In this document: positions 1 to 64,000 of the stretch, one piece after another
Layout: the number at the start of each line of letters is the position of its first letter
Numbering within the stretch: position 1 is the stretch's first letter
Assembly (NCBI GenBank): GCA_964373715.1
Contig: CAYJVR010000002.1
Location: 182,937-246,936 of the forward strand
DNA: 64,000 bases
Source: an uncultured Planctomycetia bacterium
Lineage (GTDB): Bacteria; Omnitrophota; Gorgyraeia; 1-14-0-20-64-10
Direction: 5' to 3'
The notes under the pieces: model-generated
The model's input: only the letters and a program-made list of their open reading frames with translations
Database searches by the model: none
Told to the model about the DNA's origin: nothing
Made by a program: the position numbers and the translations under genes

Positions 1-1133
1 ATGTACTCCGAGCAGGGGTTGCTGGCGTTGATCCGTCCGCTGTTGGGGCAGGTGTGCCACTTGTTGATCGTGGTATCGAACTGCATGCCGGGATCGCCGC
101 AGTACCATGTGGCCTCTGCGATGAGACGCAGCATCGCCTTTGCCTCCACCGTCTGGATCGTCCTGCGGTCGGTGACCGCTTTCAGGTCCCACGGCGTGTC
201 CTCCAGGGCCGCCTTCATGAATTCATCCGTTACCCGCACCGAGTTGTTGGCGTTCTGGAAGAAAACGCTTGAGTAGGCTTCTCCATCGAGCGAGGAGTTG
301 TAGCCGGCATCCACAAGGGTCCATGCCTTTTTTTCCTCCTGCCATTTGCACCGGATGAATTTATCGATGTCGGGATGGTCGGCGTTCAGCACCACCATCT
401 TCGCGGCGCGCCGGGTTTTGCCGCCCGATTTAATGACTCCAGCGGAAGCGTCCGCGGCCCGCATAAAGGAAACCGGCCCGGAGGCGGTGCCGCCTCCAGC
501 CAGTTGTTCTTCAGCCGATCGGATGGGTGAAAGATTGATGCCGGCCCCCGACCCGTACTTAAAGATCATCCCTTCGACCTTGTACCAGTCGAGGATCGAT
601 TCCATAGTGTCCTCGACGGAAAGGATGAAGCAGGCGGAACACTGAGGTTTGGTTTCGATGCCGACGTTGAACCAGACGGGGGAGTTAAAAGCAGTTTTTT
701 GGTGGAGCAACAGGTGGGTCAGCTCTGCCCGAAAATTATCGGCGTCTTCGGTGGAAGAGAAATAACCGTCCTTAATGCCCCACTCGGTGATGGTGTCCGC
801 CACTCGGCTGATGAGCTGCTTGACGGAGGTTTCTCTCTTGGGTGTTCCCAGGGGGCCGCGGAAATATTTTGAGACGACAACGTTTGTAGCGGTTTGAGAC
901 CAGAAGATGGGGATCTCGACGTTGGTCTGCTCGAAGACGACCTCGCCATGTTCATTGCCTATAGTAGCGCTCCGAAGTTCCCAGGTGACTTCTTTGAAGG
1001 GGTCCGATCCCGGCTGGGTGAAATGACGTGGGATGCTCAAACCGTGGGATTGGGCAGATCCGGTGCCTGCTGTCTTTTTTGTTTGCATAGCAGAGACCTC
1101 TCCGAAGGCAATCGGGTTTACGTCCTTCGACAT
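1..1133 (-). CDS. nrdJ: Ribonucleotide reductase, probably class II adenosylcobalamin-dependent (NrdJ-like). Only the N-terminal part is in the window; the gene continues beyond the left edge.
   Basis: Hand translation of the minus strand from the ATG at 1133..1131 gives MSKDVNPIAFGEVSAMQTKKTAGTGICPSHGFEHPRHFTQPGSDPFKEVTWELRSATIGNEHGEVVFEQTNVEIPIFWSQTATNVVVSKYFRGPLGTP... with no stops over the stretch checked (about 1133..840). The Q..A.N...SKYFRG block is typical of RNR large subunits. A GGAGT RBS lies upstream. The ORF is absent from the supplied track because it has no stop codon inside the window. Confidence 0.55.
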   Translation of the reverse strand, partial: MSKDVNPIAFGEVSAMQTKKTAGTGSAQSHGLSIPRHFTQPGSDPFKEVTWELRSATIGNEHGEVVFEQTNVEIPIFWSQTATNVVVSKYFRGPLGTPKRETSVKQLISRVADTITEWGIKDGYFSSTEDADNFRAELTHLLLHQKTAFNSPVWFNVGIETKPQCSACFILSVEDTMESILDWYKVEGMIFKYGSGAGINLSPIRSAEEQLAGGGTASGPVSFMRAADASAGVIKSGGKTRRAAKMVVLNADHPDIDKFIRCKWQEEKKAWTLVDAGYNSSLDGEAYSSVFFQNANNSVRVTDEFMKAALEDTPWDLKAVTDRRTIQTVEAKAMLRLIAEATWYCGDPGMQFDTTINKWHTCPNSGRINASNPCSEY

Positions 1134-1585
1134 AGAAATGATACTCCTCTTTGCTTATCGCTGGGAACAGACAATTCCGCTGTCGATTTTCAGCGAGACA
1201 GCCTTATTTTCAGTTGTTCAAACCAATCCGAGTCGAAATTTGCCCCAGGACCTGGGAAGAGAGGGAAGGGCTTCCTTCGGGGAGCTTAAGGAATGAAGCC
1301 GTTGTCGTTCTGAGCTTACGAGGACCTGGTCTGCCTTCTTTAAGAGGCTGACGAGATCCTCTGAAGCTGCCAAACGCCCTCCTCCACCTCCACAATATCT
1401 TGAGGCTTACTCCCCTTTTACATCAACCTGTAGAGTTTTGTCAAGCAAAATGTACAGATTCTGAATGTTCAATTTTCTTATACTAGATTATAATTTATTT
1501 AACAATTTTAAGTAGATGTAAAAATCAGAAAGAGCTAGATTCTAGGTTTTGTGGTGATACAATAACTGCCTACGAAGAGGGTGGT

Positions 1586-2167
1586 ATGACAAAGGAGAGA
1601 GGTGTCCGTATGGTGACAGCTGACGTGGCTTTGAAAGAATGGGCGGCGGTGGTGGGGGCGCTGGCTTCCGGAGAACAGCTGCTGATTATCCGCAAAGGGG
1701 GAATCCAGGACCCGAAGGGGACATTTCAGCTGGAGTACCGGGAGTTCTTCCTTTATCCAACTCTCGAACATCAAAAGGAGGAGCTTCTCCGGCCTGAGTT
1801 CCGCGGCCGGTTTTCCTTTTCAGGTGATCCGGAAAAAATCCCCTTTCAGGTCTATGCCGGAGTGGCTTTCTGCGCTGAGGTCAAAAATCCGAATATTTTT
1901 TTGAAGCTGCAAAAATACCATATCTGGATGCCCGAGTTTTTTGAAAAAAGGATGGAGTACAAATCGGATGAACCGGCGCTGGCGGTGGTCCTAAGGGCTT
2001 ACCGGTTAAAGGAGATCCTCCTTCATCCGGTCAGGCCGGAATATGCCGGCTGCAGGTCGTGGGTGAAATTGGCGGAACCGGCACAGGCGGCGGCCCCTGA
2101 TCCGGTTATTGACAACCGGCGTTTTCGGTTGGCACTGGAGGAAATTGCTGGTTGTTTCGGGACATGA
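1586..2167 (+). CDS. Conserved hypothetical protein (193 aa)
   Basis: Clean ORF with an AGAGGG RBS 6 nt upstream of the ATG. No motif I can assign with confidence. Confidence 0.45.
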   Translation: MTKERGVRMVTADVALKEWAAVVGALASGEQLLIIRKGGIQDPKGTFQLEYREFFLYPTLEHQKEELLRPEFRGRFSFSGDPEKIPFQVYAGVAFCAEVKNPNIFLKLQKYHIWMPEFFEKRMEYKSDEPALAVVLRAYRLKEILLHPVRPEYAGCRSWVKLAEPAQAAAPDPVIDNRRFRLALEEIAGCFGT

Positions 2168-2196
2168 ACCCTTTTCTGGGATATAATCTGGATTAA

Positions 2197-2601
2197 ATGG
2201 ACGGTGCTATGGAAGAAAAAAGGAAGATCCTTATAGCGGATGATGAATCGGATTCCCTCCAGCTGATCAGTACCCGCTTGAGGGCCAACGGGTACAATGT
2301 GGTTACCGCGGCTGATGGGCAGGAGGTTTTGACAAAGGTGAAGGATGAGCATCCGGACCTGGTTATACTTGACTTAATGATGCCGAAGCTTGACGGGTAT
2401 AAGGCGTGCCGCTTGTTGAAATTCGATGTGCGCTATAGAAAGATACCGATCGTTATCCTTTCCGCGCGCGCCCAGCCGGAAGATATGCAGTTGATCAAAG
2501 AATGCGGAGCAGACGTTTACTTTGTCAAACCGTTTGATCCGCCCGTCTTTTTGGAGAAATTGAAAGAGCTGCTGACCGGGGCCGGTTCAGCCGGCGTGTA
2601 A
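2197..2601 (+). CDS. Single-domain response regulator receiver (CheY-like, PilG/PilH-like context)
   Basis: KILIADDE...DLVILDLMMPKLDGYKACRLLK...KPFDP receiver-domain signature, including the phospho-acceptor Asp context. Confidence 0.85.
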   Translation: MDGAMEEKRKILIADDESDSLQLISTRLRANGYNVVTAADGQEVLTKVKDEHPDLVILDLMMPKLDGYKACRLLKFDVRYRKIPIVILSARAQPEDMQLIKECGADVYFVKPFDPPVFLEKLKELLTGAGSAGV

Positions 2602-2638
2602 TGCGCGATCCGGCGTGTCCGGCGGAGAAAACGGAGCA

Positions 2639-3076
2639 ATGTCTCAAAAAATTCTGATTGTGGATGATGAGACGGATGTGGTGGCTCCCTTAAAATTTTC
2701 TCTGGAGGCGCAGGGTTTTACCGTTCTGACTTCTTTCAACGGCGTGGATGCTCTTGAAACGGCCCGCAAAGAATCTCCGGATCTTATCCTGCTCGACCTG
2801 ATGATGCCCAAGCTGGACGGCTATAAGGTCTGCCGTCTTCTGAAATTCGATGCCCGCTATAAAGGGATCATGGTTTTGATCCTCTCGGCTCGTGGGCAAC
2901 AGGAGGATATCGAGTTGGCCAGCGCTTGCGGGGCCGACGCTTATCTGACCAAACCGTTTGATCCTCAGCGGTTGTTTGAAGAGCTCAAACGCCTCCTTCA
3001 GGAAGCCAAGAGGGTGAAGAACCTGATGTGCGTCCGCCGTTCCAACCGAGAAGCCCGCGATCTGCTGCAGGAGTAG
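2639..3076 (+). CDS. Second single-domain response regulator receiver, a tandem paralogue of the upstream gene
   Basis: MSQKILIVDDE...DLILLDLMMPKLDGYKVCRLLKFDARYK...KPFDP. It matches the preceding receiver nearly residue for residue in the core. The track ORF begins at a GTG at 2615; the ATG at 2639 is the more likely start. Confidence 0.8.
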   Translation: MSQKILIVDDETDVVAPLKFSLEAQGFTVLTSFNGVDALETARKESPDLILLDLMMPKLDGYKVCRLLKFDARYKGIMVLILSARGQQEDIELASACGADAYLTKPFDPQRLFEELKRLLQEAKRVKNLMCVRRSNREARDLLQE

Positions 3077-3214
3077 AACTATTTTTTATTCGTAACGCCC
3101 TGTTTTGATTGACCTTAATGTCCTGCCGAATTAGAATGTGGTCAATGCGAGGACCGATCGCTCTTGGGCCGATGCGCACCCTTCGAAGGGGAATTCGCCA
3201 CAGTCAGGTAAGGC

Positions 3215-4078
3215 GTGCCTTCATTTATTAAAGAGACGTTCTTTAAAATCTACCGCAGGGGCACCCCTGATTCCGTTTGGCCGGTCGGAACGTCCCTCAA
3301 ACTGCCTACCCGCTTAAAGCAGATTGCCGTCATCAACCAGAAAGGAGGGTGCGGCAAGACCACGACTGCAGTTAATCTCTCCGCCTGTCTGGCTGAGTTG
3401 GGCGCACGCGTTTTATTGGTAGATGTGGATCCTCAGGCGCATGCCACGTTGGGTCTTGGGCTCCGCGCCGATGAGCTGGAGAGGTCCCTTTACAACGCGA
3501 TGCAGCCGGGCGGCTCCTCGGTCACGCAGGTGATTTTGCCGACGTATCATCCGAATCTAAAGCTTATCCCGGGCAGTTCCCTTCTGTCCTCCCTGCAAGT
3601 GGAATTGGTGGATAGACCGGGTCGCGAAAGGATTTTGGCGGACTGTTTAAGCCGGGTGGGCTCCGATTTCCACTTTGTCTTTATGGATTGTCCGCCGAGC
3701 CTGAACCTTCTGACGATCAACGCGCTGACGGCGGCCTCCCACGTCTTGATTCCGCTGCAGACCCACTACCTTTCTTTGGACGGGATGCGGGAATTGTTCA
3801 AAACGATTGAACTGGTGCAGGGGCAGATGAACCCTCACCTGGAGATCCTCGGTATTTTGCCGACGTTGTTTGATCACCGGACCCGGATGAACCGCGCGAT
3901 GCTGCAGACGATCAAGGAATATTTTCAGGGGAAGGTTTTTGACACTGTGATTCATCTGAGCACCTCGTTGACGGAATCCCCCATGATGGGGCAGCCGATT
4001 AGCCGGTACGCGCCCCAAAGCCGGGGGGCCAAAGATTATCAGGCGCTTGCCGAAGAGTTGTTGAGGTCCGATGCCTGA
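3215..4078 (+). CDS. ParA/MinD-family P-loop ATPase
   Basis: IAVINQKGGCGKTTTAVNLSACLAELGARVLLVDVDPQAHAT is a deviant Walker A (KGGxGKT) of the ParA/Soj/MinD family. The GTG start at 3215 is uncertain; there is about a 30-aa N-terminal extension before the Walker box. Confidence 0.75.
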   Translation: MPSFIKETFFKIYRRGTPDSVWPVGTSLKLPTRLKQIAVINQKGGCGKTTTAVNLSACLAELGARVLLVDVDPQAHATLGLGLRADELERSLYNAMQPGGSSVTQVILPTYHPNLKLIPGSSLLSSLQVELVDRPGRERILADCLSRVGSDFHFVFMDCPPSLNLLTINALTAASHVLIPLQTHYLSLDGMRELFKTIELVQGQMNPHLEILGILPTLFDHRTRMNRAMLQTIKEYFQGKVFDTVIHLSTSLTESPMMGQPISRYAPQSRGAKDYQALAEELLRSDA

Positions 4079-5387
4079 TCCTGAAAAGGAGCTGCCCGAC
4101 CTTCATAAGGTTTTCGACAGGATGTTCTCCAGGACGGCGAAAAAACAAGGCCCGCAGAAGCAGATCCTTTTTGAGCGCACCGACGGGCCAGGGGCTAAGA
4201 GGCCGTCGGCTAAAGAGACGAGAGGCAGCTCCGTCCATGCGGCGGCGCTTCAGGGGGGGCGGGCTCTTCTCTCAAGGTTTTCGTGGTCCGGAGCGGCCGG
4301 GTTTTCTTCAGTTGTTGGGGTTGATCTGGGAGCCAGCGCGCTGAAAGTTGTCTGCGTGAATACCGCCAAAGAATTCCCTCAGGTGACGGCGGTTATTTTA
4401 GAAGAGATGCCCCCGGGGCTGGATGAGCAAGGAAGAAAGGTTTTTTACCAGAAACATTTGAAGGCTCTTAAAAAACAGGGTATCTTAAACGGCCGCGTCG
4501 TGATGGGGGTTGTGGATGACCGGATGGCGGTGGAGATGGTGTCGATGCCCAAAATGCCGCAAGCCGATTTGGAAAAAGCCGTGATTTGGGAAGCGAAGGC
4601 CCGGATGGCGGCGGAAGCCTCTGCCTACTGCATCCGCCATCTCATTATAGAAGAGACGATGGTGGATGGGCAGCCGCATAAAGAGGTGCTGATCTTCGCG
4701 GTCCCTCGGGAGGAGATCGTCCAGCCGTACCAGCTAATCGCCGGGTACAATTCTCGCGTTACCGCTGCCGAACCGGGGATATTGGCTTCTGTCTCGGCGT
4801 TAGAGCAGGGAAGATTTATCCGGCAGGACCAGTTCATAGGGGTTCTGGATATCGGCAGCCGCCATTCGACGCTGGGTTTGATTTTCGGGGGCAAGGTCCG
4901 TTTCGTGCGGTCTTTTTCGGTGACCGGAGAGACGATCACGCAAAGTATTGTCCAGTACTGCAAGGTGAGCCAGGCCGAGGCGGAGGCCCAGAAGAAACAG
5001 AGAGGCCTTCCCCACGCAAAGGCACTAGAGTCGCACAAAGAGGGAGCGAGCGCGCATGTCGGCCTGCAGGCGGGCCATGCGATGACGCTCCATTTAGAGC
5101 AGCTGGCCACGGAATTGGATCATTCCCTGAGGTATGTGACCTACTATTCATTGGGGCGCGGCAAGGTTAACCGTTTGGACCGTCTTTTCTTGGTGGGCGG
5201 CGGCGCTTTACTGAAGAATCTCCCGGCTTTTTTGGAAAGCCGGCTGGACACGAAGGTCGAGGCGGCTGACCCGTTCCAGGAAGTCTCTGTATCGGATTTG
5301 GTTAAGCCTCAGATTGGCTCATTTGAACTGAAAGTCCGTATGGCGGCCGCGGTCGGTCTGGCGCTTCGCCCGATGGAAAAGGGATAA
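4071..5387 (+). CDS. pilM: Type IV pilus assembly protein PilM (actin-like ATPase fold) with an N-terminal extension
   Basis: VVGVDLGASALKVVCV..., GVLDIGSRHSTLGLIFGG... and LFLVGGGALLKNLPAFLESRL are the PilM/FtsA-like motifs. The gene immediately precedes pilN. Confidence 0.75.
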   Translation: MPDPEKELPDLHKVFDRMFSRTAKKQGPQKQILFERTDGPGAKRPSAKETRGSSVHAAALQGGRALLSRFSWSGAAGFSSVVGVDLGASALKVVCVNTAKEFPQVTAVILEEMPPGLDEQGRKVFYQKHLKALKKQGILNGRVVMGVVDDRMAVEMVSMPKMPQADLEKAVIWEAKARMAAEASAYCIRHLIIEETMVDGQPHKEVLIFAVPREEIVQPYQLIAGYNSRVTAAEPGILASVSALEQGRFIRQDQFIGVLDIGSRHSTLGLIFGGKVRFVRSFSVTGETITQSIVQYCKVSQAEAEAQKKQRGLPHAKALESHKEGASAHVGLQAGHAMTLHLEQLATELDHSLRYVTYYSLGRGKVNRLDRLFLVGGGALLKNLPAFLESRLDTKVEAADPFQEVSVSDLVKPQIGSFELKVRMAAAVGLALRPMEKG

Positions 5388-5391
5388 CGGA

Positions 5392-6036
5392 ATGGAACGG
5401 ATCAACCTGCTTCCGGAAGATTTGACGCTGACGCCGGTCAACCGGTTCATATACTCGGTGAACCAGAGGTTTTTTCCGACGTTGGGACGGACTTTAGCCG
5501 CCGCCGCCGGCCTGGTGTTTTTGGTTGCCGTTATCCAGATCTTTTTGACGCAGCATTACTTGTCGAGCACCGACCGGGTAAAACAGAAGAAAGCCAAGGC
5601 GGCGGTGGAACTGAAGAAGATGTCCGGCACCGTTGCCCGTTTAAGCCAAAGGGAAACCGAACTTTTGAGGCAGATGGAATGGCAGAATGAGAGGGTTCAG
5701 TATCTGAGAACCTATCAGGATTCGGCGGGGGAATGGTCGCCGGTTCTCGAGGAGGTCAAAAGCGCGCTTCCTTTCGGTGTTTGGCTGACCGAGTTGGAGG
5801 CAGACCCGAAGAGGACCCTGCGCGTGGCGGGCGGCGCTTTTGAAGAGGACCTGGTCGTCAAGTTTATGGGAGCGCTGAAGGAGACGCCGAAATTCCGAGA
5901 TGTGGCTTTTAATTTTACGAAAAAAGCCATCATCGGAAAAACAGGAGTCGTCCAGTTTGAAATCGTTTCGAAAGTTGCCGGGCCTCCGGAGCCGGCCGAG
6001 GGGATTGTGAAAGTTCCGCGGGTGACAACGCCATGA
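5392..6036 (+). CDS. pilN: Type IV pilus assembly protein PilN
   Basis: N-terminus MERINLLPEDL matches the canonical M.RINLLP PilN start. A single TM helix is followed by a coiled coil. Confidence 0.75.
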   Translation: MERINLLPEDLTLTPVNRFIYSVNQRFFPTLGRTLAAAAGLVFLVAVIQIFLTQHYLSSTDRVKQKKAKAAVELKKMSGTVARLSQRETELLRQMEWQNERVQYLRTYQDSAGEWSPVLEEVKSALPFGVWLTELEADPKRTLRVAGGAFEEDLVVKFMGALKETPKFRDVAFNFTKKAIIGKTGVVQFEIVSKVAGPPEPAEGIVKVPRVTTP

Positions 6037-6977
6037 GCAGCCTGATGGAGAGATTCAAGGGTTTTGAGCCCCGCTTCGGCCAGAGGGAAAAGGTGTGGGG
6101 TCTTTTCTTGGCGGCGGTGATGGTCGTTGTATGGGGCTCCAGAGTTGTTCTGAAGCCGCGCGCGGAGGCGTTCCGGGAAGCACGGCGGGATTCCCTCAAG
6201 GCGCATGATGAGTTGATCGAGATGGAGGCCCAGAAGCCGGACATGAACGAGCTCCGTGCCCGCATAAGGCAGCTGCAGTCCCAGGTGGGTTCCAGTTATA
6301 AGGAATTGGATAAGTTGGAGAAAGGCCTGTTGTACAGCCAGGATCAGGATCTGCTGCTGGAGCGCCTTGTGGCCGATAGAAAGAGATATGATCTTCAGAT
6401 CAACGCTGTGGAGCCGATCCGGGAAGATGCGCAGAAAACCCAGCAGACCCAAGCGTCTGCGACAGGGGCCTCCCGCGGTTTTTTTTACAAACAGCTTCTG
6501 GTCAAGGTGGATGCCTCCGCCACGTATAATAACTTGAGTTCCTATGTCAAAGTGCTGGAAGGCCAGGGGTCTTATCAAAAAGTGCGCGGTGTAAAGGTCG
6601 AGATGGACAAGGATGAAAAGGCGCTTCCCCGTGCCAAGGTGCTGATAGAGGTGTTGCTTTCTGACGCGCCGATGAAAAAGGCCGAAATGCGCGACAAGGT
6701 TTTTTCGATGATTGAGGAAGAGGAGTCCGCCGCCCGGGAAGCCAAAGATCCGTTTCTGGCACAGGAAAGGCCTCGGGAGGAAGAGGAGATGATCGGCCTG
6801 GAGCTGACAGGCATTTTCGGCGTCACCGGCAGGTTAACCGCACTCATTGATGGGAATGCTTATCAGGAGGGGGATGTGATACAGGGCAAACGGATCGTGA
6901 AGATCCTTTCCGACAAGGTTGTTTTCGAGCATGGAAACAAAAGGTACTTTCTGCACGAAAGCCCGGTGTCTCAATGA
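6033..6977 (+). CDS. PilO-like protein fused to a PilP-like C-terminal beta-domain
   Basis: An N-terminal TM segment and a coiled-coil region (PilO-like). The C-terminal LELTGIFGVTGRLTALIDGNAYQEGDVIQGKRIVKILSDKVVFEHG resembles the PilP/GspC core. The gene overlaps pilN and pilQ by 4 nt each, as expected in an operon. Confidence 0.55.
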   Translation: MSSLMERFKGFEPRFGQREKVWGLFLAAVMVVVWGSRVVLKPRAEAFREARRDSLKAHDELIEMEAQKPDMNELRARIRQLQSQVGSSYKELDKLEKGLLYSQDQDLLLERLVADRKRYDLQINAVEPIREDAQKTQQTQASATGASRGFFYKQLLVKVDASATYNNLSSYVKVLEGQGSYQKVRGVKVEMDKDEKALPRAKVLIEVLLSDAPMKKAEMRDKVFSMIEEEESAAREAKDPFLAQERPREEEEMIGLELTGIFGVTGRLTALIDGNAYQEGDVIQGKRIVKILSDKVVFEHGNKRYFLHESPVSQ

Positions 6978-8761
6978 GAATCGCTCGGGCTGTCTTTATC
7001 GTATTTTTTCTGTCATCGGCCTGTCCCGCGTGGGCGGACGCTCCGCAGGAAGAGGTGGCTGCTGTGGTGAAGGGAGAGTTTTCTCCGTTCCGTGCCGAGG
7101 CCGGTTTTTCGGCTGAACAGGCGCAGGGCTCCGCCGATTCCGCGCCCCTGTTGCCGCCCGACGCGACTCAGGCTGAACGGCTGAAAACGGTTGTGAACCT
7201 CTCCTTCACCAATGCGAACCTGAAGAACGTGTTGAGTTCCCTGGCTAAGATTTACGGGTTGAACATCGTCGCCGATGATGCGGTTGCCGGAACCGTCACC
7301 TTGACCCTGCGGGGGGTGACGTTAGAGGAAGGTTTGCGCCAGATGCTGAAACGCAACGGGTTCGGTTTCTCTGCGCGCGGGGAGATCCTGGAGGTCTCGA
7401 AACTTGAGGCCAAAAGGGGAGCCGGCGTCTTGATGGTCAATTACATTGATCTGGATACCGCGCTCGAATTCCTGCAGCCGATGGCTTCGCAGGGAGCCGT
7501 GCTGAAGGTGGATGAAACCTCCAACGGTATTCTGGTCAGCGATTACATGAGCCGGATTGAAGAGATGCGGGCCCTTTTGAAAGAGATAGACCAGCCGCCC
7601 CAGCAGGTTTTCATTGAGTCGAAGCTGATGGACATCACGCACAACGATCTGGACAACCTGGGCCTTGCGCTGTCTTCCGTGTCGAACACCTTGCCGCTGA
7701 AAGCCGGATCGAATCCTCTGGACCTCTCTTCCGGCGCTTTCAGCCTGGCGGGTCCGTCGAGCACCTTGTTGAATAAGGAGTTTCAGCTGACGATCGGGAG
7801 AGGGTCTGATTCGATTACCGCATCGCTGAACCTGTTGATTCAGAACAAGAAGGTGAAGGTCATCGCGAATCCGACCGTGCTGACGCTCAATAACTCCGAG
7901 GCGAGGATCATCATCGGCGAGAAATTCCCGATCCGCGAGCAGATGCAGACAACCACCGGCACTTTGGAAACAACCCGATTCGTGGATGTCGGAACGGCCC
8001 TGCGGGTAACGCCCCGGATCAACCCTGGCGGGACGATCCAGCTGCACATCCACCCGGAGGTCAGCTCGGTCAGCGCCACTCTTGAGGCGGGCCCCCGGAT
8101 TACGACCCGTGAAGCGGACACCACCGTTGTGGTAAAAAACGGGGAGCCGGTTGTCATCGGAGGCCTCATCCAGCAGGATGAGACACTCATCCGAGGCAGG
8201 ATCCCCTTCCTGGGGCACGTCCCCTTTTTGGGCCTCCTTTTCCAGAACCGGTCCAAAGACCACCAGCAGAAGGAATTGGTGATCGTAATCACACCGCACA
8301 TCGTCAAAACCACGATCGCCGAATCCAATCAGCCTTACACGGAAACCCACGATACGGCCGTCAAACTCGACGTGTTGGATCTGTTTTCCCAAGCGAAGTC
8401 GTTTGAGGAGGGAACAGGCATCCGGGCCCGGCAGACGCCGGAGACGCTGAGAAATCTTCAGGCGGTGGATCTGTACCAGAGGGTAGCAGACCGTTTCCCG
8501 ACCCATCCATACGCGATGGAATCTCTTTGGAGAATGGGTCTGCTGACGAGGGATAAGCTGTACGATTTGGACCGCTCGGAAGAGGCCTTCCGGCGGCTCG
8601 TGGGCCAGTTCCCCGACAGCAAATACAGAAATCCGGCCACACGGCAAATCAAGGAGATTGTTTGGCAGCGGGAACAGATCGCCAAAAGAGGCATTAAGGT
8701 GAAGGCTTTGGCGAGCGGGCAGCAGCAGAAGTCGTCTAAGACCAACATCCGACGCCGGTAG
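6974..8761 (+). CDS. pilQ: Type IV pilus secretin PilQ
   Basis: Signal peptide MRIARAVFIVFFLSSACPAWA. N0/N1-like domains are present. The secretin C-domain motifs are VKVIANPTVLTLNNSEARIIIGEKFPI and VVVKNGEPVVIGGLIQQDETLIRGRIPFLGHVPFLGLLFQNRSKDHQQKELVIVITPHIV. There is a C-terminal TPR-like tail. Confidence 0.85.
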   Translation: MRIARAVFIVFFLSSACPAWADAPQEEVAAVVKGEFSPFRAEAGFSAEQAQGSADSAPLLPPDATQAERLKTVVNLSFTNANLKNVLSSLAKIYGLNIVADDAVAGTVTLTLRGVTLEEGLRQMLKRNGFGFSARGEILEVSKLEAKRGAGVLMVNYIDLDTALEFLQPMASQGAVLKVDETSNGILVSDYMSRIEEMRALLKEIDQPPQQVFIESKLMDITHNDLDNLGLALSSVSNTLPLKAGSNPLDLSSGAFSLAGPSSTLLNKEFQLTIGRGSDSITASLNLLIQNKKVKVIANPTVLTLNNSEARIIIGEKFPIREQMQTTTGTLETTRFVDVGTALRVTPRINPGGTIQLHIHPEVSSVSATLEAGPRITTREADTTVVVKNGEPVVIGGLIQQDETLIRGRIPFLGHVPFLGLLFQNRSKDHQQKELVIVITPHIVKTTIAESNQPYTETHDTAVKLDVLDLFSQAKSFEEGTGIRARQTPETLRNLQAVDLYQRVADRFPTHPYAMESLWRMGLLTRDKLYDLDRSEEAFRRLVGQFPDSKYRNPATRQIKEIVWQREQIAKRGIKVKALASGQQQKSSKTNIRRR

Positions 8762-8779
8762 CCGCTCTCCCGCCCTCCT

Positions 8780-10006
8780 ATGGCCACCTTCCGTTACAAG
8801 GCCAGAGACAAAAAAGGGTCTCCGTTTGTCTCGACAGTCGAGGCGGACAGTCCGAAAGAGGTAGCCGACCTCTTGCGCAAGCAGGGACTCCAGATTATTT
8901 ATCTCGAAGAGCCTCAAAAAGATTATTCCGCCGCGCTTTATCAAGGGGTTCTTCAGCGCCTCAAGGCGGCCTCCCGTCCGGTCGAAGTTGTTCTGTTCAC
9001 GCGCCAGCTTGCGCTCATGGTCAGGGCGGGGTTGCCGCTGGTGGACGGCATCGAAGGGATTGCACAGCAGGACATTTCGCCGGCGCTGAAGATGGTGATT
9101 GGCTCTTTAAGCGAGAATCTCCGTTCCGGGAAAGCTTTCTCCGAGGCGCTCAGCCAGCACCCGGCCTTTTTCCCTGCATTCTATGTCAGCATGGTGAAGT
9201 CTGGCGAAACCGCGGGTATTCTCGAGGAGGTGCTGGAACGTTTGGCCGACATCGGCGAGAGAGGTATGGAATTGAAGGGGCGCGTCCGCGCCGCCTTGGC
9301 CTATCCGGTCCTGTTGGTCTTCCTTTCCTGCGGGATTGTGACTTTTTTGCTGGTCCATGTCCTGCCGAGATTTTTCCTGATTTTTGAAGAGTCGGGCGTT
9401 GTTCTTCCGCTGCCGACGAGGATACTGCTGGCGGTTAGTTTCTTGTTGCAGAAATGTTGGTTTCTCGTTCCACTCGGGTTGATCGCTGTTTTCTACGGTT
9501 TTCTCAAGATGAAGGCCAGGCCCGAAGGGCGTTACCGGATTGACGAGGCGATTTTGAGAATCCCTTTTTTGGGTCCCTTGCTTTTAAGAACGGTTTTTGC
9601 CCGCGCGTTCGGGATCATGGCCTCCCTTTTGAAAAGCGGGATCGCCGTTGTGCCGGCGCTTATCGTGGTGGAGGACCTGGTTGGCAATCAGGCGGTGGCC
9701 CGGGCCCTCGTTCGGGTCCGGGAGGCGGTGGTCGGGGGGGCCTCTCTCTCCGCGCCGTTTAGGGCGGAGAAGATATTCCCGCCGACAATCTCCCAGCTGG
9801 TTTCTGTCGGAGAAAGGACCGGATCGCTGGACGAAACGTTCAGGCACCTGGGGAATTATTATGAGAGAGAGGTGGAGCGGGCTTTGCGGATGATGACTTC
9901 GGTGCTCGAGCCTCTATTGCTGCTGGTGGTCGGTTCGCTCGTGGCCTTCATCGCCCTGTCGGTGCTGCTGCCGATATTCCAGTTGATCAAGGTCTTCAGA
10001 AGATAG
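8780..10006 (+). CDS. pilC: Type IV pilus platform protein PilC (GspF family)
   Basis: N-terminal MATFRYKARDKKG...VEADSPKEVADLLRKQGL is PilC-like. Two T2SS-F repeats and three predicted TM segments are present. Confidence 0.85.
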   Translation: MATFRYKARDKKGSPFVSTVEADSPKEVADLLRKQGLQIIYLEEPQKDYSAALYQGVLQRLKAASRPVEVVLFTRQLALMVRAGLPLVDGIEGIAQQDISPALKMVIGSLSENLRSGKAFSEALSQHPAFFPAFYVSMVKSGETAGILEEVLERLADIGERGMELKGRVRAALAYPVLLVFLSCGIVTFLLVHVLPRFFLIFEESGVVLPLPTRILLAVSFLLQKCWFLVPLGLIAVFYGFLKMKARPEGRYRIDEAILRIPFLGPLLLRTVFARAFGIMASLLKSGIAVVPALIVVEDLVGNQAVARALVRVREAVVGGASLSAPFRAEKIFPPTISQLVSVGERTGSLDETFRHLGNYYEREVERALRMMTSVLEPLLLLVVGSLVAFIALSVLLPIFQLIKVFRR

Positions 10007-10047
10007 AGGTTCCGGTCTTTTAACGGTTTTTATGGGAGGAGAATCGG

Positions 10048-10494
10048 ATGAAGCAACGGGGATTCACTCTGATGGAATTGCTGATCGTCATGACGATTAT
10101 CGCCATCCTTGCGGCGGCGATCATTCCGAATTTCATCGGGTTTGACGCCGAAGCTAAGGTAGCGGCCACAAAGTCGAATCTGGATACCCTGCGGTCGCGT
10201 GTGACTCTCTTTCGAGCGAAGGAGGGGAGATACCCGTCCTCTTTGGAGGAGCTGGTGCAGAAGTCGTATCTCGATGCCGGCGTCAAACGTCCTTACCTCA
10301 AGAAGATCCCTCTGGAGTTGGTGTCGAGCAAAAAAGGGAGCAGTGCCTCCGCTACGAGCACTTCGGAGGAATCCCTAGCCAACACCGGCGGCTGGGTCTA
10401 TGTCTCCGATACGGCCGAGATCCGGATCAACGTGTCGGAGCCTCTCGATAAATCATGGGGGGAATATGCCGGGCAAGTTCCCGCCGACTGGTAA
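10048..10494 (+). CDS. Type IV pilin with a class III prepilin signal (candidate major pilin)
   Basis: Leader MKQRG, then FTLMELLIVMTIIAILAAAIIPNF. This is the G|FTLxE prepilin peptidase site with Glu at +5. 148 aa. Confidence 0.75.
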   Translation: MKQRGFTLMELLIVMTIIAILAAAIIPNFIGFDAEAKVAATKSNLDTLRSRVTLFRAKEGRYPSSLEELVQKSYLDAGVKRPYLKKIPLELVSSKKGSSASATSTSEESLANTGGWVYVSDTAEIRINVSEPLDKSWGEYAGQVPADW

Positions 10495-10855
10495 CGCTGC
10501 CTCTTCGGTGCGATCTGAGAAAGGGGTGGCGTTGATCATAACCATTATTATTCTGCTGACGCTGGGGGCGCTCGGGGCCGCGCTCAGCGGTATGGTTAAT
10601 TCCCGCGTTCTTTCAGCCACCCTTGAGGTTGAACGGCTTCAGGCAGCCTATCTGGCGGAGGCTGGTTTGGCCAAGGCCCTCTATGAAATCTCGAATGACC
10701 GGGATATCTCGGGCAAGGACGGCATAGGCAAGATTCCGCCGACTCCGTACGGCCCCGGGTTTTTCCTGGTGGAGCATGACCCCGATAGCAGAAGCCTCCT
10801 CGGCATGGGTGTGGTGGGGGATGTGCGGCGCGTGATTGTTTCCCAATACGAATGA
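10463..10855 (+). CDS. Minor pilin-like protein (PilX N-terminal-like hydrophobic segment)
   Basis: EKGVALIITIIILLTLGALGAALSGMVNSRVLSATLEVERLQAAYLAEAGL resembles PilX/GspK-type N-termini. The start is uncertain (ATG at 10463, or a TTG near 10528). The gene overlaps the upstream pilin gene. Confidence 0.5.
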   Translation, partial: NMPGKFPPTGNAASSVRSEKGVALIITIIILLTLGALGAALSGMVNSRVLSATLEVERLQAAYLAEAGLAKALYEISNDRDISGKDGIGKIPPTPYGPGFFLVEHDPDSRSLLGMGVVGDVRRVIVSQYE

Positions 10856-10887
10856 CCCCACCACCTCTTTCAAAAGGTGGTGAGGTG

Positions 10888-11265
10888 ATGAAGAACGGTT
10901 CCTGCCGCGGGTTCACCTTCATCGAGGTGTTGATCACCCTCTTCATTTTGGCGGTTGCTGTGGCCCCCCTCATGCAGCTGTATGCTACCGCCGTCGAGCA
11001 GATCGGCTACACGGATGATGTGAGCACCGCGCTTGATCTGGCGAGGGAAGAGATTGAGAAGGTGAAGAACCTGGCCCTGACCGAAAGGCAGATCAAACAG
11101 ATGGGCAACATCATCAGCCCGCCCATCCGCCTTCAGAAAAGAACTTGGTACACAGTCCGGGTTGTGGATCCCGATCTGACCCCGCTGGAGGTCCAGGTCT
11201 ACGTTTACCGGGAGAAACTGAACGGCCCTCCGGTGGTCCAGCTGATGACGATTGTGAATAAATGA
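10888..11265 (+). CDS. Minor pseudopilin with a prepilin signal
   Basis: Leader MKNGSCRG, then FTFIEVLITLFILAVAVAPL. A GGTGAGG RBS lies 3 nt upstream. The track ORF starts earlier at 10852, but that start sits inside a hairpin. Confidence 0.6.
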   Translation: MKNGSCRGFTFIEVLITLFILAVAVAPLMQLYATAVEQIGYTDDVSTALDLAREEIEKVKNLALTERQIKQMGNIISPPIRLQKRTWYTVRVVDPDLTPLEVQVYVYREKLNGPPVVQLMTIVNK

Positions 11266-12536
11266 AAAAGAGTTTATCCGCCGGGGTCACCCCACCACTT
11301 ACGTTGAGCTTAAGTGGTGGGGTGACCCTGGTTGAGCTGCTTGTTTCGCTGGCGGTCCTCGGGATCATCGGCGGCGTCAATGGAGCTATCCTTTCAGCGG
11401 GGCTCGATTCCTGGAGCCATATCCAGCAGCAGCTGTCGCTCCAGCAGGTATCGGATGAAACGATGGGGATGCTGATGGAAGGAGGTTTTGACGAACAGGG
11501 GCTGCGCGACGCGGTGGAGCTGAAGGAGGCGCGGACCGAACAGATGGCGTTCGTTCCCCTGTGGATTGATCTCTCGCACAAGCCGAACCCGATCTTGAAC
11601 AAAGGGCAGAGGTTTATCCTGGAGAAGCAGTTTAAAACCGGCGCGGCGATTCCGGTCGGCCAGGTCCGCTTGCCTGAGAGCGATGAGTGGCAGACAGTGC
11701 CGGTGGCGTTCGAGAGCAGTCCCGGGCTTGACCCGAAACACCCGGATGACGCTGTCACCTTTCTGAACCCGATCCCGCTTGGCAGCGCGATACGGGTCAT
11801 TTACACGCCCGACGCCTCCGTGCATCCGGAGACGGTCATGGCATTTCGCTTCGATCCGGAATCGAAGAAGATTTTTCGCTCGTATTCGGGAAAAACCGAG
11901 ATGATCCCGAAACGCCTGCAAGGGGTGGAGACGGACCGGCTGGCGTTCCTCTATTACGACAACTTGAACCGGCTGCTCCCGTCAAACCGCTCCCCGGGTT
12001 CTTCGGAACTTCGGCGGATAACCGGCGTGAAGGTTTACCTGGCCTTCTCCAAGAATCAGGAGAGACGGGAAAGCACCTCCTTCACGAATGTCCGGAACGT
12101 CCAGACGCTCGGCGTGACGATCTCGAAAGGATCGGTCGTCCCGATTTCCGGCCCTCAGGCGGTTCGGGCGTTCTCGATGGGGGATCTTTCCGGGCTGACA
12201 AAAAGGGAAGGCACGGTGGAACTGGCCGTCAAATCCCAGGGGCGTTTCCGCTGGAAGATCCGCTTGCAGTTTCGGGCGGGAGAGGATTCTTCCCGGTTGG
12301 TCTTGGAGCGGTTTGAGATCCAAGCGCCGATCGGACAGATCCGGACCTCCGGCATCGTTAACCAGCCTGTTTCCCGGAGCGAGTTCGTAGATTTGATGAG
12401 CATAGACCGTACGGGCCTGTTTGATTACGATGACGATGAGGATATTTCAGACACGATTGTTGTGCCGGAGGGGCCGAATTTCCTGGAGGTGACGGAATGC
12501 GATTTCGAAACAGCGGCGTTATTCATAAGGCCATAA
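11262..12536 (+). CDS. Large (424 aa) prepilin-type protein, a candidate minor or tip pilin
   Basis: ...SGG|VTLVELLVSLAVLGIIGG is a prepilin cleavage motif followed by a 400-aa globular region. The true start is ambiguous: the ATG at 11262 or a TTG at 11304 that would give the leader MSLSGG. Confidence 0.55.
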   Translation: MKKSLSAGVTPPLTLSLSGGVTLVELLVSLAVLGIIGGVNGAILSAGLDSWSHIQQQLSLQQVSDETMGMLMEGGFDEQGLRDAVELKEARTEQMAFVPLWIDLSHKPNPILNKGQRFILEKQFKTGAAIPVGQVRLPESDEWQTVPVAFESSPGLDPKHPDDAVTFLNPIPLGSAIRVIYTPDASVHPETVMAFRFDPESKKIFRSYSGKTEMIPKRLQGVETDRLAFLYYDNLNRLLPSNRSPGSSELRRITGVKVYLAFSKNQERRESTSFTNVRNVQTLGVTISKGSVVPISGPQAVRAFSMGDLSGLTKREGTVELAVKSQGRFRWKIRLQFRAGEDSSRLVLERFEIQAPIGQIRTSGIVNQPVSRSEFVDLMSIDRTGLFDYDDDEDISDTIVVPEGPNFLEVTECDFETAALFIRP

Positions 12537-12562
12537 TCGGTTCTCATCAGGAGGTAAGGACG

Positions 12563-12928
12563 ATGAAAAGGAGAGCGGTCAGTATTATCACGCTGGTCGC
12601 GGTGATGTCAGCGGTGTCTCCGGCGTACGCCGATAACGACAATCCGTTCCGGAAATTTACCCGGGGGCTGACGAACATCGTTACCGGATGGCTCGAGGTG
12701 CCGGTCCAGATCTCCCGCGTGACCGAATCGGAAGGAAGCATTTCCGGTTCCACGGTCGGGTTCGTCAAGGGGTTGCTTTTCGGGATCGGCCGCACCGGCG
12801 TCGGGGTTCTGGAGGCGGTGACCTTCCTGCTTCCAAACCATGTCTCCGGCGACGGAGCGAACGAGCAGGCGTACGGCCCGATTGTGACCCCGGAGTTTGT
12901 GGTCTTCCGGTCGAGTGACATCGAATAA
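12563..12928 (+). CDS. Small secreted protein (signal peptide, about 121 aa), function unknown
   Basis: MKRRAVSIITLVAVMSAVSPAYA|DN signal peptide. Possibly of the exosortase-associated small-protein type, but I cannot verify this. Confidence 0.4.
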   Translation: MKRRAVSIITLVAVMSAVSPAYADNDNPFRKFTRGLTNIVTGWLEVPVQISRVTESEGSISGSTVGFVKGLLFGIGRTGVGVLEAVTFLLPNHVSGDGANEQAYGPIVTPEFVVFRSSDIE

Positions 12929-13499
12929 GGAAGCGGAACTTGTAACTCGCGCCCGCAGCGGGGACCGGGAAGCGTTCGCCGAGCTGATAGAGCCTTACCG
13001 GGACCGCCTCTACGCGATGGTGTTCGGGCTTCTAGGCAACCGGCAGGACGCCGAGGAGGTCTGCCAGGAGGCTTTCTTGAAGACCTTCTGGAAGATCGCC
13101 GGGTTCCGGGGGGATGCCCTGTTCTATACCTGGCTTTACCGGGTCGCGCTCAACCTCTGCTACAGGCGGCTCAAAACACGGAGGACGGAACCGGCCCCGT
13201 TTTCCTCCCTTGGTGCCGCGGAGGAGGAGGGTACGGAACCGAAAGGCCAGCCGGTGGATCCTGCCGGCTCCCCTCGTGAAGAGGCGCAGAAGAGGGAGCG
13301 GGCGGCGCTGGTGCGCCGCGCGATGGCGAAGCTGAAACCGGCCGATTTCAAGATGCTGGTTTTCAGGGAGTTTGAGGAGCTTTCCTACGATGAGATCGCC
13401 CGCCGGTTGGGGATTCCCAAGGGGACGGTAATGTCCAGGCTCCACAGGGCCCGTCTCGCGCTGGCTGCCTATTTGGCAAAATGTGGAATTGCACCATAG
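12897..13499 (+). CDS. ECF-type RNA polymerase sigma-70 factor
   Basis: ELVTRARSGDREAFAELIEPYRDRLYAMVFGLLGNRQDAEEVCQEAFLKTFWKIAGFRG (region 2) and SYDEIARRLGIPKGTVMSRLHRARLAL (region 4). The start is uncertain (TTG at 12897 or GTG at 12915). Confidence 0.8.
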   Translation: MWSSGRVTSNKEAELVTRARSGDREAFAELIEPYRDRLYAMVFGLLGNRQDAEEVCQEAFLKTFWKIAGFRGDALFYTWLYRVALNLCYRRLKTRRTEPAPFSSLGAAEEEGTEPKGQPVDPAGSPREEAQKRERAALVRRAMAKLKPADFKMLVFREFEELSYDEIARRLGIPKGTVMSRLHRARLALAAYLAKCGIAP

Positions 13500-13579
13500 G
13501 ATAGAGGGAAGCCCGCGTCGGTTTTTTGGAATTTCCGCCCCTGCGGGGTATCTAATAGGGTGAAAGGGGAAAAACGGCG

Positions 13580-14509
13580 ATGAGATGCGGGGAGATTCAA
13601 GAGAGGTTGTCCGGTTGGATGGATGGGGAACTTTCCGGGGCGGAATCCTCGGAGGTGAAACTCCATCTCGGGGATTGCCCGGAGTGCAGCCGTATTCACG
13701 AATCGGTGAAACAGGCCTCGCACGCCTGCACGGCGATGAAAAGCCCCGTCCCCGCTGTTCCCGGAAATCTGCTGGAAAAGGTCCGGAACGTCCCGCAGTG
13801 GAAGATCCGGGCGGTTGTTTTCCGCCGCCCGCTTATTGCCGGGGCGCTGATTGGTTTGGCGGCCGGGGTTGTGAACATGGTTTCTTATCTGTCGGATCCT
13901 GTTCCGGTGGCGATGACCTACCGGTCGGGAGACAAGGTTGCCAGCGTGGTGAACACGCTGGTTCTTTTCCCGGGGATGAAAATTTCCACGCAGGAGAATG
14001 AGGAGGTGGAAGTCAGCATTCCCTCGGGGGCCGGATGGATCCGGCTCCACAGCCAGAGTTCCCTTTCTGTGCGGCGCGCCGGCATCCGGAAAATCGGCGG
14101 CCTACATGCTGTGGAACTAGAGCTTCCGAAAGGGGCGGTGTCGCTTTGGTTCCGTCCGGGGATCTTTCCTCACGACCTCAGGCTTGCCACTTCGCAGGCG
14201 ATGATCTGGCTGACCGGAACATGGGTTGAGGTCCATGCGATAGCCGGTTTGACCCGTGTCCGTGTTTTAAACGGGTTTGCCAGCGTCCGGAACCGGGCGA
14301 CCGGCGAACGGATGATTGTTCCGGCCGGAAATTGTGCCGAAATAGGGAGAAGGACATTCGCCCTCCGGAAGATTGTGGTAAAGAATCCGGAAACAGTTCC
14401 ATCTCTGGTAACAGGGCCGACAACAGGGCAAGGTGATCAGCAGGAAAAACCCCCGGGAGAAAATGGGCCAAACCCCGATTCTCCCCTTTGGTATGAGGTG
14501 GAAAAATGA
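13580..14509 (+). CDS. Anti-sigma factor (zf-HC2 N-terminal domain, a TM helix, FecR-like C-terminal domain)
   Basis: CGEIQERLSGWMDGELSGAESSEVKLHLGDCPECSRIHE is the RskA/ChrR-type zinc-finger anti-sigma motif. A TM helix RPLIAGALIGLAAGVV follows. The gene sits directly after the ECF sigma gene. Confidence 0.7.
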   Translation: MRCGEIQERLSGWMDGELSGAESSEVKLHLGDCPECSRIHESVKQASHACTAMKSPVPAVPGNLLEKVRNVPQWKIRAVVFRRPLIAGALIGLAAGVVNMVSYLSDPVPVAMTYRSGDKVASVVNTLVLFPGMKISTQENEEVEVSIPSGAGWIRLHSQSSLSVRRAGIRKIGGLHAVELELPKGAVSLWFRPGIFPHDLRLATSQAMIWLTGTWVEVHAIAGLTRVRVLNGFASVRNRATGERMIVPAGNCAEIGRRTFALRKIVVKNPETVPSLVTGPTTGQGDQQEKPPGENGPNPDSPLWYEVEK

Positions 14510-17500
14510 GACCGCGGTTTTCCCTGATCTTTTTCCTGGCGCTGGCGGTTCTGATTGTTTCCGGCGGGGCCGCCGAGGCGGCGACCCGCACCTGGGACGG
14601 CGGGGGCGGCGCGGACACCAACTGGAACACCGCGGCCAACTGGAGTTCAAACTCGATCCCAGGCTCTTCCGATACTGCCCGCTTTGACAACTCCAGCAGC
14701 AACAACTGCACGATCAACGTGAACATCGATGTGCAGGGAATCGACATCCGCAGTACCTACACCGGCACGATCACGCAGTCTTCGGGCAAAACGGTTACTG
14801 TCGGAACCGCCGATTTCAGCCAGGCGGGCGGCACATTCACGGGCGGCGATTCCACGATTGACTGCAACGACCGGTTCACCCTCTCCGGAGGCACATTTAC
14901 CGCCACCTCCGGCACTCTCTTTGTAGATGATAACTTTACGGTCAGCGGCGGCACCTTCACTCATAATTCCGGCACCGTTACGCTGGATGGAGGGGGCGCC
15001 ACGGCCAGCATCGGGAGCGCTATTCTCAACCATCTGACTCTCGTCAAAGGGAGCAACGATCTGGCTGTCACCGGGACGCTGGATGTGAACGGAAATCTGA
15101 CGATCACCTCCGTCGGGCAGATCAACACCGGCACAATCTCCGTCGCGGTGGATGTGACGACCAGCGACACAGCTGTGACCGGTTCCGGCACCATTCAATT
15201 TGACGGCACAGGCGGCCAGACCCTGGCGGCGGGCGGAGGAACTGGCCAGCTGCCCAAAGTGACGGTCAACAAGAGCGGCGGCACGCTGACGATCCAGGAC
15301 ACGATCGGGGTGACCGGCGGCTGGACCTATACGGCGGGAACGGTGGATTCGGGGACAAGCACGGTCCAATTTGCGACGAGTGCCCAGACCGTGAATTCCG
15401 GAGCGATGTCGTTCAAAAATGTGGAGATTGCGACAGGCACGAACAACTTGACTGTGACCGGCACGATGGATGTGAACGGGAATTTGACGATCACTTCCGT
15501 GGGGAGCATCAACACCGGTACGATCACGATAGCCGGCAACCTGACCACTACCGACACCGCGGTCGCCGGTACGGCAGGGATCACGCTGGACGGGACCGGC
15601 AGTCAGACGCTGGGGGCGGACGGCGGAACGGGGCAGCTGCCGCGGCTCACGATCAACAAAAGCGGGGGGACCTTGACGATCCAGGATACGATCGAATCGG
15701 TCGGCAACTGGACCTACACCGCCGGGACGGTCAACGCCGGCACCAGCACCGTCCGGTTCGCGACGAACGCCGTCACGGTTAGTTCGGGGACGATGGTTTT
15801 CAACAATGTGGCGATTGCTACCGGCGGAAATAACCTGATCGTGACCGGCACGATGGATGTGAACGGGAACCTCACGATCACTTCAGTCGGCAACATCAAC
15901 ACCGGCACAATCACGGTGGCGGGGAACCTCACCTCGAACGACACCAGTTTAGGGGGGACCGGCACGATCAAACTGGACGGCACCGGCACTCAGACGATTT
16001 CTGCCGCTGCCGGAGGCCAAATTCCGATCATTGCCATTGATAAATCGGCTGGTACCGCCCAGTTGGGAAGCACTGGTACATTCGTCTCGACCTTCACGAT
16101 CACCAACGGGACATTCAGCCAAGGGGCCAGCTTCAACCTGACCGTCACCGGAGCTACCACGGTCGCCGCGGGGGGGGTCTTCACGAATACTGGCACGGGG
16201 GACCTGACGCTCGGCGGGAATGTGAGCAACAGCGGCATCATCAGTTTTGACGCGAACGGGGGGGGTAGCGGAGCCGACGATATTCTTATCCGTTCCACCG
16301 CTGTCACCCAGCGGACATGGTCCGGCGCGGGCACATTCACGATGGTGGATGTGGATGTGCAGAGGCAGGGGGTTGGGGCCACGCCGGGAATCATCACCGT
16401 TATTTCCGGAACAGACAGCGGGAACAATACCAACTGGAGTTTCGGGCAGGCCGCGCCGGTCCTTTACTTGAAGCTTGATGACGGGGGCGGTTTGACCGCG
16501 GCCGACTCGAGCGGCAACGGGTTTAACGGGACCCTGCTCGGAGGGGCCCTCTGGAGCAGCGCGACGCATGCCCCGCTGACGGTTTCTGATCCCTACAGCG
16601 TCAGTTTTGACGGGGTGGACGACAGCGTCAGCGTGACGAGCGCCGCGCTGCTCAATCCAGGGCTTTCTTTCACGATCAGCGGCTGGGTTTACCCGAACGC
16701 CACCGCCAGCGGCATCCTCCTGGCCAAATGGAACACCACCGGCAATGCCCGGCAATACAGCCTTGACTTGAGCAGCAACAAGCTCCGTTTCCAGGTGAGC
16801 ACCAACGGCCAATCCGGCACCATACGCAGTGTGACCTCCAGCGGCAACGTGACGGCCGGTATCTGGACGCATGTGGCGGCCGTTTATGCCGGCGATGAGA
16901 TGCACGTCTATATTGACGGGACGAAGACCTCCTCTACCGGATTGAGCACGTCGAGCGCTTTCTCGAGTACCCCTGCTTTACGGCTGGCCCGGGACGAGCA
17001 GGGGACCTTTTTAAACGGTTTTATTGACGAGGTCCGCTTGTACAACATCCCGCTGAGCGACGCCGAGATCAGCGCGCTGGCGCAAAGGGATTCGACGCCG
17101 CCGTCTAAACCTCTGAACCTGATTCTTGCTGCTAACGCCGACAAGACGCAGATCACCGCCACAGTGACCGCTCCGTCCGACAGCGACGTCTCGGAGCTGA
17201 TCTGGCGGTATACCGCGGTGGATGGTGACACTACCCCCTCGTATCCCTCTACCCCGACGTCAGGAACCTCTTTGGGCGATGGGGTGACTACCGATGTGAC
17301 CCCCTCCTCCAACCAGACGAAGATCCAGGGATCACTCGCCCAGTTGAAAACCTACGGTGTGGCGGTCTGGGCGAAAGACGTGGCGGGCAACATCAGCGCC
17401 GAGGCGGCGAAGGCCTCTTTATACCTGTCGCCCCCGAGCCCCCGTTTGGTGATTACGCCGGCAACCGGCGAGTCATCCATTGAAGCCGGTTCAACCAAGA

Positions 17501-19047
17501 TGTTTGTGGTCACCGCCAAGGATTCAAGCAACAATACGATCACCGGCTACTCCGGGCCGTATACCCTGACCTGGACGCCGACCGGTGGTTCGGCTCTAAC
17601 GATTGTCAGTGCATCCGCCTCCGGTTGGGTGAACGGGGCGGTGACTGTGTCGGTGACGATCGGCGGCAGCAATGCGGGGAAAGGAACTTTTCTGGCGGCT
17701 GATAACTCCAGCAACAACCTGCAGTCCGGGTCTTTGCCTTATACCTGGTATCCGGCGCTCTTTACCGTCGGCTCGGTTCCGGAAGAGACCCTCACGTCCG
17801 GGTCCCCGTTTAACCTTATCATCACGGCGAAAGATCTTAGCGGCGCCGTCGTCAGCCGTTATGCGGGGACCGCGGAGCTGGCTATGATTTACCAGCTGCC
17901 GGTGACTGGGACGCTGAAGCTTTCAAAAAAAGCCGTGGTTCCCGCCGATTTCGTCAGCGGGATTGCCAGGGTTTCTGTAAATTACATAGATGCCGGCAAG
18001 GTTAAAATCGAGGCGAAAGACACCACCTATGTCCCGACGAAAACGATTTCAGGCACCAGCAACACTCTGACTTTCTTCCCTGCTTCTTTCGGCGTCAAGA
18101 TGTCCTCTCTGCCGCTCCGCTTAAGTAAGGTTTATGTTGGCCAGCCGTTCTCAGTGACCGTCCAGGCTTTTGCCGCTGACGGGACGACAATAACCCCCAA
18201 CTATAACGGGACCGTGACCGTCTCCGGGTTGGGCGTGACAATGGAGTCCAGGACAGCGATCTTCAGCCCCTCCGCGGACAAGGGAACGCATATTTTTGAA
18301 TCGATGACCGCCTCCTCCACCGGAACGGCAGTAGTGGAGGCCAAGGCGGGGAGCGTCTCAGGGAAATCGGACCCGATGGGGGTGCGGGCCGGTCTGCTGG
18401 TGATTAATCCGGCTTCGGCCTCTCCTCCCGGGACGGTGCAGACGACGGCCTTCATTCTGGATTCGGAGACCGGGTCGGTTGTTTCGGACGATGATTCCAC
18501 CCTCTTTATCCTGGTTTTAGGGACTCCGACGGCCGGGACCGCGGCGGCCTCGCCGGCCGCCTCCGCTCCGGCGAAGATGGCTTCCGGGGTTGTCCCGATT
18601 TCGGTAAGCAAGCAGGATGCCGGAGAGGTGACGGTCTCCGCCTCCGTCGTCGGTTTTTCAATGCCTGTGACACCTGCGGTTCTGCGGTGGACGACTGGCG
18701 GCAGGCGGACGGGGACCGGATTAAAAGTCTTGCAGTTCGAGCAGCGGCCCGGCAGATGGGGAAAATTTCAGACGCCGCCGCTTCGCAGCAAGGGGCAGGA
18801 AAAACTTCCCCCCTCTTTCCAGAAGCTGGAGCAGTCCGGCTCCTTCACAAAGGGGGGGACGCCGTATGATTCCGGGGTCTCTTCGGGACAGCCTCTGGCG
18901 GTTCCCACTCAAGGACAAGCCCCTGCGGAGGGATTCTTAAAAGGGGAATTTCCCGAAGGGTTTAATTCGCCGGAATGGGAACAGCAGCAATTGGAGGAGG
19001 AGAAAGAGCTGATGGACGGAAAGGCCGAGGGAAATTCAGAAAAATGA
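14506..19047 (+). CDS. Giant (1513 aa) secreted surface protein with autotransporter-associated beta-strand repeats, a LamG/concanavalin-like domain and Ig/FN3-like repeats
   Basis: Signal peptide MRPRFSLIFFLALAVLIVSGGAAEA. TWDGGGGADTNWNTAANWSSNSIPGSSDTARFDNS is the canonical start of autotransporter-associated beta-strand-repeat (PATR) proteins. It has three near-identical internal repeats of about 129 aa. A LamG-like block follows (FDGVDDSVSVTS...FTISGWVYPNATASGILLAKWN...HVAAVYAGDEMHVYIDG...FIDEVRLYN). The C-terminal region is Gln/Glu-rich. Confidence 0.75.
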   Translation: MRPRFSLIFFLALAVLIVSGGAAEAATRTWDGGGGADTNWNTAANWSSNSIPGSSDTARFDNSSSNNCTINVNIDVQGIDIRSTYTGTITQSSGKTVTVGTADFSQAGGTFTGGDSTIDCNDRFTLSGGTFTATSGTLFVDDNFTVSGGTFTHNSGTVTLDGGGATASIGSAILNHLTLVKGSNDLAVTGTLDVNGNLTITSVGQINTGTISVAVDVTTSDTAVTGSGTIQFDGTGGQTLAAGGGTGQLPKVTVNKSGGTLTIQDTIGVTGGWTYTAGTVDSGTSTVQFATSAQTVNSGAMSFKNVEIATGTNNLTVTGTMDVNGNLTITSVGSINTGTITIAGNLTTTDTAVAGTAGITLDGTGSQTLGADGGTGQLPRLTINKSGGTLTIQDTIESVGNWTYTAGTVNAGTSTVRFATNAVTVSSGTMVFNNVAIATGGNNLIVTGTMDVNGNLTITSVGNINTGTITVAGNLTSNDTSLGGTGTIKLDGTGTQTISAAAGGQIPIIAIDKSAGTAQLGSTGTFVSTFTITNGTFSQGASFNLTVTGATTVAAGGVFTNTGTGDLTLGGNVSNSGIISFDANGGGSGADDILIRSTAVTQRTWSGAGTFTMVDVDVQRQGVGATPGIITVISGTDSGNNTNWSFGQAAPVLYLKLDDGGGLTAADSSGNGFNGTLLGGALWSSATHAPLTVSDPYSVSFDGVDDSVSVTSAALLNPGLSFTISGWVYPNATASGILLAKWNTTGNARQYSLDLSSNKLRFQVSTNGQSGTIRSVTSSGNVTAGIWTHVAAVYAGDEMHVYIDGTKTSSTGLSTSSAFSSTPALRLARDEQGTFLNGFIDEVRLYNIPLSDAEISALAQRDSTPPSKPLNLILAANADKTQITATVTAPSDSDVSELIWRYTAVDGDTTPSYPSTPTSGTSLGDGVTTDVTPSSNQTKIQGSLAQLKTYGVAVWAKDVAGNISAEAAKASLYLSPPSPRLVITPATGESSIEAGSTKMFVVTAKDSSNNTITGYSGPYTLTWTPTGGSALTIVSASASGWVNGAVTVSVTIGGSNAGKGTFLAADNSSNNLQSGSLPYTWYPALFTVGSVPEETLTSGSPFNLIITAKDLSGAVVSRYAGTAELAMIYQLPVTGTLKLSKKAVVPADFVSGIARVSVNYIDAGKVKIEAKDTTYVPTKTISGTSNTLTFFPASFGVKMSSLPLRLSKVYVGQPFSVTVQAFAADGTTITPNYNGTVTVSGLGVTMESRTAIFSPSADKGTHIFESMTASSTGTAVVEAKAGSVSGKSDPMGVRAGLLVINPASASPPGTVQTTAFILDSETGSVVSDDDSTLFILVLGTPTAGTAAASPAASAPAKMASGVVPISVSKQDAGEVTVSASVVGFSMPVTPAVLRWTTGGRRTGTGLKVLQFEQRPGRWGKFQTPPLRSKGQEKLPPSFQKLEQSGSFTKGGTPYDSGVSSGQPLAVPTQGQAPAEGFLKGEFPEGFNSPEWEQQQLEEEKELMDGKAEGNSEK
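15061..16020. repeat. Intragenic tandem repeat of about 387 bp (two full copies and a partial third) encoding the repeated beta-strand-repeat module
   Basis: Near-identical DNA at 15098, 15485 and 15869 (ctgacgatcacctccgtcgggcagatcaacaccggc / ttgacgatcacttccgtggggagcatcaacaccggt / ctcacgatcacttcagtcggcaacatcaacaccggc). The three minus-strand ORFs in this interval are repeat artefacts. Confidence 0.8.
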
Positions 19048-19148
19048 TTCAGAACGCCACTGGAGTCGTTGGGTTCGGAGCCGTCTAGAAGCGTCTTGAC
19101 GGACTGTTGGCCGAAAGAGTAAACTTTCATCCAGGTAAAGGAGGTTTT

Positions 19149-20924
19149 ATGCCGCCAGTCCGGCATATTGTAAAGCTGACGGGAGAGCGTCTCATCGAAA
19201 AAAAGCTGATTACGTCCGAGCAGCTTGAAAAGGCGCTTCGAAAACAGAAGACCGATTCCCGCCCGCTGGGTGAGATCCTCATCTCCGAGGGGATCCTCAC
19301 GGAAAATCAGTTGATGGAGGTGCTCAGCGAGCAGCTGGGCATCCCGTTCCTCAGCGTTGAGTTCTACGAGGTGGATAAGGAAGCCCTCGCTCTTTTCCCA
19401 AAAGATTTTCTCTGCGAACATCTGGCAATTCCCCTCTTTAAGGTCCACAACACCGTGACGGTGGCGATGGCCGATCCGCTCGATATCCGTACGGTGGATC
19501 GCCTAAGACTTCTTTCAAAATGCGAGATTCAGCCCGTTTTTGCGACCGAAATCGAGATTACAAGAGCGCTCGACCGGTTTTTCGGAGCGGGTGATTCTCT
19601 GGAGAGGGCGATTCAGGAAGCCGAGGCGGGCGTTAAGATGGCGTTGGGGGCGGGGCCCGCCGTTTCACCGGTAAAACCCGCGTGGGCTGGGGAAAAATCC
19701 CCTTCCGCGGAACAGGTCGAGGGGCTGGCCGCCGCCGCGGAGAAGGCGCCGATCGTCAGGCTGGTCGAGACTATCCTCCGGCAGGCGGTCGAAAGCCGGG
19801 CCAGCGATATCCACATCGAGCCGGATGAAGAGGCCTGCCGGGTGCGCTACCGGGTGGACGGCATCCTTTACGATGTTTCTCCGCCGCCGAAGCAACTGGA
19901 ACCTGCGATTATTTCAAGGCTAAAGATCATGGCTTCGCTCGATATTGCTGAGAGGCGCTTGCCTCAGGATGGCCGGATGCAGGTGAGGTTCGGCGATAGG
20001 GAGGTGGATTTCCGCATCTCCACTTTTCCGACGATCTACGGGGAGAATGTGGCAATCCGCGTGCTGGATAAAAGAGCGATTCTGCTGTCTCTGGAAGATC
20101 TTGGTTTTATGCCGGATGCGCTGCACAAATTCAAGAAATTGATCACTCGGCCTAACGGGATACTTTTGGTGACCGGTCCCACCGGCTCGGGCAAGACCAC
20201 CACCCTTTACGCGGCTTTAAGATTGGTTGACGCCGCCCAGCAGAACGTCATCACGCTGGAAGACCCGGTCGAGTACCGGATCCCAAGGGTCCGCCAGTCG
20301 CAGATTGACGTCAAGGCAGGGCTTACGTTCGCTTCGGGGCTGCGGTCCATCGTTCGCCAGGATCCCGATATCATCATGATCGGCGAGATCCGGGACAGGG
20401 AAACGGCGGAGATCGCCATCCACGCCGCCCTCACCGGCCATCTGGTTTTTTCCACCCTTCACACGAACGACGCGGCGGGAGCAATCGCGCGTTTGATTGA
20501 TATGGGGGTTGAGCCTTTTCTCGTGGCCTCCTCCCTGATCGGTGTTCTGGCCCAGCGGCTTGTGCGCACCCTTTGCCCGAAATGCAAGAAGCCTGAGAAC
20601 CTTCCGAAAGAGGGGTTGTTTTCTTTAGGCTTGAAAGAGTTGCCCCCCAAGACAGCGGTATTCCGGGCGGAAGGATGCGATGAGTGCAAGAAATCCGGCT
20701 ACAGAGGAAGAACCGGCATCTATGAATTGCTCGAGATGTCCGAACCGCTGAGGAACCTTACCGTTGCCAAAGCCTCTTCGGGCGACCTTCAGGCGCAGGC
20801 GGTCAAAGAGGGGATGGTGATCCTGCGGCAGGCGGGAGTGGCGAAGGTGATGGAGGGGATCACCACTATCGGTGAGATCCTGCGCAGCACCGACATCCAG
20901 CGGCCGTTGGACAACCAAAGCTGA
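19149..20924 (+). CDS. pilB: Type IV pilus assembly ATPase PilB (GspE family)
   Basis: AAGGAGG RBS, then the ATG at 19149. GspE N-terminal domains are present. Walker A is GPTGSGKTTTLYAAL. The zinc tetracysteine is CPKCKK...EGCDECKKSGYRGRTGIYELL. Confidence 0.85.
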   Translation: MPPVRHIVKLTGERLIEKKLITSEQLEKALRKQKTDSRPLGEILISEGILTENQLMEVLSEQLGIPFLSVEFYEVDKEALALFPKDFLCEHLAIPLFKVHNTVTVAMADPLDIRTVDRLRLLSKCEIQPVFATEIEITRALDRFFGAGDSLERAIQEAEAGVKMALGAGPAVSPVKPAWAGEKSPSAEQVEGLAAAAEKAPIVRLVETILRQAVESRASDIHIEPDEEACRVRYRVDGILYDVSPPPKQLEPAIISRLKIMASLDIAERRLPQDGRMQVRFGDREVDFRISTFPTIYGENVAIRVLDKRAILLSLEDLGFMPDALHKFKKLITRPNGILLVTGPTGSGKTTTLYAALRLVDAAQQNVITLEDPVEYRIPRVRQSQIDVKAGLTFASGLRSIVRQDPDIIMIGEIRDRETAEIAIHAALTGHLVFSTLHTNDAAGAIARLIDMGVEPFLVASSLIGVLAQRLVRTLCPKCKKPENLPKEGLFSLGLKELPPKTAVFRAEGCDECKKSGYRGRTGIYELLEMSEPLRNLTVAKASSGDLQAQAVKEGMVILRQAGVAKVMEGITTIGEILRSTDIQRPLDNQS

Positions 20925-20940
20925 AGGGAGGGGACAAACC

Positions 20941-21135
20941 ATGAATTCTCTGTGCGCGACGAACTGGCTGTTGCTGGCTCTGCTGACGGCTCTTCTGCTC
21001 GACGTCGGGCTGAGGCTCGCAGACCGGCCGGCGGTCGCGGAAACCTTCCAGCTGGATCACTGTATCACGGCCAAGCCGAACGATAAACCGGAGGCCTACC
21101 TGCATACCGCCCACCACACTTACACCGGTCCCTGA
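20941..21135 (+). CDS. Small (64 aa) predicted membrane/secreted peptide
   Basis: Strong GGGAGGGG RBS 7 nt upstream of the ATG. Hydrophobic N-terminus NWLLLALLTALLLDVGL. It lies between convergent pilB and pilT. The call rests on the ORF and RBS only. Confidence 0.3.
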   Translation: MNSLCATNWLLLALLTALLLDVGLRLADRPAVAETFQLDHCITAKPNDKPEAYLHTAHHTYTGP

Positions 21136-21138
21136 AGT

Positions 21139-22581
21139 TTACTGCTTCTGGGCGGAGCCGTAGAGAGTGAGATGAGTTTTCGCGACCTCTTCCGACACAA
21201 TGCCTTGCGCCACCAGGTGGCGAATGGATTTTTCCAGCGTCTGCATATGGTGCGCGGCGCCGGTTTCAATCACGGTGTAGATCTGGGACAGTGAGTTGGT
21301 CCGGATATAGGTGCGGGCCGCGTCGGTCGGCATAAAGACTTCGGTGGCCAGCACTCTGCCGGCCCCGCTGATCTCTTCGCGCGGCAGCAGGTACTGGGTC
21401 AAGATTCCCCTCAGGCAGTTTCCCAGTTGGAGTGCTATTTGAGACCGATGCTGGGAGGACACGAGGGAAAGGAACCGGTCAATCGCCTGGATGGTGTTTG
21501 CCGCGTGGAAAGAGGCCATAACAAGGTTGCCGCTTTCGGCCGCGTTTAAGACGATCTGGGCCGTCTCCGCGTCCTCAATTTCTCCCACGACAATGATGTT
21601 TGGGTCCTGCCGCAGTGCGCGGCGGACCGCCTCCGCGTAGGAAAGAGTGTCGGTTCCGATCTCCCTTTGCTTGATTACGGATTTGATGTTCTGGTGCACG
21701 TACTCAATCGGTCTTTCCAAACAGATGATAACCGCTTCCCTCTCCTGGTTAATCGTGTGGACAAGGCTGTTGAGCGTGGTTGTTTTTCCGGCCCCTGTCG
21801 GTCCGGCGATGAGGATCAGCCCATTGGGAGAACGCGTCCATTCCACAACCGCAGAGGGTATTCCCAATTTCTCTGCGGAAGAAACGTGCGACGGAATGAC
21901 CCGGATGGCCGTCTCCACCTGATTGCGTTGCCAGTGGAGGTTGAACCGGAATCTCTCTGACAGGGAAAGAGAGTAGGCAAAATCCAGCTCCCTCTGCTCT
22001 TCGAAGGTCTCGATTTGTTTCTGCGACATGATGCCGTAGATAATGGCCCGGATCTCTCCCGGTTTGAAAGGAGGCCAGTTTAAAGGAACCAAGTGGTCTC
22101 CCACCCGGGCGATGGGGGGCTGGCCTGTCGTTAAGTGAAGATCAGACCCCCGTTGTTTCACCAAAGCTTGCAGAAGCCGTTGGAGATCAAACGTCTCCAT
22201 GCGGGTCAAAAACTCGACCTGCTGCACCGGTTCAATATGGTCGAATGAGACGCCTAAGAGATACCTTTGCGCGAATTCCTCTTCTTCTACCCGGACGATG
22301 CGTCCGGTAGCGTACAGCTCCCCCTTGGTCCACGGCACTTGAATCTGGATCCTTAGTATTGTGCCCATTTCCAGGGTTTGTTGTGTCCGCAGGAGGACCC
22401 CTTTTGTGCTGAGATCAATAGTCGATGCGGGGTTGATGGGGCCTGTCGTTTTGCCTGCTTCGACGAGTTGGTAGGTGGCGGGGCAGGTTAGATGGATGCG
22501 ATGAGAGAGCCTGGTTTCTTTAAGCCGCTGCGGTTCTTCAGCTTCTTTTTCTTTGATTTCTTTGTTTATGTCATCCGCCAC
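21139..22581 (-). CDS. pilT: Twitching-motility retraction ATPase PilT with an N-terminal PilZ (c-di-GMP-binding) domain fused
   Basis: GTG start with an AGGAGG RBS. The N-terminal 120 aa carry the PilZ motifs RLSHR (RxxxR) and DLSTKG (DxSxxG). The PilT core follows: IAGPTGAGKTTTLNSL Walker A, Asp/His boxes, ...VVGEIEDAETAQIVLNAAESGNLVMASFHAANT. Confidence 0.8.
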   Translation of the reverse strand: MADDINKEIKEKEAEEPQRLKETRLSHRIHLTCPATYQLVEAGKTTGPINPASTIDLSTKGVLLRTQQTLEMGTILRIQIQVPWTKGELYATGRIVRVEEEEFAQRYLLGVSFDHIEPVQQVEFLTRMETFDLQRLLQALVKQRGSDLHLTTGQPPIARVGDHLVPLNWPPFKPGEIRAIIYGIMSQKQIETFEEQRELDFAYSLSLSERFRFNLHWQRNQVETAIRVIPSHVSSAEKLGIPSAVVEWTRSPNGLILIAGPTGAGKTTTLNSLVHTINQEREAVIICLERPIEYVHQNIKSVIKQREIGTDTLSYAEAVRRALRQDPNIIVVGEIEDAETAQIVLNAAESGNLVMASFHAANTIQAIDRFLSLVSSQHRSQIALQLGNCLRGILTQYLLPREEISGAGRVLATEVFMPTDAARTYIRTNSLSQIYTVIETGAAHHMQTLEKSIRHLVAQGIVSEEVAKTHLTLYGSAQKQ

Positions 22582-22686
22582 GAGCTTTATCCTCCTGTTC
22601 AGGATGAAGATTGCTTCTCAAACCGAATAACCCTTTGCTAGTATGGAGTAAATGGAACAATTCTGTCAAGGTAAGAACCTCCCGGC

Positions 22687-23697
22687 ATGAGATGGCTTGT
22701 GGTAGGCGCGGGGGCCATCGGTTCGGTGGTCGGAGGGCTGCTCGCCCGTGCGGGAGAGGAGGTCTGGCTGCTGGGCAGACCCTGGCACCTGGACCGGGTC
22801 AGGGAGAAAGGGCTTTTTATTCGCGGGTTCCTCGGGGAGCACCGGGTGACCTCCTGCCATTTGGCCGAAGGCACCCATCAGCTGCCAGCGCTCCAATGGG
22901 ATGTCATCCTTGTCGCGGTCAAATCCTATTCCACTGAGCAGGCGGCAGAGCTTCTGCCTCCCCTGCTGTCTTTGTCTACAAAAGTAGTTTCTCTTCAAAA
23001 CGGTTTGGGCAACTGGGAGTTTCTTTCCCGATACGTTCCTCCGGGCCAGCTGGTCGGAGGGCGGGTGATTTTCGGAGTGGAGCTGAAGCCGGGAGTGGCC
23101 ACAGTCACCGTGTGGGGCGGGGATATACTGTTGGGGCCGGTCTTTTCGCAGATGAAGGGAGAGGAGGTCGAACCGATTGCTCAGAGATTGTCAGCCGCTG
23201 GACTCCCTTCCAGGGTGACGCCAACCATAAAGGAAGCGCTGTGGTCCAAGGTGATTTACAACAGTTGTTTGAATCCTCTCTCCACCCTCCTGGAGGTTCC
23301 TTACGGCCGGCTTTTGGAGACGGAGGAGACTCGCCGGATAATGAAGCAGGTGGCTCGAGAAGCTTATGAGGTGGCTCAGGCTGAGAAACTTGAGTTGGAA
23401 CCTTCTTCGCCGGATGCTTATGTAGAGGAGCTTTTCAGCCGTTTAATCCCTGCCACGGCGGCGCACCATCCTTCGATGCTTCAGGATATCCATCTTGGCA
23501 GGCGGACCGAGATCGATTTCCTCAACGGGGCTCTGGTCCGGCTGGCGGCGGCCCGCAGGATTCCTGCGCCGGCGAACGAGTTTTTAACAGGGCTGATCAA
23601 AGCCAAGGAGAACTTTTCGAGGCTGCCGGGGTCTCATTCAGAGAAAGAAAAAATCACCTCTTCAAGGCGGGAAGATGGGACCGATTACCGAGACTGA
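22687..23697 (+). CDS. panE: 2-dehydropantoate 2-reductase (ketopantoate reductase, PanE/ApbA family)
   Basis: Rossmann N-terminus MRWLVVGAGAIGSVVGGLLARAG. The C-terminal PSMLQDIHLGRRTEIDFLNGALV matches the PanE signature. It has an unusual 40-aa C-terminal tail that overlaps the next gene. Confidence 0.7.
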   Translation: MRWLVVGAGAIGSVVGGLLARAGEEVWLLGRPWHLDRVREKGLFIRGFLGEHRVTSCHLAEGTHQLPALQWDVILVAVKSYSTEQAAELLPPLLSLSTKVVSLQNGLGNWEFLSRYVPPGQLVGGRVIFGVELKPGVATVTVWGGDILLGPVFSQMKGEEVEPIAQRLSAAGLPSRVTPTIKEALWSKVIYNSCLNPLSTLLEVPYGRLLETEETRRIMKQVAREAYEVAQAEKLELEPSSPDAYVEELFSRLIPATAAHHPSMLQDIHLGRRTEIDFLNGALVRLAAARRIPAPANEFLTGLIKAKENFSRLPGSHSEKEKITSSRREDGTDYRD

Positions 23698-24271
23698 CGA
23701 CAAAGAGCTGGTCCGGCTCGCCCAGCAGGGGGACAGAGGCGCGTTTGATGCCCTCATGTTGAAATACCAGGGGCAGATTATCGGGTTGGCGTACAGGATG
23801 CTCGACAATATGGATGAGGCAGCGGATATCGCGCAGGAGGCTTTTTTCCGGGCTTACCGGGGGTTGAACGGTTTCCGCCGGGAGGCGGCTTTCAGGACCT
23901 GGCTCTACGGGATCACGATCAACCTGGTCCGGCACAAGCGGCGCTGGCACAGCCGGCATAGGACGTCCCAGACTTTTTCGATTACTTTGCCCGAGGAGGA
24001 GGGTTTGGAATCCTCTGCGGCGGAGGAGATCCCGGACCCCGCGCCGGACCCGAGACGGCGGGCGGCCGTCGGGGAGGCTAACGCCAGGGTATCGGAGGCT
24101 CTCGGCAGGTTGCCTGCGCCGCTGAGAACGGTGGTGCTCTTGCGCGACGTGAACGGGTTGCCTTATGAGGAGATTGCCCAGATCTGCAAAGAAAATATCG
24201 GCACCGTGAAATCCCGTCTTCACCGGGGGAGGGGGATGCTGCGGGAGATGCTTGGAGGGATGGAACGATGA
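23675..24271 (+). CDS. ECF-type sigma-70 factor (second copy)
   Basis: LVRLAQQGDRGAFDALMLKYQGQIIGLAYRMLDNMDEAADIAQEAFFRAYRGLNGFRREAAFRTWLYGITINL plus a region-4 HTH (PYEEIAQICKENIGTVKSRLHRGR). Confidence 0.8.
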   Translation: MGPITETDDKELVRLAQQGDRGAFDALMLKYQGQIIGLAYRMLDNMDEAADIAQEAFFRAYRGLNGFRREAAFRTWLYGITINLVRHKRRWHSRHRTSQTFSITLPEEEGLESSAAEEIPDPAPDPRRRAAVGEANARVSEALGRLPAPLRTVVLLRDVNGLPYEEIAQICKENIGTVKSRLHRGRGMLREMLGGMER

Positions 24272-25326
24272 ACTGCGCCAGATATCGTGACCAGTTTTCG
24301 CTTTACCTGGAAGGGGAACTGACAGCCGACCGGAAAGCGGAGATGGAAAACCATCTGAAAGACTGTGCCGCCTGCTCTGCTGAGTTGAAGGCGATGCGCA
24401 AGCTGGTCGCAGAATTGAAAGGACTGCCTCAGCCGGTCGTGCCGGATGGGTTCAGGCAGGGGGTCTGGAACCGGATCAATGCTCCGGCGCCGTGGGCCCG
24501 GTTGCTCGGGGTTTTCGATTCCTGGTTCGTGAAGCTGCCGGTCGGGGCGCTCGCGACGGCTGCCGTTGCCCTTTTAGTGATCAATGTTTTTCATTCCGCC
24601 GGTCCCGAGATGATGGACATGAATAAAAGCCGGCTTGAAGCGCCTGCCTCCGTGGCGGGTAAAACCGATTTGGCTGAGAAAGAACACCTGAATGTCATGG
24701 ATGCTGTTGTGGAGGAGGCCTCAAGAAAACAGGGGAAGCTGAAGGAAAACATTGGCCAATTCCGCCGGACAATGCAAAGCTCTTCCGACAAGAAAGAAGG
24801 TTCACAGAGGGGAGATTTTGCAGGTTCGGATCTTTTTACCGGCCGGGAAGCGGTGATGGAGGCGGAGATGGCCAAAGAGGCCGTTGTTTCCGCGCCGAAA
24901 CCGGCGGCGCCGGCGCTTCAGCCTGTTGCCGAGCCTGCCAAGAGGAGAACCGCTGTTCCTCTGGATGGAAAAGATGATGAGGATGATTCCGTGCGGAACG
25001 AAGTTTCTGAGCGGCAGAGATGGCCGGAAGTAGACTATGTCTGCCTCCGATCGGCCGATCTGCCCGCGGCGGAACAGGCGGTTGTACAGTTCCTCAAGGA
25101 GGTCCCGGTCCAAGAAGTCAGCTGGCCGCTGCCGACCCGGTATTCCCTCACGATGACTTCCGAACAGTTTGATCTCCTTATCGCCCGGCTGAAGAAGCTC
25201 GGAGAGGTGGAAATCCAGCAACCGGCCTTTGAGGGCCGAATGAAAGCCGATGGGAAAAAAGAGCAGCCCGAGCTCAAACGGGTTATTTTGGACCTCCTGC
25301 CTGCGAAAACTCTGGAAAAAGATTAA
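24268..25326 (+). CDS. Anti-sigma factor (zf-HC2 N-terminus and a single TM helix)
   Basis: CARYRDQFSLYLEGELTADRKAEMENHLKDCAACSAELKAM, then the TM helix LPVGALATAAVALLVINVF. Translationally coupled to the sigma gene by a 4-nt overlap. Confidence 0.65.
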   Translation: MNCARYRDQFSLYLEGELTADRKAEMENHLKDCAACSAELKAMRKLVAELKGLPQPVVPDGFRQGVWNRINAPAPWARLLGVFDSWFVKLPVGALATAAVALLVINVFHSAGPEMMDMNKSRLEAPASVAGKTDLAEKEHLNVMDAVVEEASRKQGKLKENIGQFRRTMQSSSDKKEGSQRGDFAGSDLFTGREAVMEAEMAKEAVVSAPKPAAPALQPVAEPAKRRTAVPLDGKDDEDDSVRNEVSERQRWPEVDYVCLRSADLPAAEQAVVQFLKEVPVQEVSWPLPTRYSLTMTSEQFDLLIARLKKLGEVEIQQPAFEGRMKADGKKEQPELKRVILDLLPAKTLEKD

Positions 25327-25587
25327 CAGCGGTCGTCTGGAGCGCAGGGACTAAATCCGTCATTGCGAGCCGATCGTAGCGAGGCGCGGCAATCTCATGC
25401 AAAATTCAATTACGGTTAGCCAGTTCGCGTGTTTGCCGGTTTGCCAGTTAACTCGAAAACTGGCTAACCCGCCAACGCTCTGTTTCAAAACGGAGATGGC
25501 GCTTGTCGTCCGCCACAGATCCTTGGCGGACTCTTCGCAATGACGCATCATTATTTATTGCAATAAGTTACACAACGCAAATTTCGC

Positions 25588-25615
25588 GGAACTTTTTCCG
25601 CCGCGCGGGGTCTTA
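25588..25615 (+). promoter_or_regulatory. Candidate ECF (sigmaE-type) promoter: GGAACTT-N16-TCTTA
   Basis: GGAACTT at 25588..25594, a 16-nt GC-rich spacer, TCTTA at 25611..25615. It lies about 40 nt upstream of the start of the first secreted-protein gene (25657) and directly downstream of the sigma/anti-sigma pair. Confidence 0.4.
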
Positions 25616-25656
25616 CATCAGTGGAACCGATCAACAAGGAAAAAGGAGGAATCACA

Positions 25657-27084
25657 ATGAACAAGAAGTGGACCGCTTCTTTAACCGCCCTGCTTGTCGG
25701 GATGACCACCGCCGCGTGGGCTGATGAGCCTGTTTTGAAAAGCACGATGGAAGACCAGACCGGCGTGGAGCTGACGGTATACAACGGCAACCTGGGCCTT
25801 GTGAAAGACACACGGACCATCGATCTTTCCCGGGGAGAGGGGGAGCTCCGGTTTATGGATGTCGCCGCCAGTATTATGCCGGTTACCGTTTCGGTCAAAT
25901 CGCTCAACCAGCCGGAAGGTTTTACCGTGCTGGAACAGAATTACGAGTACGACCTGATGAGCCCGGACAAGCTTTTGGATAAGTTCGTCGGAAGAAAAAT
26001 CAAGTTGATTGACCGGAACGAATTTCAGGGAACGGAAAAGGTGGTGGAGGCGGAGCTGTTGAGCAATAACGGCAGCCCTATCTATAAGATTGGCGACCAA
26101 ATCTTCCTCGGCCATCCCGGCTACCGGGTTTTGTCGGAGATTCCGGAGAACTTGATCGCCAAGCCGACGCTCACCTGGCTTTACAGCAACAAAGGGCGCA
26201 AAAGCCACGACGTCGAGGTTTCGTATCTGACGAACAACATCAGCTGGAAGGCCGATTACGTCGTCATTCTCAACGATTCGGATACGCAGGCGGATCTTTC
26301 CGGCTGGGTGACGGTCAACAACCAGAGCGGCGCCATCTATAAAGAGGCGAAACTCAAGTTGATCGCCGGCCAGATCAACCGGGCGATAAACAATATGCCC
26401 CAGGTGCGCTACGCGATGGAGGCGATGGCGGCTGGGGCCACCGCAGCCGACAGTTTTGTCGAGCAGGCCTTCTTCGAGTATCACATCTACGACCTGCAGA
26501 GGAAAACCACCATCAAGAACAACCAGACGAAACAGATCAGCCTGCTGGCGGCCGAGGGGGCCGGGGTCCAGAAAGAGATGCTCGTTTACGGGGAGCAGGG
26601 TTACTTTACCCGGCGCTACCACGAGCAGAACCCGAAACAGCCGGTCAATGTCTACGTGAAGATCAAAAACTCGGAAGCCAACAAGCTCGGGATGCCTCTT
26701 CCGGCCGGCGTCATGCGGCTCTATAAAAAGGACGGCAGCGGTTCTCTCCAGTTCATCGGAGAAGACAATGTCGAGCACACGCCGAAAGAGGAGCAGATCA
26801 AACTGAAGGTGGGAGAGGCCTTCGACGTTGTCGCCGAGAGGCGCCAGACCGACTGGAAAGAGATCGCTTCCGACGTCTACGAGTCGGAGTGGGAGATCAC
26901 GCTGAGAAACCACAAGAAGGAGGATGTCACGGTCAGCCTCATCGAGCCTCTCTACGGAACTTGGCAGGTGCTGAACAACAGCCACCCGTTCACCAAAGAG
27001 GATGCTTTCACAATCCGGTTCGATGTCCCTGTGGCGAAAGACAAAGAGGTCAAGGTGATCTACCGGATCCGGGTCCAGGTTTAA
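25657..27084 (+). CDS. Secreted DUF4139/DUF4140-family (MuiA-like) protein
   Basis: AAAAGGAGG RBS. Signal peptide MNKKWTASLTALLVGMTTAAWA. The core VELTVYNGNLGLVKDTRTIDLSRGEGELRFMDVAASIMPVTVSVKSL ... SWKADYVVILND ... follows the pattern I recall for this conserved-hypothetical family. The 472-aa antisense ORF is judged an artefact. Confidence 0.5.
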   Translation: MNKKWTASLTALLVGMTTAAWADEPVLKSTMEDQTGVELTVYNGNLGLVKDTRTIDLSRGEGELRFMDVAASIMPVTVSVKSLNQPEGFTVLEQNYEYDLMSPDKLLDKFVGRKIKLIDRNEFQGTEKVVEAELLSNNGSPIYKIGDQIFLGHPGYRVLSEIPENLIAKPTLTWLYSNKGRKSHDVEVSYLTNNISWKADYVVILNDSDTQADLSGWVTVNNQSGAIYKEAKLKLIAGQINRAINNMPQVRYAMEAMAAGATAADSFVEQAFFEYHIYDLQRKTTIKNNQTKQISLLAAEGAGVQKEMLVYGEQGYFTRRYHEQNPKQPVNVYVKIKNSEANKLGMPLPAGVMRLYKKDGSGSLQFIGEDNVEHTPKEEQIKLKVGEAFDVVAERRQTDWKEIASDVYESEWEITLRNHKKEDVTVSLIEPLYGTWQVLNNSHPFTKEDAFTIRFDVPVAKDKEVKVIYRIRVQV

Positions 27085-27237
27085 TAAGCCGGCCTCCAAC
27101 GCAAGTCCCGGCGGCCCGCGGCGCGTTCAGCGCTGCGGGCTGCGCTGTTTTTTTGAAAGCCTTCTTTTTCATGGAACTTTTCCCTCCTCTCGGGGTCTCA
27201 TTCTCCGGTAGAACCAATCACAAAGGAGGGATTTCCA

Positions 27238-29259
27238 ATGAACAGGAAGCATCTTTTTATGGCGGTGGTTGTGGGATTGCTGTGCTTCATCGGGGTGGTG
27301 GAGCCTCCCCCTTCGGGCGCGGATGAGGGGTATGCCGGCGCGAGTTGGACGATCGAGCAGGCGGCCTACACGGGCCGGGTGGAAGGGGATATCGCCCGTA
27401 TCAACGCGGAGCTGACGATCAAGGTTCTTCAAAACGGTTACGCGGAGATTCCGCTTATCTTCGGAAACGCGGTGATTACGGATGTGAAAGCCGGCGGCTC
27501 TTCGGCGACTCTCGTTGTGCGGGATGACCAGTACGCGTTGGCCGTCCAGAAGAAGGGAACCTACCGTGTCAGTGTTCAGTTTTCAACATCGCTTGGGCGC
27601 GATGAGAGGTATGAACAGATATCGGTCGATATCCCGCAGGCTGTTTTTTCCAGGTTGACGCTTGAAATACCGCGGATGGATCTGGAGCTCGCGCCGGACC
27701 AGGTTTTAACGGTGAACAAAGAGGTACGCAAAGAGAGTGTTCTGCTTTCCGGTTCGCTCGGTTTCAGCAGGCAGATCCATTTGCGGTGGGCCGCCCGGCC
27801 GGTGAAGCAGGATCCGGTGGAGCCGGCGTTCGTCACCGACCTGAGAGTTTTGGCGACTCTCGAGGAGGAGGCTCTGCGGATGACCGCTCTGGTGAGATAC
27901 CAGGTTCTTCAGGGGGAGCTGAATTCCGTCGCTTTTGATCTGCCGGCTGGCCTGACGGTCCTTTCCATCCGGGGCGGGGCGATAGAGGATTGGAAGATCG
28001 CTCCGGCGGAAGGGGCGCAGAGGGTCACGGTCTCCTTCCGGGATCCGCTGAAGGTCGGGCTCACCCAGCTGATCGTCGAGGCGGAACAGCCGATCACGAA
28101 GTCTTCCACGCAGGCGGTTTTCCCGAGCCTCGTTCCTCTGGGCAGCAAGCGGATTACCGGTTATCTGGCTATCGCCACCGGCACGACGATAGAACTCCAG
28201 AATCCGGTGACCGACGGGTTGAACCGGATTGACGTCCGGGAGATTCCGGATGATTTGAGGAGTTTTGCCTCGGCGCCGCTGGTGGCGGCTTTCCGTTACG
28301 CGCAGGCCCCTTACCGGCTGACCGCCGCCCTTTATCAGCCGGAGAACCTGGCTGTGCTGGTGGCGATCGCCGAATCGGGGGATCTCGCCACGATCCTGAC
28401 GCCGACCGGAGAGGCGATCACCCGGGCGATTTACCAGGTTCGGAACAACAAGAAGGCTTCTCTCGCCGTTTCTCTGCCGAAAGGGGCGACGCTCTGGTCG
28501 GTTCTGGTGGACCGCCGCTCGGTCAAGCCGGCGGCCGGCCCGGACGGCCAGGTCCTGGTTCCTCTTTCGGTCAATACGGGACCGGAGAGGTCTTTCCCGG
28601 TGGAAGTCGTTTACGTGGAGAAGGCGGCGCCGTTTCAGTGGCTCGGAAAAACGGAGTACAAGGGACCGGTGCTGGATATTCCGCTGACCGTCGTCCGGTG
28701 GAATCTTTTCATGCCGGAAGAGGTGCGCGGCTACTGGTTTTCCGGCAACCTCCAGCAGCATCTGAAAATGGCCGGTTTCTTGTCCGATCCCTCTCCGATA
28801 GCGGAGGGACAAGTGCGGTTGGCTTCGCTGAATGAGGAGAAGGCCGCCACCGGAACTTCGCTCAATACTGTCCGCGCGAAGAGGGCGTCCCAGAGAGGTT
28901 TTCGAGAGGCGGAAATGAGCAAGATGGCTTGTGATTCGGCCGCCCCCCAAGCGCAGCCGGCGGACTATCTTGACGGCCGGGACGACAAGGAGGAGATGGA
29001 TAATTTCAGGCAGATGGCCGCCGAAGTCCAGCAGGCTGGGGTCCTGCCTTTCCGGATAGCGATTCCCAGCAGCGGGCGGGCCCACTCGTTCAGCCGTTTG
29101 CTGACGACCGGAGAACCTCTAACGATCCGGATTCGTTACGTGAAGATTGCCCCGCAGGTTTTCTCTGTGACGACTGGCGGCATCGGCCTGGCCGGTTTCC
29201 TGCTCATTGGGGGAGGTCTTCGCGCCGGTTTTCGCCGCCGCCGCCCTCTTACGGCGTAA
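27238..29259 (+). CDS. Large secreted protein (673 aa) with a C-terminal TM anchor, possibly a distant paralogue of the upstream gene
   Basis: Signal peptide MNRKHLFMAVVVGLLCFIGVV. The N-terminal block ASWTIEQAAYTGRVEGDIARINAELTIKVLQNGYAEIPLIFGNAVITDVKAGGSSATLVV has a DUF4140-like pattern. The C-terminal helix is GGIGLAGFLLIGGGL, followed by an RRRR stop-transfer sequence. Confidence 0.45.
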   Translation: MNRKHLFMAVVVGLLCFIGVVEPPPSGADEGYAGASWTIEQAAYTGRVEGDIARINAELTIKVLQNGYAEIPLIFGNAVITDVKAGGSSATLVVRDDQYALAVQKKGTYRVSVQFSTSLGRDERYEQISVDIPQAVFSRLTLEIPRMDLELAPDQVLTVNKEVRKESVLLSGSLGFSRQIHLRWAARPVKQDPVEPAFVTDLRVLATLEEEALRMTALVRYQVLQGELNSVAFDLPAGLTVLSIRGGAIEDWKIAPAEGAQRVTVSFRDPLKVGLTQLIVEAEQPITKSSTQAVFPSLVPLGSKRITGYLAIATGTTIELQNPVTDGLNRIDVREIPDDLRSFASAPLVAAFRYAQAPYRLTAALYQPENLAVLVAIAESGDLATILTPTGEAITRAIYQVRNNKKASLAVSLPKGATLWSVLVDRRSVKPAAGPDGQVLVPLSVNTGPERSFPVEVVYVEKAAPFQWLGKTEYKGPVLDIPLTVVRWNLFMPEEVRGYWFSGNLQQHLKMAGFLSDPSPIAEGQVRLASLNEEKAATGTSLNTVRAKRASQRGFREAEMSKMACDSAAPQAQPADYLDGRDDKEEMDNFRQMAAEVQQAGVLPFRIAIPSSGRAHSFSRLLTTGEPLTIRIRYVKIAPQVFSVTTGGIGLAGFLLIGGGLRAGFRRRRPLTA

Positions 29260-29311
29260 GAAGCGGGTCAAACGCAGGCGGAATTGACAGTGTCGCGCGG
29301 CCCATGGTAGG

Positions 29312-29899
29312 GTGAGCCCCATGGGCCGCCTTCGCTCTCTCTTTTTCTTCTGCATGACGTTTCTGCTAGCGCTGACACTGGGAATGGCGGTCGGCTTCAT
29401 GGCGGGAAGGTTCAGCCGGCCGGCGGGCAAAGGCAAAACGGCGCAGCCCTTGGCCCCCCTTTTCCCGGAGGCAACCGCATGGCTGGAGCAGCAGCTCCTG
29501 GGGCACGAGAAGGAAGAGGAGGAAGAGGAGGAAGAGAGGAAACCCCAAATGCGGATCACCGGTATTGTGGATATCCAGCCGGAGTTAAGAAAGCGTCTGA
29601 AACCGACCGACACATTGTTCCTCATTGTCACTCTGGTGGGTGATACGGTCCCTCTGGCCGTAAAGAGAGTGCAGCCGGTCGAGCTCCCTCTGATCTATAC
29701 GGTCGGTCCGGAAGACCAGATGATAGTGGACAAGCCTTTCGAAGGGTTGGTCACCGTCAAGGCCCGCGTGGATAGAGACGGGCAGGCCAACTCCCCGAAA
29801 CCTGACGATATGACCGGCCAATCGGCGGGGACCTATTCGATCCCCGCACGAGGTGTCCACATCTTGATAGATACCCTGGTGACCGGTAAAAAGGGCTGA
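29312..29899 (+). CDS. Hypothetical membrane-anchored protein with a poly-Glu linker
   Basis: N-terminal TM LFFFCMTFLLALTLGMAVGFMAG, then an EKEEEEEEEE run, then a C-terminal globular region. No recognisable family. Confidence 0.4.
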   Translation: MSPMGRLRSLFFFCMTFLLALTLGMAVGFMAGRFSRPAGKGKTAQPLAPLFPEATAWLEQQLLGHEKEEEEEEEERKPQMRITGIVDIQPELRKRLKPTDTLFLIVTLVGDTVPLAVKRVQPVELPLIYTVGPEDQMIVDKPFEGLVTVKARVDRDGQANSPKPDDMTGQSAGTYSIPARGVHILIDTLVTGKKG

Positions 29900-30014
29900 C
29901 GGCGGCTTCGATTCGCGATAAAATACTCTTTTAAGCATGACCCTCGCCACCTTTTGCATATCGGTATCGGTCCGTTAAAAAACTGAAGAGAATGAGCCAG
30001 GAAGAGGTGAAGGG

Positions 30015-30464
30015 ATGACCCGTTTTTCGCAACTTCTATCTAATAGAGTACTTCTGGCTACAATAGCAGGGTGGGTTGTTGCCCAAACGATTAAGGTCAT
30101 GCTGGCTGTCCGCCGGGAAGGCCGGTTCGATTTCCGGTGGTTCTTGGGAACCGGCGGGATGCCGTCGGCCCATTCTTCCGGGGTGTCGGCGCTGGCCACG
30201 GGGGTCGGTTTGGAGGTCGGTTTTCACACCGCGCTTTTTGCCGTTTCCCTTGTTTTGGCCGTGGTGACGATGTTCGACGCCCAGGGTGTGCGCCGTGCGG
30301 CGGGCCGGCAGGCGGTGGCCCTCAACAAGATGCTGGATGAGGTCTACGCCAAAGGGCAGGTCAGTGAAGAGCGCTTGAAGGAGTTATTGGGGCACACGCC
30401 GATCGAGGTTTTTGCCGGCGGATTGCTTGGGATTTTCCTGGCTGTCGTCATCTGCCGTCTGTAA
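30015..30464 (+). CDS. Divergent PAP2-family membrane protein (YuiD/DUF212-like)
   Basis: GGMPSAHSSGVSALATGVG motif and four TM segments. Size and pattern fit the acid phosphatase/vanadium-haloperoxidase-related divergent PAP2 family. Confidence 0.6.
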   Translation: MTRFSQLLSNRVLLATIAGWVVAQTIKVMLAVRREGRFDFRWFLGTGGMPSAHSSGVSALATGVGLEVGFHTALFAVSLVLAVVTMFDAQGVRRAAGRQAVALNKMLDEVYAKGQVSEERLKELLGHTPIEVFAGGLLGIFLAVVICRL

Positions 30465-30487
30465 CATTTAGGGTGGTTTTAAGGAAT

Positions 30488-31324
30488 ATGAAACGTCAGA
30501 GATTTTTCATTGGGCCGGTCACGGCAGCCGCTTTAGCGGCTCAGCTCTCTTTTTTTGTTTTTCCGCATGAGCTTGTGATGGCTGCCCCTTCTGCTGCGCC
30601 TGTGGAAGAGGGGAAGACGGTTCTTTCCCCCAAGGTTTTGTTGGCCGAAGCCGAGAGGGCCAGGGCGGAGGGTCGTTATCTTGAGGCAAAACCACTCTAC
30701 CAACAGGTTCTTCAACAGGCTCCCCCCGCCGAGGTTGCCGCCACCGTTCAAAAAGGATTGAGCGAGGTGAACATCAAGCTGATCTTTTCCTCGGTGTTGG
30801 TCCCGAACTCGGAAACGTACATTATCGTGAAGGGGAACACCCTTTCCAAGATCGCCAAAAAATATCGCACTACGGTTGAGCTGTTGAAAGCCTCCAACGG
30901 CCTAACCAGCGACCGGATCCGGGTCGGCCAACGGCTGAAGGTGTCTAAGGCAAAATTCAGTGTGGTTGTGGATAAATCGCAGAACACGCTCATTCTGAAG
31001 GACGGAGAAGAGGTGCTGAAGGTTTACAGGTGCGCTACCGGTATGGAAGGGATCACTCCCGTTGGGAACTTTAAGATCGCCAACCGGATTGTGGATCCTC
31101 CGTGGTATTCCCCGAACGGCCTCATTCCGCCGGGCGATCCCAGGAACCAGCTGGGGTCCCGGTGGCTTGGGTTTGACATCCAGGGTTACGGGATACACGG
31201 GACGACCGATCCTGATTCCATAGGGAAACCGGTGACCCACGGGTGCATCCGTTTGACCAACGGCGATGTGGAGGAGCTTTTCATCATGCTACCCGAGGGA
31301 GCGCCGGTCTCCATCGTGGAATAA
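30488..31324 (+). CDS. LysM domain-containing L,D-transpeptidase (YkuD family)
   Basis: LysM: YIIVKGNTLSKIAKKYRTTVELLKASNGLTSDRIRVGQRLKV. YkuD catalytic motif: ...GIHGTTDPDSIGKPVTHGCIRLTNGDVEEL (HGC triad). The ATG at 30488 with an AAGGA RBS is preferred over the track's GTG at 30473. Confidence 0.8.
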   Translation: MKRQRFFIGPVTAAALAAQLSFFVFPHELVMAAPSAAPVEEGKTVLSPKVLLAEAERARAEGRYLEAKPLYQQVLQQAPPAEVAATVQKGLSEVNIKLIFSSVLVPNSETYIIVKGNTLSKIAKKYRTTVELLKASNGLTSDRIRVGQRLKVSKAKFSVVVDKSQNTLILKDGEEVLKVYRCATGMEGITPVGNFKIANRIVDPPWYSPNGLIPPGDPRNQLGSRWLGFDIQGYGIHGTTDPDSIGKPVTHGCIRLTNGDVEELFIMLPEGAPVSIVE

Positions 31325-31336
31325 CCCAAAGAGCCT

Positions 31337-32290
31337 ATGTTTACACTCGATTTCGAAAAACACATCGTTGAACTGGAACAGCAGATCCATCAGCTGAGGA
31401 ACGGCACTGTCGCCAAAAAAGTGAACCTCGAGAAAGCGATCCGCGAGTTGGAGGAACAGCTCTCCCGCGCCCGCAAGGATGTTTACGACCGCCTTACCCC
31501 CTGGCAGCGGGTTCAGATGGCCCGCCATCCGAAGCGCCCCTACACCCTCGACTATATCCAGAAGTTCATGACCGATTTTGTTGAGCTTCACGGGGATAGG
31601 GTTTTCTCGGATGACCATGCTCTGATCGGCGGTTTCGCCACGCTGGACGGTATGAGATTGATGATCGTCGGCCATCAGAAGGGGAAGGACACCAAGGAGA
31701 ACCTCTACAGGAACTTCGGTTCCGCCCATCCGGAAGGTTACCGTAAAGCGATCCGCTTGATGCAGATGGCCGCCAAGTTCAAGCTGCCGATCCTTTCCTT
31801 CATTGACACCCCAGGTGCTTATCCAGGCATCGGCGCCGAAGAGCGGGGGCAGTCTCAGGCGATCGCCTGGAATTTGAGGGAGATGGCTCGCCTTGCCGTG
31901 CCGGTCGTTTGCGCGGTGATTGGCGAAGGCGGATCGGGCGGCGCTTTAGGGATCGGCGTTGGCGACAGGATCCTTGTCATGGAGAACGCCTACTACTCCG
32001 TGATCTCCCCTGAAGGGTGCGCCGCGATTCTCTGGAAAGACCGGGCTAAAGCCCCGGAGGCGGCCGCATGTCTTAAGCTGATTGCGAGGGACCTCCTCGC
32101 GCTTGGGATTATTGATGAAATGGTGCCGGAACCTCTGGGCGGCGCCCACCGGGACCCGGATACCGCCTCCGCCAACCTCAAAGCGGCGCTCAAAAGAAAC
32201 CTGCTTGATCTTCAGAAGCTCTCTCCCGAACAGATCATCGCCCAGCGAGCGGAGAAATACCGCAAGATCGGTCTCTTCTACGAGGTCTAG
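31337..32290 (+). CDS. accA: Acetyl-CoA carboxylase carboxyltransferase alpha subunit
   Basis: TPWQRVQMARHPKRPYTLDYI...LIGGFATLDGMRLMIVGHQKG...SFIDTPGAYPGIGAEERGQSQAIA...VIGEGGSGGALGIGVGDRILVMENAYYSVISPEGCAAILWKD. The match runs the full length. Confidence 0.9.
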   Translation: MFTLDFEKHIVELEQQIHQLRNGTVAKKVNLEKAIRELEEQLSRARKDVYDRLTPWQRVQMARHPKRPYTLDYIQKFMTDFVELHGDRVFSDDHALIGGFATLDGMRLMIVGHQKGKDTKENLYRNFGSAHPEGYRKAIRLMQMAAKFKLPILSFIDTPGAYPGIGAEERGQSQAIAWNLREMARLAVPVVCAVIGEGGSGGALGIGVGDRILVMENAYYSVISPEGCAAILWKDRAKAPEAAACLKLIARDLLALGIIDEMVPEPLGGAHRDPDTASANLKAALKRNLLDLQKLSPEQIIAQRAEKYRKIGLFYEV

Positions 32291-32301
32291 CCAAAACCGA
32301 A

Positions 32302-32853
32302 ATGGCAAAACGCAAAGGGCTCGTCATCGTTTATACCGGCGACGGGAAAGGGAAAACCTCTGCCGCTTTGGGGGCCGCGATGCGGGCGCTGGGCCACGGC
32401 TGGAAAGTTCTCATCATCCAGTTTTTCAAGGGGGACTGGCCGGTCGTTTACGGCGAGCTGGAACTGGCCAAGAGGCTCTATCCCCAGATCGAAGTCCTGC
32501 AGCTGGGCAAAGGGTTCGTCAAGATCATGGGGGATAAAAAGCCGTTTCAGGAGCATGTCCAGGCGGCTGAGACAGCCCTCACAATCACCCGAGAGAAAAT
32601 GCTCTCCGGCCAGTACGACCTGATCATCTTGGATGAGGTGATCTACGCGTTAGGCTACATGGACTTCAAGCTGATCGAACTGGCCGACGTGCTGCAGCTG
32701 ATCAAGGAGAAACCCCCGCTGACCCACCTGATCCTCACCGGGCGCAACGCGCCGAAAGAGCTTATCGAGGCGGCTGATCTGGTGACGGAGATGAGGGAGA
32801 TCAAGCACCCGATGGCTAAAGGAATCCCCGCCCAGCAAGGCGTAGATTTCTAG
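32302..32853 (+). CDS. cobO: Cob(I)yrinic acid a,c-diamide / cob(I)alamin adenosyltransferase (CobO/BtuR family)
   Basis: KGLVIVYTGDGKGKTSAALGAAMRALGHGWKVLIIQFFKG P-loop, and the DEVIYALGYMDFKLIELADVLQLIKEKPPLTHLILTGRNAPKELIEAADLVTEM core. Confidence 0.8.
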   Translation: MAKRKGLVIVYTGDGKGKTSAALGAAMRALGHGWKVLIIQFFKGDWPVVYGELELAKRLYPQIEVLQLGKGFVKIMGDKKPFQEHVQAAETALTITREKMLSGQYDLIILDEVIYALGYMDFKLIELADVLQLIKEKPPLTHLILTGRNAPKELIEAADLVTEMREIKHPMAKGIPAQQGVDF

Positions 32854-32978
32854 AAGCTATCTCACAAATACCGTTCGCCCTTCGACAATCTCAGCACGAA
32901 CGTCCCAGCTATTTATGAGACGGGTTCTAATACGTCATTCGCTTTTATATTGAATATTAGTATTAAATATGATACATT

Positions 32979-33497
32979 TTGTATATGCTTCCATTTGGAG
33001 AAACCGTTTTATTATGGCGTTCTGAACGCCGGATGTCCCAAGAGACGTTGGCTCAGCGCGCCTACATCTCGCGCCCGAATCTTTCCGCGATTGAGAAAGG
33101 GAAGAGGGAGGTTTCATTAAAGACACTCCGCTCTCTTGCAGTTGCTTTGGAAGTGTCGCCCGGCATTTTGGTGGATGGAGTGGGTCCATGGTTTAAAGAC
33201 CCTAAGCCGCTCTCTAGGGAGGTCTTTGAGAGAGTTGCGGAAGCCGTCGTGAATAATGGACCGGTTTCTTCGGACCGTGAGATTCAGCTGGTTGATTTGT
33301 TAAGGTTGATTTCTAGAACTCAGCTTATGATGGCTCGAAACGCTTCCAAAAGCTCTTACCTTGTCGGTAAGAAACGAGTCCAGGCGGCTTGGTTGAAGCT
33401 TTCCTCCGCGTATTCCCCCGAAGACATCCAAAGCTTTATTCGTCGAATAATGGAGCGCAAAAACGAGCAGCCCATTGAGTCCTCAAAAGGTCGATAG
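32979..33497 (+). CDS. XRE-family helix-turn-helix protein (candidate antitoxin/regulator) with a C-terminal extension
   Basis: MSQETLAQRAYISRPNLSAIEKGKREVSLKTLRSLAVALEVSPGIL is a Cro/C1-type HTH. The gene sits in a low-GC (about 47%) islet behind an AT-rich promoter region and overlaps the downstream gene by 23 nt. Confidence 0.7.
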   Translation: MYMLPFGETVLLWRSERRMSQETLAQRAYISRPNLSAIEKGKREVSLKTLRSLAVALEVSPGILVDGVGPWFKDPKPLSREVFERVAEAVVNNGPVSSDREIQLVDLLRLISRTQLMMARNASKSSYLVGKKRVQAAWLKLSSAYSPEDIQSFIRRIMERKNEQPIESSKGR

Positions 33498-34095
33498 GTT
33501 TTTCAGGGTATTGGAAAAACATATCCATGAACCGGTCAGGATTATTTTGACGGGCGCTGCAGCGGGAGCTTTGATGGGGCATGTTCGGCCCAGTTTGGAT
33601 GTCGATTTCGCCATTCAACCGGTTCGCGGTGATTCGAAGAGATGGACCCATATTGAGGAAGCCATCCAGCGCACCCGGCAACTGACGGGAATATCGGCAC
33701 AGTATGCCCAGGATATCGATCGGTGGGGGGCTATTTCATTGATGGATTATCAAAGGCATACTCGTCCTTATCGTAAATTCGGGAAAATCGAAGTTCGGCT
33801 TTTAGATCCTCTTTATTGGTCTATCGGGAAAATCACTCGTTATCTGGAACCGGACATTCAAGACTTAATAGCTGTTTTTAAAAATCAAAACACCCCTATT
33901 GATCTTGTTGCGAAAATATGGGGTAAGGCTTTAAAAAGCAGCCCTCCTTCCGATGCTTGTTTTAGATTTAGGCAGCATGTGGAGAACTTCCTTAAAATAT
34001 ACGGAACTCGGATATGGGGTAAGCGGTTTGATTTTGACGCAGCGATGGAGAAATTCAGAAAAGCAGCGGGGATTGTGAGGAAACCCACGGCGTAG
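33475..34095 (+). CDS. Minimal nucleotidyltransferase of the AbiEii/AbiGii-like toxin type
   Basis: ILTGAAAGALMGHVRPSLDVDFAI fits the Pol-beta-superfamily hG[GS]x9-13DhD motif. It also resembles the AbiEii N-terminus (KGGTAL...R.S.DIDF). 206 aa. Translationally coupled to the upstream HTH gene. Confidence 0.55.
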   Translation: MSPQKVDRFFRVLEKHIHEPVRIILTGAAAGALMGHVRPSLDVDFAIQPVRGDSKRWTHIEEAIQRTRQLTGISAQYAQDIDRWGAISLMDYQRHTRPYRKFGKIEVRLLDPLYWSIGKITRYLEPDIQDLIAVFKNQNTPIDLVAKIWGKALKSSPPSDACFRFRQHVENFLKIYGTRIWGKRFDFDAAMEKFRKAAGIVRKPTA

Positions 34096-34098
34096 GGT

Positions 34099-34488
34099 TT
34101 ACTTCTTGCCGGTGAGCATTTGGTGGACGGTGTCCAACAACTCATCCATCCGTCCGGGCTTCTCGAAGTAGCGGTCCGATTTTTGCTCGAATGTCGGTAT
34201 CTCTCCCACGATGTCCGGTTTGGCGGTCAACAGCATCACCGGGATCATCTTGGTGATCGGGTCGTCCCTGAGAGTTTTAAAGACTTGAGTTCCGGGGATG
34301 TCCGGCAGCACGATGTCGAGGATGATAAGCGCGGGCCACTCCGATTTGGCTTTCTGGAGCACCTCGCCTCCGCGGCTGAGCTCGATCACTTCGTAGCCCT
34401 TGGCCCGGAGCATGCGGGACAGACCTATGCGGGCGTCCGCTTCGTCATCCACCACAAGTATCTTCAACTGGGGCGTTCCCATACTCAC
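34099..34488 (-). CDS. Single-domain response regulator receiver
   Basis: KILVVDDEADARIGLSRMLRAKGYEVIEL...ALIILDIVLPDIPGTQVFKTLR...IPVMLLTAKPD receiver signature. Confidence 0.8.
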   Translation of the reverse strand: MSMGTPQLKILVVDDEADARIGLSRMLRAKGYEVIELSRGGEVLQKAKSEWPALIILDIVLPDIPGTQVFKTLRDDPITKMIPVMLLTAKPDIVGEIPTFEQKSDRYFEKPGRMDELLDTVHQMLTGKK

Positions 34489-34526
34489 CTCTCGCGGTTA
34501 AAGTTTCGGATTTTCTCGGCGAATTA

Positions 34527-34610
34527 TGCCGAGGGAGAGAATCGAACTCTCATGAGGTTTCCCCCACGGGTTTTTGAGACCCGCGCGTCTGCCAGTTTCG
34601 CCACCTCGGC
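34527..34610 (-). tRNA. tRNA-Leu (anticodon CAA), type II with a long variable arm, no encoded CCA
   Basis: The minus strand reads GCCGAGGTGGCGAAACTGGCAGACGCGCGGGTCTCAAAAACCCGTGGGGGAAACCTCATGAGAGTTCGATTCTCTCCCTCGGCA. The acceptor GCCGAGG/CCTCGGC pairs. The anticodon stem is CGGGT/ACCCG with loop CTCAAAA. The T-arm is GAGAG-TTCGATT-CTCTC. Confidence 0.8.
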
Positions 34611-34659
34611 GAGTTGGATTTCCAAAGAACCGGCTGTCAGACCGGATTATGAGAAAAAG

Positions 34660-34680
34660 TGGTGGAGCTGAGGGGGATCG
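34660..34680 (-). repeat. 21-bp direct duplicate of the tRNA-Ala 3' end (T-loop to CCA). It has att-site character.
   Basis: tggtggagctgagggggatcg occurs at 34660..34680 and again at 34781..34801 (the real tRNA 3' end). The flanks diverge at once, and the 120 bp between the copies do not fold into a tRNA. Confidence 0.5.
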
Positions 34681-34780
34681 GCGCCTTTCAGGTCGGCCAC
34701 TCGCCCCGCATATCTGATGCTCCGTTTGTCGCATCTGCGGGGCTCTCTTCGATCCCCTTCGGTAATGTATGTAAAAGACC

Positions 34781-34856
34781 TGGTGGAGCTGAGGGGGATC
34801 GAACCCCTGGCCTCCTGCATGCCATGCAGGCGCTCTCCCAGCTGAGCTACAGCCCC
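34781..34856 (-). tRNA. tRNA-Ala (anticodon GGC) with encoded CCA
   Basis: The minus strand reads GGGGCTGTAGCTCAGCTGGGAGAGCGCCTGCATGGCATGCAGGAGGCCAGGGGTTCGATCCCCCTCAGCTCCACCA. The Ala identity pair G3:U70 is present. Anticodon loop ATGGCAT. T-loop TTCGATC. Confidence 0.85.
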
Positions 34857-34919
34857 GCTTAGACCCTTCAGTCTAAGGGGCGACCATCTCGTTGTCAACA
34901 TTTCAGGGGGCGTGCTAGA

Positions 34920-37451
34920 ATGCCTATTCCGACGATGAGTTACTCCTTTAACGAGTGTGAACCCAAATGGCAGCGCCGCTGGAAGGAGGCGGGGTCTTTT
35001 AAGGCCGTCCCTCATTCCACCCCTCTCCCTGGGGGAGAGGGAAAGGGTGAGGGGAAAAAGTATTACCTGCTTGAAATGTTCCCATACCCCTCCGGCCGGA
35101 TCCACATGGGGCACGTGCGCAACTACACGATCGGAGATATCCTCGCCCGCTACCGGCTCGCGCAGGGGTTCAGGGTGCTCCACCCGATGGGGTTTGACGC
35201 GTTTGGTCAGCCGGCCGAGAATGCCGCGATCAAAAGAGGGGTGGACCCCGTCGCTTGGACACTCGACTGCATCGGGCAGATGCAGGCCGGGTTAAAGCGG
35301 CTTGGTTTTTCTTACGACTGGGACCGGGAGGTGTCCACCTGCAGCGCCGACTATTACCGCTGGAACCAGTGGATTTTCCTGAAAATGTTTGAAAAGGGGC
35401 TGGCCTACCGGGCGGGCGCGCCAGTCAACTGGTGTCCCAGCTGTCAGACGACGCTGGCGAATGAGGAGGTCGTGCAGGAGGGGTGCTGGCGCTGCGGCAC
35501 CGCCGTCGAGAAGAAGGAGCTGGAGCAGTGGTACCTGAAGATCACCGCCTACGCGCCGGAGCTGCTCGATGACCTCTCGAAATTGATCCACTGGCCTGAC
35601 CGGGTTCTCACGATGCAGAGAAACTGGATCGGCAGGAGCGAGGGGACGCAGATCCGTTTCATGCTCCAGGACAGCGCCAAGACATTCGACGTCTTCACTA
35701 CGAGGCCTGACACGATCTTCGGCGCGACCTACGTGGTGCTGGCCCCCGAACATCCGCTGGTTTCGGAGCTGATCCAGGGGAAGCCTCAGGAAAAACAGGT
35801 TCGCGTGTTTATCGGAAAGGTTTCCCGCCAGTCGAAGCAGGACCGGGTCGCCGAAGGGGTCAAAAAAGAGGGGATATTCACCGGGGCTTTCGCGGTCAAC
35901 CCGGTGAACGGGGAGTCGGTCCCGGTTTGGGTGGCCGATTACGTCCTGTTCGAATACGGCACCGGCGCGGTGATGGCGGTGCCGACGCACGACCAGAGGG
36001 ATTTTCTCTTTGCGCGGGAGCATAATCTGCCGATGCGCGTCGTGATTTCCCCTCCCGATGGGAAAACGGACCCGGACGGCTGGAAAGAGGCTTATGAGGG
36101 GGAAGGCAAACAGGTCAACTCCGGCCAGTTTGACGGGATGCCCAATGCCGAAGGGAAGAAAAAGATTGCGCTCTGGATGGAGGAAAAGGGGTGGGCGAAA
36201 AGGACCGTCCAATGGCGGCTCCGGGATTGGTTGATTTCCAGGCAGCGCTACTGGGGCACGCCGATCCCGGTGATTTACTGCGGTGCGTGCGGCGTTGTTC
36301 CGGTGCTGGAGGATCAACTGCCGGTCATTCTTCCGGAGAAGATCGAGATCACTGGCACCGGCGGGTCACCGCTGGCCAAGGTGAAGGAATTCGTCGAGAC
36401 CGCCTGCCCGAAATGCCGGAAACCGGCGAGGCGGGAGACCGACACGATGGCGACCTTCATCGACTCCTCCTGGTATTTCCTCCGGTTCTGCTCGCCCGGC
36501 GAGCAAAAACTGCCGTTTGACTCCGCCGCGGCGGATTTCTGGATGCCGGTGGATCAGTACATCGGCGGCATTGAGCACGCGATCCTCCATCTGCTCTACT
36601 CCCGGTTTTTCACCAAATTCCTCCGGGACCTCGGGCTCTTAAAACTGGAGGAGCCGTTCTCCCGTTTGCTGACGCAGGGGATGGTGCTGAAGGACGGCGA
36701 AGTGATGTCAAAATCCAAGGGAAACGTGGTGGACCCCGATGGTGTGATCGCCAAATACGGGGCCGACGCATTAAGAGTATTCATCCTGTTCGCCGCCCCT
36801 CCCGAAGACCAGCTGGAATGGAACGACAGCGCGATCGAAGGGATCTGGCGGTTTTTGAACAGGGTATGGGATCTTGCGGAGCGGTTTAGCGTTCAAAGTT
36901 TAAAGTTCAAAGAAGAAGAGAGTGAATCAAAAGATTCGGGTCCTGAACATGAAACGTTAAACCTTAAACTTGAAACTGAACTTAAGCGGAAAGTCCACGC
37001 CGCGATCAAACGGGTGACCGAGGATATCGAATTGTTCAAGTTCAACACGGCGATCAGCGGCTTGATGGAACTGAGGAACGGGATGGAAAAGGGATTGAGC
37101 GGCTGTTCGCCAGCGGCTGCCCGGGAGGCGGTCGAAGCGCTCATCCGGCTGCTCAATCCGTTCGCTCCGCACATGACTGAAGAGCTTTGGGAGATGCTCG
37201 GCCACAAAGAGATGCTGGCCGCCGGCCCCTGGCCTGCTTATGATGCCGGCCTGTTGACCGAGAGCGAAGTGACAATCGTCGTGCAGGTCAACGGCAAGGT
37301 CCGTTCCCGCATCACCGTGCCTGTAAACATGGAAAAAGAGCAGCTCAAGAGCCTTATTTTAGCCGATCCTGCGCTTAAAAAGTGGATTGACGGCAATACC
37401 GCAAAAGAGTGGGTGATTGTCCCCAACCGGGTCGTCAACATCGTTGTTTAA
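34920..37451 (+). CDS. leuS: Leucyl-tRNA synthetase
   Basis: [55 protein letters not shown] (HIGH region). The KMSKS motif is VMSKSKGN. The match runs the full length of 843 aa. Confidence 0.9.
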
Positions 37452-37542
37452 ACCAGCACACCAGTTCATTAATAGTAAATAAATCTATATTATCGGCCTT
37501 GTTTTCTCTCTCTCGTACAGGTAAACTTTTTATAAACCCCTG

Positions 37543-40500
37543 ATGTTAAAGAAGAAAGCCTCGAGCAGAGCTATTTTTTTTGCCCGCTTATTGAGCTCTT
37601 TTTTGATCGTGGAGCTGGCGGTAGGGGGAACCCCTGCCCATGCTCTGCGTCCGATCAACGCTCCTGAATCGGGCACTGCCTTAGATCTTCAGGGAGCTCT
37701 CCGTACAGGCCTCCCGGATCTCTCTCCTTTGAACGCCGGCCTCGAAGAGGTCCCTCCCGGTTGGTATTCTCAAGCTGTTTTCTACAGCATGGAGATGGAC
37801 CGGTTTGTTGATGGGTTGACGCCGGATGCTCTCACCCGGGATGAGATGGAGGTGGTCAGGGGTTTCCTCGAGAACCGGGAGACTGCTCTGCTGGAGGGGG
37901 TCAGCCAGATCATGAGCGACAAGAACTCGGCGATCCACTTTGTCCCGGAAATGACCGAGTCGGAGATTCTCCGGGAGTACCAGAACGACCCGGACCGCCG
38001 CCAGCAGACGCCGTACTACTGGGGTACGGCGCGTGTTCCGTTCGTTGACCTGAAAAAGATGGTCGGAACCTTCAACCTGCCGAAGGATTTCCCAGACCAG
38101 TTCAAGGACCTCGTGTATAGGGCGCTCCGCCGCCGTCATCCTCTGGGAAAGTCGCCTCTCTACGGCGGAGTTCGCGGAGGGGCTCTCGGCGCCCGCATCG
38201 TGATGATGCACCAGGCCCCTGACCAGTTTGCGCTCAGCGTGCGGGAGGCGATTGACGAGGCCCGGGACCGGATCAAAGAGCTTTATCCGGAGGTTTTTGT
38301 GGGAAACATGAGTGTCCAAGGCCAGGCCGAAGTGCCGCGTTCGCAACTGTTCGACCAGATCATCGCCAAGCTCCGCTTTTACTCTTCCCATGTGTCAATC
38401 ACTCTGCCTGACCCTCCGGAATCCCCATCGATCAGCCTCGCATTCGACGGGATGATGCGTGTGCCGCTCAAAGATGTTCCGCGGACGCTTGAACGGGGTG
38501 AGGTTGAGGCGATTGACGAGGGCAGGAAGCCCCCTTATCTGAATCCAGACCAGCTTGCCCTCCTCGCTGAGGACCCCGCCACAGCGGCCGAATTAGTCCA
38601 ACAGTATCTCGACTGGGACCGGTACTTCAGCGAGCGCCGCGGCAAGTACTCGACCGCCGCTCGGTACTGGCTCCGGCAGGTGGCGCTGCTCCGGGCCAGG
38701 GGCGAGGAGAACGACCGGGCCCGCGCCATAGCGAGTTTCTTCATCGAGAGACTGATGTCCGACCGGTGGGCCAGTTTGAACGCGCGGCTTCCACTGTCAG
38801 AGGTGATCTACTTCCCGGATATTGATCCGGAGTTGACCCAGGCTATCCGCCAGGTGATGCCGCCCGAGATGCTCCCGGCCCCGGAGCACCCGGAACGGAT
38901 CCTGGTCATTGACGACGCGTTCATCAGCGTATTGATCGAGGGGTTCCGCAGCATGATAAAGAAGAGTCCGACCCGGTCGCAGCAGCAGATGCAGTCCATG
39001 CGGATGCTCGGCCGGATTTTCAAGATCATGCTCGAAGGGTACAGGGGGACCGTCCCCTTGGCGAACTACCACACCGCGCGCAATCCGCGGCTCCGCCACG
39101 CGATCGACCGGGTGTACAACCTGGACCGGCCGGAGGGGACCTCCTCGAAGCGGATGATGGACGCCTGGGAACATCTGGACCAGCGCCGGCTGCTGCTGGA
39201 CCGGGCCGTCCGTGAGAAGAGCGATCAGGTCCAACCGCTCCGGGACCAGATGCAGGTTGCGCTTGATCAGTTCAAGGAGGAGTACCGGCGTTACCGGCTC
39301 GACGCCTACGAAGCGATGATGCTCGCGCCCCGGGATCCCCGCGTGGAGGAGGTTGTGAAGCTGTACTGGGTTGACCAGTACGCCGAAGCCGACCGGTCGG
39401 GACATATCGCCTCCCTCCGGGGACATCTCACCGGCGAGAGGGACCGTCTGATCGCCCGCCGGGACCAGATTGTTGCAGGCACTCCCGCAACGGTCGAGCT
39501 CGATTCCGCTATCGGCCGCTTGAACCGGCTCATCGGGCTCTTGAATCCCGGCGCGTTTATCGTCAAGCGCCCGGAAGGGGACGAGATCGCGCCCGTGATG
39601 CGGCACTCGAACGGTCTGTTCGTGATGGGGTTAACCGAGCGGAACAAGGGATGGTCGCACGACCAGACTTATCCGCCCGGCCCGACCGACGAGATCTATT
39701 CGGCGATTACGCTAAGGTCTCTTGACGACGCGGTGAAAAAATATTCCGAATCGGGCGGCGACACCCGCCGGGCAATGGTCGGCGCGCTGGCGAACACGAA
39801 CGCGGTTATCCTGCAGGTGGAGCCGCGCGACTTCCCGACTTACGAGAAACATCTGGAAAACGGACTGGTTGTCCGTATGGAGTCGTACGCCCCCCCCGGG
39901 TTGCCCGCCCCGACCAGCTTGCGCAGCCCCCGCAGCCGGAACTGGTACCGCTGGCTGGCAGACCGGGACGCCAAGGGCAGCCCATGGCAGGAGGACCCGG
40001 CCCGGACCGGCCCCGCCGAGAGGCACCCCGACCTCCGGCGTTTCCGGGACAAGTTGTCGGTTGCCGCGATCTACAACGAGGTTTTGCTGTCGCCCGATCT
40101 TTTGCCGGAGATGTTCGCCCAGCTTGAGTTGGCGACCGACATCCAGAAGAAACGGCCTGACCTGGTGTCCCGGGTCGTAGAGATCCATGAGATTGTCAAG
40201 GAGCCCGAGAGCGTGTGGGATCTCCCGCCCGACGCGTTGGCCGGACTCGAAGAACTTGAGGCCGGTTTTCAGAGGATGGAGACGGCCGGCGACGTGTCCG
40301 GGCTGGAAGAGACGCCCCTTCAACAGAAGATTTTTCTCAGGCTGCGCACTCAGAGCCGGAGGATTTCCGAGCGCCTTCAAGGCCACCCTTTTCCTATAAA
40401 AATTCTGTTGGGCCCCGGTCAGATGCCGGTTTACCGGGCGGAGAATGACGGTCTGCCTATGAACCGGATGACATTGTGGCTGTTCAGCCGCGGCGTCGAG

Positions 40501-43500
40501 AACCTGATCCTGCGCGAGGCGGGCCCGGAGTTTCAGCAGGAATTTTCCGATGCGGTGCGGGAGTTCGGCGCCAACCAGCCTTTTACGATGTACGACGGTC
40601 AGACGGTCCTGACGATGGCCAGCACCGATGAGGTCAGGCAGTTGGTTGAGGGAGACGCGCGGCTTAACCCTCAGCAAAGAGCGAGAGTCATTTTACTCAA
40701 AGAGTTTATCGACCGCAGCCGGGGGTTGAACCCGGACGCCGTTGTTGAAGCCGCCGTTAACTTTCTGTTTGATGATAATTACCGAAACCTGTTGGAGAAC
40801 GTCAATCACGTCCGGACCAACCCGGGCAAGAATCCCCGGTTGGCCGGCGGCAAACCGCCGGTCCGGTCGGCCGGCGAGATTGATTCGCAGAGAGGGGTCG
40901 AGATCTGGCTGGTCAAAGAGGGCAACGATACGATGGTTGCCCAGGTCTCCGTTTTCTTGAAGGACGGCACTCGCTCCTTGTTTGTGGTCAACGTTGCAAA
41001 GGATTTAACCGACGCGGGAAGAATCTTGACGGAAGTTGTTCAGGTGCTCGACGCGAACTACGAGCGGCATCCGGGCTACAGCATGGAGACCTTCCAGTTC
41101 GGCGAAGGGACGGCTTTCGTGGGAACCAGAGAACAGAAGATCCCGCTTTTCACCGGAGAATGGCTTGAGGGATACGAAGAGTCCCATCTGTTTGCGGTCC
41201 CCGAAGATTCCGGCCAGCCGGCCCGCTTCCATGTCTGGTGGGGCCAGAACTCCCGTTTGAGCGAGCCTCTTTCAGAGACCGAATCGGACAGCGTTTGGTC
41301 GGCGTTGATAGAAGCCCAAACCGTTCTCTCCTGGATCGAAGGTCGCGGCAAAAATAGGAGGGCCATATTGAGCCAGCCCAACGTGAATGCCGGGGATATG
41401 CCGGTGATCAAGCCGGGAAACGGCTGGAAGGGGGTCCTCATCTGGGACCGCCGGATGGTACCGCCCGAGAAATTCGACCTTGGCCAGATGGTTTTGGAAG
41501 GGCTTCTTAAACAGGTCGTCGATTCGCGCGGCGGCCAGATTCGCAGGATTTGGTGGGGAAAGCCGGAGAAGGCAGTGGAGGCGATCCGCCGCGGTTTCGT
41601 GGAAGCGGCCCGCTACCAGGCGGAGAAAGCGGGGAAGGACCAAAGACGGGCCATGCGGCAGGCTCAGGCGAGCTTGAACCGGATTTTCGAGAGGGTTTAT
41701 GAGGGGACCTTACAGGCATGGGCCAACGATCCCAGCCTCTATCCTGGGTGGAGCGATTTCACGGCTTCGGAAAAACAGCGTTTTTCGGAAATCGTTGCGC
41801 AGGCGCGCCATGTGGTCGGCGTTGTTATCGGAGAAGAGGAGCCTCAATCGCTGGAAGAATCGGGTCTTGAGGAAGGGTACGCAGCGAAGTCGGACCGGCT
41901 GGAGCGGTTGATTCCTGAGGTTGAACAGCTCATGGCGGCCGAAACCAAAAGCGGCCTCCTTCGCAGGACCATCGGGGAGATCCGGAGCGATTCGTATTTT
42001 GTCGAGGGGCAGATCGCTTACATTCCCGTGCGCCAGGGAGCGCTCTACGTGATCGGCGATAACCACGGCGATTACAAGAGCCTGCGCAAGGCGATCCAGC
42101 GGAGTGGCTATGATCCGGAGGATCCGGACCGGCCCCATCTTGTTTTTGTCGGCGATTACGGGGATGTCGGGAAGAAAAGCTTGGATGTGGTTCTTCAGGT
42201 GTTGGAAATGAAGCTGGCCGATCCGGAGCGGATCACCCTGCTGGCGGGCAATCACGACCGGGACCGGCCCACCCGCGGGTCGGAAGACGTCCAAAAGTGG
42301 ATCGCCGCCGGCAACGAACCGTCCCGCTGGTTTTTCTGGGAGTTGGAGGAGAAGATTGGCCCTCAGCGGGGTTCCGCCCTGTTTGACCGGCTTACCCGGT
42401 TGGCCAGAAGTTTGCCGATGCTGGTTGTGACGGCCAACGGGATCGCCGTAACGCACGCAAGTCCCCCCTCCGCGCTTGATCCTTTGTACAAGCCGGAAGA
42501 GGGGCTCCTGGGGATCGCGGGCAATCAGAAACTGCTGGACCGGTTTGCCTTCAACCTGATCCGATATCCGGATGCTGAAGCGGATGAGCAGAACACCACC
42601 TTTCACCGGATGCATCCCCGTTTGGAGATGGGACATTGGATCGGCCGGCAGGGGATCGACACTTTCCTGAACAGCATCGGGGCGACGGTCTTGGTTCGGG
42701 GGCACAACCGGACCGGGCCCGTTCTGCCGACCCACCAGGGGAAGGTGCTGACCGTCATCACCACCGACTGGCGTTCCAACGACGGCGGCTATCCGAAGCA
42801 GGACAGAGGGGTTGCCCGGATCGCCAAGTTTGACTTGGCCGCCTCCTATGCTCAGATACCGTCCGAAGTCATCCTCTCCGTTTGGGACGCCGCAGGCCGG
42901 CTGCCGCGGCAGTCGCCGTCGGGTCTCGAGGAGGTGTCGGAGCGGGTACCGTTTGAGTTAGGACAGCTTGCCGAACGGAGCCGGTCGGATCTTCCGTTGA
43001 TTGTTGATCTGCAGACCCTTCCGCCGGGACTCCTGCGCGATTTCATCGAATGGCTTAACCAGATCGAGGCGGATGATGTGGTGGTGATCGGCGGGATGCT
43101 GCGCGATACGCTTCTCGGATATGAGCCGGGCGACGTTGATTTTGCCGTCAAGGTAGAGTTGCCCGCTGACCTACAGCAGTCTTGGCAGGAGGATGTGCGG
43201 CGGCTGACGCCGATTGCTTTGAATGAGAAGTACAAGCTCCAATATCGAGCCGACAAGGTGCTTTACCAAGTCGCAAAGAAAATGCAGATCTCTCCTAGCC
43301 GGCTACTCCGGCTGAGAGAACGGTTTCAGGAGCAGGGTTTGGAGTTCAGCTTCAGCGCGGTGGTTGCGGGAAATTTCTTGATTGATTTCGGACGGCAGGC
43401 AACCTTTACAGTTAATCAGATTGCGATGGACCGGAAGGGCCGTGTTTATCTGCCTGAATCGCGGAGAGGGTTCGAGGATCTTTTCAACCGGTTGATCGTT

Positions 43501-45306
43501 GTGCCGCGCAGTTCCGGCAGCGGGCCAATTGCGGGAATCGGATTAAAAACCGCTCTCCAAGGGGTTCGGTACCATCATCAATATGGAATGACAATCGATC
43601 CGGCCACTTATCAGCTTTTCCGACGGGTTGCGGAGCGAGGACAGTCTGAGCCACCGTCCCGTATCCGGAGGATTTGGTGGACGGTCAAGGGAACGATCCG
43701 CGAACTCGGCAGGGCTGTCGCTCATCCGTCTCTTGCGGGGGCCCATCTGCGTTCCGCTCGCCGGTTGGCCGCTCGTATGCTTTGGGATTCTTGGATGCAC
43801 GATGCCCCCGGCCGATGGTTGGAAAAAGTGCTCGAATCGGTTCCCGATCCGGTACCGGTGTTGCGGGAATTGGCCGAGCTGGGTTTGCTGGACGTATTGC
43901 GGATTTCCGGTGCGGATGTGGACGGGATCATTGACCGTCGAATGGGCGGTCCGCCGGCCTCAGCCGGGTTGGAGGAGTTGACCGTGGAAAAGGTGGATCA
44001 GTGGATTCATCTCCTCGAACAGGGGTGGCCGGATCAGCGATGGATCACTTTAGGGAATGCCGGGTGGGCTCTCTTCCTGCGTTCCGCCCCGCCGGAGGCG
44101 ATGGTCCTGCGGGCCGACCGGTTGGTTTCTGCGGTCGTCTCCAATCTGGCCCCGCCCAAGCAATCCTGGGGGTCTTTTCTCTTCGCAGAACAGAGGGATG
44201 TCCGGGAGGACGCGCAGAAGTTGGTGAATACCTTTCTGCGAGTTCCCCGGTTTCGCAAGGCGCTTGCTGCCGACCCGGATCGGGTGGTTTCCCATACGCT
44301 CCGTAATTTTGTTTTACGCAAAGGTTTTCTGGGATTCAACGCCGCGGGGTCGATTCGTCTCATGGTTGGTTTGGAGCCTTTTCAGGAATCGTTGGCCGGC
44401 CGGATCCCCTCCTTGGTTGACCTTCTAGAGGGGGCCGATCCGGTCATCGCTTTAAGGGCCCGTGAGATCCTGATCGATTTTTTGGAACAACCCGGTTTCC
44501 GCCCGTTTCTGGCGGATGAGGTCTCGACGCTGGTGTGGTTCCTCCGGAAAGGGAATCTCTCGGCCGGCGTTCATTCGGGAGAAATCCTGAAGGCCATGGC
44601 TTCCATCGAGACTTTCCGCCCGGCGCTGGCTCGCGAGGCCCCTTCGCTCAGGGAGCTGACGGAAAGCGAAGGCGAGTACCTTTCGCCACGCGCTTACGCG
44701 AGGGATATCCTGGAACTGCTGGGCCCGACGGGGATCTGGTTTGGGAACGGCATCCAGGTGCTCGATCGACGGCCGGTTTTGCCGAGCGGCAGCATCCGTT
44801 TTGGATTCTCCGCCGGTTTGGAAGAGTTGGGGTCCCTCCGCCAGCGGATGCCGGAGTGGCTGCGGGGGATTATCTCCCCGGACCGTCTGCCGGACCTGGT
44901 CCGCGGGGTGCATGAGATCTCCAATGCCTCTGACAAGGTGGCCGTGCTGATCCATCCGGGGCTCTTTCCGGCCGATGCCGACCCGTTTGATCTCGAGGTG
45001 AACCTGGTCGGGCTTTCGGGCAATGTGCGGGCTTCTTTGGGCCTGCGTGAAGGGACTGACCTGAGAATTGGTCTTTTGACCGAAGAGAACTTGAAAACCT
45101 ACAACGGGTACCGGATCGTCCAGGTGTTGAGGGATCCGGCCGCCGCGCACCGGGAAGCGCTGCCTCTGGAGGCGGTCCCTCTCGTGGTGGCCGAGGCTCT
45201 CTCTGTGCGGGGAAACACCTTCTGGGTGGATGTGACCCCCTATCTCGCGGTGAGTGAGTTGACGATGCCGGAGGTTCTCTCCACGCTCACCGATCTCTTC
45301 GCGTGA
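37543..45306 (+). CDS. Giant (2587 aa) multi-domain protein: N-terminal hydrophobic leader, about 1450 aa of unassigned sequence, a calcineurin-like (PPP-family) metallophosphoesterase domain, a poly(A)-polymerase/CCA-type nucleotidyltransferase head domain, and about 600 aa of unassigned C-terminus
   Basis: Uninterrupted 7.76-kb ORF with an AT-rich promoter region upstream and a terminator hairpin downstream. PPP motifs at about 42040..42260: VIGDNHGD (GDxHG), VFVGDYGDVG (GDxxDRG-like) and LLAGNHD (GNHE-like). NTase head at about 43084..43150: VVIGGMLRDTLLGYEPGDVDFAV, which matches the GGxxRDxxLGxxxxDxD pattern of PcnB and CCA-adding enzymes. Six [S/A]GLEE motifs lie at predicted domain boundaries. 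Confidence 0.7.
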   Translation: MLKKKASSRAIFFARLLSSFLIVELAVGGTPAHALRPINAPESGTALDLQGALRTGLPDLSPLNAGLEEVPPGWYSQAVFYSMEMDRFVDGLTPDALTRDEMEVVRGFLENRETALLEGVSQIMSDKNSAIHFVPEMTESEILREYQNDPDRRQQTPYYWGTARVPFVDLKKMVGTFNLPKDFPDQFKDLVYRALRRRHPLGKSPLYGGVRGGALGARIVMMHQAPDQFALSVREAIDEARDRIKELYPEVFVGNMSVQGQAEVPRSQLFDQIIAKLRFYSSHVSITLPDPPESPSISLAFDGMMRVPLKDVPRTLERGEVEAIDEGRKPPYLNPDQLALLAEDPATAAELVQQYLDWDRYFSERRGKYSTAARYWLRQVALLRARGEENDRARAIASFFIERLMSDRWASLNARLPLSEVIYFPDIDPELTQAIRQVMPPEMLPAPEHPERILVIDDAFISVLIEGFRSMIKKSPTRSQQQMQSMRMLGRIFKIMLEGYRGTVPLANYHTARNPRLRHAIDRVYNLDRPEGTSSKRMMDAWEHLDQRRLLLDRAVREKSDQVQPLRDQMQVALDQFKEEYRRYRLDAYEAMMLAPRDPRVEEVVKLYWVDQYAEADRSGHIASLRGHLTGERDRLIARRDQIVAGTPATVELDSAIGRLNRLIGLLNPGAFIVKRPEGDEIAPVMRHSNGLFVMGLTERNKGWSHDQTYPPGPTDEIYSAITLRSLDDAVKKYSESGGDTRRAMVGALANTNAVILQVEPRDFPTYEKHLENGLVVRMESYAPPGLPAPTSLRSPRSRNWYRWLADRDAKGSPWQEDPARTGPAERHPDLRRFRDKLSVAAIYNEVLLSPDLLPEMFAQLELATDIQKKRPDLVSRVVEIHEIVKEPESVWDLPPDALAGLEELEAGFQRMETAGDVSGLEETPLQQKIFLRLRTQSRRISERLQGHPFPIKILLGPGQMPVYRAENDGLPMNRMTLWLFSRGVENLILREAGPEFQQEFSDAVREFGANQPFTMYDGQTVLTMASTDEVRQLVEGDARLNPQQRARVILLKEFIDRSRGLNPDAVVEAAVNFLFDDNYRNLLENVNHVRTNPGKNPRLAGGKPPVRSAGEIDSQRGVEIWLVKEGNDTMVAQVSVFLKDGTRSLFVVNVAKDLTDAGRILTEVVQVLDANYERHPGYSMETFQFGEGTAFVGTREQKIPLFTGEWLEGYEESHLFAVPEDSGQPARFHVWWGQNSRLSEPLSETESDSVWSALIEAQTVLSWIEGRGKNRRAILSQPNVNAGDMPVIKPGNGWKGVLIWDRRMVPPEKFDLGQMVLEGLLKQVVDSRGGQIRRIWWGKPEKAVEAIRRGFVEAARYQAEKAGKDQRRAMRQAQASLNRIFERVYEGTLQAWANDPSLYPGWSDFTASEKQRFSEIVAQARHVVGVVIGEEEPQSLEESGLEEGYAAKSDRLERLIPEVEQLMAAETKSGLLRRTIGEIRSDSYFVEGQIAYIPVRQGALYVIGDNHGDYKSLRKAIQRSGYDPEDPDRPHLVFVGDYGDVGKKSLDVVLQVLEMKLADPERITLLAGNHDRDRPTRGSEDVQKWIAAGNEPSRWFFWELEEKIGPQRGSALFDRLTRLARSLPMLVVTANGIAVTHASPPSALDPLYKPEEGLLGIAGNQKLLDRFAFNLIRYPDAEADEQNTTFHRMHPRLEMGHWIGRQGIDTFLNSIGATVLVRGHNRTGPVLPTHQGKVLTVITTDWRSNDGGYPKQDRGVARIAKFDLAASYAQIPSEVILSVWDAAGRLPRQSPSGLEEVSERVPFELGQLAERSRSDLPLIVDLQTLPPGLLRDFIEWLNQIEADDVVVIGGMLRDTLLGYEPGDVDFAVKVELPADLQQSWQEDVRRLTPIALNEKYKLQYRADKVLYQVAKKMQISPSRLLRLRERFQEQGLEFSFSAVVAGNFLIDFGRQATFTVNQIAMDRKGRVYLPESRRGFEDLFNRLIVVPRSSGSGPIAGIGLKTALQGVRYHHQYGMTIDPATYQLFRRVAERGQSEPPSRIRRIWWTVKGTIRELGRAVAHPSLAGAHLRSARRLAARMLWDSWMHDAPGRWLEKVLESVPDPVPVLRELAELGLLDVLRISGADVDGIIDRRMGGPPASAGLEELTVEKVDQWIHLLEQGWPDQRWITLGNAGWALFLRSAPPEAMVLRADRLVSAVVSNLAPPKQSWGSFLFAEQRDVREDAQKLVNTFLRVPRFRKALAADPDRVVSHTLRNFVLRKGFLGFNAAGSIRLMVGLEPFQESLAGRIPSLVDLLEGADPVIALRAREILIDFLEQPGFRPFLADEVSTLVWFLRKGNLSAGVHSGEILKAMASIETFRPALAREAPSLRELTESEGEYLSPRAYARDILELLGPTGIWFGNGIQVLDRRPVLPSGSIRFGFSAGLEELGSLRQRMPEWLRGIISPDRLPDLVRGVHEISNASDKVAVLIHPGLFPADADPFDLEVNLVGLSGNVRASLGLREGTDLRIGLLTEENLKTYNGYRIVQVLRDPAAAHREALPLEAVPLVVAEALSVRGNTFWVDVTPYLAVSELTMPEVLSTLTDLFA

Positions 45307-45314
45307 CCGTCAAT

Positions 45315-45337
45315 CGGCCAGACCGGCCGCTTTTTTT
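45315..45337 (+). terminator. Rho-independent terminator after the giant ORF
   Basis: cggcc-agacc-ggccg is a hairpin with a 5-bp GC stem. It is followed by cttttttt, 9 nt after the stop codon. Confidence 0.5.
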
Positions 45338-45374
45338 ATGCCTTTATATTTGTAGATTATGATAATTTAATGCT

Positions 45375-45734
45375 ATGAAGCTAAAATTCTTCCTCAGGGG
45401 CCGCTTGGACAGCCTATTTACCCGGCAGGAACAGCTGGCGCTGGGTTTTGTTTTAGCGGTTGGGTTTTTCGGTTTGCTGTTGGGCGCTTCGGAATCCCGC
45501 CGGCTGAAGGAGTTCCTGCCGCCGGAGAGAGCGGTCCGCCTCTCTGTGCGGGTGAATTCGGCTTTGGCGGAAGAGCTGGCGGCGCTGCCGGGAATCGGTC
45601 CTGTGCTGGCGGGCCGGATCGTTAAAGAGAGGCAGATCCGGGGGGCGTTCCTTACGCTGCGCGATCTGGCGAGGGTCAAAGGGATGTCGTCGAAGGTTCT
45701 CTCGAGGATCGAGGGGCTCGTTCGCTTCGATTGA
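45375..45734 (+). CDS. comEA: Competence protein ComEA (helix-hairpin-helix DNA-binding)
   Basis: N-terminal TM segment. The C-terminal VNSALAEELAALPGIGPVLAGRIVKERQIRGAFLTLRDLARVKGMSSKVLSRIEGL is the classic ComEA HhH signature. Confidence 0.75.
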   Translation: MKLKFFLRGRLDSLFTRQEQLALGFVLAVGFFGLLLGASESRRLKEFLPPERAVRLSVRVNSALAEELAALPGIGPVLAGRIVKERQIRGAFLTLRDLARVKGMSSKVLSRIEGLVRFD

Positions 45735-47179
45735 CCTCCATGCGGGCCCCTCTTGCGGCTGCGGCGGCCTCTTTCGCCGCGGGGATTCTCTGCGGTTGGT
45801 GGCTGCATCTTCCGTTGTTTGCAGTTCTGTTCTCTTCGGGGGTTGTCTTCTTGTTTGCCGTCCGGCCGGGGAGACGGCGCTCGCTGTTCCTGCTGATTCT
45901 TTTCACCTTGCTAGGGGCGGGCAGGGCTGCTCTCGATGAAGAGTTTTCCAGGAGTGCCGTCTTCCGGTTTTTGACCGAAGAGGCCAGGCCGGTGACATGC
46001 GAAGGGGTTATTGTCAGCGGTATTTCTTCCGGCCGTCCGGCGGGAAAATTTCTCAGCCGCCGCGGACGGCTGCGCATTATTTCTCTGTCGGGGCCGGCGG
46101 GGACCGTTCCTGTCTCGGGAGTCCTGCTCGTCCATCTGCCGGGAGTGGGCCCTCCCCTGGAGTATGGCGACCGGGTTCTTTTAACGGGGATGGTTCGCCG
46201 GCCACGCACTCTTTCCTCAAAAGGGTTTCGGGAGGCCGACTGGTTCTGGTCGGAGGGTCTTTCCGGCCTCTTGAATATTTCCGATCCTGCCGCTGTCCGC
46301 CGTCTCAGTACCGAGCCCGGGGTATGGGTCCGGTACTGCCGCCTGATCGGCGCCTGGCGGGCGGCACTCAAGGCTCGGGGGCGGCTTTTGATGGAAACCG
46401 GTGACGCGGTTTATCTGGAGGCTCTTTTGCTTGGCGAAGCGGGCGGAATCCCCAGGAGGGATTGGGATCTGTTCCGCGCCACCGGAACGGTCCATATCCT
46501 CGTGGTCAGCGGATTGCACGTCAGCCTTATCGCTTTTCTGATTTTGGTTCTCGCTTCTCTTTTTCGTGTTTCGCGCATGGTGAGGTTTCTTATGATGGTT
46601 TTCGGGTTGGTGGTCTACTGTACATTGACCGGCAGCGAGCCCTCCATTCTGCGCGCCACCCTCATGGGGCTGCTCACCTGTCTTGGGGCGATTTTTGGCT
46701 CCGGAGCGTTTGCTCTCAACGGGCTCGGGTTGTCAGGGTTTTTGATTCTGTGGGCCGATCCGAGGGCGTTGGCAAGCGTCAGCTTTCAGCTCTCTTTTTC
46801 GGCCGTGTTGGGTTTGTTGGTGATCGCCCCGTGGTTTGAAAAGAAGGCCTACGGTTTTCTCTTGGGGGAGGGGAAGCCGGGAGTTTTTTGGGAGGTTTTC
46901 TTAAAGGGATTGTCCGCTTCGGTGGCGGCGTGGGCCGCCACCGCGCCGTTGATTTTCTGGCATTTCAAAATGGTTTCTCCGGTCGCAGTTGCCGCCAATA
47001 TGGTTCTTGTCCCTTGGTCCACGGTGCTGATTTTTATCGGATGTGCAGTCTACCTTTTCGGCTCCGTAAGTTTAATCATTGCAGCCCCATTCGCAGCGGT
47101 GTTTTCATTAAATATTAAAAATTTTATTGTTTTAACGATTTTAATACAAAAGGTATTTAAGGCAGTTTTTGGTGTATAA
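45731..47179 (+). CDS. comEC: DNA internalisation competence protein ComEC/Rec2, membrane core only, lacking the C-terminal metallo-beta-lactamase domain
   Basis: DUF4131-like N-terminus plus the competence domain (...DWDLFRATGTVHILVVSGLHVSLIAFLIL...). It has multiple TM helices. The last ~25 codons lie in about 25%-GC DNA. Confidence 0.7.
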   Translation: MTSMRAPLAAAAASFAAGILCGWWLHLPLFAVLFSSGVVFLFAVRPGRRRSLFLLILFTLLGAGRAALDEEFSRSAVFRFLTEEARPVTCEGVIVSGISSGRPAGKFLSRRGRLRIISLSGPAGTVPVSGVLLVHLPGVGPPLEYGDRVLLTGMVRRPRTLSSKGFREADWFWSEGLSGLLNISDPAAVRRLSTEPGVWVRYCRLIGAWRAALKARGRLLMETGDAVYLEALLLGEAGGIPRRDWDLFRATGTVHILVVSGLHVSLIAFLILVLASLFRVSRMVRFLMMVFGLVVYCTLTGSEPSILRATLMGLLTCLGAIFGSGAFALNGLGLSGFLILWADPRALASVSFQLSFSAVLGLLVIAPWFEKKAYGFLLGEGKPGVFWEVFLKGLSASVAAWAATAPLIFWHFKMVSPVAVAANMVLVPWSTVLIFIGCAVYLFGSVSLIIAAPFAAVFSLNIKNFIVLTILIQKVFKAVFGV

Positions 47180-47405
47180 AATTATTAGTTTTAAAGTATT
47201 GATTTAATTAACTAAATATGGTATATATTTCTTTAGGAATAAAACCGGTCTCTAGAAAAGGACAATAATACCCTCCAATCTTGGTAGGGGATACCCCTTT
47301 GCGGGCTTGGAATATAAAAACCTTGTAATGAGTCCTATTCTGGAGTATAAAGGAGTGCAAGACACTCCGTGTGTTTTGCAGTCTACGGCAGAGTGAAAGG
47401 AGTAG

Positions 47406-47825
47406 ATGCTCGCGATGGGGGCCTCAGTAGGCACATCCAAGCCTCTCGTTGAGCGGCGCCGGTATAGGCGACTGAACTCCCATGCTCCAGTTCAATTCCG
47501 TAACGTTTTAAAACCTCAAGAGCTATTCGACGGAACCCTTTCCAAAGATATAAGCGCTGGCGGTCTTTGCATGACCACCGAAAATTTTATTTCCCCGGAA
47601 TCAAGGCTTGTTCTTCTGGTCTCCCTTCCCGGAACTTTAAAATCGATTCGGCTCATCTGTCAGGTGACCTGGACTCAGCAGCAGCGATTTGCCGATGGCT
47701 ATGAATGCGGGGTTGAGTTTATCGAAATCAACCCGGAGGACCGCCAGGAGATAGATTCTTTCGTCCAACGCGCTCGAGAGGTCTCTTCGGCCACCTACAC
47801 GCAGTCCAAGCGCCTGTCCGCGTAG
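47406..47825 (+). CDS. Stand-alone PilZ-domain c-di-GMP receptor
   Basis: RRRYRR (RxxxR) followed by DISAGG (DxSxxG), then a beta-barrel-type C-terminal region. AAAGGAG RBS. Confidence 0.6.
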   Translation: MLAMGASVGTSKPLVERRRYRRLNSHAPVQFRNVLKPQELFDGTLSKDISAGGLCMTTENFISPESRLVLLVSLPGTLKSIRLICQVTWTQQQRFADGYECGVEFIEINPEDRQEIDSFVQRAREVSSATYTQSKRLSA

Positions 47826-47924
47826 TTTTCTGTTTTATCCGCCGGCTCTCTCCAAGAATGGTTTACGATTTCTCCACCCTGTGGTATCGTGAATAAACCA
47901 ACCAAGACGTTTAGGTGAACTCCA

Positions 47925-48887
47925 ATGAAAATCCGGACTCTTATATCCTTCGTGCTTTTTACGGCACTCGTTGTTCCTGAAGCCAACGCAGCCTGGGTGT
48001 GGACGCCCCAGAGCCGCCGGTGGGTGAATCCGAAATATGCCGCTAAAGACAGCCCCCAAGCCCAGATGGAATGGGCTCAGGGATTTTTTGAGCAAAAGGA
48101 TTATCCTCGGGCGGCGAAAGAGTATCTGCGCCTTGTTCAGGCCTATTCGAGGTCGGAGTTGGCGCCTGAAGCCCAGTACCTGGCCGGGCTTTCGTACGAA
48201 TTGGCCGATAATCCGGAGGAAGCCTTCGGCGCCTACAAAAAACTGGTCGAAATCTATCCGTTCAGCAAGCGGTTTAAAGATGCGATTGAAAGGGAATTCT
48301 TCATCGCGGAGAGCCTGCGCGGCGGCAAGCGATTGAAGTTGGTCGGCCCGGTCAGCTTGCCGTCTCTCGATAAAGCGGTTGAAATCTACCAGCATATTTT
48401 GGAGCAGGCCCCTTACAGCGATTACGGCGATAAAGCGCAGTTCCAGCTGGGGGAATGTTATATCCTCCAGAAACGTTTTGAGGAAGCCAACCGCACTTTC
48501 CAGAGGATGCTGACCGATTATCCGGCCTCTGCGCTCGTGGATGAGGCCAAATACCGGGTCGCCTTCTGCGCCCGGCAGCTTTCCTTGAAGCCGAGCTACG
48601 ACCAGTCGGCGACCGATGAGGCGATTGAATGGTATGAAGAGTTCATCAAGAGCCATCCCGAAAGTTCCCTGCTTTCGCAGGCCCAGGAATCCCTCCGGCA
48701 GTTGAAGGGATTCAAGGCCCAGGGCCTGGCCAAAGTCGCGCAATTTTATGAGAAGCAGCATAAGCCGGCCAGCGCGGCGATCTATTACCGGCAGATTGTC
48801 GAGAATTATCCGGACAGTTCGGAGGCGGCCGAGGCCGCCGGCAGGCTTACCGAATTTGAGCGGGAAGGGATTGTTAAAAAGCAGTAG
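47925..48887 (+). CDS. Secreted TPR-repeat protein (BamD/YfiO-like family)
   Basis: Signal peptide MKIRTLISFVLFTALVVPEANA (a signal peptidase I site with no lipobox cysteine). The TPR-like repeats resemble those of the outer-membrane assembly factor. The missing Cys argues against a canonical BamD. Confidence 0.45.
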   Translation: MKIRTLISFVLFTALVVPEANAAWVWTPQSRRWVNPKYAAKDSPQAQMEWAQGFFEQKDYPRAAKEYLRLVQAYSRSELAPEAQYLAGLSYELADNPEEAFGAYKKLVEIYPFSKRFKDAIEREFFIAESLRGGKRLKLVGPVSLPSLDKAVEIYQHILEQAPYSDYGDKAQFQLGECYILQKRFEEANRTFQRMLTDYPASALVDEAKYRVAFCARQLSLKPSYDQSATDEAIEWYEEFIKSHPESSLLSQAQESLRQLKGFKAQGLAKVAQFYEKQHKPASAAIYYRQIVENYPDSSEAAEAAGRLTEFEREGIVKKQ

Positions 48888-48905
48888 TCTGTACTAAGGG
48901 GAAAG

Positions 48906-49475
48906 ATGAAACAGCGTCAGCAGCCCGGTTTTCTCTCCACAGGGTTACTCCTTGCCGCGTGCACGCTGTCCTTGCTGTCGGGCGGCTGCGGATACTCCGC
49001 CACCCGCCTTCTGCCGGCCGAATACCGGACGATTTACATTGAGCCTTTTGAGAACAAGATTGCCATCAACCGCGATGTCACGGGGCGGGAAGGGTTCCAG
49101 ACGAACCTCCCTTTGATTGAAGAGCAAGTGACCCGTTCGGTGATCGACCGTTTCTTTTTCGACGGGAACTTGCGGGTGACGAACAAGATGGAACAGGCGG
49201 ATCTCATCATGACCGGGACGTTAAGGGATTTCTTCCGCCAGCAGGTCCGCCGCACAGCCAATGACAGCACGACCGAGGAGTACAGGTTAAACCTTGTCGC
49301 CTCCCTATCGGTCCGCAAGCAGGATGGGAGCATTATTGTTGATGAGCCGAATCTTGTCGGGGACGCCACCTATTTCGTGACGGGCATTTCCGCCACCAGC
49401 GAAACGACGGCCGTCATCAACCTCATTGCTGATTTTTCCCGCCGGGTCGTGGAGCGGGTCGTTGAAAACTGGTAA
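48906..49475 (+). CDS. lptE: LPS-assembly lipoprotein LptE-like
   Basis: Lipobox LLSGG|C. 189 aa. It sits immediately upstream of holA, the conserved leuS-lptE-holA neighbourhood of didermic bacteria. Confidence 0.55.
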   Translation: MKQRQQPGFLSTGLLLAACTLSLLSGGCGYSATRLLPAEYRTIYIEPFENKIAINRDVTGREGFQTNLPLIEEQVTRSVIDRFFFDGNLRVTNKMEQADLIMTGTLRDFFRQQVRRTANDSTTEEYRLNLVASLSVRKQDGSIIVDEPNLVGDATYFVTGISATSETTAVINLIADFSRRVVERVVENW

Positions 49476-50409
49476 CCCGTCCTCTTCGCCTCCTCCGGTC
49501 CTGCTCTGCGCCGGTCCCGAGAAATGGCTCAAGGCCCAGGCGATCGAGCGCCTTAAATCCCTCTGTATTCTGCCCGGTTTCGAAGAGATGGATATGGCCA
49601 CCTTCGATCAGACGCAGGAGTATGACCAGGCCATCATGGAGGCCGTAAAGACGGCCCCATTCGGGTCTCCTTATCGGCTTGTCATCATCAGCGGCCTCGA
49701 TGAGGCAAGCATTGACTCATTGCCATGGCTCGTCCATTACCTGAATGGTCCGAATCCCAAAGCGAGCGTCGTCCTGTGCGCGGAAAAAATCTCCGAAGAG
49801 ATCCGTTCTTTAGCGCAGAAAAAACCGGACGTTGTCCATCTCCTCTGGTGCCACCCTTTGAAAGGGAGGGATCTCCGGGACTGGGTTGTGAACCAAGCCC
49901 GTCTGCTGGACAAGACCCTTGATTCCGCCGCCGCTCACCTGTTGATCGCCCGGTGCGGCGACCAGCTTCAGTCCCTCTTTCTGGCTGTCGAGGCTCTTTC
50001 GCTTTTGGTGGGTTCGGCCGCGAAGATTACAGAGGCCGATGTGGAGGCCATTATCTCTCCGTCGGTGCGGGAAACGGTTTTTGATATTCTGGACCGGGCG
50101 GCGGCCGGGCAGCCGCAGAAGGCGATAGAACTTCTCCATCAGGCGCTGGCGCAGGGACAATTGACCGTGGAACAGTTGATGGGGGCGCTAGGCTGGTATT
50201 ACCGGATGGTGTGGAAGAACAAGACAGGTATGGGATCCTCCTGGGGTTCTGCCGACAGGCAGACCGCCTTATCCCGGCTCAAACGCTGGCCGCAGCAGAA
50301 GCTGAAAGCCGCTTTAGACGAGGTGCTGGAGGCAGACACCCGCTTGAAGCTGGGCTATCCCTCTTCTGAACTGTTGGCGGATCAGCTCTTGCTGAAGTTG
50401 GGGGCTTGA
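49426..50409 (+). CDS. holA: DNA polymerase III delta subunit
   Basis: PVLLCAGPEKWLKAQAIERLK...YRLVIISGLDEA... has a delta-subunit N-terminal pattern and lies in the conserved position after lptE. The start is uncertain (the track start overlaps lptE by 50 nt). Confidence 0.65.
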   Translation: MLIFPAGSWSGSLKTGNPSSSPPPVLLCAGPEKWLKAQAIERLKSLCILPGFEEMDMATFDQTQEYDQAIMEAVKTAPFGSPYRLVIISGLDEASIDSLPWLVHYLNGPNPKASVVLCAEKISEEIRSLAQKKPDVVHLLWCHPLKGRDLRDWVVNQARLLDKTLDSAAAHLLIARCGDQLQSLFLAVEALSLLVGSAAKITEADVEAIISPSVRETVFDILDRAAAGQPQKAIELLHQALAQGQLTVEQLMGALGWYYRMVWKNKTGMGSSWGSADRQTALSRLKRWPQQKLKAALDEVLEADTRLKLGYPSSELLADQLLLKLGA

Positions 50410-50414
50410 GCGCT

Positions 50415-50681
50415 TTAAGACTGGACCTTGGCGAGGCGCAGGGCGAACCGGCTTTTCTTTCTCGAAGCGGTGTTTTTGTGGAGGATGCTTTTAGTGACAC
50501 CCTGGTCCAACCGCTTGACGAGAGACTGGTAAAGCTCTTTGGCCTCATTTGCCTGGTCCGGTTTGAGGGCGGCGAGGAACTGCTTAGTCAGAGTTTTGAG
50601 TCCAGACTTGAATTCCAGGTTCCGCAGGCGGAGTTTTTTGTCCGCCCGAACTCTTTTTACAGCTGAATGAATGTTCGGCAT
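50415..50681 (-). CDS. rpsT: 30S ribosomal protein S20
   Basis: MPNIHSAVKRVRADKKLRLRNLEFKSGLKTLTKQFLAAL...SILHKNTASRKKSRFALRLAKV matches the S20 family throughout. The internal ATG at 50681 is preferred over the track start. Confidence 0.8.
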   Translation of the reverse strand: MPNIHSAVKRVRADKKLRLRNLEFKSGLKTLTKQFLAALKPDQANEAKELYQSLVKRLDQGVTKSILHKNTASRKKSRFALRLAKVQS

Positions 50682-50732
50682 AGCGGTTGAAACTAGCATA
50701 ATCGGCGTCGGATTGTCAACCTTGTTTTCCCT

Positions 50733-52322
50733 TTGGAGAGGTTCAGCACAGTGAAAAGCCACGCCCGACTCTATCAGGCCGCTGGCATCATGGGCTTGTT
50801 CACCGCCGTCAGCCGCGTGCTCGGTTTCATTCGGGACTGCCTGATCGCCTCCTTCTACGGCACCTCCATTACCGCCCAGGCTTTTGTCGTCGCGTTCCGC
50901 ATACCGAACCTGTTCAGGGACCTGGCCGGCGAGGGGGCCGCCAACAGCGCTTTCGTTCCCGTTTTAAGCCGGACCCGCGAACTCGAAGGGGAACGGTCAT
51001 GGGTGGATCTGGCCGACGCCATGTGGTGCCGTATCTTTCTCGGGTTTCTGTTTGTTTCGCTGGTTGGCATCGTTGCGGCCCCCGCGCTGGTGACGGTGGT
51101 CGCCCCCGGGTTCCGGGGGGAGCCCGAGTTGATGCGGCACGCTGTTTTGCTGACGAGGATACTGTTCCCGTTCATCGGGCTCGTGGGCATCGCCGCCTTC
51201 TTCATGGGGCTGCTGAACAGCATCCACCATTTCGCGCTGCCGAGCCTCGGCCCGGCGATCCTTAACGTCTGCATGATTGCCGGCATCTACCTATGGAGGC
51301 CGGATGCGCTGGGCCTCTCCTGTGGCGTGATCGTCGGCGGGGTCCTCCAGCTGGCCGTGCAGGTGCCTCTGCTGCGCAGCGCCGGGGTGAAGCTCCATTT
51401 CCGGTGGAAGCGGCATCCGGGGGTCGCCCAGATCCGGCGCCTGCTTGTGCCGCGCCTGCTCGGGACCGGCGTTTACCAGCTCGGCGTTTTGGTGGACACG
51501 GTTTTCGCCTCTTTCCGGACCCTCGTTGGGGAAGGGGGGATCGCCGCCCTTTATTTTGCGTTCCGGTTCCTGCAGCTGCCGATGGCGCTGTTCGGGATAT
51601 CGATGGCGCAGGCGGCCCTTCCGGCGATGGCCAAGCAGGTTGCTTCCGGCGATCTGGATTCGGTGAAAACAACCTGTTTCATGGCGCTGAAATCGGCCCT
51701 TTTTATCGCGATCCCGGCCAGCGCCGGTTTAATCTTCCTGGGCCGCCCGATCATCCAGACGATGCTTGAAAGAGGGGCTTTCACCGCCGAGGCCACCGCG
51801 ACGACGGTGGCAACCCTGCAGTGGTACGCGGTCGGCCTGGCCTCGATGTGCGCGGTGAAGGTGCTGGCCAACACGCTGTACGCGTTTCATGACACCTGGA
51901 CGCCGGTCCGCTCCGCCGCTATGGCGCTGGTCTCGAACATCGTTTTGAACGGCCTTCTCGTCTGGTCGATGAAACTGCCGGGCCTCGCGCTGGCCACATC
52001 GGTCAGCTCAACGGTCAACAGCGTCCAGCTCTATTACGCGGTCCGAAAGAGGGTGGGGCCGTTCGACCACCGGATGCGCTATTGGATCGGGCGCGTGGTT
52101 GTTGCCTCGGTCGCGATGGGGGCGGTTTCCCTCGGGTTTTGGCATTGCGGAACAGGGCCGCTGGGGCTGAAGAACCCTGCTGCGGTTTTCGGGTGGCTTC
52201 TCGCCACGATCGGGGTCGGATTGGTCAGTTTCTTTCTCTTCTGCTTTCTGTTGCGTGTTGAAGAGTCACGGCAGGTGATCGAATGGCTGAAACGCACAAC
52301 GACCGGCTTAAAGAGAAATTAG
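50733..52322 (+). CDS. murJ: Lipid II flippase MurJ (MviN)
   Basis: ITAQAFVVAFRIPNLFRDLAGEGAANSAFVPVLS is the hallmark MurJ N-terminal motif. It is a 14-TM protein of 529 aa. Confidence 0.85.
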   Translation: MERFSTVKSHARLYQAAGIMGLFTAVSRVLGFIRDCLIASFYGTSITAQAFVVAFRIPNLFRDLAGEGAANSAFVPVLSRTRELEGERSWVDLADAMWCRIFLGFLFVSLVGIVAAPALVTVVAPGFRGEPELMRHAVLLTRILFPFIGLVGIAAFFMGLLNSIHHFALPSLGPAILNVCMIAGIYLWRPDALGLSCGVIVGGVLQLAVQVPLLRSAGVKLHFRWKRHPGVAQIRRLLVPRLLGTGVYQLGVLVDTVFASFRTLVGEGGIAALYFAFRFLQLPMALFGISMAQAALPAMAKQVASGDLDSVKTTCFMALKSALFIAIPASAGLIFLGRPIIQTMLERGAFTAEATATTVATLQWYAVGLASMCAVKVLANTLYAFHDTWTPVRSAAMALVSNIVLNGLLVWSMKLPGLALATSVSSTVNSVQLYYAVRKRVGPFDHRMRYWIGRVVVASVAMGAVSLGFWHCGTGPLGLKNPAAVFGWLLATIGVGLVSFFLFCFLLRVEESRQVIEWLKRTTTGLKRN

Positions 52323-53740
52323 AGTCGGTTCCCGACAAACCCGGGGTTTACCTCTATAAGGACTCCCGCGGACAGGTGATCTACGTCGGGAAGGCCCTCT
52401 CCCTGCGCAAACGAGTTTTCAGCTATTTTCAGCCGGGCAGGCCGCTGGATGCCAAGCTCTCGCGGCTTGTGCAGGACATCCGGGACATCGAGTGGATCGT
52501 CACCGGTTCCGAAGCGGAGGCCCTGCTGGTCGAGTCCGGCATGATCAAGGAGGACCAGCCGAAATACAACGCTTTCCTGAAGGACGACAAGTCGTACCCC
52601 TACCTAAAGGTGACCGCGGATGAGAAGTTTCCCCGTCTTTTCATCGGCCGCGGCCCGCACAAGCCTGGTACCCAGGAGATAGGACCGTTCACCAACGCCA
52701 CGCTCCTCAAGCAGGCGTTCAACGCGATCCGTAGAGTCATTCAGTTTCGCACCTGCCGCGTGATGCCGAAAAGAGCCTGCCTCGATTACCACTTGCGCCT
52801 CTGTTCCGCCCCCTGCGAAGGGAAAATCTCCGAGCAGGAATACAGGGAGAACCTTTCCAAAGTGTTCCGCCTCATGGAGGGGAAGAAGGAGGAGGTGATC
52901 CATGATCTGCAGGTCCGGATGAAGGAGGCTTCCGTGCAGAGGAGGTATGAAGAAGCGGCCAAGTTCCGGGACCAGATCGACGGCCTGATCCAGCTTCAGG
53001 TGCGCCGGAGGCAGTTTGTCCCTGCGCAGTCTTTGGCCGAACTGCAGTCGGTGCTCCGGCTGCCGGCCCTTCCTCGCCGGATCGAGGGGTTCGACATTTC
53101 GAACATTTACGGTAAAGAGGCGGTCGGCTCGATGGTCACCTTTGCGGACGGTAAGCCTTTCAAGGACGGCTACAAGAGGTTCAAGATCAAAACCGTCTCC
53201 GGGATTGACGATTACGCGATGATGAAGGAGGTGGTTCGCCGCCGATACGAAAAGATGGGGCGAGGGGCGGGGGGCAGGAGACAGGGGGCAGGGGGCAGGG
53301 GGCAGAAAGAACCTTTGCCGGATTTGGTGGTGATTGACGGGGGGAAAGGCCACCTGGCGGCCGCGGTGGGGGTTCTCAAAGAGCTGAAACTGAACCTGCC
53401 GGCGGTAGGGATCGCCAAGGAGTTCGAGGAGCTTTTCCTGCCGGGGCGAAGCGAACCGATTCTCCTGCCGCCTCAATCGAAGGCGCTTCAGGTGATTCAG
53501 CGGGTTCGGGATGAGGCGCACCGGTTCGCGATCGGGTACCACCGGTTGCTGCGGGGCAAGAAGGCCCTGCTCTCGGTGCTGGATAACATCCCGGGGATCG
53601 GGCCGAGGAGGAAACAGGATCTTCTTGTGCGGTTCGGGTCGGTCGAAATGATGCGCAGTGCGCCGGCGGAGGATTTTATGCAGGTGCGCGGGATCTCCAA
53701 GATGCTTGCCGAGAGAATCCTCAGGGAGCTGAGAAAATGA
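52283..53740 (+). CDS. uvrC: Excinuclease ABC subunit C (short form, with a Gly-rich insert)
   Basis: GIY-YIG N-terminus: PGVYLYKDSRGQVIYVGKALSLRKRVFSYF. UvrBC-interacting and RNase H-like/HhH regions are present. It has a GRGAGGRRQGAGGRGQ insert. 485 aa. Confidence 0.8.
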   Translation: MAETHNDRLKEKLESVPDKPGVYLYKDSRGQVIYVGKALSLRKRVFSYFQPGRPLDAKLSRLVQDIRDIEWIVTGSEAEALLVESGMIKEDQPKYNAFLKDDKSYPYLKVTADEKFPRLFIGRGPHKPGTQEIGPFTNATLLKQAFNAIRRVIQFRTCRVMPKRACLDYHLRLCSAPCEGKISEQEYRENLSKVFRLMEGKKEEVIHDLQVRMKEASVQRRYEEAAKFRDQIDGLIQLQVRRRQFVPAQSLAELQSVLRLPALPRRIEGFDISNIYGKEAVGSMVTFADGKPFKDGYKRFKIKTVSGIDDYAMMKEVVRRRYEKMGRGAGGRRQGAGGRGQKEPLPDLVVIDGGKGHLAAAVGVLKELKLNLPAVGIAKEFEELFLPGRSEPILLPPQSKALQVIQRVRDEAHRFAIGYHRLLRGKKALLSVLDNIPGIGPRRKQDLLVRFGSVEMMRSAPAEDFMQVRGISKMLAERILRELRK

Positions 53741-54033
53741 AAAAGAATTGGCGGACACAGGTGACTCCGTTTCAGAAAAAGGTGTACAAAGCAATTTTGA
53801 GAATCCCGAAAGGGGAGGTGAGAACTTACGCCTGGGTGGCGAAGAGGATCGGCAAGCCGAAGGCGGCCCGCGCGGTCGGGCAGGCGCTGAAAGCGAACCG
53901 CTGGGCGCCGATGATCCCTTGCCATCGGGTGATTGGTTCCAACGGCACGCTCACCGGTTACTCGGCGACCGGCGGGATCATCGCCAAGCGCCGCCTCCTT
54001 GCCCGCGAAGGGGCCTCTTTCCGGAGCAGTTAG
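53737..54033 (+). CDS. Methylated-DNA--protein-cysteine methyltransferase, DNA-binding domain protein (Ogt C-domain only)
   Basis: YAWVAKRIGKPKAARAVGQALKANRWAPMIPCHRVIGSNG shows the PCHRV active-site motif. It is only 98 aa, so the N-terminal domain is absent. Confidence 0.65.
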   Translation: MKKNWRTQVTPFQKKVYKAILRIPKGEVRTYAWVAKRIGKPKAARAVGQALKANRWAPMIPCHRVIGSNGTLTGYSATGGIIAKRRLLAREGASFRSS

Positions 54034-54106
54034 TAGATATATAATTTAAATATTTTCTGACATCCCACCTCCCTACCGGGTATACTCTTTACAAGGTAAA
54101 CCCGGC

Positions 54107-57100
54107 ATGAAACCTACAAAAACAGCTCTCCAAACTGCTCTCGGGCTCTTTCTCTGCCTCGCTCTTGCTCTGCCTGGTTCCTCCTACGCTTTGCGAATCG
54201 AACAGGTCGGAGATAGCTCTTTTGCGCTCAACGGATTGGAGCAGAGACTGAAGCAAGATGCCTTACTGCCCGCCTCCGGGCTAGAAGAGAAATGGAGCTC
54301 TTTCCCCTGGAGGTCACTCGAGGGGAAAACGCTCCGCCAAAAACTTCTTCGGCTGAGACGATTCGCGGATCTTACACAGCGCCGTTTTGCCGAAGAGGCG
54401 GGCATCAGTGTGCATTATTACTTTGCTCTCGAGAAAGGGACGAAGATTCCGTCCCTGCGTATGCGCCGGAGAATAGCCGATTTCTATGTGGAGCGGCAGG
54501 GCGCTCCCCGTTGGGCAATCTATGAACTATTTGAGATCCGGGACCCGGAAGAGATCCTGAAGGGGTTGAAAGGGAAACCGGTTCATGAAGTTGTTCGAGG
54601 GCTGCGTGAATCGGTGGGGGTTTTTAAAGAAGGGGACACGGGTATTGCAAAGATAGTGGGAATGGACAGGCTTGAATACAGGCTTCTCGAGCGGGGTCAA
54701 GTCGCCCCGACAACAAGGCTGCTCCGCAAGCTGATCACCTACTATTCGGAAGAGCACGATTTTCCACCCGATGCTCTCGCAAGGGTTCTTGGGATCAAGT
54801 CCGCGGAGGAAATGCTCGATGGGATAGAAGGGGAAGAGCTTCCCAAGATGATCCGTACACTGCGGGATTTTGCAGGGCTGACTCAAAAAGAGCTGGCAGA
54901 GGCCATCAATGTTTCGGAAGCCACTTATCGGGTCTGGGAGTGGGATGGGGCAGGGCCCCCCTCCTTGGCGAATCGCCGGGCGCTTGCCGGTTACTACGAA
55001 ACCGCGCACGGTTTTCCTCCGGTCCGCATAAGAAGGATTTTTAGAGTGGAGATTCCTGCGGCGGAGGTGATGACGCGGCTGGCCGAGGTTTCGAGCTTTT
55101 CCGACGCGCTGCGGCTTCTTCGGACCTCGCAAGGTTTTCTGCCGGCCCGATTGGCTGAAATCCTCGGGGTTTCAAGGAATACCTACTACAGTTGGGAAGA
55201 GAATAGAGTTATTCCCGGACCTGGCGATCAGGAGAAGATCGCCGCTTATTTCAGCGAAAAATGGGGGTTCCCTTACCGTCATCTCTTGAGTCATTTGACA
55301 GGATTGGCGCATGCCCAGCAACCGATACCGCCAGGAGCCCGCGATGTTCCGATGCTGAACATCACAGTGAACGATCAGCGCTTTCGTGTTCCCGCCGCCG
55401 GTCTCATCGGTTCCCAACCGCTTAATTTCAGGCAACTCTTCAACTTGCTGGTGCGGGAAGATCTGCTCGATTACGAAGATTCTCAAGAGGTCGAGAGCAG
55501 GCGTGTGATTATTGAGCGAGAAATGGAGACCGACGAAGGGACCCAGCCCGTCGTCAAGCTGCTTGGATCGCCGGTGACCACGGATGAGTTGAACCGGTTA
55601 CACGTATTTTCAAAGGTCGAGGATAACGATCAGATTGTTATTTCACCCATCGTGATCAGGAGGGGATGGAAACCGCGACAAACCGAGAATGTCGGGAGCC
55701 TCTTAAACCCAACGCGGGTTGTCCGGCACCCGGATGAGGTGGATATTTGGCTTCTATCAGCGGAGGAAAACGAGGATCCGGTACCGGATGATACCGAAGA
55801 GACAGGTACCCAGCCGCCGTCCGACGCTGGGTTGGAGGAGGAAAAGCAGGAGGCGAGCTGGGCACTTCCGGTGCGTCAGGTTTGGGTTCCACAGTTGAAT
55901 CGACATCTCTACGCGACGGATGAGATTGTCGATGCAGATAACCGCGGGGCTTCCCTTTTTCTAGACTTGATCGCGTCTAATCCCGGAGTGTTTCGAGAAA
56001 AAAGAGTCTTGGAAATCGGGACTGGATCGGGCGTTATCGCGATCGCTTTAGCGCGGGCCGGTGCAATCGTGGTTTCGATCGACATCTTGCCCGAAGCATT
56101 GGAATTAGCGCAGGCCAATCTCGTCGGAGAAACCTCAGAGGTTCAAGGGCGGATAACGCTTAGCCAAAGCAACGTCTATGCCCAGATACGGAAGATTACC
56201 GACAAGCTAGACTTTGATATGGTGGTAACCAACAATCCAATTCAAAATAAAGAGCCCTTGCAAGAGCAGAAAATCACTTATGCCCGCTGGGCGGGGAAAG
56301 GTTTCCAATTTGTTCGAGATGTAGTTGAAGGTTTGCCGGCCGTCTTAAAACCACTAGGGCAAAATCGCGAGCTTTACATTTTAACCTTTGAGGAGTCGGC
56401 GCGCGATGATGCCGGTGATTATCTGGTTCCGTCCCGCCTTCAAGACCTCCTGCTTCCCCATTGGACGCTACAACATACGGGATTGGTCTCAGCCCCGGAG
56501 GGGAGACCGCCAATATCCATTCAGCATGTCTTTGATACAAGAACCCAGGTGGCCACTCTTGAAGTAGGCGGATCGTATCTTCGGGGCGGGGTTTTCGGCC
56601 TTTCCGGAAACCTCATCTATCCAATGCAAACCATCTTTTTGCCCAACGTTCTCCCATACCGCCCCGTATCGAATCGTGAGAATCAAGAACCTCTCCTCCA
56701 ACTGATGGTGAATTCGCTTCAGCAGCTCATGCGACAAGCAGGTGGTGTGGGCGGCATTTCGTTGAGTATGGCGACTGACGTTGATCCATCAGGACGCTTG
56801 ATTCCCAGCGGGGCGGAAAACGTTCCGTTCCCAGAATCCTTCGAGCTTGCCGATCTCCTTGAAAAACGGCTTGGCCCGGATGTCCGCGTTTTGCTTTCCA
56901 ATGACATCGTTTCAGCCGCAACCGCCGAAGGGCTGTCAGGTGCTGGGAAAGGGCTTGATTTTTTTCTTTTCGCCACGGTATCCACGGGACATACCACCGC
57001 TGCAAAGTTTCCGGATGGAAAAATTTCGGATCTGGGAACCTGGAACTATAAAGTGGATCTTAACGACAATGTTCGCGGCGTCAACGCAGCTGGCGTACCG

Positions 57101-58807
57101 GTTACCCTGCTGGCCGCCGGCAATGGGATTGCAGATCTGGCTCGTCAAAACACAGGGCGGCCTGGCTATCCGGAGATTTTGGAAATGGCGGGTGGAGATC
57201 CAAACGCTATTACTGGAAAAACAGTCGGGGAAGCTTTTCTGAAGGGAAATCCTCTCGCAGCAGAGCTTGTTCACCGTTCAACTGCCTTGATTGGGAAGAC
57301 GTTGATGCTGGCTTTACAAAACCTTCGGCAAGAGGGTCGCTTGCAGTCGATCGACCAGTGGAATCAACCTGCAATTCCTATTATTCTCAGTGGTGGCTTT
57401 GCCGCCGGAATAGGCCCTCGTTATGCAGCGGAGGTACAACGGACTATCGATGATCTGGGAGGTCAGACACTCTACGCAAAACCGATCCGAGTCATCCCTC
57501 CTGAATTGGACGCCGATTTGCGCGGACCTGCCGGAGCAGCCATCCATTTTGCTCAACAAAATCTCGCTGGATTGAGAGAAGAAGCTCTCGCTCAAGCAAT
57601 GTCAGAGGAAACGGTACCGGAGAAGCCGGTACGGGGTACCGAAGAGACAGGTACCCAGCCGCTGCCCGACGCAGGGTTGGAGGAGTTCCAGAAGCGGTTG
57701 GTTTTAAGAGAGGAAATAAGGGGGGCCTTTTCTAAGGCGGATGCCTACCACGACGTGTGGAAGCCTTTCGAACAAAAAATCTGGGAACCGTTTAGAAAAA
57801 AGCAGTTCATTACAAACACCTACTATTTCTTTGCGGATGATAAGTTGGGCCTCCCGAAATATCAAGTGCCTTTCAAGGAAGCCTTCTTAAACCTGGCCCT
57901 CCACGGCAATGGAGGATGGGTAGAAATCTACCGGCTTCATCGGGAAGGTCAGGATTCCGACGGGATCGAGTTTGTGCTGAAGGATCACGGCCCGGGCATA
58001 GAAAATCCAAACGTGGTTTTAGAAGCGAGTATTCAAGCGCAAAATGACAAAGCTCAGAAGGGATTGGGTTTTGCGCTTATCTCGATGTTTCCCGATCGAA
58101 TAATCTTTCATTCGAAAGGTGTGCAGTGGGAAAAACGAGAGTTTCCAGATCGGAGATTCCGGCCTGCCGGGCCTTCGGACGTCGCGCAGGGAGACGGAAG
58201 CCGCTGGCATCTGATTTACGAGAAGCTGCCGTATGCGATGAGCCCGCAACAGGCTCCTTGGGGCGCCTGGAAAGCGCCGTTTTCCGGGGAGAGCCCTACC
58301 GGCCAAGAGGGGGATAAGACCGCCGGCATGGAGGAGATACCGTTGGAGAAAGCGATCGATCTCCTCGAGGAGGCGATGCCACAAGGGCCGGGGATTTTGG
58401 TGATTGAGGCCGGGGTGGTCAGCCGGCGGATGGGGCTGGCGGAGTTTGTCGCGCGCGTTCCACGGAGTCTGGGAGACCGGATCGTTCTCTTCGGGCCGGA
58501 GAGCGCGGAGGCCAGGGAGATCGCCGTCCGCAACGGCATCGCCGTGGTGGACAGCGACAAACTGAGCGATCTGATTCTTCAGCTTATGGTTCTTGGAGAT
58601 GAAGCCGACCGGGTTGGCTATCTCGGAGATCCGGAAACCGCCGCGGTGCTTTCCGCCAGGCTGCCCTCTTCCATGGAGGTGACGCCGCTTGATCCTGAGA
58701 CGGCGCTTGACCGGCTCCTGCTTTATCTCGGATTCCCCCAAGGGGTGCTGGAGACGATCGACGCGATGGGGATGGAAGAGCTGTTCGCCCAGGCCCGGGC
58801 GGCGTAA
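54107..58807 (+). CDS. Giant (1566 aa) mosaic protein: signal peptide, four tandem Xre-type HTH modules, a class I SAM methyltransferase, a ROK/BadF-like sugar-kinase fold, an anti-sigma-type GHKL (HATPase_c) kinase domain, and a C-terminal domain
   Basis: Signal peptide MKPTKTALQTALGLFLCLALALPGSSYA|LR. The four HTH repeats are LRRFADLTQRRFAEEAGISVHYYFALEKG, ...DRLEYRLLERGQ, LRDFAGLTQKELAEAINVSEATYRVWEWDG and GFLPARLAEILGVSRNTYYSWEENR, each ending in an aromatic-GFPP/HDFPP motif. The MTase motifs are VLEIGTGSGVIAIALA and VVTNNPI. ROK-like: VRVLLSNDIVSAATAEGLSGAGKGLDFFLFATVSTG. GHKL: NLALHGNGG, LKDHGPGI and KGLGFALIS. There are two copies of a 45-bp linker repeat. Confidence 0.7.
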   Translation: MKPTKTALQTALGLFLCLALALPGSSYALRIEQVGDSSFALNGLEQRLKQDALLPASGLEEKWSSFPWRSLEGKTLRQKLLRLRRFADLTQRRFAEEAGISVHYYFALEKGTKIPSLRMRRRIADFYVERQGAPRWAIYELFEIRDPEEILKGLKGKPVHEVVRGLRESVGVFKEGDTGIAKIVGMDRLEYRLLERGQVAPTTRLLRKLITYYSEEHDFPPDALARVLGIKSAEEMLDGIEGEELPKMIRTLRDFAGLTQKELAEAINVSEATYRVWEWDGAGPPSLANRRALAGYYETAHGFPPVRIRRIFRVEIPAAEVMTRLAEVSSFSDALRLLRTSQGFLPARLAEILGVSRNTYYSWEENRVIPGPGDQEKIAAYFSEKWGFPYRHLLSHLTGLAHAQQPIPPGARDVPMLNITVNDQRFRVPAAGLIGSQPLNFRQLFNLLVREDLLDYEDSQEVESRRVIIEREMETDEGTQPVVKLLGSPVTTDELNRLHVFSKVEDNDQIVISPIVIRRGWKPRQTENVGSLLNPTRVVRHPDEVDIWLLSAEENEDPVPDDTEETGTQPPSDAGLEEEKQEASWALPVRQVWVPQLNRHLYATDEIVDADNRGASLFLDLIASNPGVFREKRVLEIGTGSGVIAIALARAGAIVVSIDILPEALELAQANLVGETSEVQGRITLSQSNVYAQIRKITDKLDFDMVVTNNPIQNKEPLQEQKITYARWAGKGFQFVRDVVEGLPAVLKPLGQNRELYILTFEESARDDAGDYLVPSRLQDLLLPHWTLQHTGLVSAPEGRPPISIQHVFDTRTQVATLEVGGSYLRGGVFGLSGNLIYPMQTIFLPNVLPYRPVSNRENQEPLLQLMVNSLQQLMRQAGGVGGISLSMATDVDPSGRLIPSGAENVPFPESFELADLLEKRLGPDVRVLLSNDIVSAATAEGLSGAGKGLDFFLFATVSTGHTTAAKFPDGKISDLGTWNYKVDLNDNVRGVNAAGVPVTLLAAGNGIADLARQNTGRPGYPEILEMAGGDPNAITGKTVGEAFLKGNPLAAELVHRSTALIGKTLMLALQNLRQEGRLQSIDQWNQPAIPIILSGGFAAGIGPRYAAEVQRTIDDLGGQTLYAKPIRVIPPELDADLRGPAGAAIHFAQQNLAGLREEALAQAMSEETVPEKPVRGTEETGTQPLPDAGLEEFQKRLVLREEIRGAFSKADAYHDVWKPFEQKIWEPFRKKQFITNTYYFFADDKLGLPKYQVPFKEAFLNLALHGNGGWVEIYRLHREGQDSDGIEFVLKDHGPGIENPNVVLEASIQAQNDKAQKGLGFALISMFPDRIIFHSKGVQWEKREFPDRRFRPAGPSDVAQGDGSRWHLIYEKLPYAMSPQQAPWGAWKAPFSGESPTGQEGDKTAGMEEIPLEKAIDLLEEAMPQGPGILVIEAGVVSRRMGLAEFVARVPRSLGDRIVLFGPESAEAREIAVRNGIAVVDSDKLSDLILQLMVLGDEADRVGYLGDPETAAVLSARLPSSMEVTPLDPETALDRLLLYLGFPQGVLETIDAMGMEELFAQARAA
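55796..55840 (+). repeat. 45-bp intragenic linker repeat, copy 1 (encodes EETGTQPPSDAGLEE)
   Basis: gaagagacaggtacccagccgccgtccgacgctgggttggaggag. It is 42/45 identical to the copy at 57641..57685. Both are preceded by a KpnI site (ggtacc). Confidence 0.8.
57641..57685 (+). repeat. 45-bp intragenic linker repeat, copy 2 (encodes EETGTQPLPDAGLEE)
   Basis: gaagagacaggtacccagccgctgcccgacgcagggttggaggag. Confidence 0.8.
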
Positions 58808-58860
58808 CCGGACCCGCACCACCGCTCCTGAAGTTTCCTCCTCGTGGTATACTGACCCGC

Positions 58861-59977
58861 ATGGACGCCGCATTAGGCATTCAATTAGCCACTCTTCGGG
58901 AGAATCTCTCGAAACTGCGGAGGTATCTTTGACCTGGACACCGTCGAGTCCAGGATAAAAACCCTCGAAGCGAACCTCGCCACCCCCGGTTTTTGGGACA
59001 ACCAGACGAAGGCCAACACCACGGTCCAGGAGATGAAGCGGTTGAAGTCGGTGGCGGATCCGTGGGCCGCCGCGTGGGCCGAGGTGGAAACGCTGCAGGA
59101 GTTGGCCTCCCTTGTCGAAGCGTCCGACGCGGCCGGTACCGCCGAATTGAGCCGTTCCGCCGAGGCGCTCGAGAAAAGCGTCGCCGGTTTGGAGAAAAAG
59201 ACCCTCTTTCAGGGGGGAAACGACCCCAATAACGCTATACTCTCGATTGCCGCCGGTGCCGGAGGGACCGAGGCGTGCGATTGGGCCTCGATGCTCTTTA
59301 GGATGTACAGCCGTTGGGCGGAATCGAAAGGGTTCACCGTCGAATCTCTGGACCACCTGGCGGGTGAAGATGCCGGCCTTAAATCGGCGACCGTAATCAT
59401 CAAGGGGGATTACGCGTACGGCCTTCTGCAGGGGGAATCGGGGGTGCACCGGCTGGTCCGGATCTCCCCGTACGATTCCAACAAAAGGAGACATACCTCG
59501 TTCGCCGCGGTCGATGTGGTGCCGGAGATCTCCGAGGATATCCAGGTGGACATCCAGGAGAAGGACCTGCGCGTGGATGTCTACCGCTCGAGCGGGCCCG
59601 GCGGTCAGGGGGTGAACACGACCGATTCGGCGGTCCGGATCACGCACATCCCGACCGGCATTGTGGTGCAGTGCCAGAACGAGCGCTCCCAGCTGAAGAA
59701 TAAAGGCTCTGCGATGAAAGTTCTGCGCGCCAGGCTTTATGAAGCGGAGCGCAAGAGAAGAGAGGATGCGGCGACGAAACAGCACGCCGAGAAACAGAAG
59801 ATCGAATGGGGCAGCCAGATCCGCTCCTACGTGCTGCAGCCTTACCAGATGGTAAAGGACCACAGGACCGACGTGGAAAGCGGCAAGACCGGCGGGATGC
59901 TGGACGGCGATGAGCTGGACCTTTTCCTGGACGCTTATTTGCGCTGGAAGGCGCAGCGGAAGGTGGAGTCGAGATAA
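58861..59977 (+). CDS. prfB: Peptide chain release factor 2 with a programmed +1 ribosomal frameshift
   Basis: Frame 0 (ATG at 58861) reads [23 protein letters not shown] and then hits TGA within the motif ggAGGtatCTTTGAC. That is an SD-like AGG upstream of CUU UGA C, as in E. coli prfB. The +1 frame continues [39 protein letters not shown]... into the 59033 track ORF, which carries the [18 protein letters not shown] and [25 protein letters not shown]2 signatures. Confidence 0.8.
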
Positions 59978-59981
59978 AAGC

Positions 59982-62903
59982 ATGATTGACTGGATTTTGA
60001 AGAAAGTGATCGGTTCCCAGAACGAGCGGATGCTGAAAAGCGTGCGCCCGGTCGTGGAAAAGATCAACTCGTTTGAGCCGCAGATGCAGGCTCTTTCCGA
60101 CCCCCAGCTGAAGGAAAAAGCGCAGGAACTCAAGGCCCGCCTCCATAAAAGGATCGCCGAGATGGGCGGAGAGGTTCTGGCCGAGGAGCCGGTCGAATCG
60201 TCGAACGGGGACGAGCCGCTGAATGAGGACGCCGTCAAAGCCCGCCGGCACAAACGGCTGAAGATCGAGAACCAGGCGATGGAGGAGGTCCTGCCGGAGG
60301 TTTTCGCGCTTGTGCGGGAGACCTCGAAGCGGACGCTCAATATGCGGCACTTTGACGTCCAGATGATCGGAGGTGTTGTGCTGCACCGGGGGATGATCGC
60401 CGAGATGGCGACCGGAGAAGGGAAAACTCTCGTGGCGACCCTGCCGGTGGTGCTGAACGCCTTGATGGGCCGCGGCGTCCATTTGGTGACCGTGAACGAT
60501 TACCTGGCGCGTCGCGACCGGAATTGGATGGGGCCGATCTACGAGACTTTGGGACTGACGGTCGGCGTGATCCAGCACGACATGGATCCGGAAGAGAGGC
60601 GGGTCTCCTACGGTTGCGACATCACCTACGGCACGAACAATGAATACGGTTTCGATTACCTGCGCGACAACATGACGATTGACGCCCGGGAATGCGTGCA
60701 GAGGGACCTTTACTTCGCGATCGTGGACGAGGTGGACTCGATCCTGATCGATGAGTCCAGGACCCCTCTCATCATCTCCGGTCCCGCCGAAGAATCCACC
60801 GAACTGTATTACAAACTGGACAGGATCGTCCCGAGTCTTTCCAAAGGGACCGACTACACGGTGGATGAAAAGGCCCATGCGGTGATTTTGACCGAGGACG
60901 GGGTGAAGAAGGCGGAGTCCCTACTGGGCGTCTCCAACCTCTACGAAGACGTCCACATGGACCTCGTGCACCACATTACCCAGGCGCTGCGCGCCCACGC
61001 GCTGTATCGGCGCGACGTCGAGTACATGATCAAAGACGGGCAGGTGGTGATCGTGGACGAGTTTACCGGGCGGCTCATGCCGGGAAGGAGATGGTCCGAC
61101 GGCCTGCATCAGGCGGTGGAGGCAAAAGAGGGTTTGAAGATCGAGAGAGAAAACCAGACGCTCGCCACAATCACATTCCAGAACTATTTCCGGATGTACG
61201 GCAAGCTGGCCGGCATGACCGGCACCGCCTCCACCGAGGCGGCGGAGTTTTCCGAGATCTACAAGCTGGATGTGGTGACGGTCCCGCCGAACCGGCCGCT
61301 GGCGCGGCTGAACCACGCCGACGTTGTTTTCAAGACCGAGCAGGAAAAGTTCCAGGCGGTTGTCCAGGAAATCACCGGGCTGCATGCGAAGGGCCAGCCG
61401 ATGTTGGTGGGAACCGTTTCGATTGAGAAATCGGAGCGTTTGAGCGCTCTGCTCAAACGGGCGCAGATCCCGCACCATGTTTTAAACGCCCGATACCACG
61501 AACAGGAGGCCCAGATTGTCGCTCAGGCGGGCCGGTTCGGCGGTGTGACGATCGCCACGAATATGGCCGGCCGAGGGACCGACATCCTGTTGGGAGGCAA
61601 CCCGGAGTTCCTGATCGCCGCTGAATTGAACCGGCTGCGGGGGGATGATCCGGAAGCGCCGGAACTTTCGCCGGAGAAGGTGGAAGAAGTTCGCAGGATT
61701 TCCCAGGCACAATCGGCCGAGGAACACGATAAGGTGGTGTCTGTCGGCGGCCTCCACGTGATCGGCACCGAGCGGCATGAGGCGCGCCGGATTGACTTGC
61801 AGCTGCGCGGGCGTTCCGGGCGCCAGGGGGATCCCGGATCGAGCCGTTTTTATATCTCTTTGGAAGATGACCTGATCCGGATTTTCGGCGAAAACAAAAT
61901 GCTCGAGTGGACGAAAGCGCAGCTGCCCGAGGGAGAGGCGATCGAGCACCCCTGGCTGACCAAGGCGATCGAGACCGCGCAGAAGCGGGTGGAGATGCAT
62001 AACTTTGAGATCCGCAAGCAGCTGCTGAAGTACGACAACGTGATGAACCGTCAGAGGGAGGTGATCTACAAGGAACGCCGCGAAATCCTGGAGGGCAGGG
62101 AGATCAAGCCGAAGATCATCGAGATGATCGAGGAGGATGTCGAGAATCTGATCGCGCTGCATGCGCCTGAACACCAGGATCCCCAGGAGTGGGACCTGAA
62201 GGGTTTGTGGGAGGCGATGCAGGCGAAATTCGGAGCCTCCGTGCCGTTGGAGGCGCTGGGTGCTCAGGCCGAGGAGGAGAAGCCCGAGCAAGAGATCAAA
62301 TCTCTTCCGGATGAACTGCACGAAGCGGCGATGAAAGCGTATAGGGATCGCGAAGCCGCATTAGGGAGTCCCGAGCAGTTCGCCCGGATGCAGCGCTGGG
62401 TCACGCTGCGGGTGATCGACATGAAGTGGAAGGACCACCTCTACGCGATGGATCACCTCCGCGAATCGATCGGCTACCGGGCATACGGCCAGCAAGACCC
62501 GCTTGTCGAGTACCAGCATGAAGCGTATGAAATGTTCAAGGGGATGATCCAGACAGTCCGTTCTGAAGTGGTGGATCTGATCTTCCGGATTCAGGTGATG
62601 CGGCCGGAAGAGCAGACTCGGCGGATCATGCGCCCGACGCAGTTCCTTCATCCGGAGGCGACCAGCCCGATTACCGAAGCGCCTGCTTCCTCAGGGCCGC
62701 CGCGCGGCGCGCGGCCGGAAGTGGTCGACGGCCCGCCTGTCCGTCTCCCGTTCAGGGGTCCCCGTCCGGGCATGGGAAGAGGGTCCCCGCAGGCCGCTCC
62801 TCCCCAGCCGGTGAAGCACGACCAGCCGAAAGTCGGCCGAAACGATCCGTGTCCCTGCGGCAGCGGGAAAAAATACAAGAAGTGCCATGGGATTTCTGAG
62901 TAA
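59982..62903 (+). CDS. secA: Preprotein translocase ATPase SecA
   Basis: [54 protein letters not shown] is the canonical SecA N-terminus. DEAD-like motor domains follow. The C-terminal zinc finger is [14 protein letters not shown]. Confidence 0.9.
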
Positions 62904-63507
62904 ACCTAAAGGAGATTTAATCTGGCTGATTGGGCCGGCCGCTATCTTCGGCGGGCTTGGCGGCGAGATCAATGCCTGGTTCTGCTACGCCGAGGTTTTC
63001 GGAACCGTGCGGGAGGTCGGGCACTTCAAATGGACGATCCTCTTAGCGGGTATCTGGCATGGGGCGTGGCTGGCGGCGGTTCCCCTGTTCTTCAGTTTTC
63101 TTTTGTGGAGGCGGCCGGCGGCCGTCCGGTGGTTTGTCCTTCCTCTGGTCGGCTGGATTGCCGCATGGATCTCGTTCATATCGATCCATTTCTATCATGT
63201 AAAGGATCCTCTGGCCGCGGTGACCTGGTCGGTTCAGCCCACCGTTGAGGCTATGTGGGTCCCTTTTTGCTATTTTGGTCTGGTCGGCTGCCTCTATTAT
63301 TTTTTCCTGAACATTTGCCGGATCTTGTCATCCGGCGATCTCCGGAAACACCTGGCCGCCGGTATCTGCAGCGGTTTCTTGGGATCTCTCTGGTGGTGGA
63401 GCGGGTGGAAGCCGTGGTACTCGAGCCTACTGCATGGAACGGTGTGGGGAGTCCTTGTCGGCATAAGCGTATGGAGATTCGCGAAAACAAGAGGAGGAGG
63501 ATTATGA
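62887..63507 (+). CDS. Hypothetical polytopic membrane protein
   Basis: Four or five hydrophobic helices, Trp-rich. No family assigned. Confidence 0.4.
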
Positions 63508-63860
63508 ACCGGTTTAAAAGGATCTCTTCGGGGTTGTTTGTCGCGGTGTTGTTGATGGGCACGGCTGCCCCTTTGCATGCTGAGCAGGAGCTGGAGCAGG
63601 GCGGGGCCGGTTCATCCCAGGCTGGGGCGGGGCCTCAGTTTGCCGATGACCAAAAGCATATGGAGGAGATGGTGGCTCTTATGATGGGCCGAATGATGGA
63701 AGGGATGGCCAAGTCCATGGCGAAAAAGGAGTTTTCCGAGAACTTGGCGGTTTTCACCAAGAACTACTACGATGCGCTGCTGAAAAAAGGGTTCACCGAG
63801 GAACAGGCGATGCAGATCGTTACCTCGGTCGGTATCCCGGCGATGTCCCAGAAGCGCTGA
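63504..63860 (+). CDS. Small secreted protein (about 118 aa)
   Basis: GAGGAGGAGG RBS. Signal peptide [26 protein letters not shown]|EQ. The mature part is Met-rich. Confidence 0.4.
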   Translation: MNRFKRISSGLFVAVLLMGTAAPLHAEQELEQGGAGSSQAGAGPQFADDQKHMEEMVALMMGRMMEGMAKSMAKKEFSENLAVFTKNYYDALLKKGFTEEQAMQIVTSVGIPAMSQKR

Positions 63861-64000
63861 TCCGAGTTTGAACTCAGAAAATGCCGCAGGATAAGCCGCC
63901 TGTCGTCCCCGATATCCCGGGACGATGGGCGGCTCTTTCTTCCTTCTTCCTCGTCTTAAGCTTCCCTTTGTTTGATGTCGGATGGCTTGCCTGGATCGCG

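Follow-up and report, generated by a model that had tools for sequence, protein, structure and literature searches.

The gene at 21139..22581 of the window (the whole 64-kb stretch of DNA analysed here) encodes a 480-aa protein in which a PilZ domain is fused to a PilT-type ATPase core, and our analysis confirmed this fusion, which the first-pass annotation had proposed. We favour, with moderate confidence, the reading that the protein is a PilT-family hexameric motor with a canonical PilZ N-terminus, of the retraction type, gated by c-di-GMP and serving the adjacent type IVa pilus. To our knowledge, the c-di-GMP inputs described so far feed into extension (MshE/PilB, FimX), and the fusion bears on how cells choose between pilus extension and retraction. 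A search of the open-access literature found no description of a PilZ-PilT fusion. In public records the fusion proteins go under the name "PilT/PilU family type 4a pilus ATPase" alone, and current annotation thus misses the sensor domain.

The PilZ domain and its junction with the ATPase

The gene's features upstream of the ATPase core are:

22640..22669, minus strand: sigma-70-like promoter match, TTGACA-18-CATACT, 10/12 (consensus scan only)
22591..22596, minus strand: Shine-Dalgarno sequence AGGAGG, 9 nt 5' of the GTG (direct sequence reading)
21139..22581, minus strand: PilZ-PilT fusion gene, 480 aa, GTG start (ORF list)
22516..22581, minus strand: acidic/basic N-terminal tail, residues 1-22, of low confidence (pLDDT 47-62)
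22498..22512, minus strand: RxxxR motif RLSHR (R24-L-S-H-R28) in the N-terminal loop, first c-di-GMP motif (residues 24-28)
22399..22416, minus strand: [D/N]hSxxG motif DLSTKG (D56-L-S-T-K-G61), second c-di-GMP motif (residues 56-61)
22192..22515, minus strand: canonical PilZ domain, residues 23-130 (Pfam PF07238, AF2, Foldseek)
22132..22245, minus strand: fixed-length junction, residues 113-150 (no length variants in 71/71 homologues)

Residues 23-121 passed the 22.5-bit cut-off of the Pfam PilZ profile PF07238 both within the whole protein (37.0 bits) and when the isolated N-terminus was searched (39.9 bits), bearing out the PilZ assignment made from the letters alone. When a profile of the N-domain was searched, 15,059 proteins were retrieved at E<=1e-3, with free, di- and tri-PilZ proteins ranking first. 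Against the PDB, a single-sequence phmmer search with the N-domain gave chance matches only (GDP-mannose dehydratase, E ~0.7), and the profile search was weak (E 0.14-0.3), yet its best four matches were PilZ proteins. Since these sequence searches were weak, PilZ identity was settled by fold comparison. AlphaFold modelled the whole protein with a pLDDT of 92 and the N-domain with 84; the N-domain is predicted as a six-stranded barrel (strands 34-41, 44-57, 61-66, 75-81, 88-102 and 106-117) followed by a C-terminal helix (119-130), these elements having pLDDT >90. In a Foldseek search of the PDB with this model, each of the best 36 matches was a PilZ domain, the majority in structures determined with c-di-GMP (BcsA, MotI, Alg44, PP4397, VCA0042, YcgR). 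The N-terminus thus models as the expected PilZ barrel, with c-di-GMP-bound PilZ domains as its nearest solved structures.

The two motifs that had been read in the N-terminus, RLSHR and DLSTKG (the latter as defined for [D/N]hSxxG in bioRxiv 10.1101/814665), are present and conserved across a set of 71 full-length fusion homologues of 39-86% identity. R24 was kept in 66/71 and R28 in 68/71, and the arginines of RxxxR were near-universal in 220 non-fusion PilZ domains too. In the second motif, D/N56 was found in 69/71, an I/L/V in 71/71, S58 in 61/71 and G61 in 71/71, and F113, the conserved Phe that ends the last PilZ strand, was kept in 70/71. Both motifs are under strong purifying selection in these homologues, in which N-domain identity falls to 21%. 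Because the motifs are kept in 71 homologues with identity down to 39%, the PilZ match is not a chance one. Their spacing is likewise compatible with known PilZ domains, the offset of 28 from R28 to D56 being the modal value among 148 other PilZ-profile proteins (most offsets 18-29).

PilZ-fold proteins that act on pilus ATPases without binding c-di-GMP do exist, and the best PDB profile match by sequence was one such non-binder, XC1028, with an E of only 0.14. The fusion domain might therefore have lost c-di-GMP binding and serve only as a structural or protein-binding module, as does the PilZ protein of Xanthomonas and Pseudomonas. We regard this as very improbable, however, because the PilZ non-binders are without RxxxR and [D/N]hSxxG (10.1101/814665), both motifs are near-invariant across the fusion family, and the fold is closest to the canonical binders. 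We infer that the N-terminus is a canonical PilZ domain putatively able to bind c-di-GMP.

The PilZ and PilT parts are joined without a flexible linker. Through the junction, the last PilZ strand is followed by the PilZ helix, a 2-residue turn and the first PilT helix (133-142), with pLDDT 87-95. E129, within the junction, is nearly invariant among the fusion homologues, and together with Q38, E99 and E100 it is kept in the fusions and not in the 220 free PilZ domains, a pattern that fits a putative intramolecular interface. PilZ-PilT recurs in the 71 full-length homologues with constant junction length.

The annotated GTG start is backed by the Shine-Dalgarno sequence, which places the RxxxR motif inside the fusion protein. 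A start 3' of RxxxR was ruled out, as the next Met is residue 72, within the barrel; a later start was also ruled out by the strong Shine-Dalgarno sequence before the GTG and by the alignment of homologues from residue 1. The N-terminal tail (residues 1-22) is variable and its length differs between homologues. A gene-calling or assembly artefact merging two genes was ruled out as well, since the fusion occurs in >80 sequence clusters from independent assemblies with constant junction length. Public assemblies also contain an identical protein (P0001), carried by a contig as long as 315 kb. The consensus match upstream suggests that the gene may have its own promoter.

The ATPase core and its clade

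Features of the core are:

21178..22185, minus strand: PilT/PilU-family ATPase, N-terminal PAS-like plus RecA-like ATPase domain, residues 133-468 (TIGR01420)
21781..21804, minus strand: Walker A GPTGAGKT, residues 260-267 (G260, G265 and K266 invariant in 71 homologues)
21703..21717, minus strand: Asp box E289-R290-P-I-E293, E-D-P-I-E in canonical PilT (comparison with non-fusion cores)
21571..21594, minus strand: Walker B and catalytic Glu, IIVVGEIED (G333 and E334, both invariant), with the Arg of GEMRD replaced by E336
21496..21516, minus strand: His box ASFHAAN (H359; His in 68/71 fusions and 112/112 non-fusions)
21298..21321, minus strand: AIRNLIRE-like motif AARTYIRT, residues 421-428, partly conserved (aligned with Geobacter PilT4)

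The TIGR01420 (pilT_fam) profile, 343 positions long, aligned its positions 2-335 with residues 133-468, scoring 361.8 bits against a cut-off of 319.1; canonical PilTs of Omnitrophota score 460-490 bits, so the window protein lies lower, just above the cut-off. TIGR02538 gave only 101 bits. The best PDB sequence match of the core was Geobacter PilT4 (5zfq, 270 bits), whereas PilU structures reached 204 bits, which makes them the more distant of the two in sequence. Foldseek aligned the core model with PilT4, PaPilT, AaPilT and PilU at target TM-scores of 0.84-0.90 and rmsd of 1.9-3.2 A. The catalytic set is present, with K266, E334, E289 and E293 invariant in the fusions and only H359 varying. 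The claim of an in-frame fusion to a PilT-family core is therefore upheld by TIGR01420, Walker A, the catalytic Glu and the His box.

The core departs from canonical PilT at one near-invariant pair. Position 290 is D in 107/112 and E in 5/112 non-fusion PilT cores, and R in 37/71 fusions; position 336 is Arg in 111/112 non-fusion cores vs 1/71 fusions. Taken together, the 290/336 pair is D/R in 106/112 non-fusion cores, while among the 71 fusions it is R/E, R/D or K/E in 38 and combines D or N with an uncharged partner in 31. In the window protein, which carries E-R (R290) and G-E-I-E-D (E336), the pair formed by the Asp-box D and the GEMRD R is absent. Because this pair is replaced, we did not file the fusion as a canonical PilT orthologue. 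The AARTYIRT motif retains A, R, I and R and has lost N, L and E, the consensus of the fusion family being A-x-R-N-x-I-R, and some divergent family members (P0203, P0266) no longer have intact Walker B and His boxes.

Named members of the family are mostly Omnitrophota, with some Zixibacteria. A contig profile search with the full-length alignment returned at least 80 PilT cores from many phyla, and among the matches listed none spanned the PilZ domain; PilT cores from this search of genome contigs formed the outgroup of a neighbour-joining tree. In that tree the fusion cores formed a separate PilT clade, a single origin having a bootstrap of only 39/100. Judged from alignment and tree, the fusion core belongs to a divergent PilT clade in which the near-invariant Asp/Arg pair is lost or charge-swapped.

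Genomic context and the question of a second PilT

Features of the surrounding window are:

19107..20924, plus strand: PilB-type extension ATPase, convergent neighbour of the fusion (TIGR02538 634 bits, Pfam MshEN and T2SSE)
4071..11265, plus strand: type IVa pilus cluster of pilM, pilN, one further ORF, secretin, pilC and pilins (Pfam PilM_2, PilN, Secretin, T2SSF, N_methyl)
47406..47825: stand-alone PilZ protein (PF07238 51.3 bits; motifs RRYRR and DISAGG)
2197-2601, plus strand: single-domain receiver
2615-3076, plus strand: single-domain receiver
34099-34488, minus strand: single-domain receiver

The stand-alone PilZ protein and the three single-domain receivers were all found as the first-pass annotation had listed them. 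No GGDEF, EAL or HD-GYP gene was detected in the 64-kb window by regex and Pfam searches of essentially all ORFs >=100 aa, which weighs against the c-di-GMP-gated reading. The window holds a full pilM-N-Q-C-pilin-pilB cluster. The fusion gene lies 215 bp from the PilB gene, whose product carries an MshE-type c-di-GMP motif region at residues 26-76 (nt 19182-19334; NF053729 66.4 bits vs 38), with the first Arg of the MshEN halves shifted by one position.

A tblastn search of the 64-kb window detected no PilT-family gene besides the fusion, and its standing there as the sole such gene, directly adjoining pilB, speaks for its serving the neighbouring pilus. In a related genome (L084), however, a canonical 359-aa PilT (TIGR01420 490 bits) is encoded in a pilB-pilT-pilC-pilS operon ~6 kb from a fusion of 410 bits, so the fusion of the window may be an additional paralogue and not "the" PilT. 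It is thus possible, and in our estimate a good deal less probable than the retraction reading, that the fusion is an accessory paralogue of PilT with no part in retracting the neighbouring pilus; it could instead help in the manner of PilU, act as a regulator or drive a different fibre, and each of these roles would be compatible with c-di-GMP sensing. The TIGR01420 score just above the cut-off, the separate clade, the altered D/R pair, the incomplete AIRNLIRE motif and the divergent members with broken boxes all point that way, whereas the intact catalytic residues and a core sequence nearer PilT than PilU speak for a retraction-type motor. Calling it "the PilT" was accordingly too strong, given a divergent clade and a fusion that stands beside a canonical pilT in one related genome. 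In 4/5 other genomes examined, no pilus gene lay within 4 kb of the fusion, which was surrounded by housekeeping genes; this too counts against a motor of the adjacent pilus.

Candidate mechanism and comparison with known systems

For a c-di-GMP-gated retraction motor, we infer the following steps. The RxxxR loop (R24, R28) and the D56-L-S-T-K-G61 turn would hold the ligand between them, and its binding would shift the PilZ C-terminal helix (119-130), which has been suggested to report c-di-GMP binding (10.1101/814665). A rigid 2-residue turn connects this helix to the one that opens the PilT N-terminal domain, and the shift could thereby alter hexamer packing or docking on the PilC/PilM platform. 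High c-di-GMP would then most likely inhibit retraction and, with an MshEN-type PilB adjoining, the two motors could be under reciprocal control, extension on and retraction off. The first-Arg shift in PilB makes such reciprocal control of both motors less certain.

By analogy, the ligand probably inhibits the fusion motor, the direction of regulation being a guess. c-di-GMP generally promotes piliation and adhesion, and YcgR and MotI, PilZ proteins that act on motors, are brakes. In V. cholerae, c-di-GMP favours MSHA pilus extension over retraction (PMC7096442). The opposite sign, which we consider unlikely, would have c-di-GMP activate the motor or license its docking, so that a rise (e.g., on host-cell contact) triggers retraction and pulls the ultra-small cell to its partner. 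PilZ does activate output in BcsA and Alg44, both among the best structural matches, and a motor that no longer has the canonical D/R pair close to its active site could be basally inactive and in need of an activator; activation of both PilB and PilT by c-di-GMP would, however, result in futile cycling. Omnitrophota are known only as uncultured bacteria, probably host-dependent nanobacteria, and type IVa pili are thought central to their attachment. A host-attached or predatory way of life has been proposed for them, and type IVa pili are plentiful among them (PMC10066038), which would also suit activation. As the fusion family is common in this phylum, c-di-GMP could be a regulator of that lifestyle. 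More speculatively, each motor of one type IVa pilus machine may itself sense c-di-GMP, PilB by way of MshEN and the PilT-type motor by way of PilZ, with the balance of extension and retraction set by one messenger at the motors without adaptors, the D/R pair re-wired so that catalysis needs PilZ, and the whole acting in ultra-small, host-attached Omnitrophota as a switch between reaching for the host and pulling onto it. In any case, a natural PilZ-PilT offers a single polypeptide for in vitro tests of c-di-GMP control of a retraction-type motor.

Among the closest known systems is MshE/PilB with MshEN (V. cholerae MshE, P. aeruginosa PA14_29490; PMC4624772, PMC5013675), also a hexameric secretion-superfamily pilus motor with its own N-terminal c-di-GMP sensor, which in the fusion is putative. 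In the fusion, however, the sensor is a PilZ beta-barrel rather than the helical MshEN fold and the motor is of the PilT (retraction) rather than the PilB/GspE type; the MshEN and NF053729 profiles did not match the fusion protein, and both matched the neighbouring PilB. The fusion would work like MshEN-type ATPases but is outside that class. The canonical PilZ fold and motifs are shared with YcgR/MotI, BcsA and Alg44, the closest solved structures, in which ligand binding is converted to mechanical or catalytic change in a machine. Those proteins have a PilZN/PilZNR partner domain or carry PilZ C-terminally in a synthase, with RxxxR in the interdomain linker, whereas the PilZ domain of the fusion is N-terminal, its RxxxR is on a free tail and its output is a PilT-type ATPase. 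With RxxxR on the free N-terminal tail, the coupling route is less obvious than in YcgR/BcsA. Stand-alone PilTs (Geobacter PilT4 5zfq/6ojx, P. aeruginosa PilT 3jvu, Aquifex PilT 2ewv) are ~37-40% identical over residues 131-468 and have the Walker A, Walker B Glu and His box in common with the fusion, which differs in its extra 130-residue N-terminal PilZ domain, R290/E336, partly kept AIRNLIRE and separate clade. In the table of a 2023 review, V. cholerae PilT is among the proteins that do not bind c-di-GMP (PMC10333796).

Two systems bring PilZ proteins to pilus ATPases in trans, and they bear on another reading, namely that PilZ serves chiefly as an adaptor or for localisation, in either case dependent on c-di-GMP, and tethers the motor to PilB, PilM, a GGDEF/HD-GYP protein or the cell pole with catalysis unchanged. 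In PilZ-FimX-PilB of Xanthomonas/Pseudomonas (PMC8389850, PMC11656802), a PilZ-fold module and c-di-GMP likewise feed into a type IV pilus motor; there, the PilZ is non-canonical, has neither motif and targets the extension ATPase, and it is the EAL domain of FimX that senses c-di-GMP. This eponymous PilZ protein contacts both FimX and the N-terminal domain of PilB (PMC11656802), as an adaptor would. XC_2249, a free PilZ protein of Xanthomonas campestris, binds PilT and PilU (reviewed in PMC3749722) and so also ties a PilZ domain physically to retraction ATPases, the fusion being readable as its covalent ("Rosetta stone") form; it works in trans as part of an HD-GYP/GGDEF complex, reportedly without needing to bind c-di-GMP (PMC3749722), whereas the fusion PilZ is covalently joined through a rigid junction with strongly conserved binding motifs. 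Stand-alone PilZ genes adjoin the fusion at two other loci (L085, and L081, there with a GAF-HD_5 protein), which would also suit an adaptor. We nevertheless think a mere tether quite unlikely, because the rigid, invariant-length junction and the fusion-specific surface residues fit an intramolecular allosteric contact better than a loose tether, and the strong retention of the c-di-GMP motifs implies that the ligand matters. The fusion also supports the reported trans contact of a PilZ protein with PilT/PilU in Xanthomonas.

An N-terminal PilZ domain with conserved binding motifs

The fusion protein consists of a canonical PilZ domain, its binding motifs intact and conserved, in rigid connection with a PilT-family ATPase whose catalytic residues are complete; its gene neighbours a type IVa pilus cluster. 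Since the next in-frame Met occurs only at residue 72, the GTG is, as annotated, the sensible start for the gene, whose features are:

21139-22581, - strand: PilZ-PilT fusion ORF, 480 uninterrupted codons, GTG start
9 nt 5' of the GTG: Shine-Dalgarno sequence AGGAGG
22669-22640: promoter-like site, TTGACA-18-CATACT
Fusion residues 24-28: RLSHR (RxxxR motif)
Fusion residues 56-61: DLSTKG ([D/N]hSxxG motif)
21703-21717 and 21571-21594: R290 and E336 of the fusion

The first-pass annotation had proposed, from RLSHR and DLSTKG, that the N-terminus is a c-di-GMP-binding PilZ domain. Both motifs are present, and Pfam PF07238 matched residues 23-121, scoring 37.0 bits on the full-length protein and 39.9 bits when the N-terminus was searched alone (gathering score, 22.5). 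A full-length AlphaFold2 model built on a 71-sequence alignment (mean pLDDT 91.8, pTM 0.82) placed PilZ strands at residues 34-41, 44-57, 61-66, 75-81, 88-102, and 106-117, followed by a helix at 119-130, with the RxxxR segment in a low-confidence N-terminal loop; residues 1-134 modelled separately gave the same PilZ fold (pLDDT 84). This predicted layout, in which a long N-terminal loop precedes a six-stranded barrel that is followed by a C-terminal helix, is how Galperin and Chou define the canonical PilZ domain (bioRxiv 10.1101/814665). When the N-domain model was compared to the PDB with Foldseek, places 1-36 were all taken by PilZ domains (probability 1.0, query TM-score 0.43-0.65), including BcsA, MotI, Alg44, PP4397, VCA0042, YcgR, MrkH, and PlzA, the majority solved with c-di-GMP. 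The spacing of the motifs is also ordinary, as the second Arg and the Asp are offset by 28 residues, a distance more frequent than any other in 148 further matches to the N-domain profile. Neither a non-barrel model nor a motif spacing foreign to PilZ domains, either of which would have counted against the first-pass annotation, was therefore observed. The N-terminus is thus a canonical PilZ domain.

A search across 5.8 billion proteins recovered an identical one, along with numerous full-length homologues that have both PF07238 and PF00437. Among the 71 homologues aligned, identity was 39-86% overall and, in a 31-sequence subset, fell to as little as 21% within the PilZ part. R24 was kept in 66 of the 71 and R28 in 68, position 56 was D or N in 69, S58 was kept in 61, and the conserved last-strand Phe of PilZ, F113, in 70; position 57 was hydrophobic and G61 present in all. 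The same columns were conserved in 220 PilZ domains of non-fusion proteins. Judging from the alignment, both c-di-GMP-binding motifs are under selection. Q38, E99, E100, and E129 were conserved in the fusions only, and are candidates for an intramolecular interface. As an alternative to control of the motor's activity, the PilZ domain could act as a pure adaptor.

The ATPase core and its junction with PilZ

Residues 133-468 matched TIGR01420, the PilT/PilU family, with 361.8 bits (cut-off, 319.1 bits). The best solved relatives by sequence were Geobacter PilT4 (270 bits), Aquifex PilT, and P. aeruginosa PilT (256 bits), with PilU behind at 204 bits. The full model superposed on PilT/PilU structures with target TM-scores of 0.84-0.90, and this comparison found no PDB entry spanning both the PilZ and PilT domains. 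The Walker A K266, the Walker B/catalytic E334, the Asp-box E289 and E293, and the His-box H359 are present and conserved, so the earlier claim of a complete PilT core fused in frame holds at the family level. By every criterion that could be tested here, the protein belongs to both the PilZ and the PilT/PilU families.

The core is nevertheless atypical among PilTs, since it scored 362 bits against TIGR01420 compared with 460-490 bits for canonical Omnitrophota PilTs, its counterpart of AIRNLIRE is a partial match (AARTYIRT), and its Asp-box/GEMRD pair is altered. This pair is D/R in 106 of 112 non-fusion PilT cores but R290/E336 in the window's fusion; across the 71 fusions it was charge-swapped (R/E, R/D or K/E) in 38 and consisted of D or N plus an uncharged residue in 31. 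The charge swap suggests that positions 290 and 336 are in contact, and the pair looks like a clade-specific compensated salt bridge near the active site. Lacking the near-invariant D/R residues, the fusion is not classed here as a canonical PilT orthologue. An accessory PilT paralogue is an alternative to a principal retraction motor, and the fusion may be a specialised paralogue.

The junction (residues 113-150), which spans the last PilZ strand through the third PilT N-domain element, had an identical length in all 71 homologues. In the model, its helices 119-130 and 133-142 are separated by a turn of two residues (pLDDT 87-95), giving a predicted rigid connection rather than a tether.

Genomic neighbourhood

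The pilus genes and other features around the fusion are:

+ strand, 5' to 3' toward pilB: two receivers, ParA-like ATPase, pilM, pilN, unassigned ORF, secretin, pilC, pilins, ECF sigma/anti-sigma pair, 1513-aa LamG protein
19107-20924, + strand: PilB-type ATPase, after the LamG protein
19182-19334: MshE-type region of PilB (residues 26-76), 24+5+24 layout, halves ending at Q47 and Q76
12897-14509 and 23675-25326: two ECF sigma/zf-HC2 anti-sigma pairs flanking the pilB and PilZ-pilT pair

The fusion gene and pilB are convergent and 215 bp apart, and tblastn found no secretion-type ATPases within the 64-kb window other than these two. PilB has a region of MshE-type c-di-GMP motifs (NF053729, 66.4 bits; cut-off, 38). 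However, by inspection, the first Arg sits one position off in each 24-residue half (K23-L24 and R52-P53), so c-di-GMP binding by PilB is uncertain. The stand-alone PilZ protein noticed earlier at 47406-47825 was recovered (51.3 bits; RRYRR and DISAGG), as were three single-domain receivers (2197-2601, 2615-3076, and 34099-34488 on the - strand). In the 64-kb window, Pfam scans and a pattern search detected no diguanylate cyclase or phosphodiesterase gene.

Beyond the fusion, away from pilB, the second ECF pair and the genes that follow it as far as LeuRS are syntenic with locus L082, which encodes a 58%-identical homologue. In further genomes the fusion follows dnaE (L081) or gyrA (L085) or lies amid unrelated genes (L086), and in L084 a canonical pilB(MshEN)-pilT-pilC-pilS operon is found ~6 kb from it. 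Stand-alone PilZ genes occur just downstream of the fusion in L085 (11686-12069) and L081 (14896-16792), in the latter beside a GAF-HD_5 protein that is possibly an HD-GYP.

Several other features of the window were observed. The two single-domain receivers and ParA/MinD-like ATPase directly upstream of pilM (2197-4078) may be a positioning or regulatory module of the pilus machine, and the 1513-aa LamG protein (14506-19047), whose gene has an ECF sigma/anti-sigma pair on one side and pilB on the other, is a possible pilus-associated adhesin. The stand-alone canonical PilZ gene comes after ComEC (45731-47825). A 2587-aa ORF (37543-45306) combines Metallophos and poly(A)-polymerase-head domains, and a 1566-aa ORF (54107-58807) has several HTH domains with methyltransferase, ROK, and HATPase_c_2 domains. 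The release factor 2 gene (58861-59977) has the classical, well-known programmed +1 frameshift, with its ATG at 58861, GGAGG TAT CTT TGA C, an in-frame TGA at 58930-58932, and its body in the +1 frame (ORF listed from 59033).

Proposed mode of action, precedents, and distribution

The finding is real, and its interpretation is sound at the domain level. We propose that, in the manner of the matched structures, the RxxxR loop and the [D/N]hSxxG turn would hold c-di-GMP between them, and that binding would move the PilZ C-terminal helix, the proposed read-out element (Galperin and Chou, bioRxiv 10.1101/814665). Since this helix runs on into the first PilT N-domain helix, its shift could change inter-subunit packing or docking on PilC/PilM. 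PilZ proteins that act on motors are brakes. c-di-GMP generally promotes piliation, e.g., through MshE in V. cholerae (PMC7096442). By analogy, on both grounds we favour inhibition, with retraction probably off at high c-di-GMP; an alternative is that c-di-GMP activates the fusion motor.

MshEN-bearing extension ATPases likewise have a sensor built into the motor; however, they differ from the fusion in sensor fold and motor type, which places it outside their class. The closest biological precedent is the reported interaction in trans of the Xanthomonas PilZ protein XC_2249 with PilT and PilU (PMC3749722), and V. cholerae PilT is tabulated as a c-di-GMP non-binder in a 2023 review (PMC10333796). 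No PilZ-PilT protein appears in the reviews on PilZ domains and on control of PilB, nor in the main genomics paper on Omnitrophota, and targeted full-text searches of open-access papers found no description of one. The sensor is of a familiar type, but for this motor no earlier report of one turned up; the fusion is widespread in a phylum that lacks cultured members.

Public records give every one of these fusions only the name of a PilT/PilU family ATPase, and the PilZ part is missing from current annotation. Where given, source names were Candidatus Omnitrophota/Omnitrophica, 'PVC group bacterium' or 'bacterium'; two more entries came from candidate division Zixibacteria and one from a 'Patescibacteria group' MAG. 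A profile search of genome contigs had no PilZ-PilT fusion among the matches listed. A neighbour-joining tree was built on 183 PilT cores, namely those of 71 fusions, 82 from 80 genomes across many phyla, and 30 taken as halves of tandem double-PilT proteins; in it the fusions formed an exclusive clade whose sister comprised a 348-aa Omnitrophota PilT and a Planctomycetia PilT. With ten further divergent fusions from a search of 1.84 billion representative proteins, all 81 still formed one clade, with a bootstrap of only 39/100 (neighbour-joining, weak deep support), which hints at a single origin without establishing it. The Zixibacteria fusions and some source-nameless members retain the canonical ED and GE-x-RD residues. 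In two divergent members of Omnitrophota type, P0203 (a JGI record) and P0266 (from an Omnitrophota MAG), the Walker B (LDQ, VSQ) and His boxes are broken and the PilZ motifs intact, and these are probably catalytically dead, sensor-only derivatives. Many tandem double-PilT proteins (~710-790 aa, without PilZ; P0032-P0074 and others), which served only as tree outgroups, are among the closest relatives of the fusion core.

Follow-up and report, generated by a model that had tools for sequence, protein, structure and literature searches.

A low-GC islet of 1245 nt within the 64,000-nt stretch of DNA analyzed here (the window) carries two overlapping genes, one (gene A) encoding an XRE-family helix-turn-helix (HTH) protein and the other (gene B) a minimal nucleotidyltransferase (NTase), and is probably a horizontally acquired, self-contained toxin-antitoxin-type module that works by the mechanism proposed below. 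The pair most likely constitutes a new toxin-antitoxin family, so far found only in uncultured bacteria, and is best read as a MenAT/AbiE-type autorepressed module whose antitoxin is of a new, XRE type. The features of the locus are as follows.

32854..34098, plus strand: low-GC inserted islet with the whole module, 1245 nt
32950..32955, plus strand: −35 hexamer TTGAAT, where the 61-locus alignment has the conserved TTGACA
32959..32976, plus strand: predicted operator palindrome AGTATTAAATATGATACA, 18 bp; family consensus TGTAGTA-N4-TACTACA
32973..32978, plus strand: −10 hexamer TACATT, made up by the operator's right arm; geometry conserved across loci
32985..33497, plus strand: gene A, 170-aa XRE-family HTH protein with an HTH_3 match, predicted antitoxin and autorepressor
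33475..34095, plus strand: gene B, 206-aa minimal Pol-beta-fold NTase, DUF6036/MenT1-like by AF2 model and hhalign, predicted toxin
33553..33606, plus strand: NTase motif I, G27-x14-D42-V-D44 within RPS40LDVD, from the family alignment; S40 codon at 33592-33594
33829..33864, plus strand: predicted C-terminal catalytic motif K119-x2-R122-x4-D127-x2-D130 (GKITRYLEPDIQD), from the family alignment
34099-34488, minus strand: receiver gene, between the islet and the tRNAs
34527-34610, minus strand: tRNA-Leu(CAA)
34660-34680: 21 nt identical to the 3' end of tRNA-Ala
34781-34856, minus strand: tRNA-Ala(GGC)

The islet and its surroundings

Positions 32855-34098 have a GC content of 46.7%, compared with 57.4% for the whole window (standard deviation 3.3% in 1244-nt windows), which bears out the low GC that a preliminary description of this DNA had reported as a drop from about 60% to about 47%. 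This GC content falls within the lowest 0.14% of same-size windows, and GC3 is also low, at 0.53 in gene A and 0.45 in gene B compared with 0.72-0.78 in accA, cobO, the receiver gene, and leuS. The 131 nt upstream of gene A, described earlier as an AT-rich promoter region, contain 35.9% GC. The islet is inserted between the 3' ends of the convergent cobO and receiver genes, and the corresponding site is empty in 3 syntenic loci with the closest CobO relatives (L085, L088, and L092), in which the gap between the 2 genes is approximately 5-25 nt and genes A and B are absent from the junction. Given how far GC and GC3 drop relative to the neighboring genes, and given the empty site in syntenic relatives, the islet is foreign, horizontally acquired DNA. 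Several independent assemblies carry this same sequence.

The preliminary description had also placed the pair beside 2 tRNA genes and a duplicated tRNA 3' end, in a context considered typical of defense islands and integration hotspots. Both tRNAs, the only matches in an Rfam scan of positions 32500-35000, and the 21-nt duplicate are indeed there, but the receiver gene intervenes and the tRNA repeat does not delimit the islet. The tRNA-Ala duplicate is the scar of a separate indel, and the tRNA context is therefore incidental. The genes around the islet (accA, cobO, the receiver gene, the 2 tRNAs, and leuS) are housekeeping genes, with no defense genes in the neighborhood, and a repeat search found no direct repeats flanking the islet. 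Thus, with such neighbors, no flanking repeats, an insertion point between the cobO and receiver 3' ends, and no PADLOC model matching gene B, neither a defense island nor a tRNA-targeted integrative element is supported.

Conservation of the pair and its predicted promoter

A homologue of gene A is located directly upstream of gene B in all 64 GTDB loci with enough upstream DNA, and loci with the pair span about 8 phyla, the taxa being Omnitrophota, Elusimicrobiota, Nitrospirota, Planctomycetota, Myxococcota, Binatia, FCPU426, and Proteobacteria. Look-ups starting from gene A gave, in 3 of 3 cases, a B-sized gene without Pfam domains overlapping the end of A. The flanking genes differ and are unrelated from locus to locus, and the co-occurrence check asked for in the preliminary description finds the 2 genes conserved as a pair. 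An overlap between them, most commonly of 4 nt, occurs in 58 of 62 loci, and the pairwise identities of gene A correlate with those of gene B (r = 0.77). No third conserved gene was found beside the pair, only shadow open reading frames and a cluster of receiver-domain genes, which adjoins it in approximately 5 of 68 loci, roughly the chance level for so common a domain.

The open reading frame of gene A has candidate starts at 32979 and 32985 and ends at 33497; the ATG at 32985 was chosen because the distance from the operator to this codon is constant across loci. Gene B was assigned the TTG at 33475, a start that gives the N-terminus MSPQKVDRFF, in register with the family consensus MxPRQIDRFF; the previously reported 23-nt overlap then holds. 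Homologues of gene B start with ATG (58/62) or GTG (4/62), and the weak TTG start means that the toxin may be poorly expressed in the present genome.

In the 61-locus alignment, a conserved TTGACA ends 4 nt before the palindrome, which covers the promoter spacer and the −10 element. If up to 4 mismatches are allowed, 61 of the 63 evaluable loci, the window among them, carry the palindrome, and in 43 of these it starts 26 nt before the ATG of gene A; the strict pattern is present in 45 of 63 loci compared with 7 of 6138 background 80-nt windows, and the best perfect inverted repeat averages 8.0 bp compared with 5.1 bp in shuffled sequence. The distances of 17 nt from −35 to −10 and 6 nt from −10 to the ATG are common to the loci, and this TTGAAT-17-TACATT arrangement, conserved in 61 loci, replaces a TTTATA/TATGAT promoter suggested by a consensus scan. 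The left arm of the window operator is mismatched (AGTAT instead of TGTAT), for which reason a generic repeat finder reported no inverted repeat upstream of gene A in the window; the operator was seen only through the cross-locus comparison. Transcription is predicted to start at or beside the A of ATG 32985, so the mRNA would be leaderless, and gene A is predicted to autorepress its own promoter through the palindrome. As judged from sequence, the pairing, the overlap, and the putative operator are as in type II-style toxin-antitoxin operons.

The two proteins and their relatives

Among Pfam models, HTH_3 matches residues 16-63 of gene A (E 2.9e-11, above the gathering score), followed by approximately 100 further residues, in agreement with the previously described Cro/C1 XRE HTH with a C-terminal extension of about that length. 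The Cro/C1-type models HTH_31 and HTH_26 match as well, and weaker NCBIfam matches are to HipB- and HigA-type models. The AF2 model (pLDDT 88) consists of the HTH (residues ~4-65), with the five-helix XRE fold, and a four-helix C-terminal domain (~78-161). The former superposes on C.AhdI, C.BclI, SinR, and 434 Cro at 0.5-1.5 Å rmsd, with DdrO also among its fold matches, and the whole chain matches Stl, DdrO, and ComR. For the C-terminal domain of approximately 95 residues, the structure search with this model returned no specific fold match or recognizable relative. Of the 113 homologues of gene A, nearly all are 148-187 aa long and a few are shorter fragments; alignments of full-length members cover >85% of the protein. 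Within the C-terminal domain, R78, E82, R83, E99, and R154 are conserved. No histidine is conserved there in the family, and the window protein has none at all, so the Rx4-6H motif of HEPN RNases is missing and a HEPN-like RNase activity of this domain was rejected.

Gene B contains ILTGAAAGALMGHVRPSLDVDFAI, the NTase motif quoted in the preliminary description. The Pol-beta motif I, hG[GS]x9-13Dh[DE]h, is present as L-T-G27-A28-x13-D42-V-D44-F, with Ala in place of the second G/S; distant relatives have GG. The residues invariant in 42 family members (G27, R38, S40, D42, D44, D80, K119, R122, D127, and D130) are all retained in the window protein, and K119, D127, and D130 stay invariant when DUF6036-like distant members are added. 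The C-terminal motif from K119 to D130 matches the DUF6036-type motif; in AbiEii/DUF1814-type proteins, the motif IV Lys/Asp residues are K137/D152 in MenT1 and K189/D211 in MenT3. S40, located 2 residues before the first catalytic Asp, aligns with T39 of MenT1 (RP-S40-L-D42-V-D44 against RF-T39-R-D41-V-D), and the consensus residue at this position in the DUF6036-like clade is Thr. In MenT1, T39 is the phospho-acceptor and D41 is catalytic (PMC11375011).

Gene B has no Pfam match at E ≤ 1, including to AbiEii (PF08843) and DUF6036 (PF19502), and no meaningful match among PADLOC or NCBIfam models; of its 392 homologues, none of the 120 listed carries a Pfam domain. A search of 1.84 billion representatives with the B-family profile recovered distant relatives at E 1e-15 to 1e-8, and, of the 25 scanned, 19 match DUF6036 (best E 5.8e-16), 9 match AbiEii (best E 6.9e-5), 5 match DUF2204, and 1 weakly matches Aminoglyc_resit (E 0.0068). 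Alignment of the B family with the DUF6036-positive clade by hhalign gave 99.9% probability (E 5.8e-33, 176 columns). Since the DUF6036 model misses gene B while homology to DUF6036 members is clear, gene B can be placed as a divergent sister clade of DUF6036 outside the current model.

The AF2 model of gene B (pLDDT 94) comprises an NTase core and a helical C-domain. Its top Foldseek matches in PDB are MenT1 (8an5_B and 8an4_B) and the NTase TM1012, although these matches are weak (E 0.018, TM 0.39-0.43; 13% identity to MenT1). MNT antitoxin structures (8xeo_B and 1wot) match over a core of ~80 residues only, and the AbiEi structure 6y8q is a low-probability (0.18) match of the gene B model, not of gene A. 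Against PDB sequences, a profile search picked out MenT1, JHP933, AbiGII, and an NTase-like protein, all around motif I (hmmsearch E 0.03); phmmer and a close-family profile gave chance matches only, such as a bleomycin-resistance protein and SnoK. A Foldseek comparison with viral structures (BFVD) yielded nothing significant, and no relatives of gene B were found on viral contigs, plasmids, or phages. The AbiEii-like assignment made previously therefore stands as NTase homology, attested by the hhalign result and by MenT1, itself a toxin of the AbiEii family, as the top structure, but this homology is remote, and "MenT1/DUF6036-like" describes gene B better.

Several known systems resemble parts of the pair. 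MenAT1 of Mycobacterium tuberculosis (Rv0078B/Rv0078A) likewise consists of 2 genes with the antitoxin gene upstream. Its toxin, MenT1, is also a small NTase (~190-200 aa), built from a Pol-beta core at the N-terminus and a helical C-lobe, but in sequence it is related to gene B only marginally (13% identity over the fold alignment; hmmsearch E 0.03). The gene B partner is a 170-aa XRE protein with a conserved predicted operator, unlike MenA1, which is a 68-aa MazE-related peptide without a DNA-binding domain, MenAT1 lacking transcriptional autoregulation (PMC7450476, PMC11375011). As with the islet, MenT1 is located in an atypical genomic region regarded as horizontally acquired (PMC10435456).

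AbiE (AbiEi/AbiEii) and MenAT3/MenAT4 (COG5340-DUF1814) are widespread, mobile modules in which the toxin NTase has motif I, as in gene B, and a C-terminal Lys/Asp motif to which the K119-D130 motif of gene B may correspond. Their antitoxins are bifunctional, with an N-terminal DNA-binding autorepressor and a C-terminal neutralizing domain, a layout also predicted for gene A. However, the HTH is of the COG5340 winged type in AbiEi and MenA3 but of the Cro/C1-type XRE kind in gene A, and AbiEii and MenT3 are ~290 aa long compared with the 206 aa of gene B. The DUF6036 clade, which to our knowledge has no tested function, comprises proteins of ~175-220 aa with full-length profile-profile homology to gene B and common motifs (GG/GA..R.[ST].D.D, DI.RWG, and K..R....D..D), although the DUF6036 model reaches neither gene B nor its 120 closest relatives. 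In the 2 DUF6036-positive relatives with a readable upstream neighbor, the overlapping partner, of 115 or 137 aa, matches nothing in Pfam; the 2 partners resemble one another (E 1e-6) but are unrelated to gene A. A derivation of the gene A C-domain from an ancestral DUF6036 partner with a fused HTH was rejected, as hhalign of the A family against these 2 partners gave <1% probability.

Type II XRE antitoxins (HigA, HipB, MqsA, and similar) and the C proteins of restriction-modification systems resemble gene A in the HTH domain and bind palindromic operators overlapping their own promoters, as predicted for gene A. Unlike them, gene A has the four-helix C-terminal domain without recognizable relatives, and we know of no XRE antitoxin or C protein of this kind that partners an NTase toxin. 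The literature searched contains no description of an XRE-NTase pairing (DUF6036, DUF1814, or AbiEii), consistent with the earlier suggestion that the pair might be an undescribed AbiE-like variant with an XRE partner.

Proposed mechanism, alternatives, and implications

We propose that a gene A dimer binds the 18-bp palindrome filling the spacer and −10 element of its own promoter and thereby represses the leaderless bicistronic mRNA, from which gene B would be translated in a manner coupled to gene A through the overlapping frames. By analogy with MenT1, MenT3, and MenT4, free gene B product would add nucleotides to tRNA 3'-CCA ends, and this extension would block aminoacylation and translation. 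The four-helix domain of gene A may neutralize the gene B product by sequestration, by antitoxin-induced autophosphorylation of Ser40, or by both. MenT toxins extend tRNA 3' ends, and unrelated antitoxins neutralize them by inducing autophosphorylation of a Ser/Thr matching S40 (PMC7450476, PMC10435456, PMC11375011). We infer the toxicity of gene B, its neutralization by gene A, the tRNA target, and Ser40 phosphorylation from these parallels, and the module may serve in phage defense or DNA stabilization. Counted against the toxin-antitoxin reading are the lack of a direct match of gene B to any known toxin or defense-family model, the weak fold and PDB matches, the absence of relatives on plasmids, phages, or viral contigs, the lack of defense neighbors, and the weak TTG start.

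The pair might instead be a repressor-controlled, non-toxic cassette, with gene B a small-molecule or RNA-repair NTase (e.g., an aminoglycoside- or lincosamide-modifying enzyme) and gene A a regulator with a ligand-sensing C-domain, given that minimal NTases with a helical C-domain include resistance enzymes, that one distant relative weakly matches Aminoglyc_resit, and that many XRE regulators have a C-terminal sensor domain, the whole-chain fold matches of gene A (Stl, DdrO, and ComR) being of this type. We consider this unlikely: the 4-nt stop/start overlaps and the 64/64 pairing, together with the patchy cross-phylum spread, variable flanks, and solitary low-GC insertion, form an addiction-type signature rather than that of a metabolic or resistance gene, the nearest fold match of gene B is a toxin, and RxSxDxD, conserved here with its putative phospho-acceptor Ser, is characteristic of the MenT/AbiEii lineage. 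In type VII MNT-HEPN systems, the minimal NTase is the neutralizing enzyme, and by this precedent gene B could act on protein, NMPylating or phosphorylating gene A or a host protein as MntA does HepT; the NTase would then be a regulator or antitoxin-like partner and gene A the effector through transcription. The MNT structures among the gene B fold matches and the predicted helical bundle of gene A agree with such roles, but the MNT matches are limited to the ~80-residue core, the gene A C-domain has no conserved His and hence no HEPN motif, and both the HTH-first, enzyme-second order and the K..R..D..D motif match DUF6036/DUF1814 toxins, which makes a protein target quite improbable. Very improbable, in our estimate, is a decaying remnant without current function in the present genome. 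The TTG start, where 58 of 62 homologues have ATG, the mismatched operator arm, and a palindrome in the highest mismatch class (4 to the consensus) would fit decay; by contrast, both reading frames are full length with every family-invariant residue kept, the promoter hexamers and spacing are intact, and the same sequence recurs on several independent assemblies.

Toxin-antitoxin and abortive-infection systems include, as a major class, those with NTase toxins of the MenT/AbiEii kind, for which 3 unrelated antitoxin families are known. If the toxin-antitoxin reading is true, the module adds a fourth antitoxin type, in which an XRE repressor is joined to a new helical domain, as well as a toxin clade that goes unrecognized by Pfam, NCBIfam, and PADLOC and is thus invisible to current toxin-antitoxin and defense annotation pipelines. 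A bolder reading, which we hold only tentatively and regard as doubtful, is that the DUF6036 branch is a large MenT-like toxin family with repeated antitoxin exchange, in which the XRE protein represents a fourth, structurally unrelated MenA-type class whose four-helix domain switches the toxin off through induced Ser40 autophosphorylation. If so, the model in which any binding partner can trigger NTase autophosphorylation would come to cover a repressor-fused antitoxin, found in phyla without cultured members. The finding would extend a known principle rather than reveal a new one. The sharply defined conserved operator and the predicted leaderless promoter make the regulation directly testable, and the module provides a clue to what DUF6036 proteins do and to the role of a gene pair seen repeatedly in metagenome-assembled genomes of Omnitrophota, Elusimicrobiota, Nitrospirota, Planctomycetota, and Myxococcota.

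The low-GC islet and its surroundings

Two plus-strand ORFs, termed A and B, lie between cobO and a convergent receiver gene.

Features of the islet and its flanks
32302-32853, plus strand: cobO (CobA_CobO_BtuR, E 5.6e-62)
32985-33497, plus strand: A, XRE HTH protein, predicted antitoxin
33475-34095, plus strand: B, nucleotidyltransferase (NTase), predicted toxin
34099-34488, minus strand: single-domain receiver gene (Response_reg, E 7.3e-20)
34660-34680 and 34781-34801: exact 21-nt repeat copies, tRNA-Ala 3' end

The preliminary description had singled out a low-GC islet carrying a two-gene pair, and the GC content of positions 32855-34098 is indeed 46.7%, compared with 57.4% for the window, a value reached or undercut by only 0.14% of equal-sized windows. 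In GC3, A (0.53) and B (0.45) fall below accA, cobO, the receiver gene and leuS (0.72-0.78), and the spacer upstream of A has a GC content of 35.9%. The syntenic region in relatives was located by scanning metagenome contigs with CobO. In the 3 closest relatives by CobO identity (contigs L085, 83%; L092, 80%; L088, 74%), the 3' ends of cobO and the receiver gene are ~5-25 nt apart, and both A and B are absent. The longest contig, L085, has the order accA-cobO-receiver(-)-tRNA-Leu-tRNA-Ala-leuS; L088 and L092 are short, each covering part of this order and agreeing with it where they do. As this junction is devoid of A and B in all 3 relatives, the module represents 1245 nt (32854-34098) inserted where the 3' ends of two convergent genes meet. 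The islet is genuine foreign DNA, as suspected earlier, with both the empty sites and the low GC and GC3 in support. Neither direct repeats flanking the islet nor an integrase was found.

Elsewhere in the window, GC falls to the level of the islet only at ~46500-48350.

ORFs in or overlapping the second low-GC stretch
45731-47179: membrane-protein ORF, 482 aa, C-terminal part in the stretch
47406-47825: 139-aa ORF, inside the stretch
47925-48887: 320-aa ORF, first part inside the stretch

The pair had also been placed in a tRNA-associated defence context. Both tRNA genes exist, as does the 21-nt duplicate of the tRNA-Ala 3' end, but the native receiver gene stands between them and the islet, and no defence genes were found near the islet. 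The distance from tRNA-Leu to tRNA-Ala is 170 nt in the window (34611-34780) versus 7 nt in L085 (1295-1303), and the extra spacer DNA, which contains the duplicate, looks like a scar of integration and excision at tRNA-Ala. This scar arose separately at the tRNA and does not bound the A/B module, and the context argument was dropped.

Receiver-domain genes next to A/B occur in the window and at about four further loci from the database scans.

Receiver-domain genes beside other A/B pairs
L033: 3027-3488
L054: 4618-4857
L066: 2727-3281 and 4943-5323
L072: 1956-2399

Since the receiver gene of the window is present at the syntenic empty sites, it is native, and its adjacency to the pair is probably due to chance, the domain being common.

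The two proteins

Read from TTG 33475, B encodes 206 aa, and its first 23 nt lie within A, in line with the overlap originally described. Public calls start later (182 aa from 33547 in GCA_947085675.1; 173 aa in a Logan assembly). Because the N-terminus read from the TTG (MSPQKVDRFF...) matches the family consensus residue for residue, and later starts would cost the first helix and strand or the glycine motif, the family alignment indicates that TTG 33475 is the correct start and that the public calls are N-terminally truncated. The window is the sole locus examined in which B begins with TTG, which is unusual; homologue loci use ATG (58) or GTG (4).

Direct searches with B gave no match to Pfam, PADLOC or NCBIfam models or to PDB sequences. 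Its 392 homologues (~200 aa, 50-60% identity) are named 'hypothetical protein' wherever a source name is shown, and no Pfam domain occurs in the 120 of the 392 that were listed. The family is small, as a profile search recovered only 228 proteins among 1.84 billion cluster representatives. Most of the weaker full-length matches in this search fall in Pfam DUF6036, and among 25 relatives scanned, 19 matched DUF6036 (best E 5.8e-16), 9 AbiEii (best E 6.9e-5) and 5 DUF2204. Profile-profile comparison of the close B family with the DUF6036-matching clade (99.9% probability, E 5.8e-33, 176 columns) points to B lying in a sister clade outside the current DUF6036 model and missed by current models.

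In the AF2 model of B (pLDDT 94), an alpha/beta NTase core precedes a C-terminal lobe of five helices. Its best matches among solved structures are the toxin MenT1 (8an5_B, 8an4_B) and the putative NTase TM1012, then FAM46, TdT and MNT, all NTases but with weak scores (E 0.018, TM about 0.4). PDB entries matched by a broader family profile were an NTase-like protein (5uvd), MenT1, JHP933 and AbiGII, with E 0.025-0.21 and all via the motif I region. Invariant residues of the family are G27, R38, S40, D42, D44, D80, R83, W84, K119, R122, D127 and D130, and RPS40LD42VD44 of B aligns with RFT39RD41VD of MenT1. In MenT1, T39 is autophosphorylated when the antitoxin binds, and D41 and K137 are required for nucleotide binding and activity (PMC11375011). 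Based on the remote homology, NTase fold and invariant motifs, B belongs to the DUF6036/MenT/AbiEii branch of Pol-beta NTases and is apparently active. The earlier AbiEii-like assignment stands as remote homology, through the AbiEii matches of relatives and the MenT1 fold, but not as a direct HMM match, B being closer to DUF6036/MenT.

The ORF lister calls A from TTG 32979. The real start is ATG 32985, given its fixed distance to a conserved operator (see below) and since the 170-aa protein read from it is identical to that of the public gene call. The N-terminal 65 residues form a Cro/C1 (XRE) HTH (HTH_3, E 2.9e-11), and in the AF2 model (pLDDT 88) a five-helix HTH is followed by four long helices (residues 78-161), confirming the proposed XRE partner with a C-terminal extension. 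The HTH superposes at 0.5-1.5 A on restriction-modification controller proteins, SinR, DdrO and 434 Cro, and structure comparison of the model revealed no specific relative of the C-terminal domain. A HEPN RNase was ruled out for this domain because the conserved histidine is absent. Nearly all of the 113 homologues of A are 148-187 aa long, with a few shorter fragments, and the C-terminal domain is common to the full-length ones.

Conservation of the pair and its operator

Three B homologues on long contigs have the same upstream HTH gene with a stop/start overlap and wholly different flanks. In a survey of one genome per GTDB species, we identified 67 loci, all in MAGs, from Omnitrophota, Elusimicrobiota, Nitrospirota/Thermodesulfovibrionia, Planctomycetota, Myxococcota/Polyangia, Binatia, FCPU426 and Proteobacteria. 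With the exception of 3 loci cut by a contig end, which were left out of the count, an A homologue aligned over both domains lies directly upstream of B in all cases (64/64), so that the pair is conserved elsewhere. Consistently, all 3 look-ups from A homologues found a 201-214-aa gene without a Pfam domain overlapping the end of A. A and B share an overlap at 58 of 62 loci, which measures 4 nt at 29 of these, and no third conserved gene was detected around the surveyed loci. Pairwise identities of A and B are correlated (r = 0.77). A and B thus constitute a mobile unit. Identity to the window protein is about equal (about 45-59%) across different phyla, and one Thermodesulfovibrionia MAG (CAMYNN01) carries two copies on separate contigs (L031, L042), a pattern that fits horizontal spread. 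No copies on plasmids, phages or viral contigs were found. In one lineage, a ParE/PhdYeFM toxin-antitoxin pair (L001-L003, 8431-9001) lies ~2 kb downstream of A/B, the only hint of toxin-antitoxin clustering among the contexts examined.

When the loci were compared over the 130 nt preceding A, a palindrome emerged that is not visible from the window alone. The best perfect inverted repeat averages 8.0 bp (shuffled sequence, 5.1 bp) and in nearly all cases is ~26 nt ahead of the ATG of A; the strict pattern is present in 45/63 loci versus 7/6138 background 80-nt windows. The palindrome-anchored consensus of 61 loci, aTTGacaaAA, then TGTAGTAaATATGCTACA, then TTttg..tATG, reads as a putative -35 element TTGACA, a 17-nt spacer and a -10 element TACATT from the right-arm end, with the ATG 6 nt on.

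Predicted regulatory elements upstream of A
32950-32955, plus strand: -35 element TTGAAT
32959-32976, plus strand: operator palindrome AGTATTAAATATGATACA, one mismatch, left-arm core
32973-32978, plus strand: -10 element TACATT
32985, plus strand: ATG start of A

The transcript would begin at or next to the adenine of the start codon, yielding a leaderless mRNA; the lambda cI transcript from PRM is likewise leaderless. A dimer of A bound to the palindrome would mask the -10 element, and the case from sequence comparison for the predicted autorepression is therefore strong.

Predicted mode of action and relation to known systems

The genetics of the pair, the geometry of its regulatory region, the fold and the motifs rest on direct observation; for the toxicity of B, its target, its neutralisation and the biological role of the pair, we infer the following. 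A would repress the operon, and its C-terminal helical domain would hold B inactive; upon loss or titration of A, free B would extend tRNA 3'-CCA ends with NTPs and stop translation, by analogy with MenT1, MenT3 and MenT4, which do so (PMC7450476, PMC10435456). The unrelated antitoxins MenA1, MenA3 and AbiEi all induce autophosphorylation of a toxin Ser/Thr two residues before the catalytic Asp (PMC11375011; for AbiEi, the 2026 preprint bioRxiv 10.64898/2026.01.19.700257). As the corresponding residue is invariant in the B family as S40, it is plausible that A acts through S40 autophosphorylation, alone or with sequestration. The pair would thus work like MenAT and AbiE, although B is not a member of AbiEii as defined by Pfam.

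DUF1814 toxins are known to pair with COG5340/AbiEi winged-HTH proteins, with COG4861 proteins or with the MazE-like peptide MenA1 (PMC7450476, PMC3632139), whereas B is paired with an XRE-type protein, a kind of partner not found in the literature searched. The two DUF6036-positive relatives with a readable upstream neighbour, P0256 and P0253, have an overlapping upstream partner without a Pfam domain.

Upstream partners of DUF6036-positive relatives (115 or 137 aa)
L078, 2670-3017: partner of P0256
L170, 407-820: partner of P0253

The two partners resemble one another in sequence (BLASTP E 1e-6) and are unrelated to A. A third relative, P0222, has no called gene upstream, and the contig of a fourth is too short. 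The partners of P0256 and P0253 suggest that DUF6036 proteins generally reside in two-gene modules with swapped partners. Considering also the varied DUF1814 partners and the XRE partner here, partner swapping seems to be the rule in the DUF6036/MenT/AbiEii superfamily, A/B being one more combination.

Collectively, the original observation is confirmed and its interpretation holds in essence, the family assignment having been refined. A/B represents a clean, well-delimited and previously unannotated toxin-antitoxin-like family whose operator and link to the MenT autophosphorylation model can both be tested, and it extends an established theme.

Follow-up and report, generated by a model that had tools for sequence, protein, structure and literature searches.

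The window, by which we mean the whole 64-kb stretch of DNA that was analyzed, carries a giant open reading frame (ORF) next to leuS. A short motif, [AST]GLEE, recurs along the encoded protein and delimits a series of segments that we refer to as cassettes. The features are as follows.

34527-34610, minus strand: tRNA-Leu(caa), upstream of leuS, divergent
34781-34856, minus strand: tRNA-Ala(ggc), upstream of leuS, divergent
34920-37451, plus strand: leuS, with the giant gene next
37543-45306, plus strand: giant ORF, ATG start, 2587 aa plus stop codon
37543-37644, plus strand: predicted Sec signal peptide, aa 1-34, with a KKK..R n-region, a hydrophobic core and an A-H-A/L-R site (the slash marks the predicted cleavage)
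37738-37749, plus strand: GLEE junction 1, aa 66-69, 31 aa beyond the predicted signal-peptide cleavage site
37738-40242, plus strand: cassette 1, aa 66-900 (835 aa), with no detectable relatives
40243-40311, plus strand: GLEE junctions 2 and 3, aa 901-904 and 920-923, with a 15-aa spacer between them
40300-41862, plus strand: cassette 2, aa 920-1440 (521 aa), sharing homology with P0004 and partly with P0023
41863-42921, plus strand: metallophosphoesterase (Metallophos) cassette, aa 1441-1793, beginning at GLEE junction 4
42922-43965, plus strand: nucleotidyltransferase (NTase) cassette, aa 1794-2141, beginning at GLEE junction 5
43966-44814, plus strand: cassette 5, aa 2142-2424 (283 aa), beginning at GLEE junction 6
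44815-45303, plus strand: C-terminal domain, aa 2425-2587 (about 160 aa), from GLEE junction 7, ending in ...LTDLFA
45315-45339, plus strand: terminator-like GC hairpin with a T-run, 9 nt past the giant-ORF stop (consensus match only)
54107-58807, plus strand: second protein of the same kind, 1566 aa, with signal peptide SYA/LR

Both tRNA genes lie on the minus strand and diverge from leuS, and the giant gene thus transcriptionally follows leuS, not the tRNAs. The earlier note on this DNA had placed it downstream of tRNA-Ala, tRNA-Leu and leuS, which holds for leuS; the tRNAs are real but point the other way. The order tRNA-Leu, tRNA-Ala, leuS, giant gene and comEA/EC recurs in two Omnitrophota genomes, where the giant genes in the same slot encode at least 2554 aa (cut by a contig end) and 2754 aa. 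These genes keep Metallophos, followed by Fic in place of the NTase, with or without TPR. NCBI lists the same-slot proteins P0004 and P0015 under the name Candidatus Omnitrophota bacterium, and the MAG L007 also belongs to Omnitrophota; for the MAG with the giant gene itself, the phylum is thus assigned indirectly. Since the tRNA/leuS neighborhood is identical in genomes that lack the NTase, it is uninformative about the NTase.

The giant ORF is very long, largely unannotatable and nearly without full-length relatives, and its NTase cassette has a lower GC3 (0.62) than its remaining cassettes (0.70 to 0.80), all of which would fit an assembly chimera or separate genes joined by sequencing errors. 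However, the GC3 of the NTase cassette falls inside the range of the remaining window genes, and the ORF runs for 7.8 kb with no internal stops while the remaining frames carry short ORFs only. The same DNA, without a difference, is found in an NCBI MAG contig (GCA_947085675.1, 315 kb) and in an independent Logan assembly of run ERR4904392, although the two may come from the same reads. The giant protein's N-terminal leader and C-terminal domain both match their counterparts in relatives, indicating that the two ends belong to one architecture, and the two other genomes have comparably large genes in this slot. An artefact is therefore extremely improbable; the single 2587-aa ORF described earlier is real, and the check for a chimera turned up no sign of one. 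The NCBI annotation of the giant gene (P0001, 2567 aa) starts 20 codons downstream and loses the n-region of the signal peptide, whereas the homologs P0004 and P0015 back the longer start.

The signal-peptide region is the sole Kyte-Doolittle window above 1.5 in the giant protein, and the hydrophobicity scan reveals no transmembrane helices beyond it. Its predicted [x]A/LR cleavage site is conserved in relatives as HALR, FALR, YALR and IALR. A Tat signal was considered and rejected, as the homologs share no consistent twin-arginine motif. Cysteine is absent from all 2587 residues, whereas it makes up 0.76% of residues in the remaining genes of the window (P = 3e-9), and relatives are depleted as well (e.g., 0 of 5514 and 1 of 6112 residues), while the stand-alone NTase P0031 contains 1.2% cysteine. 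The signal peptide and the lack of cysteine together point to export and speak against a cytoplasmic role in tRNA repair, and we infer from these sequence features that the giant protein is exported through Sec.

Two of the cassettes have recognizable enzyme domains. The three PPP-family motifs that the earlier note had read in the first of these are found where it placed them (GDNHG at 42055-42069, GDYGDVG at 42151-42171 and GNHD at 42247-42258), and Pfam assigns Metallophos (PF00149) to aa 1502-1721 (nt 42046-42705) with an E value of 9.6e-11 and 42.9 bits against a cutoff of 21.5. About 20 homologs of the cassette conserve these motifs as well as the His in VTHASPP and RGH, and all metal ligands of the PPP-type binuclear core are intact. 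The PPP family includes lambda phosphatase, PrpA/B, PrpE, ApaH and PP1/PP2A, and the phosphatase domain of bacterial Pnkp has the same fold. Like these enzymes, the cassette has GDxHG, GDxxDxG and GNH[DE] at PPP spacing and two downstream His ligands, and in a sequence search of the PDB it best matches PP1/PP2A, over motifs I-III. Unlike them, it has Val for the phosphate-binding Arg of GDxxDRG, a position that varies across the Metallophos-cassette family, a conserved helical extension of about 55 aa N-terminal to the core, and a distinct C-terminal half. The cassette reaches no equivalog in NCBIfam; the bacterial Pnkp model TIGR04075 scores 16.2 bits against a cutoff of 750, over the N-terminal motif region only and with no kinase or ligase matches.

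About 270 aa downstream of the phosphoesterase, the earlier note had recognized a nucleotidyltransferase head of the CCA-adding enzyme/poly(A) polymerase type. The Pfam support for this assignment is borderline (PolyA_pol head, PF01743, aa 1848-1985, nt 43084-43497, E = 1.1e-4, 23.0 bits at a cutoff of 23.0). The head motif VVIGGMLRDTLLGYEPGDVDFAV lies at 43081-43149, and motif A (GGxxRD and the catalytic DxD) is present as IGGMLRDTLLGYEPGDVDF at aa 1849-1867, with DxD retained in six of eight homologs of the cassette. The metal and catalytic residues of both enzymes are in place. An AF2 model of the NTase module (pLDDT of 88.5) was compared with the PDB by Foldseek, and matches 1 to 28 are all CCA-adding, A-adding, CC-adding or PAP enzymes (probability of 1.0, E values down to 3e-7, TM-scores of 0.31 to 0.41); the predicted fold thus confirms the NTase assignment.

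The NTase cassette, which comprises the class-II head and a helical neck/body, resembles class-II tRNA nucleotidyltransferases and poly(A) polymerase in GGxxRD...DxD and in its predicted head/neck fold. However, CCA-adding enzymes carry RRD as motif B and EDxxR as motif D, the amino-acid template for CTP and ATP, and both are absent from all eight homologs of the cassette. Motif B reads RQA-TFTVNQ in the giant protein versus RRDFTxN in canonical CCA enzymes, and motif D reads GLKTALQGVRY versus EDxLRxLRAxRF. It further differs from class-II enzymes in a helical insertion of about 75 aa past DxD, in TM-scores of only 0.35 to 0.41, and in its location inside a predicted exported cassette protein. 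Pfam finds no HD phosphohydrolase domain in the giant protein, and PRK10885, the NCBIfam model for multifunctional CCA addition and repair, reaches 16.3 bits where the cutoff is 451.

The rest of the giant protein, roughly 2000 residues that the earlier note could not assign, proved equally refractory here: neither Pfam (E values up to 10) nor a phmmer search of the PDB yields a match for cassettes 1, 2 or 5 or for the C-terminal domain. Cassettes 1 and 5 also have no match among 150 retrieved proteins. Cassette 2 aligns over its full length with P0004 (42% identity) and partially with P0023, and a profile search of the PDB likewise returned nothing for it. In a word-indexed protein search, the full-length giant protein matches only itself and P0002, and its C-terminal domain matches only P0003. 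This LTDLFA-type C-terminal domain, an alpha/beta fold with no PDB analogue according to its predicted structure, is common to otherwise unrelated proteins of the GLEE family. Profile comparison with the C-terminal domains of the 1566-aa window protein, P0013 and P0014 aligned the GLEE motif alone, and homology to these domains is not detectable at the sequence level. At least two unrelated classes of C-terminal domain thus follow the last GLEE across the family.

The motif itself is strongly overrepresented. [AST]GLEE occurs seven times in the giant protein, whereas 0.12 occurrences are expected (P = 7e-11), none of 20000 shuffles reaches seven, and a six-frame scan of the window finds the motif in the giant ORF and one other signal-peptide protein only. 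The codons differ among the seven copies, indicating that selection acts on the protein, and for this reason we rejected a DNA repeat or an internal Shine-Dalgarno or re-initiation signal; no consistent start codon follows the motif, and the motifs of other giant proteins are not purine-rich. A logo of 69 sites is Pro-rich at positions -5 to -3 and has a small residue at -1, followed by G-[L/M]-E-E. The first GLEE lies within the initial 40 to 72 aa or so in nearly every family member.

Blastp alignments between cassettes of different proteins extend from residue 1 of the GLEE-delimited segments to within about 17 residues of their ends, and the homology blocks of the Metallophos cassette likewise open at its residue 1. 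These alignments show that the motif coincides exactly with the homology boundaries of the cassettes, and in AF2 models it is found at the start of folded modules. The identity of the border differs among proteins, as the NTase cassette is bordered by GLEE in the giant protein, by RSExR in P0010 and by GARLA in P0023 and P0054, while RSEMR comes after it in P0007. GLEE, RSExR and GARL[AS] represent three mutually exclusive motif types that occur in different giant proteins. We found nothing relevant in the literature on GLEE, AGLEE, SGLEE or RSEMR motifs, and the texts of two preprints on giant Omnitrophota proteins (bioRxiv 10.64898/2026.06.07.730766 and 10.1101/2023.11.21.568195) make no mention of GLEE or of a linker.

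To place the two enzyme cassettes among their relatives, an exhaustive HMMER search covered 1.84 billion representatives, of which the best 150 matches were listed. Each module recurs in many other large proteins, and among the 150 matches listed, only the giant protein itself contains both; per-segment phmmer searches agree. The earlier note knew of no described protein with this combination, and that holds among the matches listed. Stand-alone versions also exist, with the NTase in P0031 and P0036 and the phosphoesterase in P0006 and P0008. This distribution of homologs shows that the two cassettes are independent units, apparently swappable and neighbors by chance in this genome. The relatives carry two to eight distinct Pfams each, with cargo that includes PfkB, methyltransferases, GATase, GNAT, ROK, HTH_3, Maf and IMPase, while the giant protein has two Pfams and the signal peptide. 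The 1566-aa protein in the same window has three GLEE junctions and one GMEE junction, its cassettes comprise three HTH_3, a methyltransferase, ROK and HATPase_c_2, and its sole cysteine lies within the signal peptide.

The HD domain of E. coli-type CCA enzymes and the Pnkp phosphatase remove 2',3'-cyclic or 3'-phosphate ends, and the giant protein could by analogy be a cytoplasmic enzyme that heals or tails RNA 3' ends, functionally tied to the tRNAs and leuS, in which the phosphoesterase clears such an end and the adjoining NTase then rebuilds or tails it. Both enzyme types are known from RNA-repair systems, both retain their catalytic metal ligands, the gene order from the tRNAs through leuS to the giant gene is kept in three genomes, and the NCBIfam models for bacterial Pnkp (E = 0.0022) and for the multifunctional CCA/repair protein (E = 0.0032) match weakly. 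However, these matches amount to 16 bits against cutoffs of 750 and 451, and the phosphoesterase is nearest to the protein phosphatases PP1/PP2A and to ApaH/PrpE-type enzymes. The two cassettes co-occur nowhere else among the matches listed and are separated by a junction, the identical neighborhood harbors giant genes with Fic and no NTase, RRD and EDxxR are missing, and the signal peptide and absence of cysteines conflict with a cytoplasmic location. We therefore regard such a repair enzyme as improbable and the phosphatase-NTase pairing as probably not a new RNA-repair machine. The proposal that a calcineurin-like domain takes the place of the HD domain of a CCA/repair enzyme finds no support, as the two enzymes occupy separate cassettes; the alternative offered with it, an effector, is compatible with our results. 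The phosphoesterase and a nucleotidyl-transferring enzyme may conceivably be loosely paired in function, given that the two same-slot relatives have Fic, which also transfers nucleotides, after the phosphoesterase.

We instead favor, with a probability of roughly 0.6, the interpretation that the giant gene encodes an exported modular multi-enzyme cassette protein of Omnitrophota whose cassettes are delimited by GLEE. In its architecture, a predicted Sec signal peptide and a short leader precede a series of autonomous cassettes, each headed by [A/S/T]-G-L-E-E, and a conserved C-terminal domain of about 160 aa closes the chain; the family would acquire, lose and exchange cassettes at the GLEE junctions. 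Outside the cytoplasm there is no ATP, NTP, SAM or DNA for Fic, NTase, kinase, methyltransferase and HTH cassettes to work with, suggesting that the cargo probably acts in another cell. This could be a host or prey cell of the host-dependent phylum, where the NTase would extend an RNA 3' end or some other acceptor by nucleotides, with no CCA-specific template, and the phosphoesterase would dephosphorylate a separate substrate. Delivery to a host is speculation derived from this substrate logic.

What GLEE does within such a protein can be read in different ways. It may, with a chance somewhat short of even, serve as a processing site, or at least a recognition site, that parts leader, cargo and C-terminal domain in a polyprotein-like manner. 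Alternatively, the protein could remain uncleaved as a surface or periplasmic scaffold, tethered or displayed via the C-terminal domain, with GLEE serving for recognition or docking by a chaperone, a partner protein or part of a secretion system. In P0002 and P0005, loops of the folded C-terminal domain also contain GLEE, and a cut at these positions would wreck the domain; this is awkward for a pure cleavage site and better fits a recognition motif. The position of the motif at the start of modeled folded modules is likewise consistent with a scaffold, as is the result that no protease was identified in the giant protein or beside it. However, NTase, Fic, kinases and methyltransferases would lack substrates in both the periplasm and the extracellular space, and single-cargo relatives such as P0013 still have GLEE on either side of the cargo, as if it were excised from between a leader and a sorting domain. 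The three mutually exclusive motifs also resemble the co-evolution of proteases and their sites, and we consider an uncleaved scaffold unlikely. More broadly, proteins of this Omnitrophota type are possibly, although we hold this tentatively, true polyproteins or multi-cargo secretion substrates that are cut or recognized at lineage-specific junctions. A co-evolving protease or secretion machinery would then act at [AST]GLEE, RSExR and GARL[AS] and release phosphatase, NTase, Fic, kinases, methyltransferases and HTH regulators into the host or prey cell.

The exported cassette protein shares elements with several known systems. MARTX toxins carry swappable effector modules in one polypeptide, with an order and content that vary from strain to strain, short processing sites between them and release in the target cell. 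The giant-protein family is similarly an array of swappable modules with short motifs between them, which are candidate cleavage sites here. In the giant protein, however, Pfam and NCBIfam (E values up to 1) detect no RTX repeats, cysteine protease domain or type I C-terminal signal; its predicted signal peptide is of the Sec type, and its conserved C-terminal domain is of another kind. Type IX secretion (T9SS) substrates also combine an N-terminal Sec signal, variable cargo and a shared C-terminal domain, with a motif at the boundary between the two. The T9SS C-terminal domain is a beta-sandwich, in contrast to the predicted alpha/beta domain of the giant protein and the presence of at least two unrelated classes after the last GLEE. 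We identified no secretion machinery cognate to the C-terminal domain.

A further likeness is found within the same phylum, in which multi-enzyme long proteins with a signal peptide or transmembrane segments form a class (bioRxiv 10.64898/2026.06.07.730766). The giant protein shares with them an N-terminal signal peptide, many unrelated enzyme Pfams per polypeptide in its family, including ROK kinase, methyltransferases and HEAT/TPR, and type II secretion/pilus genes nearby in the genome. It differs in size (2.6 kaa, compared to sets of at least 10 kaa in that study) and in having no transmembrane helices beyond the signal peptide, and neither preprint mentions Metallophos together with class-II NTase content. 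The 2023 preprint raised the cleavage of giant Omnitrophota proteins, stated that the cleavage points were unknown, and reported that this blocked a structure-by-parts analysis (bioRxiv 10.1101/2023.11.21.568195).

The giant gene thus yields a checkable rule for Omnitrophota, namely, that in apparently exported multi-enzyme proteins a short conserved motif delimits the cassettes, and that this motif varies between groups of these nearly cysteine-free proteins. As candidate cut points, the junction motifs make it possible to divide any such protein into its cassettes before predicting structures or doing biochemistry. If the polyprotein reading is true, they would supply the cleavage map that was missing from earlier work on giant genes, and if the cassettes are delivered to other cells, this would represent a new effector-delivery format in a host-dependent phylum.

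A single reading frame of 2587 codons with an ATG start spans 37543..45306 on the plus strand, as the earlier note had proposed, and the four motifs re-located in its translation lie where that note placed them:

42055-42069, plus strand: GDNHG, giant ORF
42151-42171, plus strand: GDYGDVG, giant ORF
42247-42258, plus strand: GNHD, giant ORF
43081-43149, plus strand: VVIGGMLRDTLLGYEPGDVDFAV, NTase head motif, giant ORF

The DNA of the giant ORF is identical in the 315-kb NCBI MAG contig and an independent Logan assembly (reads may be common to both), and the same position in two related genomes holds genes of 2754 aa and of 2554 aa or more, the latter truncated by a contig end. Because of this identity and the similar-sized genes at one slot, the giant ORF is not an obvious assembly artefact. 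Its public annotation (NCBI entry P0001, 2567 aa) begins at 37603, 20 codons 3' of 37543. The shorter start drops the basic n-region of a predicted classic Sec signal peptide (MLKKKASSRAIFFARLLSSFLIVELAVGGTPAHA↓LR), the sole strongly hydrophobic stretch of the protein, and homologues favour the longer start at 37543 over 37603. Cysteine occurs in none of the 2587 residues, compared with a mean of 0.76% in the other genes of the window (P=3e-9). Giant relatives are also depleted (P0054, 0/5514; P0105, 1/6112; P0004, 1/2554), while a stand-alone NTase, P0031, is not (1.2%).

Pfam recovers the proposed phosphoesterase as a Metallophos domain over aa 1502-1721, which scores 42.9 bits (cutoff 21.5; E=9.6e-11). 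A PDB sequence search identified PP1/PP2A as the closest solved structures, across motifs I-III, and NCBIfam gave weak matches to PrpE, PrpA/B, ApaH and, lower down, Pnkp, every one far under cutoff. The metal ligands are intact, all being kept across some 20 aligned cassette homologues (GDxHG, GDYxDxG, GNH[DE], the His of H[AS]xxP, and RGH). Val stands in for the canonical Arg of the PPP motif GDxxDRG, at a position that varies among the cassette homologues.

The PolyA_pol head was detected marginally, at aa 1848-1985 (Pfam E=1.1e-4; a score of 23.0 bits, equal to the cutoff), and this borderline assignment is confirmed by the predicted fold. Residues 1794-2142, modelled in AF2 from an alignment of eight homologues, reach a pLDDT of 88.5. 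In Foldseek, every one of the model's first 28 PDB matches, at probability 1.0 and with E-values as low as 3e-7, is a class-II enzyme of the CCA-adding, A-adding, CC-adding or poly(A) polymerase type. The cassette retains GGxxRD and the catalytic DxD (as DVD). However, where CCA-adding enzymes carry RRD and the nucleotide-templating EDxxR, it reads RQA and GLKTA, and both motifs are absent from 8 of 8 aligned cassette family members. With the first pair of motifs kept and the second gone, the NTase is probably an active member of the class-II fold, one that lacks the features by which a CCA-adding enzyme is strictly defined.

The supposition that this combination of domains is unique held up when 1.84 billion cluster representatives were searched by HMMER with aa 1441-2142 as query, a search that returned 1533 matches at E<=0.001. 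The phosphoesterase half (query residues 1-~350) and the NTase half (~356-698) match different proteins, and per-segment phmmer found both together in none of the best 150 of the 1533 matches. Each cassette also stands alone, the phosphoesterase in P0006 and P0008 and the NTase in P0031 and P0036, and the NTase is present within proteins of 3912 to 7840 aa. The GC3 of the NTase cassette (42922..43965) is 0.62, against 0.70-0.80 for the other cassettes of the giant ORF, as would fit a more recent acquisition or a foreign source.

The cassettes are delimited by a short motif, GLEE, which occurs seven times in the giant ORF, each time preceded by A or S (aa 66, 901, 920, 1441, 1794, 2142 and 2425). 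Composition predicts 0.12 copies (Poisson P=7e-11), and 20000 shuffles never produced more than three. Codons vary among the seven copies, so the constraint acts on the protein. A six-frame scan of the 64-kb window finds GLEE in one other ORF only, at 54107..58807 (three copies). Copies 4 and 5 flank the Pfam phosphoesterase, copies 5 and 6 the NTase; cassettes 1 (835 aa), 2 (521 aa) and 5 (283 aa) have no Pfam or PDB match. Alignments of GLEE-delimited segments between proteins open at residue 1 and stop within about 17 residues of the ends, as in two blastp comparisons with P0004, the giant protein at the same slot in a related genome:

giant ORF aa 1441-1793 against P0004 aa 1661-2008: residues 1-351 against 1-347
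giant ORF aa 920-1440 against P0004 aa 1140-1660: residues 1-514 against 1-519

Homology that starts at the first residue of the segment indicates that GLEE marks true cassette boundaries. One relative, P0014 (3341 aa), carries a whole GLEE-delimited cassette twice (aa 747-1155 and 2471-2868, 63% identity), which shows duplication at the cassette level inside one protein.

The same arrangement recurs in relatives with different contents. The last ~160 residues of the giant ORF, from the seventh GLEE through LTDLFA, form a C-terminal domain that is 38-50% identical to the C-termini of P0002, P0003, P0005, P0015 and the products of loci L005, L006 and L007, proteins that are otherwise unrelated. 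GLEE junctions separate differing cargo in all four complete relatives (P0002, P0005, P0015 and L005), and among relatives with an N-terminus present, P0002, P0015 and L005 share the A↓LR signal-peptide site. GLEE-type cargo includes PfkB, PrmA-like and other methyltransferases, GATase, GNAT, HEAT, TPR and Fic. In L004 (1..1078), P0003 is a C-terminal-domain remnant of 172 aa that begins shortly before GLEE; its gene lies immediately downstream of an ORF resembling a DDE transposase by eye, and it may be a family member cut down by IS insertion. The window itself encodes a second cassette protein:

54107..58807, plus strand: 1566-aa protein, SYA↓LR signal-peptide site, three GLEE and one GMEE junctions

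Its cassettes comprise three HTH_3, a methyltransferase, ROK and HATPase_c_2, and its only Cys lies within the signal peptide; HTH DNA-binding modules are odd for an apparently exported protein. Beyond their last junctions, P0013, P0014 and this 1566-aa protein have another type of C-terminal domain, with no detectable homology to the LTDLFA type; the comparison aligned the GLEE motif only. A small apolar C-terminal dipeptide is frequent, FA in the giant ORF, P0002, P0005, P0015 and P0016, and AA or SA in P0007, P0010, P0019, P0021, P0054, P0042 and the 1566-aa protein; judged from sequence, it could be a recognition signal.

Two further motifs, each at 5-17 copies per protein and almost mutually exclusive with GLEE, characterize giants of 3.9-7.8 kaa that have cassettes in common with the giant ORF. 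RSE[MVLAI]R reaches 17 copies (P0007, P0010, P0042, P0077 and P0105) and [GA]AR[LM][AS] reaches 16 (P0019, P0023 and P0054). Where checked, around the NTase cassette, these motifs also sit at boundaries: RSE[MVLAI]R flanks it on both sides in P0010, RSEMR follows it in P0007, and [GA]AR[LM][AS] bounds it in P0023 and P0054. One RSExR-type relative joins the NTase to Maf, an ARMT1-like phosphatase and inositol monophosphatase.

The earlier note also pointed to the genomic neighbourhood. Both tRNAs reported beside leuS are real; encoded on the minus strand, they diverge from leuS. For the length that each covers, the loci of P0004 and P0015, both from sources named Candidatus Omnitrophota bacterium in NCBI, repeat the gene order of the window: tRNA-Leu(caa), tRNA-Ala(ggc), leuS, giant gene, followed in locus L009 by comEA, comEC, PilZ, BamD-like, LptE and holA. 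The leader, cassette 2 and phosphoesterase of the giant ORF recur in P0004, followed there by Fic; P0015 has TPR and the phosphoesterase, with Fic immediately after. The slot is conserved while its cassettes turn over, and among these three genomes the NTase is specific to that of the window. The tRNA/leuS surroundings reflect backbone synteny and are uninformative on the NTase. The proposed RNA end-healing or tailing machine is not borne out, given separate swappable cassettes, missing strict CCA motifs and this uninformative neighbourhood; cassette shuffling best accounts for the joint presence of both domains.

Elsewhere in the window, 3215..10006 encodes a type IV pilus/type II secretion-like set (Pfam: ParA-like ATPase, PilM, PilN, secretin, GspF-like), and a 605-aa ORF at 19107..20924 looks by eye like a GspE/PilB-type ATPase. 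T2SS/pilus genes have been reported near giant Omnitrophota genes (bioRxiv 10.1101/2023.11.21.568195), and the set could be an export route for cassette proteins. At 12897..19047, genes for an ECF sigma factor and a zf-HC2/FecR anti-sigma factor share an apparent operon with that of a large signal-peptide protein (1513 aa, Laminin_G_3 domain). No GLEE occurs in this large protein.

Long "multi-enzyme" proteins bearing a signal peptide or TM segment have been catalogued in Omnitrophota, with ROK kinases, methyltransferases and HEAT/TPR as recurrent content (bioRxiv 10.64898/2026.06.07.730766). The giant ORF fits this class and its relatives carry varied cargo; it is therefore most likely an exported multi-enzyme cassette protein, with the phosphoesterase and NTase as independent cargo. 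Such a protein would be exported via Sec, its GLEE sites would be processed or recognized, and its nucleotide-dependent cargo may act within another cell. Processing at GLEE is favoured by the logo of 69 sites (Pro-rich between -5 and -3 and small at -1, followed by G-[L/M]-E-E), by retention of the motif on either side of the cargo in single-cargo relatives, and by the use of three motifs in different giants. Caution is warranted because P0002 and P0005 also have GLEE copies inside their folded C-terminal domain and because no protease was identified in the protein or adjacent genes.

The giant ORF is thus a variant of the already known exported multi-enzyme proteins of Omnitrophota. For giant genes of this phylum, post-translational cleavage has been discussed as possible, with cleavage points stated to be unknown (bioRxiv 10.1101/2023.11.21.568195). 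Searches of the two Omnitrophota preprints directed at junctions and cleavage, and full-text literature searches for the motif strings, turned up neither the junction motifs nor Cys depletion in these proteins. Together, the junction motifs and Cys depletion make cleavage of such proteins a directly testable question.
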